From NCBI RefSeq assembly GCF_003918875.1, contig NW_025767399.1:124001-188000 (forward strand): DNA of 64,000 bases, in the 5' to 3' direction. Shown in pieces: positions 1 through 64,000 of this stretch (its first letter is position 1; each line of letters starts with the position of its first letter). The stretch is from Haliotis rubra (Eukaryota). A program made the position numbers and the translations under genes. The notes under the pieces are model-generated. The model had not been told where the DNA came from. It searched no databases and worked only from the letters and a program-made list of their open reading frames with translations.

Positions 1-299
1 CATTTTAGGCCCATAGACAGCATCTTTAACGGTCCTATTGATTTAGTGGTGTACTGTCCATTTACCATGTTTACACAAATTCTTACAGAATTCTTACAGA
101 ATCAATAAATCAAAGCATTTGTTGAGTGCGGGAGCTGTGAATATTTTATTTTTCAGTTTTATCACCCTGTGTCAGCTTTACGTGTAAGGCCAGAAGGGAT
201 CTGATGTTGAACGTTTGACACTTCACAGGGAAACCCACGAAGCACTGGTCTTGACAAAAATGAAAACCATGACAACCAGAATTATCGGACTCTGGCAAG

Positions 300-940
300 G
301 CAAAGGGACATAACTCAGCACAGTAAATGACACAACTAAGACAAGGAATACAACTCTGGACAGTGAATGGCACAACTAAGACAAGGATACAACTCTGGAC
401 AGGAAATGGCGCCACTAAGACAAGGGACACAACTCTGGACAGGAAATGGTGCCACTAAGACAAGGGATACAACTCTGGACAGGAAATGGCACAACTAAGA
501 CAAGGGATACAACTCTGGACAGGAAATGGCGCCACTAAGACAAGGGACACAACTCTGGACAGGAAATGGCGCCACTAAGACAAGGGACACAACTCTGGAC
601 AGGAAATGGCGCCACTAAGACAAGGGACACAACTCTGGACAGGAAATGGCACAACTAAGACAGGGGATACAACTCTGGACAGGAAATGGCGCCACTAAGA
701 CAAGGGACACAACTCTGGACAGGAAATGGCGCCACTAAGACAAGGGACACAACTCTGGACAGGAAATGGCACAACTAAGACAAGGATACAACTCTGGACA
801 GGAAATGGCGCCACTAAGACAAGGGACACAACTCTGGACAGGAAATGGCACAACTAAGACAAGGGATACAACTCTGGACAGGAAATGGCACAACTAAGAC
901 AAGGGATACAACTCTGGACAGGAAATGGCACAACTAAGAC
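300..940. repeat. Intronic minisatellite, 38-39 bp unit (ACAACTCTGGACAGGAAATGGC[GCC/ACA]ACTAAGACAAGGG[AT/AC]), ~16 copies
   Basis: Directly visible tandem repeat ending ~20 bp from the NDUFS2 exon donor at 961. Confidence 0.95.
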
Positions 941-961
941 ATATTTTATTGATGAGTCTAC

Positions 962-3900
962 CTGTAGATAGGTCTTGTACTCGATCAGCTTCTCTGTTCC
1001 CCTGTGCAGCAGGCCGATGTGGGGATCTGCTCGAACCACCGTCTAAGTAAAAGAAGAAACATGCATTAGTCATCATTTTCTCTCTTCTCACTTAAATACC
1101 TCAAGTACTACTACTATACTCAGCAGTAAAAAAACGTCAGTACAAATTCAAAATTAGATAGGCACTGTAATCAAATCATTACAGCTACAGAAATAATAAG
1201 CTGATCAAAAACATTTTTTGTGTACAATATTTTGACACATCAATGAATAACTCAGCACAATTTCAAGACATTACGTGAACATTTGCAGTCCATTCAGATC
1301 CTTCAGTATCTAGTGTGACCACCACAAGCGACAATAACCACAGCACAGCGTCTATGCATGGAGTGCACCAATCGATTGATGAAGGCCATTGGCATTGGCC
1401 TGGAACCACACTCTGAGAAAGTCCTGGTGCACTAAATCATCTGTTCGGCCTTGGTACGACATTATTCAGTCTCCTCTGAAATTCATCCCAAAGATGTTAA
1501 ATTGGGTTTAAATCAGGACCAAGGGCTGGCCACTGCATAATGTTGACACCGTTCTGCTGTAGGAAGTCCTGTGTAGCTCTAGCAGTATGGGCCAGGGCGT
1601 TATCATGCTGGAACATGTTGTTCTGGTGACGTGCGAAATGTGGTATGATGTGGGGTCTGAGTGCTTGGTCGATGTAGTGCCCTCTCCCTGGACCAAGGTT
1701 CTGGAACACCACCAGACCCACTCTCTAGTTCAGGCCCATTCCACCCCATACCATGATGCTTGCACCTCCCCATGAGTCTCTTTCCATAAAACATTGGTCT
1801 GAGTAACACTGGCCACGTCATCGCCATATTCTTGTTCTGCCATCTGCAGTTGATACGCAGTACCAACTCTCATCTGTGAACAGAACAGTTCTCCATTGCC
1901 TGTATCGCCAGTTTTGGTGGTGTAGGGCAAACTGTAGACGCTCACGCCAATGACAAGGGTGTGGATAGGTCCATGGTAAGGTCTACGGCAACTGAAGTTC
2001 CCGCTGTTAAGATGTCGGCGTACTGTATCAGTACTGATTGGTCTTCCGTGTGTTCCCACTGTCTGGCATGCTGTTTCGGATGCCTGCATGAAGGGATTCT
2101 GTACATGCTGTCGCACAACATGGCGGTCTTGTCGTCTTGTGGTCACCCTTGGTCTGCCAGTACGGGGGAGACCATTTGTGGTGTTGGTGGCCCGGAAACG
2201 TTGCTGCAGCCTGTAGATGGTCCGAACGTTGACCTGTAAGTGATTCGCAACGGCTTGTGAAGTGTGGCCAGCTTCAAGTCTTCCTAGCGCCTGGTTCATC
2301 TGAGCTGTCGTGAGAAGGGGCATCCTTGTGAACAGCACGTGCAGCATGAGTTGCATGATAAACATGGAGAACACTGTACCATCTCAGAGATCAGGTTGCG
2401 TTTTTGAGACCATTTCCAGGGTTCCATTCTAAGTTTGGGAAGGAATGTCATTGCTCAGGTAAAGTTGGAGATGTTGTGAAAAATGTACAATCAAAACATT
2501 AGATGAGTTATCCCGTTTCTGCGAAGGAAAATTCCAAACTGATGTTTCTTTTGCTGCTTAGTATAGAATGTTCAACTACTGGAGGACACATATCTTTGCT
2601 TACCCACTGATACATGGAATAAAACTATCACCTTGCTCACAGACACAGACATGCACGACTATGTGATGGTTATTTACAATCTTGGAACTTGACCCATATT
2701 AACGTCTAGGGTCAACACACTGTGTGGGCCCCACATCCCCATCTACGGCCATCACAAGTCATAATACACTACGACTAGCCTCCCATTTACGGTCATCACA
2801 AGTCATAATACACCATGAGTTACTAGCCTCCCATCTACAATCATCACAAGTCATAATACACCGTGAGTTACTCACCTCCCATCTACGGTCATCAACTCGT
2901 GAAGGTCCCGGTTAGAATATTGGCCTTCAGTAACCCATGCTTGTCGTAAGAGGCAACTAACAGGATTGGGTGGTCAGGCTCGCCCCCTTGGTTGACACAT
3001 GTCATCGGTTCCCAGTTGAGCAGATCGATGCTCATGCTGTTGATCACTGGATTGTCTGGTCCAGACTCGATTATTTACAGACTGCCGCTATATAGCTGGA
3101 ATATTGCCGAGTGTGGTGTAAAACTCAACTCACTCACACTACGGTCATCACAAGTCATAACACACCATGAGTTACTCACCTCCCCATCAAGTGTCAGCAC
3201 TAGTCGTAGCACACCGTGAGCTGCTGGGTGCTGAGGTCCAAAGTTCAGTGTCAAGTTCTGTACCTGCTTCTCATGAACCTCGGATTTTTCTGCACAAATG
3301 AATGATAATCACATCTCATTAGTTGTCAGTGAGCAAAAGCTGGATAACACAAGCAGGACAAGTTACCAAAATAGAAATCCATCACTAGTGAAAGACAATC
3401 ACAGCTCTTCATTCATAACAAGAAATACCACCAGGAACCCAAGCTAGGCCTACCTACTATGTACTGGTGCCTGTTTAAAACATTTCTCACATGTCTATAT
3501 CTAATGGCAAAAAATGAATTTTTTTTACTGACAAACTTTTTCAGAAAACAAGTAAAAATCTTTGGAAGTTGTCAATGACTTAACACAACATGATTTAGGG
3601 ACCATTACACAAAAAGTTTCTGGTCCACCATCATGGGAATAAAATATTCCAGAAGATCATTAATTAAACTCTCATGATATATGAATCAGTAGTTGCTAGC
3701 CCACAATAATCAACAGTGTTTCATTCAGTTCTTTACATTTTCACAACCAAATGAAATCAAGATTCTGATATCATGCATAATATTTGAATAACTTGGCAGT
3801 GCTCGGATATTTTGCACTTTCATTCAGCAATAAATGAACTCAACATACCATTTACAGCTGGGAGTTTCCAGTTGGAGGTGAGGCTGTCAGGATACATGCA

Positions 3901-6896
3901 AGGGCTGTTGAACTGGTCGAAGTAATCTTTGTCAGGTATCCATGTCTTGGCTCCTTTGCTAAGAAACAGAAAACATACATACAATGACCTGCCCCATGAC
4001 AGCAGCTAATTCTCAAACTGGAATTTTGAGAGATCCATTCACCTCTTCACATTAACATCATATACTTGTCATTGTAATTGAATTCCTATATCAAGATATA
4101 TTATATATTATTCTATTAATCTAGATTTGCTTATGTAAAACATTCCACAGAATACTGTTGACGATGTAATATAGTGATGGTGGTTAGATGATTTCTAGTG
4201 ATCATCAGTTGAAAACTTTACACAGAACAGAAGTGGTTTGGAACTTGTTTACTTCATGTAAACAATGTCCATAAAAACAGTGAACATTTAATGGACAAGT
4301 GATGATATACATTATGAATGTTATTCATACAGTAACGATAATGACAAAAGAAACCACAATTGCTGTAAAAAAATGTATATAGACAGATATTTTAATGTCA
4401 TCACACCATGTCCATTATTTATTATATCCTGTGATGATACCCTTGATAACTGAATCTCTATACTTAAAATCTGAAGTTTTCCCTCTCCAACACTCAAAGT
4501 TGCAAGTGAAAATACAGAATAGAATTTTTTTTAAATTACATATAGTTCATTTTCAGAAAGGGTAATAGAATTGTAAATTAAGTTGATAGTACGTCATTAA
4601 ATATGATTTTGGGGTGGTGGTAAATATTTGAGTGCTCATGACTTATTAAAATAAATAATCATTGGTAAGATAGTGCTTGTGGTCCTGTTGTAGCATGTTG
4701 ATTAGATACAAGATGGCAACCAGAGTTCAGTCTTTATTGTGCTAATCTAAATCCAAACCAAAGCCCCCAGTAAAGTGCAACACTGTGTTCTATACTGAAC
4801 TGCAGAAGAAACATCATCCTTTAAAAACCAAAAGCAAAATTTTGTTCTTACAAGATGGTGTTTTTATCATGATTGTACCGTTTTGTTAACATGGTTTTCA
4901 ATCCAAATTGACAGTTCTTGCCAACATCAGTGTGTTTTCTGATGAAAATGCATACCTGAAAAGGCAGACGTGGTAAAAGGTTCCATGTGACATATGAGAA
5001 AATGATAATGCATGTGCGTATTGTGACAACCCCACCAATGAAAGCGAGTCCCAAACTCGCCTGAAATTATTCTTGTTTTGACACAATCACCATGCCACAA
5101 CTTAAGAGAAATCAGAGGAACCAACCCTTGGGACAACTGCAAGTTGGCCATACTGCATGGAGGGTAGCCAATCATGTTAATGTTCATGTTAGGACAATCT
5201 ACCGACTGCAGGAGTGGTATCAGGTCACTAACAGCATCCAAGACCATCCACACAGTGGACGACCTTCAGCAACATCACAACGTCAAGAGCGACAGATCTA
5301 GACTGTGCGCCACCATCTGCAAGATCACATCACCAGAGTGACGGAAATGACACGCCAGACCATTGGGACTCACAACAGACCCATTAATGCTGATATAGTG
5401 CCTCGACTTTTGCACGGAAGAAATCTCTGCTGTCACAAGCCATACCGTGGTCCTATCCTCACCAATCGTCAATGCCAAAACCGACTGCAATGGGCAATTG
5501 AGAACTGTACTTTTTATCTGATGAAAGCTGATATTGTGTTTGACAGCCCATGGCAGGGTGAGAGTATGGCGAAGGCATGGGGAATGGTTTTCCAATTAGT
5601 GTGAAAGAGACTCGTGGGGTGGTCCATGCATCATGGTGTGGGTGCAATTGGTCTGAACCAGAGTTGTCCCCATAGTGTTCCAGAATCTCGATCCAGAAGG
5701 AGGAAACGACATGACAGCTGTTCGCTGTATTGACCAAAACATAAGACCCCATATTGTACCACATGTTGGACGTTTCCAATGGCACACTTGTTCCAGTCAC
5801 ACAGACATTGAACACTCGCTTAACCTTGATTCGTGGATATAAGGGAAGTGCGGCAAAAATCATATTTTAAATGCAAGATTTCATTTTGTATACCCACTGA
5901 TTATTTTATTCATTGATTCAGCTAATTGAAAATGCCTAATATTCCACTCGTGAATGAAACATTTGTTTACCGAAGTCATTTACAATCATCACCAATTTGT
6001 GTGCGCACTAAGTCGGTTACAATATATCACTATGTACGACAACCAATGGCAGTTAATACTGACACCTAGGAAAGCAGGCGTGAGATGTGAGAAGGGCGTT
6101 GCTAACGGTATCTTTTTTTACTTAACATTTTGTAAAAATCAAATTTGGTATTAGTGGCATTAGTGTTTTGGGACAATTCGATTTAGTGTATATACATGTA
6201 ATGCAGAGATTTGGAACATTTTTGTCAGCGAGGCGTGGCAGTGTGTGTACATAAAAGTACCGTTTCAGGACGTCATACAAGGCTTAATTTACAAAACAGC
6301 ATGATAATTACAGCGATCCACGAATCAAGCGGTTCTGTAAATACTTGGATGATCGCTTGTTTTAGTTTTCTTTCAAAAGATAGTGAGACGTTTTACAGTT
6401 GTTCTTGTGACAAGCAAGAAAACGACAAGCAACAAATAAACTATCCGCTTTTGGAGGAGGTATATTTGCGGAAATCTGTCCTGGATTTAATTTAATTTAA
6501 TGTAACCAATGTGAGTATCATCTGGTTATGTAAAAAGGGAAGAGCACACCGAGTTGCAGCTCTGACGACCATTAATCATACTGATGGAATTCCCAAAAAT
6601 GATGATCCACCTCACTGTGATAAAATACGTAAACAACTGTCGTAAGCTTTGGCCAGTATTCAGTAACGTGCATGGAAATACGCATATTGGAAAACGATGA
6701 ACTTGAAGTTTCATAAAAGGTCAAACGTTGCCCAGGGAGAAAGTCAGCTGTATATTTTTTACACATGTGTATTGTTGTTGCATGCATGGGTTTACCTTGC
6801 GAAATAGAGAGGTGCTCCATTTCGGAAAGCTGTTTTTTGCAAAAGCGACGCGGCTTTAGGTCCAGCTTTTCGTAGCAATATCCCCAAAGCTGCCAT
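962..6896 (-). CDS. NDUFS2: NADH:ubiquinone oxidoreductase core subunit S2 (49 kDa), 5' part. Coding exons 6896-6796, 3958-3849, 3289-3180, 1042-962; gene continues beyond the left edge
   Basis: Joined translation [50 protein letters not shown]...[63 protein letters not shown] contains the hallmark [14 protein letters not shown] and [14 protein letters not shown] motifs. All introns are GT-AG with compatible phases (2,1,0). The basic N-terminus resembles a mitochondrial presequence. Confidence 0.96.
1117..2563 (-). mobile_element. Tc1-like DNA transposon, decayed transposase, in NDUFS2 intron
   Basis: TIRs TACTCAGCAGTAAAAAAACGTCAG / CTGATGTTTCTTTTGCTGCTTAGTA flanked by TA. Fragments include the [19 protein letters not shown] and [11 protein letters not shown]; frameshifted. 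Confidence 0.93.
2738..3187. repeat. ~48 bp tandem repeat (about 4 units) derived from the NDUFS2 exon/intron junction, interrupted by a SINE
   Basis: Unit CCCATCTACGGTCATCACAAGTCATAATACACCATGAGTTACTCACCT. The last unit contains the real donor at 3178-3179. Confidence 0.8.
2895..3138 (+). mobile_element. SINE family A (no tRNA head; GTCGTAAGAGGCGAC motif; (ACTC)n tail)
   Basis: 12-bp TSD CTACGGTCATCA (2883-2894 / 3139-3150). About 10 related copies in the window. Confidence 0.85.
4793..5815 (+). mobile_element. Tc1-like transposon, 3'-truncated and decayed
   Basis: TA + TACTGAACTGCAGAAGAAAC TIR-like start. Fragments [19 protein letters not shown]...[10 protein letters not shown] and KPYRGPILT, similar to element 1117-2563. 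Confidence 0.85.
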
Positions 6897-6950
6897 CTTG
6901 GAGCCTTGACGCCAAATCGTTCAGGAAGCGGAAATAAGTTAGGTCCCCTT
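6889..6950 (-). promoter_or_regulatory. NDUFS2 proximal promoter: YY1-type motif over the start codon, ETS-type GGAA sites
   Basis: CAAGATGGCAGC on the minus strand overlapping the ATG; CAGGAAGCGGAAAT just upstream. Motif match only. Confidence 0.45.
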
Positions 6951-7075
6951 GATTTGTCTACGCTTCAATTTTTGTCCCTGAGTGTATATTCGTAAATATC
7001 AATGGAGCGAATTATTTTGGGGTGGGGTGGGTGGGTATATATTTTGGAAAATTAATTATCTACGTAACTATTTCA

Positions 7076-7250
7076 GGGTGGTCAGGCTCGCTGACTTGGT
7101 TGACACATGTCATCGGTTCCCAATTGCGCAGATCGATGCTCATGCTGTTGATGACTGGATTGTCTGGTCCAGATTCGATTATTCACAGACCGCCGCCATA
7201 TAGCTGGACTATTGCTGAGTGTGGCGTAAAACTAAATTCACTCACTCGCT
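7076..7250 (+). mobile_element. SINE family A, 5'-truncated
   Basis: GGGTGGTCAGGCTCGCTGACTTGGTTGACACATGTCATC...GGCGTAAAACTAAATTCACTCACTC matches 2895-3138. Confidence 0.85.
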
Positions 7251-7480
7251 CACCGATTATGGATATCAGTTTTGGCGTATGACCTGAAACGAAATAGACG
7301 TAGGCCTATTTAAGTTATCGCTATATTGACTTCATAATCATAATTAACTTGGATGTGATTCCAAAGCATTTGATTGGCTGACGAAGAAATATTTTTATGC
7401 ATTTGTCAAGACAAGAATATGTGGACAACATTGCGAAATATATTATATTGTTCAATAGCGCAAAGTTATGTCCGAGCTTG

Positions 7481-7635
7481 ACTCCATGCTCTAGGGTTTG
7501 GAGTGTTAATGCTCTTACGTGTATATTGGTTTCTACAGCTCATGTGCCATAGTTACGATGACGAGTTCCCTGAAGGCATTGGCATGGTACAGGCGCCACC
7601 TTACTGCAACACAATCTTGACATATTGACGAAGCA
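7481..7635 (+). pseudogene. Fuseless-like exon 2 3' fragment
   Basis: Aligns by eye to 11838-11990 (LHALGFG..MLLRV...PEGIGMVQAPPYCNTIL); no upstream exon present. Confidence 0.8.
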
Positions 7636-10055
7636 CAAGAGAAACGTCTGTAAAATGTTCTTTACTCACCTCCAGGATTATTATTGAGATTTTCTTTTAT
7701 TGTTTCCGTATTCCTTAAAAAAATAAGTTTGTAAAGGTTATGCAGCAAGAGAGCGGTTTACTGACCCGCTGAACAGATCCATTATGCATGCAATTTGATA
7801 CAAAAGTACTCACTGTGCAAAGACATGCAAATTGTAGTGTGCATGAGTAACCAACAAATAAACCAGTTCATCACCAATATTAACACGGGATCCTACACCT
7901 GCTGCCTGATTTGTAGTAATACCGCCATGGATATAGAAAACGTAACTCGACGAATCAAACATCGTAAATGAGCAAATGAATTTGGTTTGAGATGTTTTCA
8001 GTTACATCAGTTATATCATAGCACCCCTGCTAATGAATCGTGTCACGTGCTCCTATTTAGACTAACGCTTAGTCTCTGAAGATATATATATAATTTTGAT
8101 TGTAACAAATAACCCATTTAAATTGAAAAGGAGCCCAAGGGAGACAAGAGAACCTGGGGATATCTAAACTCGCTTCATGTAGGCCTTTAGCATTGCAGGG
8201 AGGGCTTGGCTGTAGATGAAATAATATGGTTCAGGGACTGTGAGACAGACCATCTCTTATTGTACAGCGAATTGTGGCTTCTTAGATGACTAGGATTGAA
8301 GTGCCAGTTGGCATGGTAAGAATAGGGTTGCCACCAATACGACCTCTTGATTCAGTCACATATATCTGGCACCAGTAGATATTGCATTATTTCAGAGTTG
8401 AAGGGAATTGCTCCTACGAGTGGTTCACAATTCCGTCCCATTTGCATAACAAACTACTAGCAAAGTCGGACAGCGTTCTTGACGATATGGGCATGTACAT
8501 TTAGGCGATATTTTGATGACTTTGATTTCTTAAATTATATTTGATTTAATCATTAGGCCGCTGCTGAAAAGCCTTCAACTACAAATCGGTCAGAACATCA
8601 GGTCACTGCAAGAAAGGTGTTCAACTGCATTAGGTTCGAATATCAGACCACTGCAAGAAGAGTTAGGTAAACATACTTAATAGTTCGTCGCACGTATGCT
8701 AACATATCTGACTGTTATCTGGCAATAGGCTGATACTTCTGCTGATAATCTGGAACACTGGCGTGTGTCAGCCATCCCAGTGCTGTCATCTAGACAGGTC
8801 GGTAAGCCAGAACATCACCTGCTTCCCTGCTATGTGATAAGCGTCGTAAGTATTCTATATCTCTAAAACTATGAAAATAATGTTATTATAGTTTATTATC
8901 TCTCTGTGAGTTTATTGATTGTTATGAAATATTTGAAGAGTAATTACTATATCAATCGTCATATATAAAAGTGAATTGCCTGGAGTGTTCAAGTGAACTA
9001 ATAACCTATGAGGGGCCTGCTGAAACTGTGTTTTTGAGGCATGTAAGATCAGACCATGCGTCTGGTTGTTCGTGCATAAATGCGTGTTTGTTTCATGTGT
9101 GCAGTTAAACATGGTCTTTAAGGAGTTCTCCCATGAGACACACTAAAGATATTCTTTCACTTGAATGAAAAATCAATTATTTATCTTTTTCAGATACAGT
9201 ATTTTGTCACGAAAGTATGTCATCTTCTAATAACACATTGCGGCAAAGCTTCATATGAATGATGAAAGATAAACTCCGGACAGCAGAAACAGTGAGTCAC
9301 TGAACTAGTGTGGGCAGTCACATCTACTCCTATCTGCTGATAAACTGACAACAAGAGATAAAGATCATCTCAATAAGTTCTCCCCCGTGTCATCGTCCGG
9401 TCCATGAACCTGTACATAAGATGCCAATCATTTTAGAGACGAGAATATTTGTATTGTATCATTCGTTGCGCATATGTATGAATAGCAGCAGTTTTTAGTA
9501 TGATTTTATGTATGATTTCGATTTATTTCGTTAAGCTCCTTAGGCGTTTTGCCGCATTAGGTAACATGGGCTTATTCATAAATGAACTAAAAGTAGTTCG
9601 AGGACAATGCTGAATGAGAAACAAGACGATTGTTTTATGTTTAAAAAGAGGCCCAATCTGTTGTTAAAATTACCCAGTTCATGTTGAAACATTGTATCAG
9701 AATGTCCTCCTGTCCAGCTTGAATGCCAAGCAGACGACAGCTGTGATTAGTGCAAGTAACGCATATATGAATATCAACAAAGGAAAGCGGCAATAACAGC
9801 TACATTAGATATCCAATAATATCATCAATACACTGTCGGAACTGTGTACATCAATATGTTACATATCCGTATAATACAACAATTTATTGATGCTTAACTT
9901 CGTTGTGTCGAGATTTGGATTGCACTCTGCAACTGTATCAAGTATGGAAGTCGTGTACGACGATCTGATGTTGACAACACCGTGTTGGAGGAATACAGAA
10001 CAACAACCTGATTAGACCTATTGTAGGAAACAGTCTTTATAAAACAGTATTCAAT

Positions 10056-13000
10056 ATGGTGTCCACCGTTATAGAACACATTGTGGATGCGTTGTTCGTG
10101 GTATTCATCTTCAGCCCATTGGTTGTATGTTACTGGAATAGTACCTGGAACCTCATTGGACTATATCTGTTGCCAAGCAACAAGATAGCGTCCGGATGGA
10201 TATCGGTGGCAATAAGCATTGTGTTGATGGTGGCGTCATTTTTCACACAGGACGTTTTGAACAAGTATGTCAAGAAAGAAAAGTACGTGTCCTTTTACCT
10301 GGTGTCACGCCTCTTTACCTACGTCATGTCATTTAGCCAGGTGAGCAACTGGCGAGGGATATGGGAACTTCTCAACCTGTACATCGGCATAACAATACCT
10401 GGCTCACTGACAATTCTAGGTATCGGTACTGTAGGTCTGATTGCCCTTCGTTCGTACAGGAACGTTTTGACGCCACCAGGAGCTTGGGTTCTTGACGTTG
10501 ACACCGACAACCATTTCACCATCATTCATCTGTTCGGGACAAAGGTAAGACGATACAAACTAAGTTCATAGACGGTACGGCAAAGCTAAGGAACTGGTAT
10601 ACGTTTTTTCAGTACATGTTCATTTGTTTCTATTGTGTTACAATGTGTGCAATGTCTTTTGAAGGTAATCTGATGTATCTAAGTTGGTGAGTGAGTATTT
10701 AGCAATATTCCAGCAATATCAGACCGCCTCCGCGGTGTAGTGGTTAGAGCGTCCGCCCGGAGAGAGGAAGGTCGTGGGTTGATCCCTGCCTGGCGCTCGG
10801 CATTAATGGGTACAACAAGGACTGGTCGGCTCGGAGTCAGTATACTGTGTCTGAGTGGGGTATTCATGCTTAACAGTGGCATGGTATCTCAGTGAGCTAG
10901 CACTATAAAACCAGCTTAAGTCTGGGCTAGTACAAGCAGCCGCACATACACATACACACGCATGCACGTCGTCATATGAGCGAAATATTCTCAAGCACGA
11001 CGTTAAACCCAATTTCACATCACCTCACCTCCAGCAATATCATGACGGGGGACACCAGAAATGGGGCTCCATACGTTGCACCTATGTATCATGTGCGAAC
11101 GCTTTAACCACTATGCTACCGAACCGCCACTGTATTTCAAAAGACGGTGATTGCAAATAGTACCCTCTGTACATCTCACTGAAAGAATATAACCGATGTT
11201 CAAATTCGGTCAATTCTCTCTACATATCGGCATGAAACAATGCAGATTTACCCCTTTCATCGTTGATGCGGAGGTGTTAAAATGTCGGAATGCCGTGAAA
11301 CAACATATGATTCATACAAGCAAAAATGACATTTCTGCACAATAATTTAAAGGTTTCTTTGTATGTACCTCCAGTTGAACAATTTGTTGAGCCATTTAAA
11401 TATAATTTCGTTCAATTTGAAGATATCTTAATTAACATGAGCATAAACAAGTAATCCATTCCCTCTTCCAGAAGGGCAGCGTCCTGTATGTCATTGACGT
11501 CCTCTTCGGTGTGGTTGTGGTGTCGACGCTGGTGGTGCTGGTCTGGCGGGGTCAGTGGATGGTTCTCCAACTCTCCATTTCACCCAACAACGACCTCTGG
11601 CGGGGAATCATCGTCTTCAGTGTCGGTAACGTGCTGGTAGTTACACTGATCGTCACACAGTTTCCCGCCAGAAAGCTTGCCGGGCATCTACACACGACAC
11701 ATCCACTCCTTCAGATAGTGTTCGAGGACGCCTGTGTTTTGCTGGTGTGCTTCAGTGCTGTGTGTTACTGGCACGGGCTGTGGGCTTTGCTGGACGTGAT
11801 GGTCATCGGGTATGATCCCAACTTGACACAGTGGTTACTCCATGCTCTAGGGTTTGGAGGGTTAATGCTGTTACGTGTATGTAGGTCTCTACAGTTCATG
11901 GGCTACAATTTCGATGGCGAGTACCCTGAAGGTATTGGTCTGGTACAGACGCCATCTTACTGCAACACAATCTTGGCATCGCTGTGTAGAAGAGAGGTGA
12001 GTATATAAGATGACTGTAGCCTGCCTAAAGGGATCTGCCTCATCTCATTGAAAACATGATGCCAAATCGTTAATTAAATACACGGTATACTTTGCGAGAA
12101 AGAGGATGGTAAAATATGAAAAGTTTGAAGCTGATTGATCTGCTACAGTGAAACGTAAGAATACATTCTACTCAACACAGAGCAAACATGTCCGGACGTA
12201 ACAAGCGTGCTAAAATATAACGTTACATACATTTAAGCCTACGTCGACCCTTAAAATTATTGCCCTTCCCCCATCACGTGTCTGCTTCACAACCCTTCTC
12301 CGCATCAATTCAAGTTATACACCCCGAAACGCCCTGATTGACAGAAACCATACCTAATTGTCAGAAACTCCCTCCCAATATCGTGCAATGTACTGTGTCA
12401 TGACGCTTCGTCAGACATGACAGAAAGTGTCCCAAAATACAAGTTACAAACTTTTGGCGGCAGATCTTTCAGCGTTTACTCAGCTTCCCTCTGGAACTCA
12501 CTACCTCTCCATGTCAAGTCATCTCCTTCCATCTCCATCTTTAAATCAAGACTCAAAACATTCTTGTTCAACCACAACTAAATCTTATAAAACTTCTTCC
12601 TGTATATAGTGTACATTTTTACTGTTGCGCAAAGAGCATGCCCTTGAGGTGTGGAGTTACTACTGCGCTCTACAAATGGCCATATTATTAAAGTGAGCAA
12701 GTAGCTGTAGAAAAAAGCAGAATGTTTGGTAGGCCTACTGAGGGGTTCATGTCTGTCCTTTCTATCATAAAGTTCAGCTGGACCGAAGACACAAGAAGCG
12801 TCACAATCCAGTTATTTGTATTTAACCTTCCCTGAACAATGTTCTCTTACATCCCCTTCCTTCACATTCCCACCCCTAAATCCATATTACTGTGTAGGTT
12901 CTATTTCTAAAACAAATTGTCAGATAATCTCATAGGCGGATCTTTGTGCTGAAAGTTTGTGTGAAATGAAGTGTGCACCCCCTCCTTTTCTCAATAGTGT

Positions 13001-13492
13001 GCACACCCCCACCCCCTCTCAAAAAGCTGTATCCGCCCCTGAATCACAGTAAGAGAATGACCGAATGGCCACTGAAGCATGACTTTGTCTGCTGACCAGA
13101 TGTCTGTCGTACAGTTGACAGGTGACAGTCTGACCTGGATACAACTCTTAGGGATAAATAACGAATGCTTTGGCTTAGTCGCGATTTGACCCTTAGCTGG
13201 TCAGCTGACGCCAACTATAGCCATTGCTATGATACATATCGAATCACCACCCAGTGGACCTACTGATTGACCTTTGTATTTGGAGAAACAGTTACCCCAA
13301 ACCAAACAATGCGGGATACGTATATGCCTGTATATCTCAAATGAAGTGGTGATTTCACAGGTGCAATGTTAATTTTGTTGAAGTGAGTACAGTTGTTGAG
13401 CCCCGTTCATTTGATTGTTTCAGGCATTGAGTCAGGCCATACACAAGACAGCGACTACCGAGACCACGTTCTCACTTCCGGACAGCGAGTGA
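10056..13492 (+). CDS. Fuseless-like multi-pass membrane protein, copy 1. Exons 10056-10544 and 11472-11996, probable last exon 13424-13492 (alternatively read-through stop at 12008)
   Basis: Internally duplicated TM halves with D.LF..FIFSPLVVCYW...W.L...Y, SRLFTYV...V.NWRG.W.L and DVLFGV.VV.TLVV.VWRG.W motifs characteristic of the Fuseless family. Phase-0 GT-AG introns. Exon 3 (ALSQAIHKTATTETTFSLPDSE*) is inferred from the acceptor and frame only. Confidence 0.82.
10687..11130 (-). mobile_element. tRNA-derived SINE family B, interrupted by SINE family C
   Basis: The halves match family B copies such as 25737-25906. Confidence 0.75.
10722..11029 (+). mobile_element. tRNA-headed SINE family C (MetaSINE-like body)
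   Basis: A-box GGTGTAGTGGTTAGAGC and B-box-like GGGTTGATCCC; 13-bp TSD TCCAGCAATATCA (10709-10721 / 11030-11042). MetaSINE resemblance is from memory of molluscan SINE bodies. Confidence 0.75.
12430..12689 (+). mobile_element. L2/CR1-group LINE 3' end
   Basis: Frame VPKYKLQTFGGRSFSVYSASLWNSLPLHVKSSPSISIFKSRLKTFLF*, then a GCGC..GCGC stem-loop and (ATT)n tail; TSD AAAGTG. Confidence 0.85.
12932..13041 (-). mobile_element. MITE with AGGGGCGGATAC / GATCCGCCTAT ends (PIF/Harbinger-like)
   Basis: Related copies at ~22604, 33743-33900 and partial ones at ~43200 and ~44050. Confidence 0.6.
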
Positions 13493-13572
13493 CGACTAGA
13501 GGACACACATGCCATTCTGTATTATTTCCGCTGAGTGATTGGGTACGAAAAACAATGTGTAGATCATGTAGA

Positions 13573-13751
13573 GTGAGTTAGTGAGTTTGGCTTTACACCG
13601 CTTTTAGCAATAATCAAGCAATATCACGGCGTGGGACACCATAAATGGGCTTCACCAGAGACCATATACTCTGGCTTCACACATTGTACCCATGTGGGGA
13701 ATCGAACCCGGGTCTTCGAACGCTTTAACCACTAGGCTACCCCGCTTCCCC
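13573..13751 (-). mobile_element. tRNA-derived SINE family B
   Basis: On the minus strand: GGGTAGCCTAGTGGTTAAAGCG (A-box), GGTTCGATTCC (B-box), (ACTC)n tail. Confidence 0.85.
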
Positions 13752-13913
13752 AGATCATGTAGAAGCAGATGCTAAGTGGTGGGACATTAACTGGGACAAG
13801 CTGTCTATTTGGAACTTACTGTTATCTCGAAGTAAAGCTTTGTCCCGCGTATTTATTCAGTTAGGTTGTGATAACAGTTGCATAGATTAATAGTTGAGGG
13901 GGCGTAGTTATGG

Positions 13914-14159
13914 GTGAGTGAGTGAGTGAGTTTAGTTTTTCCTCACTCAACAATATTCCAGCTATATGGTGGCGGTATGTACACAATCGAGCCTGGGCCA
14001 GACAATCCAGTGATCAACTTCATGAGCATCGATCTACGCAACTGGGATACGATGACGTGTGTCAACCAAGTCAGTGAGCCTGACGACCCGATCCCGTTAT
14101 TCGCCTCTTAAGACAAGCATGGTTTGCTGAAGATCAATTCTACCCTGGATTTTCACAGG
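13914..14159 (-). mobile_element. SINE family A, full length
   Basis: Reverse complement matches 2895-3138 and 61811-62082. Confidence 0.85.
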
Positions 14160-17100
14160 CCGGGAGTAATTATGGAAAGTGTGTTGTTAAATGATTGACT
14201 GAGATAGGTTTAATGTCACTTTGAGACGTTTCCTGCTATACCATTGCTTTGTTATGGCCATTCTTTAAGATCTGAATTGTCAGGTAGTGTATTTAACCTA
14301 ACATGTTCTGGGTTAAGAAGGGTAGATGGGTCTATTTGGACAACCACAATAAATCAATAAAGCTTAAGTAATATCAGCTGGTTTGTTGTTACGGGATCAC
14401 AGGGTCGTGTACAGGTCAGCTCCATGTACCGGAAGGTGGTCACTGGAGCATGTCGTTGTGGCACACAACAACCTGAACTCTTCCATACAGTGGCTGAAGG
14501 ACCTTGACTGCCATGTGTGATGTTAGCAGATATTCCAAATTTAAGCATGGGGTATTTGTCCACATAATGTAAGGGGAAAGCTCTGATTGAGACTGGCCTT
14601 GACTAGTACCACCTCCGTGAAATCCCCGTAGACGAACACAAAGATAATATAGGATCATTATTGGCGCAAACGCTTCCATCCCACCATGACATCGCACATC
14701 TATGGGACTGCATTTGCAATGGATGGACGGACAAAGGACAAGTGAGTAATGTCACAGCTGTGTTGAGCATTAAATATCATATCACCATACATGTTTGCAT
14801 GTTAACATTGAACTCATAACCGATAACGGAGCTAATTTCACACGCAATACCCCAGTTTCAAAATTACAACAAAATGTTTAAGATAGATTTTGTCACATTT
14901 AAATCATTTGTGTGGAAGAGGGAGAGCATCAAGAGAGTATTTCCATTAAATACATCATAGACAGACAGACTTTATTAATTCAAGTCATAATTGACCTCTG
15001 GCTGTAGTGCAGAGTAGTCGGTTATATTTGTGGTGATGTGTGATGGACAGCCAAGATTAACCGTAGAGACTACTACTTGGCGAGGATATAATTTAAAAAT
15101 TATTATGACTGTTGTTTCTCAACTTCAGCACTTCACAAACATATTTCACTAAGTTTCTTTGTATGGGGATACTTTCGCATTGATATGATTGCAAATATTT
15201 TAGCATTGGCGGTTTTAAACAATAATGTTGCTTAATATACTAACATCATAACTGTTTATACAAAGGGCATATCAAGACAAAATGGTAGTCGTATTCTATA
15301 TCAATATTTTTACCTTCTAAACAGATTCTTTCACAGCGGGTTTCTGTTGCATCAATGTCTACCAGTTTCTATGGGTAGAGGATGAGAGGATAATCGTTAT
15401 ATTGTTAGTTCACATCTATTTCTAGAGTTTAAAACTTTGTAATGATAATTTCCCAGACAGAATTTCACTTTAAAATCATTATACAAGTAAAGCGAATAAG
15501 ATTTGCCAACATTTTCATACCAGGTTGTCATGTAACTATCTTCTTGGGGCTGTTTTAACGCAGCGCGAAAAGTAGGTACAGTCACACTGAGGGGAGATAA
15601 CCAGTTATGGTGACAGACATTTTCAGATAATAGATGTTTTTTGTAACAATACCGATGACTGGAAATATTGCATGCTTTACCGTATATTTCCATTAAAATA
15701 TAAGGACTCGACGATATACTATACCTTACATCAATATCACACAACATTCACTTGTCTCAGAGTGACTAACGTGAATCTATGTCTTCGTTCAATACACTCC
15801 GTTCGTTTCTAGTCCCAAATTTCACATCCATAGTGCAATACTGGTACAACGCAAGTATCAAATAACTCTGGTGAAAGTTTAACATCTAACTTATTTCCTT
15901 AACCTCATTTACTACCGCATTACAAACTCTAGACCCTCCTCGGCTAACACTTTGATTGACTGAGATTACCATGTAGTATATACCACCGATAACCCTGAAT
16001 AATTAAATTGCTTTTCAATTTCTAATGTAGCTGAATCATACACAAAATGTGAATTTACTTGCTCCTGATATTTTTTAAATATACATTTAATATGTTATAT
16101 TACACCTTAGGATTTCTCACTGTTTACGGGTAATGCCCGTGTTTTATACAGTTAACAAAGAGAGAATCATAGAGGCATAGTTTCGAATACTATTTGGTAG
16201 GGTAATATGGATGGGGTGTGATGAAATAATAGCCGTCATAGAGCAAACCATTTTAATAAGTTTCTTTAAAACTTCAAACGACCTAAGTGTTTCAATGTGT
16301 GTCCAAAGTGCACCGATAGTCTATCTCCTTTGTCTGTTTAATGCATTCAGCAAACTTTCGGCGTATCCCCTCTTATCATAAATACAGACTCGTTCTCGTC
16401 ACTATATGGCTGGAATAATGCCGATGTGACGTAAAGCCCAACTCAACTCAACTCAACTTATCTTAAAACCCTTGATTCTCAAAGCTATCTGTAAATGTCA
16501 ATTAACTCTTCCCTACGTCGGCGGGTATTATGTGTACATGTGCATAGGTCAGCGTCCTTTCATCACATTGCGTAATATGCCTTGCTACAAAACCTGACAG
16601 ATATGATAAGTCAGAGAGACGGTCTCCATGGAGACGAGTTAAGGAGACAGTCTCCAGGGAGACGAGATAAGGAGACGGTCTCCAGCGTAGGAGACGGCCC
16701 AGATTATCGACAGTCTAAGCGGACGGATTGTACGGCTAGTCGTGGCGTCGGTCAAGGCCGTCGCTTCGCCAACGACTACGTCTACGAAGAAGAATCACCG
16801 TCCGACTTCTGCATGTGTGTGAGAGACAGAGCGGGTCCCGATGTGCGTTCTGTCACGTGTCTAACATCAACTTGTACCATTTCGACCATTATTCCCCAAC
16901 CATAATAAACATGGCTGCCGACGTCACCTGACATTTGTCTTCCGTCCGTCAACCACCCTCAACTACCATCCGAGAGCACACCAAACGAATGCTCTTGGTC
17001 AGTAGTGATTGTGATTGTCCTAAATTGTTAATTTCATGTATTTTTTAATTGTTTTAAGTACTTCTCATAGTGATATTATATACTTTTGTTTTGAGAGTTG

Positions 17101-19620
17101 TTTCTAATTGTCTGTTGAGTTGGTGCCAATAAGGGAATAACAACTTCCTCGCTTAGACATCGTATTCATTCTTTTCTATGATGATCGATATACATCGGAT
17201 CTATTCGCTATCTTGACTACATTCAGAGGCCTATGAGAATGAGACGTCACTATAAATATAGAAGGCAAACAGGAGTACCAAATTCGGTTGACCTTCCACT
17301 CGCGCTTTTATGAGCAGACCACATGTTGATCGAAATGAATAGCAATCTTAATCAGAACATTGTTATTGTGTTACCCTGGCGCACAAGATTCCCTTGTTTG
17401 TCACCATTGTGAAATGGCGAGACGTTTACGACGTCGTCCGAATCCCCCAACAGTGCTGCATGAACACCAGAGGCCTATTTTACAATAATCTGTAAGGGCC
17501 AGAGGCTTCGACGTTCACTTTAGTTCATCATAATTGTCGTCATCTTTCTTTTTTGTTTGGAACAAAGTGTTTAATTTATTATTACTATTTTCTATATTTC
17601 AAGAGAATACAAATAAATTCCCCGCCGAAAGGCGGCTTTGTCGAATGTCCATAAGTGGATGCTGGAGCACAAGGATCAGGCCACTCCCCTATCATTCTAT
17701 AATGTTTATATCCTAGGATCAAATCACTTCCCACATGCAACACCCGTCTTTGTGGGATAAAAACACCGTTTATACGTCATGCAGAATGTATCGGCGATAT
17801 TCAGCGCCCTAGTATACCCTAAATAATAGCTTATCCAAACCTTTATATTGGTTATATATACAGAATCAATACTTCATTTATGTGTAGACTGCTGCCATAT
17901 AACCGGAATATTGCTGAGTGCGGCGTAAAACCCAACTCACTCACTCACTCATTTATGTGTCAAAATTTAATACGCATAACGTGAACCCTTGGACCCTTGT
18001 CATCTAATCAATATACTAATACATTTCATGTATTTAATATAGATTGGTGGTGTTTTGACAGCACATACACACTGAATATGTAAGTCACAATCAAAACACG
18101 TTTCAAAATATTAACGTTGTTTGTTTTGAAAACAGTCCCCCCAAACCAGGTGTGTACTTTCTTTTCAGTAGAAAATCTGAAAAACTTTGTTCAATATACA
18201 ACAACGTTAATGATTTATGTCAATCGTATTTCCATGCCGTTGTGCCATCCAACGTATTAACAACGACAAGATGTACAAGATGACAAGATGACAAGAGTAC
18301 AAGATGTATTTACCACACCATTGTCAATTGTTTGAGATTGAGATGATCAAAAGAATTATTACAACTTCCCCACTATATTTCTTAACCGGCAACCGAAAGG
18401 CTAACATTTTACATCCTCGTCCAAAGCACCGATGTAAATCCCTAAAAGCAAGTCTTTTTTACATGGTACTTTGTCCTGCTCCTGTAAACATCCATGTCAA
18501 AACAATATACTTAGTACACATCTTTCGTAAATGCCTCAAATGCACAATCACCAGAAACGTCATGTTCATTATAACTGCTGGCGGGAAATGCACAATACAA
18601 AATATCCTTTTGTGGTCATCAATGGCTAACTGAAATTCAAAATACCTCATTTTCGATAAATAGATTTAAAAACAACTCCCCAACACAGAAAACACCATCT
18701 GCATGACAATATGAACATAGTTTATGATTATACCATAGAAAGTACCGGTGGTCCTCAGAACCGAACCATGTTTACAAACAACATCATACAGCTGTAATAC
18801 TGCTGAAACACATATCTGCTCATGATACAGTCACAACTGCACAATCGACGTTTTTGACAGAAATTTCTTATGAATGTGGAAAGGATTTGTGGCTTTTATG
18901 TTGAAACTGTTGAAGGTCCGAAGAAAGATATCTTTTGCCATTAGTAACGCTTTCAAGTGACCATAACAATGGATATTCATTCAACTTGATATAACTTCAC
19001 ATAGTTTGAAAGGGTATATTGAATGATTGTTCTTCATGGTTACATTTGGCCACTTTCCAAAAGGCGTTGTGAATTCACGATGTAAACCCTAATGCACCAT
19101 TATCCTAAATGTCACAATTCTTTAGCATACACACGTTTTTTATATCTGTGAATAAAGGTGAGCTCCTGTACCCTAGCTATCACGGTTATGTTCAATCTAG
19201 CAAATCATATGTGAAACCATTATCGTCTATTTTGCAGAGTTAGACGTGCTCCAGTTATCAACATCAATTACTCCACCACGGCACAGCAGTCCGATCTCGC
19301 CAGTGAAATTAGAAACTATCGGTAACCTTGTACGTGTAGAAGCCAGCTGTCAGTGCACGTGTATACAACTCCAGAAGAGCACAACATGAATATGACATGT
19401 TGAAAAATTTAGTTGAAATTGACTGTATCAATACAGAGAGAGAGAGAGAGTGATATTTAACGTCCACAAAGCCACTTTAGAACGACATTTCCTTGTCAGC
19501 ACTGTGTGTTAGACTTCTTGAGTTGAATGATGATCTAAGCAGGACAACAGTATATTAACATGGGGATAAGCTGTCATGAAGAAACCGTGTATCATGTAAT
19601 GGTAAGAAACGATATATAAG

Positions 19621-19825
19621 ATGGCGATTTGCACCAATGAACACATTGTGGACTCGGTGTTTATGTTGTTCATCTTCAGCCCATTGGTTGTTTGTTACTG
19701 GAATAGTACCTGGAACCTCACTGAACTATATCTGTTGCCAAGCAACAAGATAGCATCCGCATTGACATCATGGGCAATAAGCATTATATTGATGGTGGCG
19801 TCATATTTCACACAGGACTTTCTGA
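19621..19825 (+). pseudogene. Truncated fuseless-like exon 1 (diverged paralog) fused to the upstream flank of the next copy
   Basis: MAICTNEHIVDSVFMLFIFSPLVVCYWNSTWNL...YFTQDFLN, then a switch to sequence homologous to 9611 onward. Confidence 0.85.
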
Positions 19826-20275
19826 ATGAGGAGACACAAGATGATTGTTTTATGTTTAAAAAGAGGCGCAATCTGTTGTTAAAATTACCCAGTTCATGTT
19901 GAAACATTGTATCAGAATGTCCACCTGTCCAACTTGAATGCGAAGCAGACGACAGCTGGGAGTAGTGCAAGTAACGCATATATGAATATCAACAAAGGAA
20001 AGCGGCAATAGCAGCTACATTAGATATACAATAATATCATCAATACACTGTCATCAATAAACTGTGTACATCAATATGTTACATATCCGTATAATACAAC
20101 AATTTATTGATGCTTAACTTCGTTGTGTCGAGATTTGGTTTGCACTCTGCAACTGTATCAAGTATGGAAGTCGTGTACGACGATCTGATGTTGACAACAC
20201 CGTGTTGGAGGAATACAGAACAACAACCTGATTATACCTATTGTAGGAAACAGTCTTTATAAAACAGTATTCAAT

Positions 20276-21828
20276 ATGGTGTCCACCGTTATAGAACACA
20301 TTGTGGATGCGTTGTTCGTGTTATTCATCTTCAGCCCATTGGTTGTATGTTACTGGAATAGTACCTGGAACCTCATTGGACTATATCTTTTGCCAAGCAA
20401 CAAGATAGCATCCGGATGGATATCGGTGGCAATAAGCATTGTGTTGATGGTGGCGTCATTTTTCACACAGGACGTTTTGAACAAGTATGTCAAGAAAGAA
20501 AAGTACGTGTCCTTTTACCTGGTGTCACGCCTCTTTACCTACGTCATGTCGTTTAGCCAGGTGAGCAACTGGCGAGGGATATGGGAACTTCTCAACCTGT
20601 ACATCGGCATGACAATGCCTGGCTCACTGACAACTCTAGCTATCGGTACTGTAGGTCTGGTTGCCCTTCGTTCGTACAGGAACGTTTTGACGCCACCAGG
20701 AGCTTGGGTTCTTGACGTTGAGACCAACAACTATTTCACCATCCATCTGTTTGGAACAAAGGTAAGTCGAGAAGGGATATGTTAGAGTTGTTGTTGAGTT
20801 GGGTTTTGCGTCACATCGGCATTATCCCAGCCATATAGTGACGAGAACAAGTTTGCATTAATAAACATTGTAAGTGCATACTCGGAATGAGTATTATTTC
20901 AAAAACATATATTCATTACATTGTCATTTAAAAGCAGAAAAAAGTCATAGCACCAAATTTAAAGGCAGGCATGTTAGAAGTGATGTATTGTGTTGTGTTG
21001 CGTTGCGTTGTGTTGTGTTGTGTTGTGTTGTGTTGTATGTTATTCAGTTTAGAACATTGTCCCTAAAGTCCCCTTAAATAAGATAAAAAAGGCGAGATAC
21101 TATTACTATAAAAAGGTGAAACAACTACAGTTAAGGCTTGTTTTGTATGGTACACGCACGCACGCACGCACGCACGCACGCACACACATACACGCACACA
21201 CACACATGATTCTTGAGTTTATCCATCCCCTTTTCATTTTCAGAAGGGCAGCGTCCTGTATGTCATTCACGTGCTCTTCGGTGTGGCTGTGGTGTCGACG
21301 CTGGTAGTGCTGGTCTGGTGGGGTCAGTGGATGATTCTCCAACTCTCCATTTCACCCAACAACGACCTCTGGCGGGGAATCATCGTCTTCAGTGTCGGTA
21401 ACGTGCTGGTAGTTACACTGATCGTCACACAGTTTCCCGCCAGAAAGCTTGCCGGACATCTACACACGACACACCCACTCCTTCAGATAGTGTTCGAGGA
21501 CGCCTGTGTTTTGCTGGTATGCTTCAGTGCTGTGTGTTACTGGCACGGGCTGTGGGCTTTGCTGGGCGTGATGGTCATCGGGTATGATCCCAACTTGACA
21601 CAGTGGTTACTCCATGCTCTAGGGTTTGGAGGGTTAATGCTGTTACGTGTATGTAGGTCTCTACAGTTCATGGGCTACAGTTTCGATGGCGCGTACCCTG
21701 AAGGTATTGGTCTGGTACAGACGCCATCTTACTGCAACACAATCTTGGCATCTCTATGCAGAAGGGAGGTGAGTATACAAGATGTTAGAGCAGCCTATCG
21801 GAGAGAGAGAGAGATTAGTGTATGTTAG
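20276..21828 (+). CDS. Fuseless-like protein, copy 2. Exons 20276-20761 and 21244-21768 (or read-through to 21828)
   Basis: Open frames highly similar to copy 1; GT-AG phase 0. No counterpart of the 13424 exon was seen downstream. Confidence 0.75.
20985..21206. repeat. (TGTTG)n and (GCAC)n/(CA)n microsatellites, also at 29015-29250 with different lengths
   Basis: Directly visible. Confidence 0.9.
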
Positions 21829-24800
21829 TGCATGAGAGACAGAGAGAGAGAGTACACTTTGTTCAGAATAGTTGTTATTGCGATTGTATTAATATAACGT
21901 AGGTACAATGTATTTGTTTGTACATGTGTTCGTTCGCAGTACAGTTTGTTCGTGTGTTGTAGGCGCTGAGTGATGCTATAAGACTGACAGCGTCGACCAG
22001 AACTGTCTATGTGGAAGTAGAGAGCCAGCACAAGCAGATACCAGTATCCTAACCTCCATCCTGTACAAAGCTGAACATGTATACGGCTGGTATTTACCAA
22101 AACAGAGATCAGTCCGGCATCAGTAACCTCGAAACGATTCACATGTGCTGTATACAGTAGACGTGTACGTGTGTCACAGCCTATCAATAGCATATCATCA
22201 CGTACGTAGATTGTACGTTTATCTATGTAGAAGCCAGGAGCCAGGATATAAAACCGAGCGCATGGTTATTGATATGGTGCTATTGTGTTGCGATGGTTGG
22301 ACCATAGCTGGATATAGTTGCAACAAACGTCATTAATAACTGAATCATAGGTTACATAAAACATACCTTGAACTGTTGTCGATTAATATGGTTACTAAGT
22401 CAACAATTCAGACAGACAGATTTTATTTAGTAATGTGGGCCATATGGCCTATGTTACAATGTAGCTGACAGTATAAACTGAGTCAACAGTATACACATCC
22501 CGATATTGTTTCATATAATGCGCCCGTAAAATCTGTCAGGCGCGTAGCCCGATAGATTGCAAAGCTTTAAATTTAGATAGTATTGAGGGTTTGCCCAACC
22601 TTCAGGGGCGGATACAGCTTTTTGAGAAAGGGGGTGGGAGGGTGTTGCACACTATTGAGAAAAGGAGGGTGCATACTTCATTTTCACCCGAGTTTGAATG
22701 GTCATTTAATAAACTTTCATGGTGATCTTTAGCAACATTTATGTATACTCATGCCAATAATGGTTGTCACCCCTTCAATTTTTTAATTGGAGAGGGGTGG
22801 GGGTGATGTGTGTGGGTGTGGGGGAGGGGGGAGAGGTGACAACCATTACTGGCAAGAGTATATAAGCCCGGGCATTTTTATAATGGTAGCTAAGTCCCTG
22901 TGTGGTAATGATCACAAGTGAAGAAATCAGTCGACAATTCGATACTACGTGATACCTCCTAGATTATAATATATTATACACATCTAACTATCATCCATGT
23001 ATATGTTAGACTTTGGCACGAATGCGCTGCCGTAGTATATGGTTACAAATGATCTGTTTTGGTCTGTTTTGACTAATTGAGCACATGTGTAGTACTGAGA
23101 TACCAAAGTTAATTTAGGAACGGAACCAGATCTGCATTCCAGAAGGTTACAAATTCATGTCTTTCAATCACAAAATCTATTCTAATGCTGACGGTATGCG
23201 TACTTTAGATATTTTTACGTTTTGTAACATTAAAATGACAAATGTGGTGTCCATTATGATCCTTTATCGTGTATAAAATATTTGTAAACACGAAGCTGAC
23301 AAACTTGATTTGTTTTCGTCTAAAGACTCTTGTTAAGTGCTCCACGGAACTAGTGGTTGTCCCACCTGGTGTAGCTAGCGTTCATGAAGTGACCTATATC
23401 TTGGGGCAATGGTGTATCTTGGAGTTTTGATGACTAGACTGTTTAAAGGCATGCATGTTCTTTTCTCCAGCAACCAAACATATACTTTGGACCCACAACA
23501 CGGCTGGAATAATGCCGATGTGACGTAAAGCCCAACTCAACTCAACTCAACTTATCTTAAAACCCTTGATTCTCAAAGCTATCTGTAAATGTCAATTAAC
23601 TCTTCCCTACGTCGGCGGGTATTATGTGTACATGTGCATAGGTCAGCGTCCTTTCATCACATTGCGTAATATGCCTTGCTACAAAACCTGACAGATATGA
23701 TAAGTCAGAGAGACGGTCTCCATGGAGACGAGTTAAGGAGACAGTCTCCAGGGAGACGAGATAAGGAGACGGTCTCCAGCGTAGGAGATGGCCCAGATTA
23801 TCGACAGTCTAAGCGGACGGATTGTACGGCTAGTCGTGGCGTCGGTCAAGGCCGTCGCTTCGCCAACGACTACGTCTACGAAGAAGAATCACCGTCCGAC
23901 TTCTGCATGTGTGTGAGAGACGGAGCGGGTCCCGATGTGCGTTCTGTCACGTGTCTAACATCAACTTGTACCATTTCGACCATTATTCCCCAACCATAAT
24001 AAACATGGCTGCCGACGTCACCTGACATTTGTCTTCCGTCCGTCAACCACCCTCAACTACCATCCGAGAGCACACCATACGAATGCTCTTGGTCAGTAGT
24101 GATTGTGATTGTCCTAAATTGTTAATTTCATGTATTTTTTAATTGTTTTTAAGTACTTCTCATAGTGATATTATATACTTGTTTTTGAGAGTTGTTCCTA
24201 ATTGTCTGTTGAGTTGGTCCCAATAAGGGAATAACAACTTCCTCGCTTAGACATCGTATTCATTCTTTTCTATGATGATCGATATACATCGGATCCATTC
24301 GCTATCTTGACTACATTCAGAGGCCTATGAGAATGAGACGTCACTATAAATATAGAAGGCAAATAGGAGTACCAAATTCGGTTGACCTTCCACTCGTGCT
24401 TTTATGAGCAGACCACATGTTGATCGAAATGAATAGCAATCTTAATCAGAACATTGTTACATGTATTGTGTTACCCTGGCGCACAAAATTCCCTTGTTTG
24501 TCACCATTGTGAAATGGCGAGACGTTTACGACGTCGTCCGAATCCCCCAACAGTGCTGCATGAACACCAGAGGCCTATTTTACAATAATCTGTAAGGGCC
24601 AGCGGCTTCGACGTTCACTTTAGTTCATCATAATTGTCGTCATCTTTCTTTTTTGTTTGGAACAAAGTGTTTAATTTATTATTATTATTTTCTATATTTC
24701 AAGAGAATACAAATAAATTCCCCGCCGAAAGGCGGCTTTGTCGAATGTCCATAAGTGGATGCTGGAGCACAAGGATCAGGCCACTCCCCTATCATTCTAT

Positions 24801-25736
24801 AATGTTTATATCCTAGGAGCAAATCACTTCCCACATGCAACACCCGTCTTTGTGGGATAAAAACACCGCTTATACGTCATGCAGAATGTATCGGCGATAT
24901 TCAGCGCCCTAGTATACCCTAAATAATAGCTTATCCAAACCTTTATATTGGTCATATATATACAGAATCAATACTTCATTTATGTGTAGACCGCTGCCAT
25001 ATAACCGGAATATTGCTGAGTGCGGCGTAAAACCCAACTCACTCACTCACTCACTCATTTATGTGTCAAGATTTAATACGCATAACGTGAACCCTTGGAC
25101 GCTTGTCATCTAATCAGTATACTAATACATTTCATGTATTTAATATAGATTGGTGGTGTTTTGACAGCACATACACACTGAATATGTAAGTCACAATCAA
25201 AACACGTTGTTTGTTTTGAAAACAGTCCCCCCAAACCAGGTGTGTACTTTCTTTTCAGTAGAAAATCTGAAAAACGTTGCACAATATACAACAACGTTAA
25301 TGATTTATAATCGTATTTCCATGCCATGGCACCATCCAACGTATTAACAACGACAAGATGGGGTATACGAAATGAGTACAAGATGTATTTACCACACCAT
25401 TGTCAAATTTTAAAGAGATGATCAGAAGAATTATTACAGCTTCTCCACTATATTTCTTAACCGGCAACCGAAGGGCTAACATTTTACATCCTCGTCCAAG
25501 GGACCGATGTAGATCCCGAAACGCAAGTCTTTTCAGAGCTTATATGGTACTTTGTCCTGCTCTTGTGAACATCCATGTGAAAACAATATACACTTCTTTC
25601 GTAAATGCCTCAAATGCACAATCACCAGAAACGTCATGTTCATTATAACTGCTGGCGGTAAATGCACAATACAAAATATCCTTTTGTGGTCATCAATGGC
25701 TAACTGAAATTCAAAATACCTCATTTTTTATAAATA

Positions 25737-25906
25737 GTGAGTGAGTGAGTGAGTTTGGTTTTACGCCGCTTTTAGCAATATTCCAGCAATATCACGGCGG
25801 GGGACACCAGAAATGAGCTTCACACATTGTACCCATGTGGGGAATCGAACCCTGGTCTTCGGCGTGACCAGCGAACGCTTTAACCATCAGGCTACCCCAC
25901 CGCCCC
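25737..25906 (-). mobile_element. tRNA-derived SINE family B, present only in duplication unit 2
   Basis: A/B boxes and (ACTC)n tail; empty site at ~18650-18665; TSD-like TTT.[T/C][A/G]ATAAATAG. Confidence 0.9.
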
Positions 25907-26135
25907 TTTACGATAAATAGATTTAAAAACAACTCCTCAACACAGAAAACACCATGTGCATGACAATATGAACATATACTGTATAGTATATAATTATAAC
26001 ATAGATAGTAAGGGTGTGCCTCCGCGTTTCTTCAACCGATGTGAAATTGATCTAATGTTTGTAATAACATGGTTCAGAACCGAACCATGTTTACAAACAA
26101 CATCATACAGCTGTAATACTTCTGAAACACATATC

Positions 26136-26497
26136 AAAGCTCAGGTCACAAATCGGTGAAGTTAAGCAACGTCGAGGTCGGAGAGTCCTTGGATGGGTGA
26201 CCGTGCTTGGCAGCTTGGCTCCTGAGAGTTTCTAGGACTTCAGTCCTGCCCCACAACGAAGCAAATGTGACACATGTGGTCTCACCTTAGGCAAGTGAGT
26301 TTGTTCAACATTGTCTCTGTTCACCGAGCAGGAAAATGGGTACCCGGTGGGATAAGTCATGTGACTATAACCTTCTAGCCCCTAACAGGCAGCTTGGGTT
26401 ATCCGGGGTAATAATATGTGTGCTGTAGCGCCTTGAACGAGCATTGAATGCACGGATATAGGCGCGGTTACAAATACCCACTATTATTATTATTATC
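26136..26497 (+). mobile_element. 5S-rRNA-headed SINE with Deu/Nin-like central domain and L2-type tail
   Basis: GAAGTTAAGCAACGTCGAGGTCGGAGAGTCCTTGGATGGGTGACCG resembles the 5S A/IE/C boxes. TCTGTTCACCGAGCAGGAAAATGGGTACC is Nin-like. GCGCCT..AGGCGC stem plus (TAT)n tail. Empty site at ~18816. Confidence 0.75.
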
Positions 26498-26720
26498 TGC
26501 TCATGATACAGTCACAACTGCACAATCGACGTTTTTGACAGAAATTTCTTATGAATGTGGAAAAGATTTGTAACTTTTTATGTTGAAACTGTTGAATGTC
26601 CGAAGAAAGATATCGTTTGCCATCAGTAACGATTTCAAGTGACAATAACAATGGATATTCATTCAACTCGATATAGCCTCACATAGTTTAAATGGGTATA
26701 TTGAATGATTGTTCTTGATG

Positions 26721-27069
26721 CAGGGCTCCAGATAAGGGCCGTATCGGCGTATGTACGGATAAAAAATATGCACGATACGGTAGGAAATAATTTAGAAAAC
26801 GTAGCAGATACGCACCACAGCAATGGTGTACGGTCTTAGAATCATTTACAGACGTATTTATCTGAAAAAAAGTATGTTTTATAGTTTATTGACCTGTTTA
26901 CACAAGAGTAGCAATGTTGTGGTGCATATATGAAACGAAACACAAGATTACTGATAGTCCATTAGCTTCCATTCAGTACTCTAAATGTACCCTTAAGGTT
27001 TTCCAGTACTCAATATTGAACAAATAAGAAGTACATACTCCTGATGTTGAAAAATTATCTGGAGCCCTG
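26721..27069 (+). mobile_element. MITE, TIR CAGGGCTCCAGATAA, 7-bp TSD
   Basis: Perfect 15-bp TIRs; TSD CTTGATG/CTTCATG; empty site at ~19032; second copy at 39975-40316. Confidence 0.9.
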
Positions 27070-27656
27070 CTTCATGGTTACATTTGACCACTTTCCAAAT
27101 GCGTTGTGAATTCACGATGTCAACCCTAAAGCACCATTATCCTAAATGCCACAATTCTTTAGCATACACACGTTTTAATATCTGGGAATAAAGGTGAGCT
27201 CCTGTACCCTAGCTATCACGGTTATGTTCAATCTAGCAAATCATATGTGAAACCATTATCGTCTATTTTGCAGAGTTAGACGTGCTCCAGTTATCAACAT
27301 CAGTTACTCCACCACGGCACAGCAGTCCGATCTCGCCAGTGAAATTAGAAACTATTGGTAACCTTGTACGTGTAGAAGCCAGCTGTCAGTGCACGTGTAT
27401 ACAACTCCAGAAGAGCACAACATGAATATGACATGTTGAAAAATTTAGTTGAAATTGACTGTATCAATACAGAGAGAGAGAGAGAGTGATATTTAACGTC
27501 CACAAAGCCACTTTAAAACGACATTTCCTTGTCAGCACTGTGTGTTAGACTTCTTGAGTTGAATGATGATCTAAGCAGGACAACATTATATGAACATGGG
27601 GATAAGCTGTCATGAAGAAACCGTGTATCATGTAATGGTAAGAAACGATATATAAG

Positions 27657-27861
27657 ATGTCGATTTGCACCAATGAACACATTGTGGACTCGGTGTTTAT
27701 GTTGTTTATCTTCAGCCCATTGGTTGTATGTTACTGGAATAGTACCTGGAACCTCGCTGAACTATATCTGTTGCCAAGCAACAAGATAGCATCCGCATTG
27801 ACATCATTGGCAATAAGCATTATATTGATGGTGGCGTCATATTTCACACAGGACTTTCTGA
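27657..27861 (+). pseudogene. Truncated fuseless-like exon 1 (duplicate of 19621-19825)
   Basis: Same fusion junction as in unit 1. Confidence 0.85.
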
Positions 27862-28306
27862 ATGAGGAGACACAACATGATTGTTTTATGTTTAAAAAGA
27901 GGCGCAATCTGTTGTTAAAATTACCCAGTTCATGTTGAAACATTGTATCAGAATGTCCACCTGTCCAACTTGAATGCGAAGCAGACGACAGCTGGGAGTA
28001 GTGCAAGTAACGCATATATGAATATCAACAAAGGAAAGCGGCAATAACAGCTACATTAGATATCCAATAATATCATCAATACACTGTCAGAACTGTGTAC
28101 ATCAATATGTTACATATCCGTATAATACAACAATTTATTGATGCTTAACTTCGTTGTGTCCAGATTTGGATTGCACTCTGCAACTGTATCAAGTATGAAA
28201 GTCGTGTACGACGATCTGATGTTGACAACACCGTGTTGGAGGAATACAGAGCAACAACCTGATTATACCTATTGTAGGAAACAGTCTTTATAAAACAGTA
28301 TTCAAT

Positions 28307-29199
28307 ATGGTGTCCACCGTTATAGAACACATTGTGGATGCGTTGTTCGTGTTATTCATCTTCAGCCCATTGGTTGTATGTTACTGGAATAGTACCTGGA
28401 ACCTCATTGGACTATATCTTTTGCCAAGAACAAGATAGCGTCCGGATGGATATCGGTGGCAATAAGCATTGTGTTGATGGTGGCGTCATTTTTCACACAG
28501 GACGTTTTGAACAAGTATGTCAAGAAAGAAAAGTACGTGTCCTTTTACCTGGTGTCACGCCTCTTTACCTACGTCATGTCGTTTAGCCAGGTGAGCAACT
28601 GGCGAGGGATATGGGAACTTCTCAACCTGTACATCGGCATGACAATGCCTGGCTCACTGACAACTCTAGCTATCGGTACTGTAGGTCTGGTTGCCCTTCG
28701 TTCGTACAGGAACGTTTTGACGCCACCAGGAGCTTGGGTTCTTGACGTTGAGACCAACAACTATTTCACCATCCATCTGTTTGGAACAAAGGTAAGTCGA
28801 GAAGGGATATGTTAGAGTTGTTGTTGAGTTGGGTTTTGCGTCACATCGGCATTATCCCAGCCATATAGTGACGAGAACAAGTTTGCATTAATAAACATTG
28901 TAAGTGCATACTCGGAATGAGTATTATTTCAAAAACATATATTCATTACATTGTCATTTAAAAGCAGAAAAAAGTCATAGCACCAAATTTAAAGGCAGGC
29001 ATGTTAGAAGTGATGTATTGTGTTGTGTTGCGTTGTGTTGTGTTGTGTTGTGTTGTGTTGTGTTGTGTTGTGTTGTGTTGTATGTTATTCAGTTTAGAAC
29101 ATTGTCCCTAAAGTCCCCTTAAATAAGATAAAAAAGGCGAGATACTATTACTATAAAAAGGTGAAACAACTACAGTTAAGGCTTGTTTTGTATGGTACA

Positions 29200-29231
<32 letters not shown>

Positions 29232-29823
29232 CATACACGCACACACACATGATTCTTGAGTTTATCCATCCCCTTTTCATTTTCAGAAGGGCAGCGTCCT
29301 GTATGTCATTCACGTGCTCTTCGGTGTGGCTGTGGTGTCGACGCTGGTAGTGCTGGTCTGGTGGGGTCAGTGGATGGTTCTCCAACTCTCCATTTCACCC
29401 AACAACGACCTCTGGCGGGGAATCATCGTCTTCAGTGTCGGTAACGTGCTGGTAGTTACACTGATCGTCACACAGTTTCCCGCCAGAAAGCTTGCCGGAC
29501 ATCTACACACGACACACCCACTCCTTCAGATAGTGTTCGAGGACGCCTGTGTTTTGCTGGTATGCTTCAGTGCTGTGTGTTACTGGCACGGGCTGTGGGC
29601 TTTGCTGGGCGTGATGGTCATCGGGTATGATCCCAACTTGACACAGTGGTTACTCCATGCTCTAGGGTTTGGAGGGTTAATGCTGTTACGTGTATGTAGG
29701 TCTCTACAGTTCATGGGCTACAGTTTCGATGGCGCGTACCCTGAAGGTATTGGTCTGGTACAGACGCCATCTTACTGCAACACAATCTTGGCATCTCTAT
29801 GCAGAAGGGAGGTGAGTATATAA
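28307..29823 (+). pseudogene. Fuseless-like copy 3. Exons 28307-28791 and 29287-29811, 1-bp frameshift at ~28429
   Basis: CCAAGAACAAG vs CCAAGCAACAAG in copy 2; exon 1 is 485 bp vs 486 bp. Could be a sequencing error. Confidence 0.72.
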
Positions 29824-30629
29824 GATGTTAGAGTAGCCTATCGGAGAGAGAGAGAGATTAGTGTATGTTAGTGCATGAGAGACAGAGAGAGAGAGTACAC
29901 TTTGTTCAGAATAGTTGTTATTGCGATTGTATTGATATAACGTAGGTACAATGTATTTGTTTGTACATTTGTTCGTTCGCAGTACAGTTTGTCCGTGTGT
30001 TGCAGGCGCTGAGTGATGCTATAAGACTGACAGCGTCGACCAGAACTGTCTATGTGGAAGTAGAGAGCCAGCACAAGCAGATACCAGTATCTTAACCTCC
30101 ATCCTGTACAAAACTGAACATGTATACGGCTGGTATTTACCAAAACAGTGATCAGACCGGCATCAGTAACGATCCACATGTGCTGTGTACAGTGGACGTG
30201 TACTGGTGTCACAGCCTATCAATAGCATATCATCATGTACGTAGATTGTACGTTTATCTATGTAGAAGCCAGGAGCCATGATATAAAAACCGAGCGCATG
30301 GTTATTGATATGGTGCTATTGTGTTGCGATGGTTGGACCATAGCCGGATATAGTTGCAACAAACGTCATTATTAACTGAATCATAGGTTACATAAAACAT
30401 ACCTTGAACTGTTGTCGATTAATAGGGTTACAAAGTCAACAATTCAGACAGACAGATTTTATTTAGTAATGTGGGCCATATGGCCTATGTTACAATGTAG
30501 CTGACAGTATAAACTGAGTCAACAGTATACACATCCCGATATTGTTTCATATAATGCGCCCGTAAAATCTGTCAGGCGCGTAGCCCGATAGATTGCAAAG
30601 CTTTAAATTTAGATAGTAGTGTTAGTGTT

Positions 30630-30815
30630 NNNNNNNNNNNNNNNNNNNNNNNNNNNNNNNNNNNNNNNNNNNNNNNNNNNNNNNNNNNNNNNNNNNNNNN
30701 NNNNNNNNNNNNNNNNNNNNNNNNNNNNNNNNNNNNNNNNNNNNNNNNNNNNNNNNNNNNNNNNNNNNNNNNNNNNNNNNNNNNNNNNNNNNNNNNNNNN
30801 NNNNNNNNNNNNNNN
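30630..30815. other. Assembly gap (186 N)
   Basis: Run of N; corresponds to the G-rich MITE segment ~22580-22856 of unit 1. Confidence 0.99.
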
Positions 30816-31508
30816 AGTATATAAGCCCGGGCATTTTTATAATGGTAGCTACGTCCCTGTGTGGTAATGATCACAAGTGAAGAAATCAGTCGACAATTCG
30901 ATACTACGTGATACCTCCTAGATTACAATATATTATACACATCTAACTATCATCCATGTATATGTTAATTAGACTTTGGCACGAATGCGCTGCCGTAGTA
31001 TATGGTTACAAATGATCTGTTTTGGTCTGTTTTGACTAATTGAACACATGTGTAGTACTGAGATACCAAAGTTAATTTAGGAACGGAACCAGATCTGCAT
31101 TCCAGAAGGTTACAAATTCATGTCTTCCAATCACAAAATCTATTCTAATGCTGACGGTATGCGTACTTTAGATATTTTTACGTTTTGGAACATTAAAATG
31201 ACAAATGTGGTGTCCATTATGATCCTTTATCGTGTATAAAATATTTGTAAACACGAAGCTGAAAAACTTGATTTGTTTTCGTCTAAAGACTCTTGTTAAG
31301 TGCTCCACGGAACTAGTGGTTGTCCCTTGACATAAGTGCACCTGGTGTAGCTGGCGTTCATGAAGTGACCTATATCTTGGGGCAATGGTGTATCTTGGAG
31401 TTCTGATGACTAGACTGTTTAAAGGCATGCATGTTATTTTCTCCAGCAACCAAACAATATACTTTGGACCCACATCACGTTATTCATGGCCGGTGAACGA
31501 ACATTATT

Positions 31509-31960
31509 GAGTGAGTGAGTGAGTATGGTTTTACGCCGCTTTTAGCAATAATCCAGCAATAACACAGCGGGGGACACCAGAAATGGGCTTCACACATTGT
31601 ACCCAAGTGGGGAATCGAACTCAGGTCTTCGGTGTGATGCGAACATTATTGAAATGAGCACAGGATACATAAGTATATTCAAGTGATCACAGTATTCAAG
31701 TAAGGCAGAATTAACAATTTGCATTAGTTGACACTCAAACTGATTTACAGATGGGAAACTGTTCCCGATCAACGGACTTTCAGTTTTCAATCAATTTCAG
31801 AGTGACTGAGTGAGTGAGTTTGGTTTTACGCCGCTTTTAGCAATATTCCAGCAATAACACAGCGGGGGACACCAGAAATGAGCTTCACACATTGTACCCA
31901 TGTGGGGAATCGAACCCGGGTCTTCCATCACTTTAGCCATCAGGCTACCCCACCGCCCCC
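31509..31960 (-). mobile_element. Two family B SINE copies (31509-31642, 31800-31960)
   Basis: Match 25737-25906. Confidence 0.85.
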
Positions 31961-32090
31961 AATCAATTTCAGAATTCTGGTAGACGATCAGCTCAGAATA
32001 CCAACTTAACATGAACTTTTTATAAAGCTTTTGTCATATCATATTACTCCAACAGATACAGAAACTCTTGTTAACTCTTCCTGGGCCGGG

Positions 32091-32336
32091 GCCTTGAAGG
32101 TCCGGGTTAGAATGTTGATCTTCAGTAACCCATGCTTGTTGTAAGAGGCGACTAACGGGACCAAGTGGTCAGTTTCGCTGACTTGGTTGAAACGTCATCG
32201 GTTTCCAATTGCGCAGATCGATGCTCATTGCTGTTGACCACTGGATTGTCTGGTCCAGACTCGATTAATTACAGACCGCCACCATACAGCTGGAATATTT
32301 CTGAGTGCAGCGTAGAACTAAACTCACTCACTCACT
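32091..32336 (+). mobile_element. SINE family A
   Basis: TGAAGGTCCGGGTTAGAAT...GTAAGAGGCGACTAACGGG...(ACTC)n. Confidence 0.85.
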
Positions 32337-33742
32337 CTTCATGGGCAATAAAAGCGAACATGTAGTCATGGACATCTACTTAACAAATAATTCAGATGAA
32401 GAATAAAACAGCAGCATAGTTTCCATCCTTACAAAACAACGGACAAATTACCACATTTCACCTGTCAGACCTAAGGTGAAGCAAACGTGCACAAGTACAA
32501 GAATTGCTTTCATGCGCGTGACTCCTTGTGACGCAATGAAAACACTCGATATATAGTGCACAACGCGTCCGTAAAATCCTAAAACAATTGCATAACCGAA
32601 TAACACAAATTAAGTCACGTTTCCTTGTGTGTAAACAATTGCATCACATCGCGGCACTATTAAGAGAGCTTAAATCATGATTGTAGTGTACTTAGGATAA
32701 CATTAGATTTGCGTCCTAATGCCACAGTCCACCACACAGTCCCTGGGTGTGGCACATTGGGAAATAGATGGGGGCAGGCTTGTATAAAGAGACAGTTTGT
32801 GTAATCTGTACCCAACTCTATAAATACATTCAGAAAGTAACTATGTTATGTCTTATATATATAACAACCATTTAATTAACAATAAAGACAGAAAGATGTT
32901 TGGAATAAAAAGTTGAAGGATGTTTTTTATGGATGAAATTTTTTAAGAATCATTTCTATAAGAATTTACAAAGGAAGTGGTTGGTGCACCATATTCAAAA
33001 CATGAATTATGAGACTCCGTCTCTCCTGTAGAACTGGTCAAAGATGGCACAGCAGTCAACAACACAAACTCTTTCATAATTCTAGTTTTTATTGACATGT
33101 ATGATGAAAAGTATCATAACAATTCATTATCACAGATATAAAGGATTTCTTTCATCAGCAGAACTGCATCTGTCAGTAATACTGATGTCACTTGTCTGTA
33201 CAACAGATTCCCATTATTGTGGATCATAGATATCTTGATACCACATCTACTTAGCTAATGAATTCATCAACTGAAATTTATCTTGAACAGAAATCAAACT
33301 GACAATTCGATCAATTTAAAATGAGCCATGAACTGACTTGTCAGTAATCAACCTCCAGTCTGAGGTGTCACAAGAAATCACTGATATTTGGATGGGGATA
33401 ACTATTGATGAGATGTTTCATTCAGTACAGAGCTCGATTTAAGGAAATGAAACCTACTTGCACTGTGCAACCTTAGGTAATAACCAGGTTGCACAAGACA
33501 ACAGGTTGCACCTGCTGCAAAACAAGAAATTATATGTAATACTTGAAATTTGGTATTAGTGATTAAGAACATTCTGACAAAATTATTCTGGGTCTGATGA
33601 AGATGTTATCTTACTTTATATAATTTCATGTCATCAGTAGTAAGAGCCAATCAATCACTGCCTGTGTAGTCATCAGTCAATGCTCCAAGCCAGTTCCTCA
33701 TACATAGTAGGGTGAAATGTAATCAATCCCAGTACACAAACC

Positions 33743-33900
33743 AGGGGCGGATACAGCTTTTTCAGAAAATGGGGGTGCACACTATTGAGAAAAGGAGGGG
33801 TGCACATTTGATTTTCACCCGAGTTTCAATGGTCATTTAACAATCTTTCAGCACCAAAGGGGGGTGCACACCCCTGCACCCCCCCTCTGGATCCGCCTAT
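33743..33900 (+). mobile_element. PIF/Harbinger-like MITE
   Basis: Ends AGGGGCGGATACAG / CTGGATCCGCCTAT; same family as 12932-13041. Confidence 0.65.
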
Positions 33901-34344
33901 GCATACACATTCTTATATGACATGGAGCCAAGAATCATAGCACTTCTAGTTTATGTGGCCGACATAGTGTCTTAAAATAGCACAGTTACATATTTTGAAA
34001 TGTTTTCAAAGAATACAAGGCAAATAAGTGGCATCATTATTTCTGCATAAATTAAAAGAGTTGATTGTTGAAAATATCAACATGCACAGAGTGAAAATTG
34101 GCACAACTATGAGTTTGTTTCTGACACAAGTTCTTAATAAATGCTCACTTCACACATACACTAATCACTTTGTTAAAAAATATCCACAAGCAAACATAAG
34201 TCTTCAGTCATTCAGAAGACCGATACTCTGAATTACTCCAGGGACAAGAGAACCCTGCATTCAAGGAGACCACAGGTGTCAGATAGGAAGGCACTGTTTA
34301 CAGTATTGAGGTCCAAGTGGTTGTTAGACTTTCTACTACTAAGG

Positions 34345-34694
34345 CAGGGCTGCCAACCCTAATTTAGCCCAGTTAGTATCTTGGCCAAGACTGATGCAAA
34401 AATTAGTAATAACCTTTCAAAAGGATTTTCATATTTAATAAAAAATAGAGAGAGATATTCTAAGAACTTGTTATTAAGATTGTACTCACCTAAATCAGTA
34501 GTATATAGCCATATGTCTTGATACTGAATAAAATGTAGTTGAAATTTATTGTGTATGGTACGTATGCTATTTTAAAATTTAATTGAATGTATTTATTTTT
34601 TTTAATTTGTATATTTTGACTGCTATCGTATCACGCTTTTTTGTGTTATATTTTCGTAACGAATACAATAAAATCGTATGGGTTGGTATCTCTG
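34345..34694. mobile_element. MITE with CAGGGCTGCCAACCC / GGGTTGGTATCTCTG imperfect TIRs
   Basis: AT-rich interior; flanks CTAAGG / GTAAGG. Confidence 0.6.
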
Positions 34695-36350
34695 GTAAGG
34701 TAATTGAATGATATGTCATCAAGGAGAAACAGGATGTCTGTTGTCATGAGGTACACTGTTAATAATGGTGCTCAGGTAACCTTCCATGTCCCTGAACATT
34801 TACTCTCATGTTATTACTTACACTGGCTACTAATATTTCTCTTAGTGCATTCAATGTTTTCACCACCTTGGTTTAGTTCTGAATATTCATTTAACAGAAC
34901 TTCAGAACTTTGAAGCCACTGATAAGCACTTTGAGCATTATTCACTACAGGAAAGTTCATCTTTACATGAAACCTGAACAAAAGTATCTGAGAAGACATC
35001 CTGACACACAGCCAGGATGGATAGACTTAGTAATCACACACAGTGTTGACATACTCTAGTCCATTTGCATCTTTTCAGGATTATTTGAGTTAAGATACAG
35101 AAACTAATGGAGTTATGGTGAATAATTTAGCGTAGTTACACAAACACACAGCCTATGGTGATCTTTGGAATGGCGATCATAAACAGGGTCTGACATATAC
35201 TGAAATAAGACAACATAAACCAGTAATACATTACAAATACGTGTGAGATCACAAATAGCTTCAACAACAACAATGCTGACATATTGCAAGTATCGCTAAA
35301 CACTTAAATCAAGCATAACATACAACATGAAAACAAGGAGACTAAATATCTGAAAAAAATATTCACTGCTTCTGATCCAAATTCTTTCCTTTACTGTTAC
35401 AATATTCTTTGGTCAGAAATAAAACAATATTTGACCCTTTCTTTAATGATTTCCTACTACTAGTAGGAGGACAAACACTGACAGTGTGTGACTTACTCTG
35501 TCAAACCACTCCTTTAGCGATATCTTCAGTATTTAAAAAAATAGCATTGTTTCTGTATGCATTATTGTATAGACATGAACTGTTGTTCTGATCTCAAGAG
35601 GTAAACAGACATGAAACATGTTCCAATGTTAACTATTACAGTGATCACATCAATGACAAAAGTAACCATTAAAGACTATAATTTCTTATTACATATGCTA
35701 TCCACATAAATATATATTCATGTTATAGGTTTTCGGACAGTTAAGAGCATCCGTTGTTGTTTTGATTATTGCATAACCAATTGTAAAACATGTCACTAGG
35801 TTACTATCAGATAACATTATCCTAAACACAAACCATCAGTGTAGAATTTACAATTTCTGAGTGACGCAACACCTCGCATGACACCCAAAGTGAGCAATGA
35901 TGTCTGAAAATGTATGATGTCCGAAAACCTATGATCTGACGATGTGTAAAAAACATTTTCACTTTAAAAATACTATTTCAGTTCGTAAGCAACTAGCAAG
36001 AAAATGTTTTTAAAATGTTAAAAAGGTACTTGTACTGAAAATAAGTACATATTAATGCCAGGATGGGCGTATTTAGTGTTGCCATGGTAACAGGAAAGAC
36101 AACTCTCTTGACAGGATCATCTCAACAGCTCACAAAAAGACATAAGTGGGCAAACATTCCTGTCAGATTAGCAGTGAATGTAGGCAAGGGTCAGGTCAAG
36201 GTGGGGATCATTACCCAGTACACATAGTTGGTAACAGGGACCTACAATAAACTGCGTGTCACATGAACATATTAAAATCCGGACATAAAAGGAGATACAT
36301 CATTTCACAACCCTTTTCCCTTCCATCTTCACATGTCTGTATCACATAAT

Positions 36351-39300
36351 TTAACTATTCTTTCGACTACGCAGGTTGTAGCCATTCTGACTTTTGGCAT
36401 TCCCATTCATAACAGTCCCATTTTCTCTGTCTTTTATTTTCTGCATCTTCATGACCTCGTCCAGCGGGCCACAGCCCTCTAATGCACTGGGGCTGCGGAA
36501 GGACCCCCCAATCTTGTCCCAGAGTGTGAAGAACTGTCCATAGTTGTACAGGTAAAACAAGTGGTGGTCCATGTGGTGTGCAGACCCATTGATGAACGGA
36601 CGAAGAAGCCTTGGAACACGGTAGTCTCCATCATGGATGGACACGGTCCATAAGTTGACGAATATGAAGAGACCAAGGTAGGTGACTTTGTGAAGTGGGA
36701 AGAGGAAGGGATAGATGTGGTAGGGTAGGGACTGCAAGAAGCCGTCCAGGGGGTGGAAGGAGTGGCTGGCGAAGGGGGTGGGGACCTTCCACTTGTGGTG
36801 CAGCTTGTGAAGCCACTTGTACACATACTTGTGGTGCAGATAGCGGTGGATCCAGTAGATACACATGTCCGTGAACAGGATAAACGTCATCACACTGGAG
36901 AACACTCCAATCCAACCTGGAACAGACGTTAGACAAACACTGACGGTGTGAGAACAGACTCAACACTCCCAGCCAACTCTGCACTCTCATTACACAATAA
37001 CTGAGGCTGTGTTTGAACACTCAAAGCTTGTCTTGAACAGACATTATGCCAATATAAATGTTGTAGTTTCCATAACATTTTCAACCAGGGTTTGTTACCA
37101 CTACTCTGATAGCCCAAGACTGCTAAAAGGTGAAATGACGATGTTTTTTCTGGTAGACTTTATATTTTCATATCTTGTGTTAACATAGTGCATATGTGTT
37201 GGAGAAGACTGAAACGATTTTACTATGTTTGACAAATAATTTTATGTCTTTTATTGATATTATTATTCACCATTAAGAGTGAGTGAGTGAGTTTAGTTTT
37301 ACGCCACATTTAGCAATATTCCAGCAATATCACGGCGGGGGACACCAGAAATGAGCTTCACCCATTGTGCCCATCTTGGAAATCGAACCCCGGGTCTTCA
37401 GTGTGATGAGCAAACGCCTTAACCACTAGGCTACCCCATCGCCCCTAACCATTAAGAAGTAACCTGAAATGAGTGCAGATTGGATATCAGAAACGACATA
37501 ACTTCTGATATGCCTTGAGTACAGCAAGTTTCAAAAGTATAAATGATGATGAGATAAGGTGTTAGGGAAGTATGACGTAGCACCTCACCTAGCCTGGTGT
37601 CCTGCACTGAGTCATACAGCTTGCTGTACCCTCGGACCTCCAGGAAGAAGAGAGCGACTGTGGGGACGCTCATGAAGGGGATGGAGGTGCAGGCCACCTG
37701 GATCTCCAGGAACACCTGGTTCTGGGGACAAACAGTGATGTAACCATTCACACAAATATAACACTGAATACTGTACAAACAGTGATGTAACCATTCAGAC
37801 AAATATAACACTGAATACTGTACAAACAGTGATGTAACCATTCACACAAATATAACACGGAATACTGTACAAAGCAGTAATGTATCTAATTTAAACACGT
37901 TTCTGTCTGACAGTGTTAGAAAATATATGTTTAAAAATACTAGCATTACCGACTAGCTAGATGATATTTTACAAGCTAATTTTTTATTTGTGTAAACAGC
38001 AACTACCAGATACAAAGAGAAATCTGGTAGTAGTAAAAGGAACAATATACAATTTACAAGTTTCAATCTATGTCAGTATCAAACAGTTTCAGTGACAAGG
38101 GACCATATCAAACACAACAAACAGAACACTTAAATCAGCCAAATATCTAGTCACTGACACCTTTTGGCAGGAAACCTGCATATTTGACACTTGAATAACA
38201 ATATCCTTGCACAATAAATAGAATATCTAGTAGTAACACTACATTGTTTGCTTGTTCAATAGCAGAATTAAAATAACTTTGCCATGGTCTATTGTGATAT
38301 AAGAAATATATTATTTTGGTTAAATGCAAAAGCCAGGATCAGAGTCATGGTAATAGCCCGTGATCAGTGTATCCTGGCTGCACTAAGGGACATGAGTCTT
38401 CACAGAACTTCTGTGATGCCACTGACCACTAAGGAAACATGCAACACTAAGATTTACCTGTAAACTTTAGTAAACAGAAGTGAGTGAGTGAGGTTTTATG
38501 CAGCTTTTAGCAATATTCCAGCCATTTCACAGCAGTGGAAACCAGAAAATGGGCTTTACACATTGTACCCATTTGGGAAATCGAACCCGGGACTTCAGCG
38601 TGACGAGCAGATGCCTTAACCACTAGGCTACCCCATCACCCCTGAGTAAACAGAACATGTTTGATGCAGATGCATGCTTTGAAAAAAATAGATATGAATG
38701 GAAAATGGTATCATGAATGAAATTGCACTTTGGTACCTACATGCTGACTACTGTAAATCATGAAATTAATGCGAAAAATGCGTCTGTACACTTCTCGCAT
38801 TATTATAATGTCGCATTTCAGTCTGACCATGTCTACTTTTGAGAACTTAATAAAAGACAGAAAACGTAAATCTGTTGACACTACACATTACATCAATACA
38901 GGTCACTTCCTCATTACAGGAATCTCAAACCACGTGTAATTATCACTGGTTACAATCATTGGTCATTGTTTAAAGTCACTCAAGCACATCAGCCAGACTG
39001 GACATTCTCCAGCCACTTGTTTGTTGTACCCGAGTGGTAGATGACTTGCGCCTTTCAAGTCGGATTACGTTTATCCATGTTGTCATAAGACAAGTAGTAG
39101 CAAGCAATCACGTGATCAAACATGGCACCGTAATCAAACCATCCTCAGTTCATTTCCATTCATTGCTTAACAAGCTCAATTCAGGTGATGTGTAAAGAGC
39201 AAGTGTGAAACAAAAAAGAACACCACCAAAGATTCAGGGTGTCACATTTTATCATCAACACAGATTCCTGAGCTCGCATTAATTTCGTGACACTTTTAGA

Positions 39301-39598
39301 CTAGACCCTCACACTCTCATTAAATTGGTGACGCATTAATTTCACGATATACAGTATCTAAAATAGTTGAAACATTTAGAAGATTTACCTTTAGTATCTG
39401 TGGATGTTGCAAGTGTCTTTTGTCAAATATAAACACATAGGTGAATGATGCCACAATCAGGTAGAGCAGGTAGCCCCCCACATTGGCAATGGCGAGCAGA
39501 CTGAGGACTTGACGTACAGGGTCATTCTCCGCCCACGTCTCGGGGTACACATAGGGAGTCAGGAAGTAGTGGTCGGCCACATTTAGAACCAGATCCAT
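36351..39598 (-). CDS. SC5D: Lathosterol oxidase / sterol C5-desaturase, 302 aa. Coding exons 39598-39389, 37721-37589, 36916-36351
   Basis: [19 protein letters not shown] start; His boxes HRYLH, HKLHH and HHMDHH; [16 protein letters not shown] and [20 protein letters not shown] introns with compatible phases; 909 nt total. Confidence 0.96.
37278..37445 (-). mobile_element. tRNA-derived SINE family B (SC5D intron)
   Basis: Matches family B. Confidence 0.85.
37729..37875. repeat. 47-bp tandem repeat x3 abutting the SC5D exon acceptor
   Basis: CAAACAGTGATGTAACCATTCACACAAATATAACACTGAATACTGTA at 37729, 37776 and 37823. Confidence 0.9.
38480..38643 (-). mobile_element. tRNA-derived SINE family B
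   Basis: Matches family B; flanking AGTAAACAGAA direct repeat. Confidence 0.85.
38751..39354. mobile_element. pogo/Tigger-like MITE
   Basis: TA-flanked TIRs CTGTAAATCATGAAATTAATGCG / CGCATTAATTTCACGATATACAG. Confidence 0.8.
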
Positions 39599-39974
39599 GA
39601 TGCAGTAATATCAGTCTGTGAACATCAATAGTAATCTGATTACACTAGACAAACATTTGCTTGAAGGTCCAACATACAATCTAGGGCTGTGCATTGGCAA
39701 AATCAACATATTGCACTTTATTATCCATATGGTGAAAGATAACCAGTGTCATATATATACAATGTATATATATGTGCACACGTGCACATATCACTTTGGC
39801 CTCGCAGCCATTGTTTTTGATTCATTGTCTGTGACGTCATTAATGTACATGAATAAAATGGGTAATAAAGAAATTATTACACTTGAGCAAGTGTGTCATA
39901 CAACTTATACGAAACGAGTATGAAATTTTGTATTGCAAGAGCGAGGAAGAATCGTGTAATCTGTATATTCTCTG

Positions 39975-40316
39975 CAGGGCTCCAGATAATTTTTCAACAT
40001 CAGGAGTACGTACTCCATATTTTTCACTACAGGAGTACTGGAAAACCTTAAGAGTACATTTAGAGTACTGAGTGGAATTTAATGGCGTATCAGTAATCTT
40101 GTGTTTCGTTTCATATATGCACCACAACATTGATAGTCTTGTGTAAACAGGTCAATAAACCAATATTTTTTTCAGATAAATACGTCTGTAAATGATTCTA
40201 AGACCGTACACTATTGCTGTGGTGCGTACCTGCTACGTTTTCTAAATTATTTGCTACCGTATCGTGCATATTTTGTATCCGTACATACGCCGATACGGCC
40301 CTTATCTGGAGCCCTG
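39975..40316 (-). mobile_element. MITE, TIR CAGGGCTCCAGATAA (inverted copy of 26721-27069)
   Basis: Near-identical reverse complement. Confidence 0.9.
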
Positions 40317-40419
40317 CTCTGTATATTCCATTAAAAGATGATGTACTTTATCCTGTGAATTTGTTTTATGTTACATCGTAATAGGTTGAGGTCATGATGC
40401 TGTTGAAAATACCTCCCAT

Positions 40420-40716
40420 TTGAGGTGAAAGGGTACGCTCTTACCACGGTATGGTACGTATTGCGGTACAAAGCCTTCGGTTCGGTCCGTGTCCGTTTGC
40501 ATATATGACATATGATCATAATGCAGATAAGAAAAGAAACGCATTTTGACAAAATGATTCTATTTCTAGACATTTTAGAAAAGATTTAAAAAGGTGAATA
40601 AAATGATGGTTCGAAAACCGAAATAAAAAATATTTTTTTTACTGCATTACGGTATACCGAAACGAAGGCAAAATTCTGCGGTTCTACTAATACCGCAGTA
40701 TACCGTTTCACCCCTA
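40420..40716. mobile_element. hAT-type MITE
   Basis: 8-bp TSD CCTCCCAT; TIR TAGGGGTGAAACGGTA (right end, reverse complement) vs TTGAGGTGAAAGGGTA. Confidence 0.8.
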
Positions 40717-40879
40717 CCTCCCATCATCTTATCTTTCTAATTCTTTCAATACTGTCAAGATGCTGCATCCATATCAATAATATCAATCGGTGAAAGTTTT
40801 TCTATAAACTTGTCCATCCTTGAACATTAAAAAGACATATGGCAAGGTGATGCCAACCATCTTTCATGCAGTGGGTTTG

Positions 40880-41120
40880 CCCTAAACGTATTCAAACCAC
40901 TGTGTCAGCAGCCTCAAAGTTGTCCGAGGCAGATGTTGTGCCCTTATTATGTCCGTCTCTTAACATAGGAATGAGCAATCCTCTAAAAGTTTCATAACCG
41001 CAGATACATGTTGCTCACTACAGGGCATCTGGCAACAAACTGCAGTCAAACAAAGCCACCCTGTTGCTCTACCTCCCCAATGTTCGTCCAACTGTGACCC
41101 CATTGCTCTACCCACAATGT
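40880..41120 (-). mobile_element. Possible DIRS/Ngaro RNase H relic
   Basis: Broken frames VEQWGHSWTN ... SAVMKLL ... DIIRAQHLP..EAAD resemble the RNase H of tyrosine-recombinase retrotransposons. Confidence 0.35.
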
Positions 41121-41409
41121 ACTTGTGGAATGCATCCTCATGCTGTAACTGTAACAGTACAGGGAAAATTGTAAATTTCCCTATGATACTGAAAATTTAA
41201 GGTAATGACATACCCTGCTCTGAATTTCAAAAATTTTACAATACTTTTTATGGCTGTGCATTGTTTTACTAATGTGATCATGTAAGTAGGACTAATTGCT
41301 GCTATTTACTTTATAATTATGAAGTTATTAAATACATGTATGTGACTGCTTACTTATAATTTCTATTGGTCAAAAGTTGGACTACTTAAACAAAACATAC
41401 ATCCAACTC

Positions 41410-41470
41410 ACACATCAGGTGATGAAGGAGCAAGCATACGCTCCGAAACGTCGTGTTATTCACAATAAAG
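41410..41470 (+). ncRNA. Degenerate minimal hammerhead ribozyme (Penelope-like element terminus)
   Basis: (G)TGATGA-A-GGAGC-AAGCATAC-GCTCC-GAAAC-GTC followed by AATAAA. Core C3 is replaced by G. Confidence 0.5.
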
Positions 41471-41689
41471 AAGTGTTGACATCCATAAATCTTGCTTTTC
41501 TTATGCATTCCACTTCTAAATGCCCTTCAAAGATTTGAACCAAATTCAGGGGCCACTCCGGGACAACTCGTTAAGAAGGTGTGAACGTGGGGGTCAGTGT
41601 GGGACAACTTATTAGTTGTCAAAACAAAGAGTTAATCTGCTACTGTGAGTAGAAGAGGCTGCTGAGGCTGTTAGCATATGTCATCACAA

Positions 41690-42086
41690 CATCTGTGAAG
41701 AAAAGAGCCAGAGAGGAATTCGTCAGCATCCCACAGATATACGAACAAGAAAGAAAGAAACTATTGACAGGTTCAGCAGACGCAACACTACTAGAAGCTG
41801 CTACAAATCTGAAACTCTTACACAGTGTGAAGTCGAGTTTGTACATACAACGTGCCAAGAAAGTTCCACAGACAGCAAGCAGCAACAGATATTCAGCTTG
41901 ATGGTGAATGGACAGAGACTTTTTTCTGGTGATGACTTTCTGCTCATAGACAATGTTCAAGAAAGTAGTAGAATTCTTGTATTTGCTACTGTTGATAACC
42001 TGCAAAGGCTGTGCAAGAGCGATACTGTTTCCATGGATGGTACCTTCAAGATCTGCCCCAAGATTTTTTACACTGTTGGTAATTAA
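41690..42086 (+). mobile_element. MULE/Mutator transposase fragment
   Basis: KKRAREE..SIPQIYEQE...SVKSSLY..RAK and DDFLLID...RILVFATVDNLQRL...MDGTFKICPKIFY are typical of MULE transposases; broken by a stop/frameshift. Confidence 0.8.
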
Positions 42087-42738
42087 GCTGACTGGATTTA
42101 GAGAGGCCAGTGTGGTAACACTAAAAGTGATCAGGGGCCACTCTGGGATGGGTTGTTAACTCCGGGCATAAATCACTGTGGAAGCTTGACCAGTGTTGCT
42201 GCTAGGTAAATATTATTACCACTCGTCTTACGCAATACTGTCATTGTAAATGTACTGTCACTGTTTAGGGTTATAAACTAAAATAGCATGCGGTCAACAG
42301 GTCATCAAAGTAATCTATGATAATAATCACAGCATCATCAAAGACGATACGATACCTAGTAACTTGTTGTTTAACTTTCTTTAATCACCACCTGGTCATA
42401 TGAAATACACCTGGTCAATGGTCGGAACATATTTCATAACTGTCGGCGATAGCAGTTCCTGCCATTTAAACAACCTCGCCCCCTGAACAATAAGTAACCT
42501 GACACAACAGAGCAGCAAGGCTTATATGTCATGTTACAAAATGTGTACTATTTATCAAAACACAAACAAAACGTAACGAACATCAATTGCAACAGTAACA
42601 AATGATCCAACCTCTACCAGGCCCCTGTAGACCGATCAGCTGTCAACCTCCTCCTACATTACCATCAACACACAGACAGGGGAACTCAACAGGTCTAGTA
42701 AAACCTTCCGTTTCTGTCTTTGTAACAGTAACACTTAC

Positions 42739-42865
42739 ATTTTGTCAGTTGTCAACCTTTCAAACAGATGTATAACCTCGTACTGAAGAATTACAGACTA
42801 CCCAACGAACTGAACTACCGCCATCTTGTAATCGCGTAATGCCCTTACACGATCACTGATTGGCT
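42739..42865 (-). promoter_or_regulatory. Probable SC5D promoter and non-coding first exon
   Basis: Minus-strand donor GTAAGT at 42738; YY1-type CAAGATGGCGG at 42818-42828; CCAAT at 42859-42863; CpG-richer segment. The first coding exon has an acceptor AG at 39616-39617 upstream of its ATG. Confidence 0.5.
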
Positions 42866-44651
42866 GAAGTTTGTCGAGCCAGCGCCGTACGATAAATGGC
42901 CATACAGCACAGCGGTACATTCATGGGAAGAATCACGTTTTCAGTGAATGTCTCGATCTGTTATTTATCATCCCCACACAAGATTACGCTAAGCTTATGG
43001 CCTATATTAAAAACAAGGTTAGATATGAGGTCCACTACGTTTAAGCAGTACTGGATTAACTTTTTGTGATGATTATGTTACTCTGCTCTGGACAAGTGCT
43101 GGAATACTTATGCCCCCCACCCCCATTTCAAAATGACTTAAGATCACATTGAAGATTATTTTTTTGCGTTGACGAACCCCCTGAACCCCCACCTTTAAAA
43201 ATTCCTGGATCCGCCCATGGTATTTAATGAACACAGAGGGAAAATTCAAAATATCATCCCTGCGATTGTCACCTTGTTATTATGGTATTATATGTAGGTC
43301 GGGGCATTTGATGCAGTTATACCTGATAGAATGACAGATACATACGATTCCTCTCTGACGCTCGTTTTGTTTTAATGCGAAGTTACAATCTCATAAATCC
43401 GTATCAGGAGGTTGAATCACAACGAGTGGCAGATAGGGTCATTTTGTGTCAGAAGCCATGACAACCATGCCTACATGAGTTTGGTTACGATGGGAGCAAA
43501 GAATAAAAAGGAATAATATATATATGGACACAGCAATAGAATCACAATGGATGACACACACACACATACACTGAAAACCATGATGCAAACGTGGTAGTAT
43601 ACACAGAGTACACTTTTTATGAATGTCGGGGTCAAATACTTATCAATGCCACGTGATCAGTGGTAATATAGAGGGTGAGTTCATTACGGTCATGCGTATA
43701 ATCTGCAGTGATGATAATGAGAGGTGTATTGTATACGTGTGAAGTACAAACCGAACCTGCAGTTGGTAGTGAAATGAATGCATGAGTAGTTAGACTAACA
43801 ACTAGTCTCTGAAATGAACATATTTTACAGAAAAAAGGCTCATAGTGAAAAAAGTCAAAATATAATAAAAAGAAGCCCTGAGACTTTCTTCATTTTCAGA
43901 CTAGACTTGACACATTTTCTAGACTTGCGTGGGATTTCTTGTATATATTTGCTTCGGGGTCTGTATGACAGACCAGTGAGTAGTATAAACCCCGCTTATA
44001 GTGAGTGAGTATGAATAATACACAAAGAACCCCTGCATATCCCCCTCTGGATCCGCTTATGCATATATAGATGTAACAATTACCTGTATTTTGCTGATAG
44101 TCATCTTTCGCCCACGTAATTAACTAGAAACAAATTTCATCGTGGCTTTAAGCGTCGTTTTACTTCTTTATTCCCTATTTCACGATGTCAATAAGTCATG
44201 TATTGATAATAGAAAACAAATGTTGATATCACCTCATTCGATTTAATAGTACTCCTTACAAATCTATTACGCGACACGCGAATATTACAAATTTAGTAAT
44301 CGATTCTCTATCGTTTGAACGTAATATTTTCGTAGTTAGATCAAGAGGACATAGTTTTAATGTTTTTGAAATGCTTATTCATTTAGTTTTACGTGATGAA
44401 AAACGTACAATAAAATCACGCGGGGTAAAATTATATTTTCACACTAGAACAAGCGAATTTCTTACGCGTTTTCGTACGCTGAAAAAGCAAGAACGTGTAG
44501 TTCAAGAGAGTTATGCCCCTTAGATTACCAAGCGGCATTCATTCGGAATACATCGTGAAGGCAGCGAGGTTGTTGCACTCGGCTCAAGCATATCCGAGAT
44601 ATAGGAGACACCTCCGGGACGTGTTGAAAGCGTTTCGGGCCTCGATTCAAG

Positions 44652-47600
44652 ATGGCGAAAGCGGCAGGAGCTGTGTCTCGAATGGGCATGTCCCTTGTCA
44701 CAAAGACAGGGAACTCAGCTAAGGGTGACTATACAGAAACATTGTAGTCTATCGCGGTTATTTGAACTCCAAATAGTGTGTATACGATGCCCTCATTTTA
44801 CTGACAGCTTGCTGAATCCCCTGTGGTATTGACTTGACCTTGGTAAAAGTTGGTTTTGTGAAATCATGTAGGATTGGAATGTAAACAGCCATAATGTGGA
44901 CGCAAAATAGATGGTGGGACAAGAGTGCAGTTTCACTTGTATGATCCTTAGGTTCAGGTACCTCCCGTATCAAACATCTCTTAACAATCCTCGGGGTTTG
45001 TACGCCAGGTAAATTGATGCAAGTTTATTCTATGAATAACGTTTGCCGAAGACGAAGAACAATATTTGACCAGTTGATGAATATGGCTTGAGGACGTGCG
45101 TTACGTGAATTCAACAGTAGCCACTGTGAACAGCACAGCACATCATTCAAGCAGTTCAAGACCAACTGACAAGGTCATGAAATTCAGAATCAGTGCCTAG
45201 TAATGACATTACGTTTGGTACAGGTTATCTTTACACTTGTAATAAAGACAATAATGCACAAAATTCTACCATGCTCTCTGACCCAAAGGATTTTAAAGTG
45301 AAAAGGGGAACCTAAGGAAATAAAACACAGCATGTTATATTATGCATTTTGCTATTCAGATTGTCAAAACACTATATTATAGTGAAATGGTACTAATTTG
45401 CTTCTTGCCAGAAACACTGGTAATAAATGCTTAACAGTATTCACTGTGATACTGATGTATGTTATCAGACTTACAGTAGTATTATCCTGTCTGAATTGAA
45501 ATTAAAAGTTTAGTGCCTCACACTGACAGTGACACAATTTTGTTTTGGTACTCATCACATTATTTTCTTGATGCATTAATTTCATCATTTGCAGTGTTGT
45601 TTCACTTGTCAAGCAGTAACATTAGTATCACAACACCAACACGACAGAAAATGAATAGCAGTACACTTTGTACTATATAGTGGTTCAGTGACACATGTGA
45701 CAATTGAGGCTGTTAATAGTCACATGTAAGTTGTGCTCTGCAAAGATTTTCAACCAAGTCCTCATTCTTCAGTGAAATTGGTCATTGAAGGCATTGCACC
45801 AAATTGATTCTTGCATAAGTTAAACACCTCTGTGTTTGCCAGTAGTGCTGTCAATATAGTTTATCCTCCAAGTTGTAATTTAACTTTATTTTGCTGTTTA
45901 TTGATTAGGTCTTCAAGCCTATGCCATCCCACGCCTACAGACATTCTGGAAGTATGCCAAGGTTGAGTTGAAGCCCCCATCATTGGGCGAGATGGGTCAG
46001 GTGCAGGAGGGAATCAACAACATTATTGTGTCTGCACGCACAGGGAAGTGGAAGCAACTCACAGTTAGGGTGGGTAATATCATCAGGGTACCAAAAGTTC
46101 TAAAATGTACTCATGTATCATTAATCTTGGCACAACAGGATAAATGTTGGATTATTTAGTTTCTCATTTTTTTATTCCAAAAGATTACTGGTGTACTGTA
46201 AAGTAAGATTGAGACTGCTGTACATTTTCATGTTCATCATGTTCATATTTAACAGTGTAGGAAAGATGTAGAAAATCTAGCCTGTCCTCCAAATATAAAT
46301 ATAACACCATTTCAAGACTTAAAACTGGATTGTTTTATTTTAAGCTATCATTTAATATGACACACATGATTATTCTAGTATCCTTTGGCAGTAAATATTC
46401 AAAAAGGTTATAATCATTATATATATATATATATATATATATACTAGGCACATAAAGAAACTGTGCATCCAAAAATTTAAAATCTAAATTTATCAAACCT
46501 GTGTAGACACATAAGGATTTAAACTCAGAGATTAGTGACATGTATCCAACATGTATGCACGTGCCACGTTCCATGACGTCAGTGGGTTCGTCCTTGAGAC
46601 GTGCAATACGTTGTTGCACGTGCATTCCGGGAAAGAGAAACAGAGCAAATGAATGCCACACAATACTGTCACTTTGGAAAGCTCAACCCCTGCCATTGCG
46701 ATCGTTCAAAAATTAAATGGCTATTGAAACGCGATAGCATGCCAAGGCTCACGCCTGCACAACGTCATGAGGCCAATGGGATGGTCCGTGGGGGAATGTC
46801 TCAACGACAAGTGGCTGCACATTTCCACTGCCACCGGAACACCATTTCTGCACTGGTGAGACGCTAACAGAACACAAATGACGTCATCAATCGGCCACGT
46901 TCTGAATGTCCACGTGTAACAACGCCAAGACAGGACAGATGGATAAGGGTGACCCATCTTCGCCACAGGTTTCAGACTGCAGTGATGACTGCCCGAACCA
47001 TCCCAGGACTTCGCCGTATCCATCATCCTAACACAGTTCGACAACATTTACGTCATCATGGGATCAGACCACGACACGCCCCGCCATACGGCCTATCCTG
47101 ACACAACGTCATCGACAAGCTCGCCGAATGTGGTGCCGAAATCATGTCCGCAGACCCTTGTTTTGGTGTGGAGAAATGTTGTTTTTACAGATGAGTCCAG
47201 GTTTAACATTTCCCATAGTGATGGACGTCAACGTGCCTATAGACGCGTGGGAGAACGTTATGCACAGGCCTGTGTCTTGGAGAGGAATCGCTTTGGTGGT
47301 GGTTCCGTGATGAGTTGGGGTGGAATAACAGCACGCCAAAGAACTCCTTTGGTGATTGTTCAGGGCAACTTACCTGGTGTGGGCTACAGGGATCAGATTC
47401 TTCGACCTGTGGCAATTCCTTTTCTGCAACATCATGGCCCTGGGTTAACATTCCAACAGGACAATGCCCGCCCTCATACGGCAAGGGTTGCTATGGATTT
47501 CTTGCAACACCACAACGTTGACTTACTGCCTTGGCCTGCAAATTCACCGGATCTCTCCCCGATAGAGCATGTTTGGGACGAGATGGATCGACGTCTACAC

Positions 47601-48338
47601 CATCTTCCTCATCCGCCAGATAACGTCCTTGACCTTGCAACAGAACTTGAGAGAATCTGGCGTGACGTTCCACAAGCCTTCCTTGCACGTCTGATAGGCT
47701 CTATGCGTCGTCGATGCACTGCTGTTCTCAATGTCGATGGTGGACAGACCCGTTATTGAGCTTGTGACATGGTCATTTGACCCCTGTCCCGCTGTGGACT
47801 CGTGATGTCATTGTGATTGACTTTTCAATTGAAATTCTCCCGACTTGTCATGGTCTCATGATCCCTCCATTAAAGTTTATATGAACCTTTGATATTGTTA
47901 TCGTACTTATCAACTGGGATAATATTTTGACGATGCCCAGTTTCTTTATGTGGCTAGTATATATATGTCATTGGTTTGCTAAAACTGACCCGACATGAGG
48001 ACGGACTAGATATTTTTTTTTTTAACCTGTCCTCCACAATATTTACCCGTGTCGGAGGTTGGGACGGGCTATCTTTCCTACACTGTATTTAAGTGTACAA
48101 GATGCACCAGAATTCCATTGTACTGCAGTGTGGGGCTAGTATTGACAAGCCATTTAATAGCTGAACTTCAGATATCAAAAGGATTGACTCATTTTTTCTT
48201 TCATTGCAGCAAGCAGGTCTAAACACATTAGTGGGTCTGGAGGTACTTATGTGTTTCTACATTGGCGAAATCATTGGCAAGAGAAACATCGTCGGTTACT
48301 ATATACCAGGTGCTGTCCACTATGAGGGCTCTGTATAG
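44652..48338 (+). CDS. ATP5MG: Mitochondrial ATP synthase subunit g, ~120 aa. Exons 44652-44724, 45909-46069, 48210-48338
   Basis: PRLQTFWKYAKVELKPPS...SARTGKWKQLTVR-QAGLNTLVGLEVLMCFYIGEIIGKRNIVGY, with the GEIIG GxxxG motif. Compatible splice phases; ATTAAA at 48451. Confidence 0.93.
46253..48085. mobile_element. MITE (TIR CAGTGTAGGAAAGAT, 7-bp TSD TATTTAA) hosting a nested Tc1
   Basis: Perfect 15-bp TIRs at 46253 and 48071-48085; TSD at 46246-46252 and 48086-48092. Confidence 0.8.
46442..47959 (+). mobile_element. Tc1 (DD34E) transposon in ATP5MG intron 2; transposase ~46739-47759 disrupted
   Basis: TIRs TACTAGGCACATAAAGAAACTG / CAGTTTCTTTATGTGGCTAGTA within (TA)n. VFTDESRF, QQDNARPH and SPDLSPIE with 34 residues between D and E. 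Confidence 0.95.
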
Positions 48339-49057
48339 TGCATCATTGAGACTGTGTGTGTTGATCGGACTGCTAGACATCTGCCATCAGGATCCAAACT
48401 TTCGATGTTCCATCAGTTTGTAATTATTCATGGAACCTTTTCTTAGGTGAATTAAAAATGATAAAATCTAGGAGGGTGTTCGTGTTGTTCAGTATGTACC
48501 ACTAATGTCGGAGTCTGCTTGAATCTCTTAAAATCATTTGCAATAGATCTGAGAGATGGACATAGGTTTGGGCTTAACCAGGCTGATTTCAATGACAATT
48601 ATTTTAAAAACAAGGATTAAAGTTTTCAAAATATTCTTGTGATAAATAATTTGATCAAGTTTGAAGCCAGCGTCAAAGATGTTTAAGACAGCTATGGCCA
48701 TTGTGTGATCCTTTGAACAAGGTGCAAAGGACTCTCAATGGGCATGTTATTTTCACAAACATCTATGGATACAATTTATAGTTAGAATTGCCAATTGTAT
48801 ACATCATTAAGGGAGTAGCTTGATGTGTTTAGAAATTGTCCACAGTTCCCAAAAGGAACAGCTTTTCTCAGAGTCAGTTAATGATACAAGGATGACAATT
48901 TGCATTTATGATTAAACGATAAACATGTTGGACATTAAAAACTAGTATCAAGTATTGTTAATATACAGGGTTGTGGCCCTTGTTTGATCCTTTCAACTCC
49001 AAGTTGGAGACAAGTTTCCTTGGTAACCATAGACGACATTTTGCACACATCATTATG

Positions 49058-49477
49058 TAGGGGTGACTACTGAGAGGGAAACAACTATTGCGATAGTGAT
49101 AGTCTATTGTGACCAACTAATAGTTTTTTCTCTCCTTTAGTTGTCTCATTTGAAGTCAATTCTCAAATGTATGTATAGTTTATATGGAATAAAAGCAAGT
49201 TGAAGTGGTTTCAGTCTCTCATAATAACTGACAAACTTGAAACCCCGATCAAGTAAACAGTTAAAACATAAACTCAATGAAGCTGCAGGGTCTGCACCCA
49301 AACAAAAAATACCCAAAAAAAAAAAAATGTTTAACAAAAATAAAGTCATAAAAAACTATCGATAGTCTCCCACACAATCGATGCATCAATAGTTTTTCAT
49401 TTCTACCATCAAATAACTGCTATCCGAGATTCAACAATTGCAATCCATCGATAGTTCGATGCATCGTTACAGCCCTA
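49058..49477. mobile_element. hAT-type MITE
   Basis: TAGGG / CCCTA ends, 8-bp TSD TCATTATG, repeated CGAT subterminal motifs. Confidence 0.8.
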
Positions 49478-52427
49478 TCATTATGTGATGAATATTTTGT
49501 CAAGTTTGAATACTCTTGTCTGGAATTATTATTCTTTAGATTTATAACTTTGTATTTGTTCTGAGAGCAGAGAGGCCCAAATGGCGCTGTGCAGAGTTGC
49601 GTCTCTTGAGCAAGCAGGAACCATTCAATTTCAGGTTTGAAGGGGAGGGGGGGGTGATTGATTTTGTAGATGACATGCAGGAGGGGTCACTTACTTTGTA
49701 CATAAATTTTAGGGGGTGTCATTCACATTGTACATGCTTCTCCATAAACATCATCACACCACCACCCACCCCTGCCATAAATTATGAACAGTCCCTAATA
49801 ACTAAAGGTATGGCTTGTTGAGGTGACAATGTTTTCACTGACCAATTTCTGCACAATAGCAATTTTGTTCCCAGATTGCCTACGTTTGGCACTTAGTTCA
49901 GAATCCTTGGTAACTCACCGGTTTCTAGTAACCGATTAATCAGTTGATAGAAGTGCAGTGTGCTTTACAGAGTTCTGTCCCTTGGAAATTTATATGAATG
50001 TACAGCTCCCTCTCATGCGCTCTTGGCATGTGGTTTAACACTTATGTTGTCATGACCGTGGGTAAGACAACTTCCAAAACAGTGTAATGCTTACAGACTG
50101 TCCACAACATGGTAGATGTAGTACTGTCTTTCTTTTAGATTATTAATCCTTACCACACAATAAGCTAGGTTGGTTAGGCACAGTTTTAAGTTTGTAAATC
50201 TCTCAGATTCACAAAAGGACTACAATGACTGACTGGAATGGGTCCCCAGGAACATTGCATGCACATATCCCTAGCTACACTAATTTTTATGCGAAGTATC
50301 TTTGTATGTTAAAGATCCACTGATGTCTACAAACTATACAACTATGTAGTGATTGTGGACTTTTGTTTTGCTCGGTGAATCTGATAGAAAGGTGAAGAAG
50401 AGAGAAAACGTGAATTACTTTTTGTTAATTGAAACAAGACCGTTTGAGTTTTGAAAAATGTAGCTTTAACAAGAATATGGTCATTTTGGTCAGTTCTAGG
50501 AATGCAAAGAAAACACATCTAAGAAGGCTCTAATGTTCCATGTTTGTATCAAATAATGCTGTGTGATTATGAGATACAAAATTCCTATTCTGTCCCATAT
50601 ATTTATGACTTTGTGTTGAGCTATTTATATGCATCTTCACATATTAAATAACAATGGCTTGTTTCAGGCTCATGAACCGATTACACAATCTGAGGAGTTT
50701 AGGTCATATAATGCTTTGCTCAAGATAATGTTTTGTCATCAAAACCATGCCATTAATCAATGCACAAAATGATAACTCATAATTTTAGGAATTGCAAATT
50801 TCAAACCCAATTATATTGATTATCTTAATAGCCTCAACTTATGCTGGCATTTCTGCAATCTACTTATGCTGTCATATATTCCCCAAAGCAATATGTTCGT
50901 GAGTAATCTATGAGTACACAATGAAATGTATCAGTGGTATAGGTCATGTCTGAAGGCAAGGAGTTTGAATACCTCAGTTGTAAAACTATTTGAGAGATTC
51001 AGAGGAAACCTGCAGCCATGAACCTACATGGACTATAATATCAGCAGCCTGACCTTGTTTGATTCTGACAACAGGCCAACTATGACTGTTACCAGTACGT
51101 ATTCTACATACATTTGGAACAATACGCTTATAAATATGATAGATGATTAAATATTAAATGATTATCTACATACAGTTTGAAAAAAAATTTCAACTGGCGA
51201 AATACTTTAGTAAATGGCATTTCGGTGTTGTTATTTGGGAAGGAAAATGGCTGCATTCATATTGGCATAAAAACATTCACTTTCAGAAGTAAGAAACTTA
51301 CAAAGCTTACTAGGTGTGATTTACTTGAGGGCAACACAAGTTCCAGTTTTGAAACATTTGAGAAAAAGGCTGAAAATTTATATCAATTAAAATGAATCAA
51401 GAAATACGCTGTAGCATATCAATTTGGACAGAGCTGTAGGTATAAATTTTGACTGCAATATCTATTATTAGCATTGATAAAGATGGTATCATAGGGTATG
51501 GAATACATAGTGTCTTCTCCGTCTGTGATCAGTATTCAGTAACACACATTGTATGTCAATCTCCCGTAAGTGCTCTTAAACAGTAACACCTATGCGATTA
51601 TTGAATCCGTGTACATAGTTGGGAGGCTACTTCTACTCAGAGCTCAAACCAGTACCTTTACAAAGTGACACCTCACTGTTTCAAAGAGGCATGTCATTCT
51701 TCTCAGTGGAATGTGAGATGCAAGTATAAACGGAAAATGAAGATCTTTTTCTCTGTCAGTTCAATCGTTAACACTCTGAAATTTATGTATTTTATTTATT
51801 GAGTTAATGCGAAAATCCACATGCAGTGCTACAACATGATCAGAGTTTGGTGCACCGCGTACACTGAGCGAGTTCTTGCCTTCTAAATCTGTCTGGAACT
51901 AAAAATAAATTATTCTTTCTTCATTCATTCTTAAAATTATTCAGTGTTTAGATTTTTTCTTTTGAAAATATTCTCCTAATGGGCATATGTAACTTTGATG
52001 AAACTTATCTTGCATCTTTGCCAACTTTTGTATTTTTGAGGTTCACAAATCTATATAACATACATGGACTTACACATTTCACAATGAACATGGCCAGAGT
52101 TTTATTAACCACCAGTCAAGATGATGATTATGTGTTTGAGTCTACAGACATATGTTAATTGTTATCTGAGAATGAGGATCAGAAAGTGATTCCTATCACA
52201 ATAAGGTCAATTAAATACAATAATTTACCTATTGCATAATCAAGCAAACAATTTGTGGAACACCAAGGAGAAAATATAGTTTATAAACGCATGATCATAC
52301 AAATTTTAGAAACACCACAACAAATTATTAAGACTTAGTGGTATGACAAAAGTACAGTGTAAGAAACATAATGTTTATAATATAATATTATCTAAACTAT
52401 TAAACATCTTAAACGTCATATCTGACA

Positions 52428-52755
52428 CAGGGATTTACCTCGAGTCCTGTATTTGACGGTCCCTGGGACTCATATTCTTAATTTTCTGGGGTCCTGGACT
52501 ACAAAATGGGGGTCCTAGACACTTAAATAATATTATTAGTACTAATATTGTATTGTGATACAGTTACATTGTTACAGTAATTAAAGTGCAAATGATGCCA
52601 TAACCCAGCTAGTTGCAAACTCAGTGATAACATATTGTTACTTGATTGGAATTTTTACAAAAAGTATTTGGACCTTTTTTTCCCTGTGGATGCACTAATA
52701 AATTTCGTTGCGTCCATTGTCAATTTTTATGCCTATAGGATGCAGGAATTCCCTG
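52428..52755. mobile_element. MITE with CAGGGA / TCCCTG ends
   Basis: Short TIRs and repeated GTCC/GGAC internal motifs; flanks CTGACA / CTGAAA. Confidence 0.5.
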
Positions 52756-53562
52756 CTGAAACAACCCACACAAATAGCTGCTAAGGTTTTTTCAACAAGG
52801 TCTGTCATTTATTGAACACATTGGCATTGTGGTTCAGGAGATGGAAACAACATCAATGTCATAAGATACACCACTGAAGATTTTACTAGTGTAATTTTGT
52901 GCAATAGTTTTCGACAGAAGTAGTACTAAAGTACTGTCGGAAATGCTAGAAAAATGCTTTTTGACATATTTAAAATTCAGAGGTATTACAGTTACTTAAA
53001 TAACAAATATCACTTTAAGAAACATCTACCTAATGTAGACCGAGGGAATAAATTTTGAGACATGCCCTAAAAGGCGTTTTTACTGATGAAAATCCCAAAA
53101 ACTTAGAAAAATAAGGGGTAGTGGGACGTTATTTGATACAACCATTAACTGCCTGTGTTACGTCATCAGCATGCACGGTATCGACAGGTGAAATTGACAC
53201 CTGAGCACGCTCTCGGGCGAGGGGTCATCTCAATAGATTTTTTCTTCAAAATGTTGAATATGTGTACGTATAGTATACGTATTGGTTATGTAAGGATCAT
53301 TTGTGTATGTGTGTTTGTTGTGAAATAAACATACGAATTACTGTACATTGGAAAGAATCCTATCACTTGTGTTATCTTATCGATTGATTGTAGAAATGTG
53401 CAACGTTTTAATAAATGTTTTGCATGTCAACAGTATATTTCATTGCAAAAATATGGATGTAATTCGGTCAGTTTAATCTAGTTGTGAACATTGGCCAAAG
53501 ATTTAACAAAGTCACTGGTGTAGCTTCTTTAGAATATATATATTCTTCTTCTCCTAAAGTTT

Positions 53563-53877
53563 TTACACCGCCCGTCTAAGTACTCCCTTGTCAAAGTTGT
53601 CAAGGATGGTTTTACGTCCCGGTTTTGCTTTTGACACGGTCCCTGTCTTGTCTGATTTGTTTACAATATTGTAAACTTGTTGGTAAGATATACCAACAGC
53701 TCTACAGGTTCTGTAATAAACCATTTCTATACTAATGAAAGGTTTACCTCTGTCTTTTTCAAGCAGAAAAAAACGTATAAACCTTTGCAACAATCGTCTG
53801 CAAATAGTTGGCCGTAGTGGACGCTGTGATAAAGATGTGCATGCATGACGGGAAACATATTTATCAAGACTTAACAT
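53563..53877 (-). mobile_element. N-terminal HTH fragment of an IS630/Tc1/mariner-superfamily-like transposase
   Basis: RFFLLEKDRGKP..SI...YRTCRAVGISYQQVYNIV...KPGRKTILDNFDKGVLRRAV resembles the N-termini of invertebrate DDE_3 transposases (pattern recall). No catalytic domain seen. Confidence 0.5.
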
Positions 53878-54735
53878 TTATATTAATATTTCTTCAATAA
53901 AGAAACGATAATTAAGTAAAGTAACACAAACATTCAACATTTATTTGTTTAAGAAAAACGTTAATTTATATTTTTACACCACCTGTATTATTAGCATAAA
54001 TGTAAAGACTATTTCATATTTCTGTTGTTGAACTCTGAAAAAAACTTAAGTTGTTTTGGTACCAAATTCTCTCCTGTAAACTGCCCTTTAAATGCATGGG
54101 AATGTTAAATCAATTGAAATAAAAAATAGGTTCACTATAGGTGAGTTGATATATTGACAACATAATACATTTATCATCTTTCTAAAGATATTAAGGCTAA
54201 AAAGCAATTTTCTAGCGGTACACTTGCAGAATACCGGATACCCAATTATATACATTCTATTGTGCGCGTGAGGCTCCTACATATAGAAGAAACAGAGAGC
54301 GCGAGCCTGCGAGCTATCTAATAAAAATACGAATTTAAGGTAAAAAATAAGGTTAAAATCGAATTCCTCACCTTACTTCCGGTTTAGGAAACCTAAACTG
54401 GGGATTTTAACAGCGTTCACTGACGTAAACAGAGTAAAAAGTAATCGTGTGTTGAAATTTTATTCAAATGCATGCTGGGAAAAGGAACTCTACAGTGTGG
54501 GAACACTTTGATGGTAAGTGTTTTTTGATTGGTAAGGTAAGGTAGGTAAGGCTTTTAAATAAAGGGGGGTACCCCCTTTACCCCCATTATCTTACCTTTT
54601 ATTTAGCTTTAATATTGTTTGATATTTAATATTGAATGCTGCTTCAACACAGCCTTCTTTCATGGCGTGCCGTTGCTAAGGAAACAAAACGGAAGTGCCC
54701 AAAAATAAATGCGCAATCAAAATAAAAATGGCGGA

Positions 54736-54790
54736 TAGGTATCCGGTATTCTGTAATCTTGCCAAACACTTACAGAATACCGGATACCTA
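54736..54790. repeat. 21-bp perfect inverted repeat with 13-nt loop; third copy at ~54221-54242
   Basis: TAGGTATCCGGTATTCTGTAA (54736-54756) / TTACAGAATACCGGATACCTA (54770-54790). Confidence 0.9.
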
Positions 54791-54912
54791 CCGGATACCA
54801 TGCTGACAACATCTCTTTTTGGCTTAATGAGCTTTACAGGAACGAATTGCTGATAAGGTTGATTGGCCAAAGGTGCATCTTCGAATCAAAATCGTCAGTT
54901 ACTTTCATCTTG

Positions 54913-55826
54913 AGGTCAAAGGGAGACCACTCTATGTGATGAATGGGAGAGAACTCAACCGCACTCTGCATCAAAGTTTTCGTTGGTGGTCAAAGGGAGA
55001 CAACTCAACCTTGCCCCATTTGTGTTTATGGTCAAAGGGAGACAACTCAATCAAACTCATAGCGTCACGTTTTCGTTTGTGGTCAAAGGGAGATAACTCA
55101 ATCGAATTGATGTTAATATTTCGGTTTGTGGTCAAAGGGAGGCAACTCAACCTCGCCCGTATATGTGTTGATGGTCAAAGGGAGACAACTCAATCAAACT
55201 CACATCGTCACGGTTTCGTTTGTGGTCAAAGCGAGATAACTCAACCCTGCCCCATTTGTGTTTATGGTCAAAGGGAGACAACTAAATCAAACTCATAGCG
55301 TCACGTTTTCGTTTGTGGTCAAAGGGAGATAACTCAATCGATCTTATAGTATCAACGTTGTCGTTGGTGGTCAAAGGGAGACAACTCAAACGAATTCATG
55401 TCAATATTTCGTTTTGTGGTCAAAGGGAGGCAACTAAACATTGTCCCCGCGTTTGTGTTCATAGTCAAAGGGAGACAACTCAATCGAACTAATGGCATGA
55501 ACAGTTTTGTTGGTGGTCAAAGGGAGACAACTGAAACAAGTTAAATACTATCACTATTTCGCTCTGTGGTCAAGGGAGACAACTCAAACGAATTGATGTC
55601 AATATTTCGTTTTGTGGTCAAAGGGAGGCAACTCAACCTCGTCCGCATATGTGTTTATGGTCAAAGGGAGACAACTCAATCAAACTCATAGCGTCACGTT
55701 TTCGTTTGTGGTCAAAGGGAGATAACTCAATCGAACTCATAGCATCAACGTCTTTTTTGGTGGTCAAAGGGAGGCAACTCAACCGCGTCCATCTTTTGTG
55801 ATAATGGTCTTAGGGAAATAATTCAT
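54913..55826 (+). repeat. Complex repeat-spacer array: 19 conserved ~22-bp cores TGGTCAAAGGGAG[AC/AT/GC]AACTCAA with variable 20-31 bp spacers (CRISPR-like appearance, not CRISPR)
   Basis: Cores start at 54914, 54988, 55030, 55081, 55130, 55173, 55224, 55266, 55317, 55369, 55418, 55463, 55515, 55568, 55616, 55659, 55710, 55762 and 55806. Confidence 0.92.
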
Positions 55827-57038
55827 TCAGCATAGCGTGCTAGAGTTCTGTCCCTTGTTTGAAGTACAATTTAGACTCAGTGCACATGTCCAATCTTTAC
55901 AGTGTTCCGTTCTTCAGACAAGGGGGATAACAGCTCGCAATATTGCTTATCTCCCTTTGTATGAAACCTGTATGGAGCTTGTCTCAGGGGGAACAACTCT
56001 TGAAGGCTTAATTCCCTTAGACTGGTTCCTGCATCATTCGGTTTGGTGTCGATGCTCACCTTTCCGTGTCTAGACTGGTTTGCCTGCTCAATTGCGCTTC
56101 TACTTTACGCTGCCAGTCTCTACCAAGTTTATCGCAGGAACGACCGGGACCCACTTTATACCGCCTTTGACTTGAAATGCCAAACCTTGTGTAGAGTTTA
56201 AATGACAGACACTGTGAGGAACTTTAGCAAGGGACTTAACTCTTGTTTTGCCTCTGACATGATTACCTCCCTTTGACCACTCGCAATTTCATTTCACGTT
56301 CCTCTAATGGTAGGCTTATGTACAATGTACGTGTATGTCTTCCATAATACGTTTGGACCTAGATCTAATTAGTGTACACTATTAAAATATTGTTTTAATA
56401 GAGTTGAACAATTAATATGGAATGGTTAAGCGAAGGACGATCGGAACTTGACATGTTACTGTTCACTCTAATAGGCGAAAGACTGAGCCACGACCAAATT
56501 TTCATGTAGTACTCGTATCAGTAAAGGCCAAATATTATTACTTGTAGGGATCCCCATAAACATGTTTGTCGCACAAGGAACGCAAATCGATCGATTTGTC
56601 ACCGTCATCGTACTTCAACGTGAGATGTTCCTCATAAGAACAATCACTAGTCTTGTTTGTCTGAAACAAGGACGGTTACCCGCAGGCTCCACAAACAAAT
56701 AACAAAGCCTTCACAGCATTGCGGTTGTTTTAAGGTCGAGAAAAGTATGAGCTAGCACAAAATGTACAGAAAAACTTATATGACATGCCAGAGATGAACT
56801 TGGAAAACGAACAGCTCTCTCAGCTCATAAAATGTTAAGGGTTTTTTGGGTCTAAAGTGATCCTCTCTCGATAGATCGTGGATTTGTTACTCCTTTATAC
56901 TCCGTTTGACTTCATTTGAGAAACTAACACACAATCTAATAATTACAACAAAACCAAATAACAGCCAGGTAAAAAACATACGTGTGAAGTAAAATTTCAA
57001 TTTCACACGCGCAACTCGCACAGCTGGCTGTTCTACCA

Positions 57039-57200
57039 GAAAGAGGCGACTTACGGGTCTTGGTTGACACATGTCATTGTATCCCTGTAGCGTAGATCGA
57101 TGCGCATTCTGTTGATCACTAGAATGTCTGGTCCAGACTCGATTATTTACAGACCGCCGCCATATAGCTGGAATATGGCTGAGTGCGGCGTTAAACAATA
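57039..57200 (+). mobile_element. SINE family A, partial
   Basis: AAGAGGCGAC...TGTCTGGTCCAGACTCGATTATTTACAGACCGCCGCCATATAGCTGGAATAT. Confidence 0.8.
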
Positions 57201-57459
57201 CACGAAGAAACATACATACATGAGAGAAACGTGCAAGGAGGAGATGAGAAACCGTACTCTTCATACGAGCATCAGTTTGTATTTCAACATTTTGATCGAT
57301 TACCATTGATATGAATGTGTCAAAGATTACAGAAATAGCATATTTCACGATGTAAGTATTCGTGATGTATTTGTCAGTTTCAAATCATTGAAAGAACCCT
57401 TACGTAAGTCAAACTTCTCATGACATCCTCTTCCTTCCCTGTCACCTGCCCTCAACACT

Positions 57460-57626
57460 CAGTGAGTGAGTGAGTATAGTTTTACGCCGCTTTTATCAAT
57501 ATGCCAGCAATATCGAGGCGGGGGACACCAGAAATGGGCTTCACATATTGTGCCCATGTGGGGAATCGAACCCGTGTCTTCGGCGTGACGAGCCAACGTT
57601 TTAACCACTAGGCTACCCCACCGCCC
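57460..57626 (-). mobile_element. tRNA-derived SINE family B
   Basis: Full A/B boxes and tail. Confidence 0.88.
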
Positions 57627-58567
57627 CACCAAAACTCAGACAACAGGTGTGATCACATTGATGGCGTAGTGACTCACAACAGTTGTGTGTATTCTTAAGT
57701 TGTTTCATTGTTACTCTGGTAAGGAGAGGACGTGACTTCTAAATAAAATGCATTTAAGGATAAAGTGAACAATAACGCTGGCAGGGTATGGTTTGGGGGA
57801 GAGGTGGTTGTTGCTATACATATTCCTGTCACACTTCCACTGGCATGTCAGTGATAAGTGGTAAGAATCTTTACTTGTTAAAATTCCAAGCAATTATAAC
57901 TCTGCGGATTTGTATATTCTCTGAAATGAAGAAAGTCTCTCTCTGGGCTCCCTTTTGTTTTAGTTTATTAATATACTTCAGGAAACGTTTTTTCTGTAGT
58001 ATATGTTCATTTCCGAGACTAGATGTTAGTCTACCTCAACCCCTGTCTGACCTCTGCCTACTCCCATTATTACTGCCATTATTGCTGTTCATCAACAACC
58101 ATCCCTCCTTAACGACAAACCCTAATCCACAAAGACTGGGCTCGTTCTCGTCTACCGGCATGCGATGGTTGAATGCAGCGAGGCGGCTGCCAAACAACAG
58201 AAGTATCAACTTAATGCCTCATCTGAATTGCCACCCTCACTCCACGCTTTGAGTCTAAACACTAATATTCTCTAACCTGCATTCCCCTGCACAAAACATT
58301 CCTCTTTCCTCTACACAATCTACACCAAGTTCACGTTGGCTAGCTGCTGCTCGGTAACGCCTAATTCCTGCTGTGAGAGCTTTCAATCAGTCACATCCGG
58401 GCCCTATTATCCATTCCTGCGTTCATTTCACACATTCTCCACAACCAGTGCCTCCCAGGACACGCCAGTCGTGGAAACACCCCTACACTTATTGTCAGGA
58501 ATATGCACCTCTCTATACACATACACACATTATCTCTGAACTGTTGTACTTTCTGGTGTGATATATA

Positions 58568-60095
58568 TACTGAATCAAAAAAAAAACTTCACAAAATGTA
58601 ATTTGAAAAATAATGAATAATTTTTCTCTGATGATACATCTATGTATCCGAAATGGGATCCCTATCTTTCGACTCTAGAAAAACGTTAGCAAAACCCACT
58701 CAAACCCATCCCTTCGTCGTGCAAATGACGTTAGTGCCAAATCAGGTTTTGCACGTGCAGTCGATCACGTGATCTTCGCATCGAAGTTTTCTTCATATGC
58801 ACGTGTTTGCATTGGCCTCAAGAATTGAAAAAACACTTTTAAACCACAGTTCTAACGGTACTTGAAATGCCACGATTGTCAAATGTGCAACGTGAACGTG
58901 CCCTTGGCATGTTGCAAGCGGGAAGATCAGTTATTGACATCGCAAGAGCAATGGGATGCAGCCGTCGTACTGTGTATGACTTGCGAGGTCGTCTACAACA
59001 AACTGGCATCACTTCTGATCGCCCAAGGTCGGGTCGTCCACGTGTGACGTCACGAGCAGAAGACCGTCAAATCGTCCTACGTCACCTATGTGACAGATTT
59101 CTGCCGGCTACACGAACCAGTGTTGAGATGTTTAGAGGTCGGCTGTCCTCACAGACCATTCGAAATCGGTTGCGGGCTGCCAATCTCCATTCTCGACGTC
59201 CATATCGTGGACCAATATTGACGCCGTTTCATCAACGTCAACGTCTGCTGTGGGCCCAACGTCACCTCCGATGGACCCAGAGAGACTGGAATCGAGTCGT
59301 CTTTAGCGATGCAGGTTTACCCTCAGATTCGCGGACGGCAGACATAGAGTCTGGAGACGACGTCCTGAACGGTATGCCCAATGTTGTGTACAGGAAGTCG
59401 ACAGATTCGGTGGCGAGAGTTGCATGGTGTGGGATGCTTTCTGTGGGAACAACCGTTCCCGACTTCTGGTCATCCGTGGAAACCTCACAGCTGCTGCTTA
59501 CCGCGACCAGGTGCTCACCCCTGAACTCGTTCCTTTCATGGCGGCACATGGCCCAGGTCTACAGTTCCAGCATGATAATGCTCGGCCGCATACCGCGATG
59601 TTGACACGAAATTTCCTTCAAAACGCTGGAATCAACGTCATGGACTGGCCATCGAGGTCCCCTGACCTTAATCCAATAGAGCACGTTTGGGATGCACTTG
59701 GGAGAAGGCTTCGTGGTCTTAGGAACCAACCTCAGAATTTGCAGGAACTTGGGGCTGCCTTGCAAGAGCAATGGCGCAGAATCCCCAACTACGTGTTCAC
59801 AAGCATCAGGCAGTCGATGAGGAGACGGTGTTTGGCAGTGGTGAATGCGCGGGGCGGCCATACACGATACTGAACTGAGAAATTTCGCATTTTTATTCTT
59901 GTGACTTGACATTCTGTATACCCATGTTTTGGAACAGCGGTGTAGCCTAATGGAATTGATTATGGCACTGTCAGTGTATCGAGTACATCACACAGATCTC
60001 AGCAATGAAATAATAACAATTTAACCATCTTACCATCTCTTGTTCTTTTATAGTGCCCTGAAGAAAGAATGTGAAGTTTCTTTTTTGACTCAGTA
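58568..60095 (+). mobile_element. Tc1 (DD34E) transposon, near-intact; transposase 58867-59873 with one frameshift at ~59311
   Basis: TIRs TACTGAATCAAAAAAAAAACTTCACA / TGTGAAGTTTCTTTTTTGACTCAGTA in TA context. HTH, PRSGRPRVTS, VVFSD, QHDNARPH, SPDLNPIEHVW and ARGGHTRY*. Confidence 0.95.
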
Positions 60096-60129
60096 TATAT
60101 AAGTAGACGATAGTATCTCTCCACCCCGT

Positions 60130-60490
60130 CTTCAGTAACCATGCTTGTCGTAAGAGGTGACGAACGGTATCGGGTGATCAGGCTCGCCGACTTGGTTGAC
60201 ACATGTCATCGTATCCCAATTGCACAGAACAATGCTCACGATGTTGATCATTGGATTGTCTGTTCCAGACTCGATTACTTTCAGACAGCCGCCATACAGC
60301 TGGAATATTGCTGAGTGCGGCGTAAAACAACAAACAAACAAAACATCCCCGCTCCGATTGTGTACGTGACGTCATCATTCTTTTACACAGATCCTACTGT
60401 TGGATTGTCTGGTCCAGAGTCGATTATTTACAGACCGCCGCCATGAAGATGGAATATTGCAGAGTGTGGTGTTGTACGACGCACTCAACA
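60130..60490 (+). mobile_element. SINE family A copy (60130-60343) plus 3' fragment (60396-60490)
   Basis: Match family A. Confidence 0.8.
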
Positions 60491-61194
60491 AAGGTCTTAG
60501 TTTCCGGTACACATTACGCTACCCATAAGTAACTGGGTATGGACTGGATAATCCAGCGACCGAGAGGATGATGATCGATCCACGTAATCAATCAATTTAC
60601 AAAGCCCGAACACCCTATAGAGTAGATAACCTTGAAACACTTGTAACCTGTTCCAACCCAGGAACTCGACAGGATTGATATGAAACGATAACCGGATATT
60701 GATGACTATGGAGTCTTGTTTGTCGGTCAAAGTCAGTTTGCGTAAAGTTTGTTGTTTCACGCCGCAATCAGCAAGCCGTCAACAATCCACTATGGACCAC
60801 ACAGACCAGTGAGTGATATTACCAGCAACTTCACACTCTAACATACATGTCACAGACCATGTCTGCTGCAGTGTCCCCGTGTTGAGGGTTGTCTAAACGC
60901 GGTGTTTATGCCTCCCCTACCAATACTCCTACAACATCACGACGAGTACACAGTAAATGAGCTTCACACGTTGTATCCTTGTTGGGAAATAAACCCGGAC
61001 CTTCGGCGTGAGAGCCAGAGCTTCAACCACTGGCCTCCTGCTGATATGGAGACTATACTACAGATGCTGATGCGCAGAATTTACTGGACGTTTGTCATCA
61101 TGAATCTGTTTCGATATTTCAGACCCCAGGCGTCGATGTGATGGTGGGTTCAGTTGGAATATGAGTGCGATTGGCGACAGCTTCTCAGTACTCT

Positions 61195-61510
61195 TGGTAA
61201 ACCACATAGGCATTGGTAAACCACATAGGCAGTGGTAAACCACATAGGCATTGGTAAACCATATAGGCATTGGTAAACCACATGACAGTGGTAAACCACA
61301 TAGGCAGTGGTAAACCACATAGGCAGTGGTAAACCAAATAGGCAGTGGTAAACCACTTAGGCAGTGGTAAACCACATAGGCATTGGTAAACCACATAGGC
61401 AGTGGTAAACCACATAGGCATTGGTAAACCACATAGGTATTGGTAAACCACATAGGCATTGGTAAACCACACAGGCATTGGTAAACCACATAGGCATTGG
61501 TAAATCACAT
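61195..61510. repeat. 19-bp minisatellite TGGTAAACCACATAGGCA[T/G], ~16 copies
   Basis: Directly visible; it generates the spurious repetitive ORFs at 61058-61508. Confidence 0.95.
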
Positions 61511-61810
61511 AGAGACATGTTTGATACGTTACGCTGTATCAGCAGCTTGTATTGCTTTGTAACTCGCTGTTGTGTTCATGTGGTTATGTGAGAGCGAGGA
61601 GAGCCTTGGTGAACCTACTGTGAAGGTTCATCCTGCTAGAAGCAGACCTGGTATGTGTACACTTTCAGACTGTCACTGCCTCTACGGCAGTAGGTGCTAT
61701 TAATTCAGTCCACTCTGCTAACCAACCGATCGTGTAAATCCATAGGCCTACTACTCTCACGGGACACGCCGACGTACACGTGCTAATATACTCACCTTCT
61801 CAAGTTGAGG

Positions 61811-62082
61811 ACCCGTGAAGAACCGGGGTAGAATAGGTCTTCAGCAACCCATGCTTGCCACAAAAGGCGACTATGCTTGTCGTAAAAGGCGACTAACGGG
61901 ATCGGGTGGTCAGGCTCGCTGACGTGGTTGACACATGTCATCGGTTCCCAATTGTGCAGATCGATGTTCATGCTGTTGATCACTGGATTGTCTGGTCCAG
62001 ACTCGATTATTTACAGACCGCCGCCATATAGCTGGAATATTGCTGAGTGCGGGGTAAGACTAAACTCACTCACTCACTCACT
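61811..62082 (+). mobile_element. SINE family A, full length with a duplicated internal hairpin
   Basis: ACCCGTGAAG start, (ACTC)n tail, flanking AGTTGAGG repeats. Confidence 0.88.
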
Positions 62083-63365
62083 CTCCAGTTGAGGTACAGG
62101 TAAACAGAGCAGTTTATATGTCTTTTATCCATTCTAACATTGAGTCTAGACCAGACCGACCAGTGATTCACATCATAAGCATCCATCGTTGACATGAATA
62201 AGCCAGTCGATTAGTCGCCTTGAACAACGAGGACAATCGCCTTTTTTCGGCTTACAAGTGACAAGAGACGCAAGTCCAATACCACATTCGTAAAAGCACA
62301 AGCACGGATATGGTTCTGTCAAAGCAATAGAGATAAAGATCGAAACAACGAACGAAGAGAGCTTGGTTTATTTGAACGGTGTGGAACAGAGAGTGCTTGG
62401 TCTGTTTAGTACAGTGTTAAGGGGAAAGTGTTGGGTAAAAATAATGAACGATTTGGAGCTGAGAGTGCTGGTTCAATTCGTACGTTGTGAAATGTAAGAC
62501 AGCGCAGTGTTTATTTGACTTAATCTGATTCAAGTGAACATGCGAGCCGAGCCTCAACCTTGAGTCAGGAATCAACAAAACAATAAAAGTTATCCTACAT
62601 AGGCAGGCATCTCCGTTTACCGGCATGTGATATACAGACACGAAGGTTAACTATCAGCTTATATTCCGATAGCTCTGATGTTTATTCTGTATTTAGAGAC
62701 CAAGAGCTATAACGTATATCTTAGCATGAACCGGTCACTGCATCGACCACCGCGCCCACGTGTGACATTTTCCAGCACGTCACAGAAGACTGTTGATTTC
62801 CCCGTCACTTATCACAAAACACGAACACTTAACACATTGATATCACATTACAATTCTTCCATCTTCGAGAATACAATAGCATCACTAATACTTCGACATT
62901 GGTTAAACTGAACAAGTCACGAAGCAGCCAGGTTCTCGGCGGGCTCGTTTCCGCGAACACTCCATGGCAGGAAGTGGCTGAAACAGATGATACGGTTAAA
63001 CGCTACCGATGACCAGGAACATCGATAGATCGATGCATCGCCATTGTTCAGGGTGACGTCAAACGGAATAAATCGATGACAAACCTAGACAAACAGTTGA
63101 CATTAAAACTAAACAACGGTTTATTTCCTTAACCTGGAACTAAGTCAGATCCTTACCGACAACCTCGTGTGAAGTGAGTAATGAGATTTGAGGGATTTCT
63201 CCGATTGGTTGATTGTCTAATTTTCTGGACAATGTTTTCATAGTGTCAGTGTAATACTTTCAGAATGCCAATTTCTGACAATAACGTCATCATGATGGTT
63301 TAAATCAGAACGTGTCATAATCAGAGTTCACTCCCGCCCTGTATGGTAGGACATTATTCAAAATA

Positions 63366-64000
63366 TACTCTTCAAAACAAGAAACTTGACATAAGACAAA
63401 TTTGAATTTTAGGAAAATATTTGACACAAACCAATCGATGCTGAATCCCAGCATGTGGGGAAATGGTTGCCGACGACAAAACGTATGAAACAAGAACGTA
63501 ACTTTACACTCACGTCTGTAGTGAATCGCTAAAACGCACCCTACATGAAATGCACGAGCATCATGAAATTGTTTATCACCCTAAGCTGCAGCCTATGACT
63601 GTAGGCTTTAAAAAAGCCACATCAATGGTACTCCACATGCATTGCTTTAAGCCACTATAGACGACAATAGAATGAAAAGACTGACAGAAGCTCAACGACA
63701 CAAGCCATCGGCCGTTTACAAGGACGGACATCGCAGCATGATGTGGCAAGGCACTTCAGTGTGTCCATACAGACCATCTCAAACCTATGGACCCGATACT
63801 AAAATACAGGGAGTGTTAATGACAGACCCAGGTCAGGTCGACCTGGAGTTACCTACGCCGCCCAGGATCGCTACACCTGGTTGAGACTTTTTCGTTCAAA
63901 CACCACGGCCGCATCGTCCACAACAATCCAAATAGCTGGACTGCTCCTAATCTCCGACCAGACAGTGCTCAATATTGGCTATGGAAAGCCAGACTTTTTG
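63366..64000 (+). mobile_element. Decayed Tc1-like transposon running off the right edge
   Basis: TA+TACTCTTCAAAACAAGAAAC TIR-like start. MKRLTEAQRHK.IGRLQ...DVARHFSVSIQTI...TGSVNDRPRSGRPGVT across frameshifts. Confidence 0.8.

What the first reader, a model, noticed from the sequence alone, without database searches (positions are those of the whole stretch)
54913..55826. CRISPR-looking repeat-spacer array in an animal genome, with near-helical phasing
Seen: 19 copies of a ~22-bp core (TGGTCAAAGGGAGACAACTCAA) are much better conserved than the sequence between them. Periods are 74,42,51,49,43,51,42,51,52,49,45,52,53,48,43,51,52,44 bp, i.e. two groups near 4 and 5 helical turns. Spacers fall into recurring classes: short CC.GCCC..TGTGTT.A x6; TCAAACTCA.A.CGTCACG x4; CGAATT.ATGT.AATATTTCG x3; CGA.CT.AT.G.AT.AAC x3; plus a unique one. 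The core variant tracks the neighbouring spacer: GGC cores always precede a short spacer and GAT cores always follow the TCAAACTCA class, which implies higher-order duplication. Inference: a plain satellite should drift uniformly. Conserved cores with free spacers suggest selection on a protein-binding site array (transposase subterminal repeats or a chromatin/TF landing pad) or a processed small-RNA array.
Basis: partly seen in the sequence, partly recalled or inferred. Interest (0 to 1): 0.8.

Follow-up and report, generated by a model that had tools for sequence, protein, structure and literature searches.

The report
Shared-core minisatellite in abalone DNA
The "CRISPR-looking" array is a real tandem repeat in an abalone genome; its conserved 22-base core is one copy-type of a short motif found tens of thousands of times in this genome, in dispersed repeats and many other small arrays, so it is a repeat-derived minisatellite and not an immune or small-RNA array.

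Summary
There are 19 cores (TGGTCAAAGGGAGRYAACTCAA) plus one decayed copy, with periods of 42-53 bp, 4-5 recurring spacer classes and a ~195-198-bp four-unit higher-order repeat. Cores are 93% alike between classes; spacers are 53% alike, which is random level. Even within a class, cores differ 3.6-fold less than spacers (p=4.5e-5). Helical phasing is not supported.

The core is not private to this array. Its centre, AAGGG-RVRY-AACTC, occurs 31,465 times in the 1.38-Gb genome against 106 for the reversed control. It lies near the 3' end of an old interspersed repeat at least 100 bp long. It also forms the direct and inverted arms of a ~225-bp palindromic module, and it is the shared core of many other minisatellites whose spacers are specific to each array (470 adjacent pairs vs 0 control). 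One of those arrays is at 303-941 of this window.

A 92%-identical six-unit copy lies inverted 338 kb away, and other species hold the locus with different unit numbers. I found no RNA fold, no Rfam match, no RNA run and no cas-like context.

Best reading: a repeat-family recognition motif, probably a protein-binding site, seeded a minisatellite that grew by unequal exchange. The binding protein is unidentified.

The parts
54799..54912 (+). Left flank of the duplicated unit. Homology with the paralog (own genome C2509:517.0-517.4 kb, locus L002) starts exactly at 54799.
   Evidence: L002 1501-1850 matches window 55150-54799 at 92%; the first 16 bases occur only here and in the paralog.
54913..54986 (+). 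Two decayed leading cores (units 1-2: AGGTCAAAGGGAGACCACTCTA and TGATGAATGGGAGAGAACTCAA) with their spacer.
   Evidence: The same two units open the paralog array.
54987..55804 (+). Seventeen well-kept units, each a 22-nt core TGGTCAAAGGGAGRYAACTCAA plus a spacer of class A, B, C, D or E. The order is A-B-C-A-B-A-B-D-C-A-D-E-C-A-B-D-A. The higher-order unit is about 195-198 bp (A-B-D-C).
55805..55826 (+). Decayed last core, TGGTCTTAGGGAAATAATTCAT.
55827..56003 (+). Right flank shared with the paralog at 68% identity. It carries motif-like copies in both orientations: 55843-55857 (-), 55920-55936 (+), 55946-55959 (-) and 55985-56002 (+).
   Evidence: L002 698-1027 matches window 55704-56003.
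56187..56219 (+). Centre motif TTGTGTAGAGTTTAAATGACAGACACTGTGAGG. It is homologous to the centre of the dispersed ~225-bp palindromic module.
   Evidence: the same motif lies at the centre of the modules in L023, L050, L061, L062, L048 and L021, and in L002.
56228..56245 (+). Motif-like copy CAAGGGACTTAACTCTTG.
56260..56281 (-). Single inverted copy of the array core (GTGGTCAAAGGGAGGTAATCA on the - strand), facing the array.
   Evidence: 18 nt, 94% complementary to array cores; aligns with the right arm of the palindromic module.
303..941 (+). A second, independent minisatellite in the same window built on the same motif. It has 16 units of 40 bp: AAGGGAYACAACTCTGGACAGGAAATGGCRCMACTAAGAC.
   Evidence: The unit resembles the 3'-end block of the interspersed repeat at least 100 bp long.

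Best explanation
The feature is a minisatellite with a higher-order structure, seeded by a recognition motif that belongs to repeat families of this genome. The genome is an abalone according to earlier unchecked notes of this scan.

Shown:
- The core TGGTCAAAGGGAGRYAACTCAA contains the bipartite motif AAGGG-RVRY-AACTC, which is more than 100-fold over-represented genome-wide.
- This motif lies 8 nt from the sharp 3' end of an old interspersed repeat at least 100 bp long.
- It forms direct and inverted arms of a ~225-bp palindromic module that is both dispersed and arranged in ~400-bp tandem arrays.
- It occurs in a hairpin-bearing dispersed repeat.
- It is the common core of many other minisatellites that each have their own spacer and period.
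- An ancestral block of six cores with unlike spacers (1-2-A-B-D-C) existed before a local inverted duplication. In this copy it grew to 19-20 units, mainly as a ~195-bp four-unit block. Unit number differs in other species' assemblies.

Inferred:
- The motif is the binding site of a sequence-specific protein that acts on these repeats: a transposase, a recombinase, a retroelement enzyme, or a host factor that they carry.
- Arrays arise when neighbouring direct copies of the motif undergo unequal exchange or replication slippage, possibly helped by breaks at the bound site.
- Cores stay alike because they began as copies of a constrained site and remain constrained or homogenised. Spacers were never homologous (A against the rest) or drift freely (B, C, D).

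The array is not a CRISPR-like or small-RNA array.
For: - Array anatomy and core-over-spacer conservation.
- Genome-wide counts in the own genome: the 21-mer with at most 1 mismatch gives 96 hits vs 0 control. AAGGGRVRYAACTC gives 31,465 vs 106. AAGGGNNNNAACTC gives 41,212 vs 1,979, so 9% of the possible centres hold 76% of the copies.
- Spacing is specific within the window: AGGG-N4-AACTC only.
- Same-strand pairs 16-46 nt apart: 470 vs 0 control, against about 11 expected from motif density. Units differ between arrays (19, 24, 32, 35, 46, 47, 53, 57 bp and others; a 47-bp array spans about 3.5 kb at C36:1632593-1636057).
- Inverted pairs: 67 vs 0.
- The ~225-bp palindromic module appears in L023, L050, L061, L062 and L048 and in ~400-bp tandem arrays on at least 5 contigs.
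- Interspersed repeat at least 100 bp long with the motif at its 3' end: 38 scored matches on other contigs at 72-80% identity (two short ones higher), ending within 10 nt of each other. Recurrent context TGGCRCRCCYAAGGGRCRYAACTCTGCACAGCAA.
- Paralog with 6 units at 92% identity.
- Contigs of other organisms cover the array and flanks at about 93-97% identity, with joints that skip 344-693 bp of the array.
Against: - No protein that binds the motif, and no autonomous element carrying it, was found. The five Tc1-like remnants in the window have their own unrelated terminal repeats.
- This particular element has only two copies, both on one contig, and no target-site duplication was seen. Its own mobility is therefore not shown.
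- 46 independent dispersed copies of the 21-mer have no flanking similarity at all. A transposon end would not give this. It fits free-standing, individually maintained sites better, although ascertainment from the large pool of general-motif copies explains part of it.
- Lower core divergence could also come from gene conversion without any binding function.
Confidence: 0.6

Rival explanations
1. The motif is the site of a major host DNA-binding protein (an architectural, insulator-type or transcription factor). Repeats spread it as passengers, and the array is a functional multi-site landing pad kept by host-level selection.
For: - There are tens of thousands of copies with two fixed 5-nt halves one helical turn apart and a constrained centre.
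- Dispersed copies of the 21-mer have no flanking similarity.
- Cores are kept over spacers even after the higher-order duplication.
- The locus is retained in other species.
- The motif occurs in single, convergent and tandem arrangements.
Against: - No chromatin, expression or gene-proximity data could be obtained.
- The locus diverges between species at an ordinary 3-7%, and unit number is free to vary.
- Centre variants look like CpG decay series, as in neutral repeat copies.
- The motif does not fit the CTCF consensus at its invariant positions. This comparison was made by hand from memory of that consensus and is not a tool result.
Confidence: 0.2
2. The array is a functionless satellite. 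Cores look conserved only because all 19 can convert one another, while each spacer class has just 3-6 partners, and because the ancestral block happened to hold several copies of a common repeat word.
For: - The higher-order structure and class-linked core variants show duplication history and not site-by-site selection.
- Array length varies between assemblies.
- Only two copies of this element exist.
Against: - Spacers B, C and D have drifted to 62-72% identity while their cores stay 94-96% alike.
- A 22-27-nt tract is short for efficient conversion. This rests on general knowledge and was not tested here.
- The same core heads many unrelated arrays, which calls for a property of the core itself.
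Confidence: 0.12
3. The array is transcribed and cut into unit-length small RNAs (CRISPR-like, piRNA-like or miRNA-sponge-like), with the 22-nt core as the guide or the target.
For: The core is 22 nt long, and its complement starts with U. This is seen directly in the sequence and is suggestive only.
Against: - Folding is weaker than for shuffled sequence on both strands (z = +1.8 and +1.5).
- The core is not palindromic, and no inverted partner lies within units.
- No Rfam match, even at E up to 5.
- No RNA run was listed as holding the stretch.
- Spacers recur instead of being unique.
Confidence: 0.03

Closest known systems
Shared-core hypervariable minisatellites of human DNA (Jeffreys core; later linked to the PRDM9 hotspot motif). 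Recalled from general knowledge.
   Same: Many independent tandem arrays share one short core while the rest of each unit is specific to its array. Unit number varies between genomes.
   Different: The core here is a different, longer bipartite word (AAGGG-RVRY-AACTC). It is also carried by interspersed repeats in tens of thousands of copies. No link to recombination hotspots or to a zinc-finger protein was tested.
Foldback and Galileo-type DNA transposons, whose long terminal inverted repeats are built of expanding tandem subrepeats. Recalled from general knowledge.
   Same: Arrays of a conserved short motif face each other across a non-repetitive middle, with unequal numbers on the two sides: 19 vs 1 in the window and 3 vs 6 in the paralog.
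   Different: There is no transposase, no target-site duplication and only two copies on one contig. The outermost sequences of the two sides are not inverted copies of each other.
Satellite-like tandem repeats carried by non-autonomous mobile elements in molluscs (Cg_HINE Helentron derivatives, PMC7492417; DTC84 MITEs of Donax, PMC3879986).
   Same: Short tandem arrays are embedded in, and spread with, interspersed elements, which gives many short arrays scattered over the genome.
   Different: HINE hallmarks (an 11-12-bp subterminal inverted repeat with its complementary repeat, a microsatellite in the left flank, a 3' palindrome in a ~60-bp right flank) were not seen by eye in these flanks. 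Units here are 42-53 bp with a conserved core, against ~160-170-bp uniform monomers there.
CENP-B box in alpha satellite, a protein-binding box kept inside drifting satellite monomers and bound by a protein that derives from a pogo-like transposase. Recalled from general knowledge.
   Same: A bipartite box with two fixed halves and a free centre is conserved far above the rest of the repeat unit.
   Different: The array is only 0.9 kb, nothing suggests a centromeric position, and the binding protein is unknown.
CTCF sites spread by SINE B2 and present in tandem arrays such as DXZ4. Recalled from general knowledge.
   Same: There are tens of thousands of motif copies: some free-standing, some carried by a short interspersed repeat, some in tandem arrays.
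   Different: The motif does not match the CTCF consensus at its invariant positions. No binding data exist.

Membership tests
CRISPR array | Spacers are unique, of near-constant length and unrelated to each other | tested here: not met
   Spacers fall into 4-5 recurring classes of 20-31 nt. B, C and D are 62-72% alike, and members of one class are 72-95% alike.
CRISPR array | Prokaryotic or viral context with a leader and cas genes nearby | tested here: not met
   The genome is a 1.38-Gb animal genome. The neighbours are Tc1-like transposase remnants and interspersed repeats.
CRISPR array | The repeat forms a hairpin, or the transcript is processed into unit-length RNAs | tested here: not met
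   Folding z-scores are +1.8 and +1.5. There is no Rfam match. No RNA run was listed, so processing itself could not be tested.
Minisatellite with higher-order repeat | Head-to-tail units of 10-100 bp with a longer superimposed period | tested here: met
   TRF periods are 43, 52 and 198 bp. The unit order shows repeated A-B-D-C blocks.
Minisatellite with higher-order repeat | Unit number varies between copies, individuals or species | tested here: met
   The paralog has 6 units against 19-20 here. Contigs of other organisms join across 344-693 bp of the array (contigs only, and a paralog origin is not excluded).
Shared-core minisatellite family | Independent arrays share a short core but differ in the rest of the unit | tested here: met
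   There are 470 adjacent same-strand motif pairs vs 0 control. At least a dozen multi-unit arrays with unrelated spacers and periods appear among the first 100 pairs listed. Window 303-941 is another such array.
Shared-core minisatellite family | The core coincides with recombination hotspots or is bound by a hotspot-specifying protein | not testable with these tools
   No recombination map or binding data are available.
Foldback-like DNA transposon / transposase subterminal repeats | Motif arrays in inverted orientation at both ends of a discrete element | tested here: inconclusive
   Facing cores exist (19 vs 1 here, 3 vs 6 in the paralog). The outer flanks of the two sides are unrelated, and the right boundary is undefined.
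Foldback-like DNA transposon / transposase subterminal repeats | Target-site duplications and multiple dispersed copies with the same ends | tested here: not met
   Only two copies share the left terminus, both on contig C2509. End-to-end alignment of related elements found no terminal repeat beyond the motif and no duplication.
Foldback-like DNA transposon / transposase subterminal repeats | An autonomous partner encodes a transposase that binds the motif | not tested
   No ORF near motif clusters in the fetched loci looked like a partner. The Tc1-like elements in the window carry different terminal repeats.
Helentron-derived HINE with central tandem repeats | 5' subterminal inverted repeat plus complementary repeat and microsatellite in the left flank; 3' subterminal repeat plus palindrome in a ~60-bp right flank | tested here: inconclusive
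   The features were taken from PMC7492417. Reading 54799-54912 and 55827-55900 by eye shows no microsatellite and no matching 11-12-bp subterminal pair. No formal search was done.

The most novel reading that the evidence does not exclude
AAGGG-RVRY-AACTC may be the target of one abundant sequence-specific DNA-binding protein of abalones that itself promotes local breakage and unequal exchange. That would make it a mollusc counterpart of the human minisatellite core and PRDM9 hotspot motif, or of an insulator site spread by repeats. On this reading the motif creates arrays wherever two copies lie close together, and the many free-standing copies are maintained binding sites.
Probability: 0.12. 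Interest if true: 0.7.

Novelty: new member of a known kind. Interest (0 to 1): 0.38.

Why it matters
On its own the array is an ordinary repeat-derived minisatellite, and the CRISPR resemblance is superficial. What deserves a note is the motif behind it. A bipartite 14-nt word with tens of thousands of copies sits at the ends and arms of several repeat families and is the common core of many independent small arrays in an abalone genome. I found no description of it in the open literature searched by sequence or by topic.

Identifying the protein that reads the motif would name the enzyme or factor behind a sizeable share of this genome's repeats. It would also give a testable case of how short binding sites seed tandem arrays. 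For genome annotators the motif is a simple marker for a class of repeats that may otherwise be reported again and again as 'repeat-spacer arrays'.

Tried and rejected
- **Rfam:** the whole window at gathering threshold, ten related loci, and E-value scans of the array region and of a motif block gave nothing relevant: one tRNA-like repeat head and one sub-threshold snoRNA match.
- **Hammerhead, snRNA-promoter and spliced-leader ideas:** dropped. No such genes lie downstream of dispersed motif copies, and the flanks are unrelated.
- **Tc1/mariner link:** five Tc1-like remnants lie in the window, one next to the 40-bp array. Their terminal repeats (1043-1062/2542-2561 and 58562-58593/60070-60101) are a different sequence.
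- **Left flank as the start of the interspersed repeat family (at least 100 bp):** alignment scores fall within the shuffles.
- **Extended terminal inverted repeats or target duplications around related elements:** none found.
- **Literature search by motif sequence:** only chance primer matches.
- **Viral contigs:** one chance-level hit.
- **RNA evidence:** no RNA run was listed. The single read-laying run used DNA contigs.
- **Limits met:** I did not try to get round either. This limited work on the ~400-bp arrays and on the high-copy hairpin family.
- **Reading the motif as CTCF, THAP, X-box or GATA sites:** considered by hand from remembered consensus sequences. None fits the invariant positions, so none is claimed.

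Full report
**1. What is there**

A decayed 20th core lies at 55805-55826.

Tandem Repeats Finder reports the region with periods of 43, 52 and 198 bp. Cutting the array at core starts gives five spacer classes:
- A: 20-23 nt, six units
- B: 29 nt, four units
- C: 26-27 nt, three units
- D: 30 nt, three units
- E: 31 nt, one unit

The two leading units are decayed.

**2. Is the core better kept than the spacers?**

Yes, by two measures.
- Between classes, cores are 93% identical and spacers 53%. Shuffled spacers give 47% under the same aligner.
- B, C and D spacers are distantly related (62-72%), while their cores are 94-96% alike.
- Within classes, that is since the higher-order duplication, 10 of 352 core cells and 43 of 425 spacer cells differ from the class consensus. 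That is 2.8% against 10.1%, Fisher p = 4.5e-5.

**3. Helical phasing**

This part of the observation does not hold. Treating all 17 periods as independent gives R = 0.51, but the units are duplicates of a few classes. With classes as the observations, Rayleigh p = 0.21. A period of 8.8 fits better than 10.5. The absolute phase of core starts has R = 0.05. The two length groups simply reflect the short A spacer against the longer B-E spacers.

**4. History of this locus**

The own genome has 1.38 Gb in 2855 contigs. It holds one close relative, 338 kb away on the same contig and in inverted orientation (L002). That copy matches window 54799-55150 at 92% and the right flank 55704-56003 at 68%. 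Its array has six units in the order 1-2-A-B-D-C. The window has 1-2-A-B-C-A-B-A-B-D-C-A-D-E-C-A-B-D-A.

A block of cores with unlike spacers therefore existed before the duplication. The window copy then grew, largely in ~195-bp A-B-D-C steps. Homology with the paralog starts exactly at 54799, and that terminus occurs nowhere else in the data held.

In both copies, arrays or single cores face each other across a ~430-650-bp middle: 19 against 1 in the window (inverted core at 56260-56281) and 3 against 6 in the paralog.

Assembled contigs from runs labelled as two other organisms cover the array and its flanks at roughly 93-97% identity. They contain joints that skip 344-693 bp of the array. 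The locus, or its paralog, is therefore older than those species splits, and its unit number is free to change. These are contigs and not reads, so I draw no conclusion from depth.

**5. The core is not private to the array**

Genome-wide counts in the own genome, with the reversed pattern as control:

| Pattern | Hits | Control |
|---|---|---|
| GGTCAAAGGGAGRYAACTCAA, at most 1 mismatch | 96 | 0 |
| AAGGGRVRYAACTC | 31,465 | 106 |
| AAGGGNNNNAACTC | 41,212 | 1,979 |
| TGGTCAAAGGGARNYAAC | 243 | 0 |

- About 65 of the 96 hits for the 21-mer lie outside the array and its paralog.
- The RVRY centres are 9% of the possible centres but hold 76% of the AAGGGNNNNAACTC copies.
- In the window, only the 4-nt spacing between AGGG and AACTC is enriched.
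- The array's own version of the motif (the TGGTCAAAGGGA prefix) is therefore a minor variant of a very common word.

**6. Where the motif sits**

(a) An old interspersed repeat. A 261-nt query around one motif block gave 38 scored matches on other contigs. Most span about 90-100 nt at 72-80% identity, and nearly all end within 10 nt of each other, 8 nt after AACTC. The 5' limit may be set by the query copy, so the family can be longer than 100 bp. Its usual context is TGGCRCRCCYAAGGGRCRYAACTCTGCACAGCAA, which accounts for roughly a third of the first 100 genome hits.

(b) A ~225-bp palindromic module. Its arms are direct and inverted motif copies around a centre, CAGTGTGTGAAGTTTTAAA..GACACTGTG.GGAGTT. 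It is seen in L023, L050, L061, L062 and L048. It is also repeated in ~400-bp tandem arrays on at least five contigs. Window 56187-56281 is the right half of such a module.

(c) A dispersed hairpin-bearing repeat, which dominates the 67 close inverted pairs (0 in the control).

(d) Many other minisatellites. Same-strand motif pairs 16-46 nt apart number 470 against 0 in the control, and about 11 are expected from motif density. The listed arrays have their own spacers and periods (19, 24, 32, 35, 46, 47, 53, 57 bp and others), including a 47-bp array that spans about 3.5 kb. The 40-bp array at 303-941 of this window is one of them.

By contrast, arrays with this array's own core version are rare. 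Of 20 adjacent pairs of GGTCAAAGGGAG, 10 lie in this array and one in the paralog.

**7. Free-standing copies**

Pairwise comparison of about 55 loci holding the 21-mer shows that homology is usually limited to 18-25 nt. In 46 independent copies, the information content falls to background at -2 and +21. This fits a transposon end poorly and favours discrete sites.

The result has to be discounted, however. Several thousand general-motif copies exist, so about a dozen 21-mer matches are expected from random flanks alone, and mild flank preferences could supply the rest.

**8. Tests of the RNA and CRISPR readings**

- Six units fold less well than dinucleotide shuffles on either strand (z = +1.8 and +1.5).
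- Rfam finds nothing in the window, in related loci, or in the array region at E up to 5.
- No RNA run was listed as holding the stretch. This does not prove that it is silent.
- Spacers recur, and apart from the paralog they have no other match in the genome at the sensitivity used.
- The surroundings are repeats: a high-copy ~165-bp element at 54602-54766, inverted repeats of its end, and five Tc1-like transposase remnants in the window.

**9. Interpretation**

The simplest account has four steps.
- A short bipartite word is the recognition motif of several repeat families of this genome.
- Regions that hold two or more direct copies of it expand by unequal exchange or slippage, with the period set by the distance between copies.
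- Here a block of four such copies with unlike intervening sequence became the higher-order unit.
- The cores remain alike because they are, or recently were, constrained sites.

The two fixed 5-nt halves lie one helical turn apart with a constrained centre, and both orientations are used. This points to recognition by a protein and not to a nucleic-acid structure. The centres of paired inverted copies do not co-vary.

My evidence does not separate three candidates for that protein: a transposase or recombinase, a retroelement enzyme that reads the 3' end of the interspersed repeat, or a host factor whose sites ride on repeats. No candidate protein was found.

**10. Comparison with known systems**

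In how it works, the array resembles:
- the expanding subrepeat arrays in the ends of Foldback and Galileo-type transposons;
- protein-binding boxes kept inside satellites (the CENP-B box);
- at the genome level, the shared-core minisatellites of human DNA.

In molluscs, short satellite-like arrays carried by non-autonomous elements are well documented (PMC7492417, PMC3879986, PMC8268682). The hallmarks of those Helentron-derived elements were not seen here.

It is not a CRISPR array by any defining feature except repeat regularity. Searches of the open literature by motif sequence and by topic found no description of this motif.

**11. Limits**

- The identity of the organism (blacklip abalone) comes only from earlier unchecked notes of this scan.
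The ~400-bp arrays, the large 47-bp array and the hairpin family were therefore seen only as coordinates or short printed matches.
- Genome counts are lower bounds, as the tool states.
- Cross-species evidence rests on assembled contigs and may mix the locus with its paralog.

Noticed in passing
window 303-941: A 16-unit, 40-bp minisatellite (93% matches) whose unit carries the same AAGGG-N4-AACTC motif (AAGGGAYACAACTCTGGACAG) plus a weaker second copy. It lies about 100 bp from a Tc1-like element (1043-2561) but outside that element's terminal repeats.
   Followed up: partly
window 54602-54766; also 54224-54242, 54736-54756 and 54770-54799: A ~165-bp interspersed repeat with at least 40 copies at 90-96% identity abuts the array's left flank. 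Its end sequence GGTATCCGGTATTCTGTAA recurs inverted at 54224 and 54770. This forms the perfect 21-nt hairpin at 54736-54790 that another first-stage note read as part of a composite element.
   Followed up: partly
window 1306-2374(-), 5092-5496(+), 46739-47756(+), 58867-59870(+), 63701-63973(+): Five Tc1/mariner-type transposase remnants (HTH_Tnp_Tc3_2 and DDE_3 domains) from at least two lineages. The copy at 58562-60101 keeps 32-nt terminal inverted repeats but is frameshifted.
   Followed up: partly
own genome C36:1632593-1636057: A tandem array of a 47-bp unit (AAGGGAMACAACTCTGCAAATCAAGTTGCGGCTGTTCTGATGTGGCT) spanning about 3.5 kb. It is the largest motif-core minisatellite seen in the listings, with units that mostly alternate between ACAC and AAAC centres.
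   Followed up: no
own genome C2242:121.8-123.3 kb, C2067:2526.3-2528.2 kb, C2412:2652.3-2654.1 kb, C974, C376: The ~225-bp palindromic motif module is repeated with a ~400-bp period. It looks like an undescribed satellite-like family in which only the module part is conserved (69-78% identity to the L050 copy).
   Followed up: no
window 16439-16685 vs 23533-23779, and 20980-21206 vs 29010-29249: The same small tandem repeats recur about 7-8 kb apart, which suggests a tandem segmental duplication. It covers the region with two Fuseless-domain ORFs (10056-10571 and 21271-21828). An assembly gap lies at 30630-30815.
   Followed up: no
window 61194-61512, 37728-37884 and 2738-2894: Three further minisatellites: a 19-bp unit x 16.8, a 47-bp unit x 3.3 and a 48-bp unit x 3.4. 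The last, read on the - strand, has a motif-like AGGCTAGTAACTC in each unit. The first two do not carry the motif.
   Followed up: no
L057, L071 and L080 (own genome C861:38-41 kb, C2067:3061-3064 kb, C2226:592-595 kb): One copy of the 21-mer sits inside a multi-copy retroelement with an RNase H-like ORF, at the same position in all three copies. An earlier first-stage note of this scan reports a repeat-spacer array of hairpin motifs inside a tyrosine-recombinase retrotransposon of this genome. A link was not examined.
   Followed up: no
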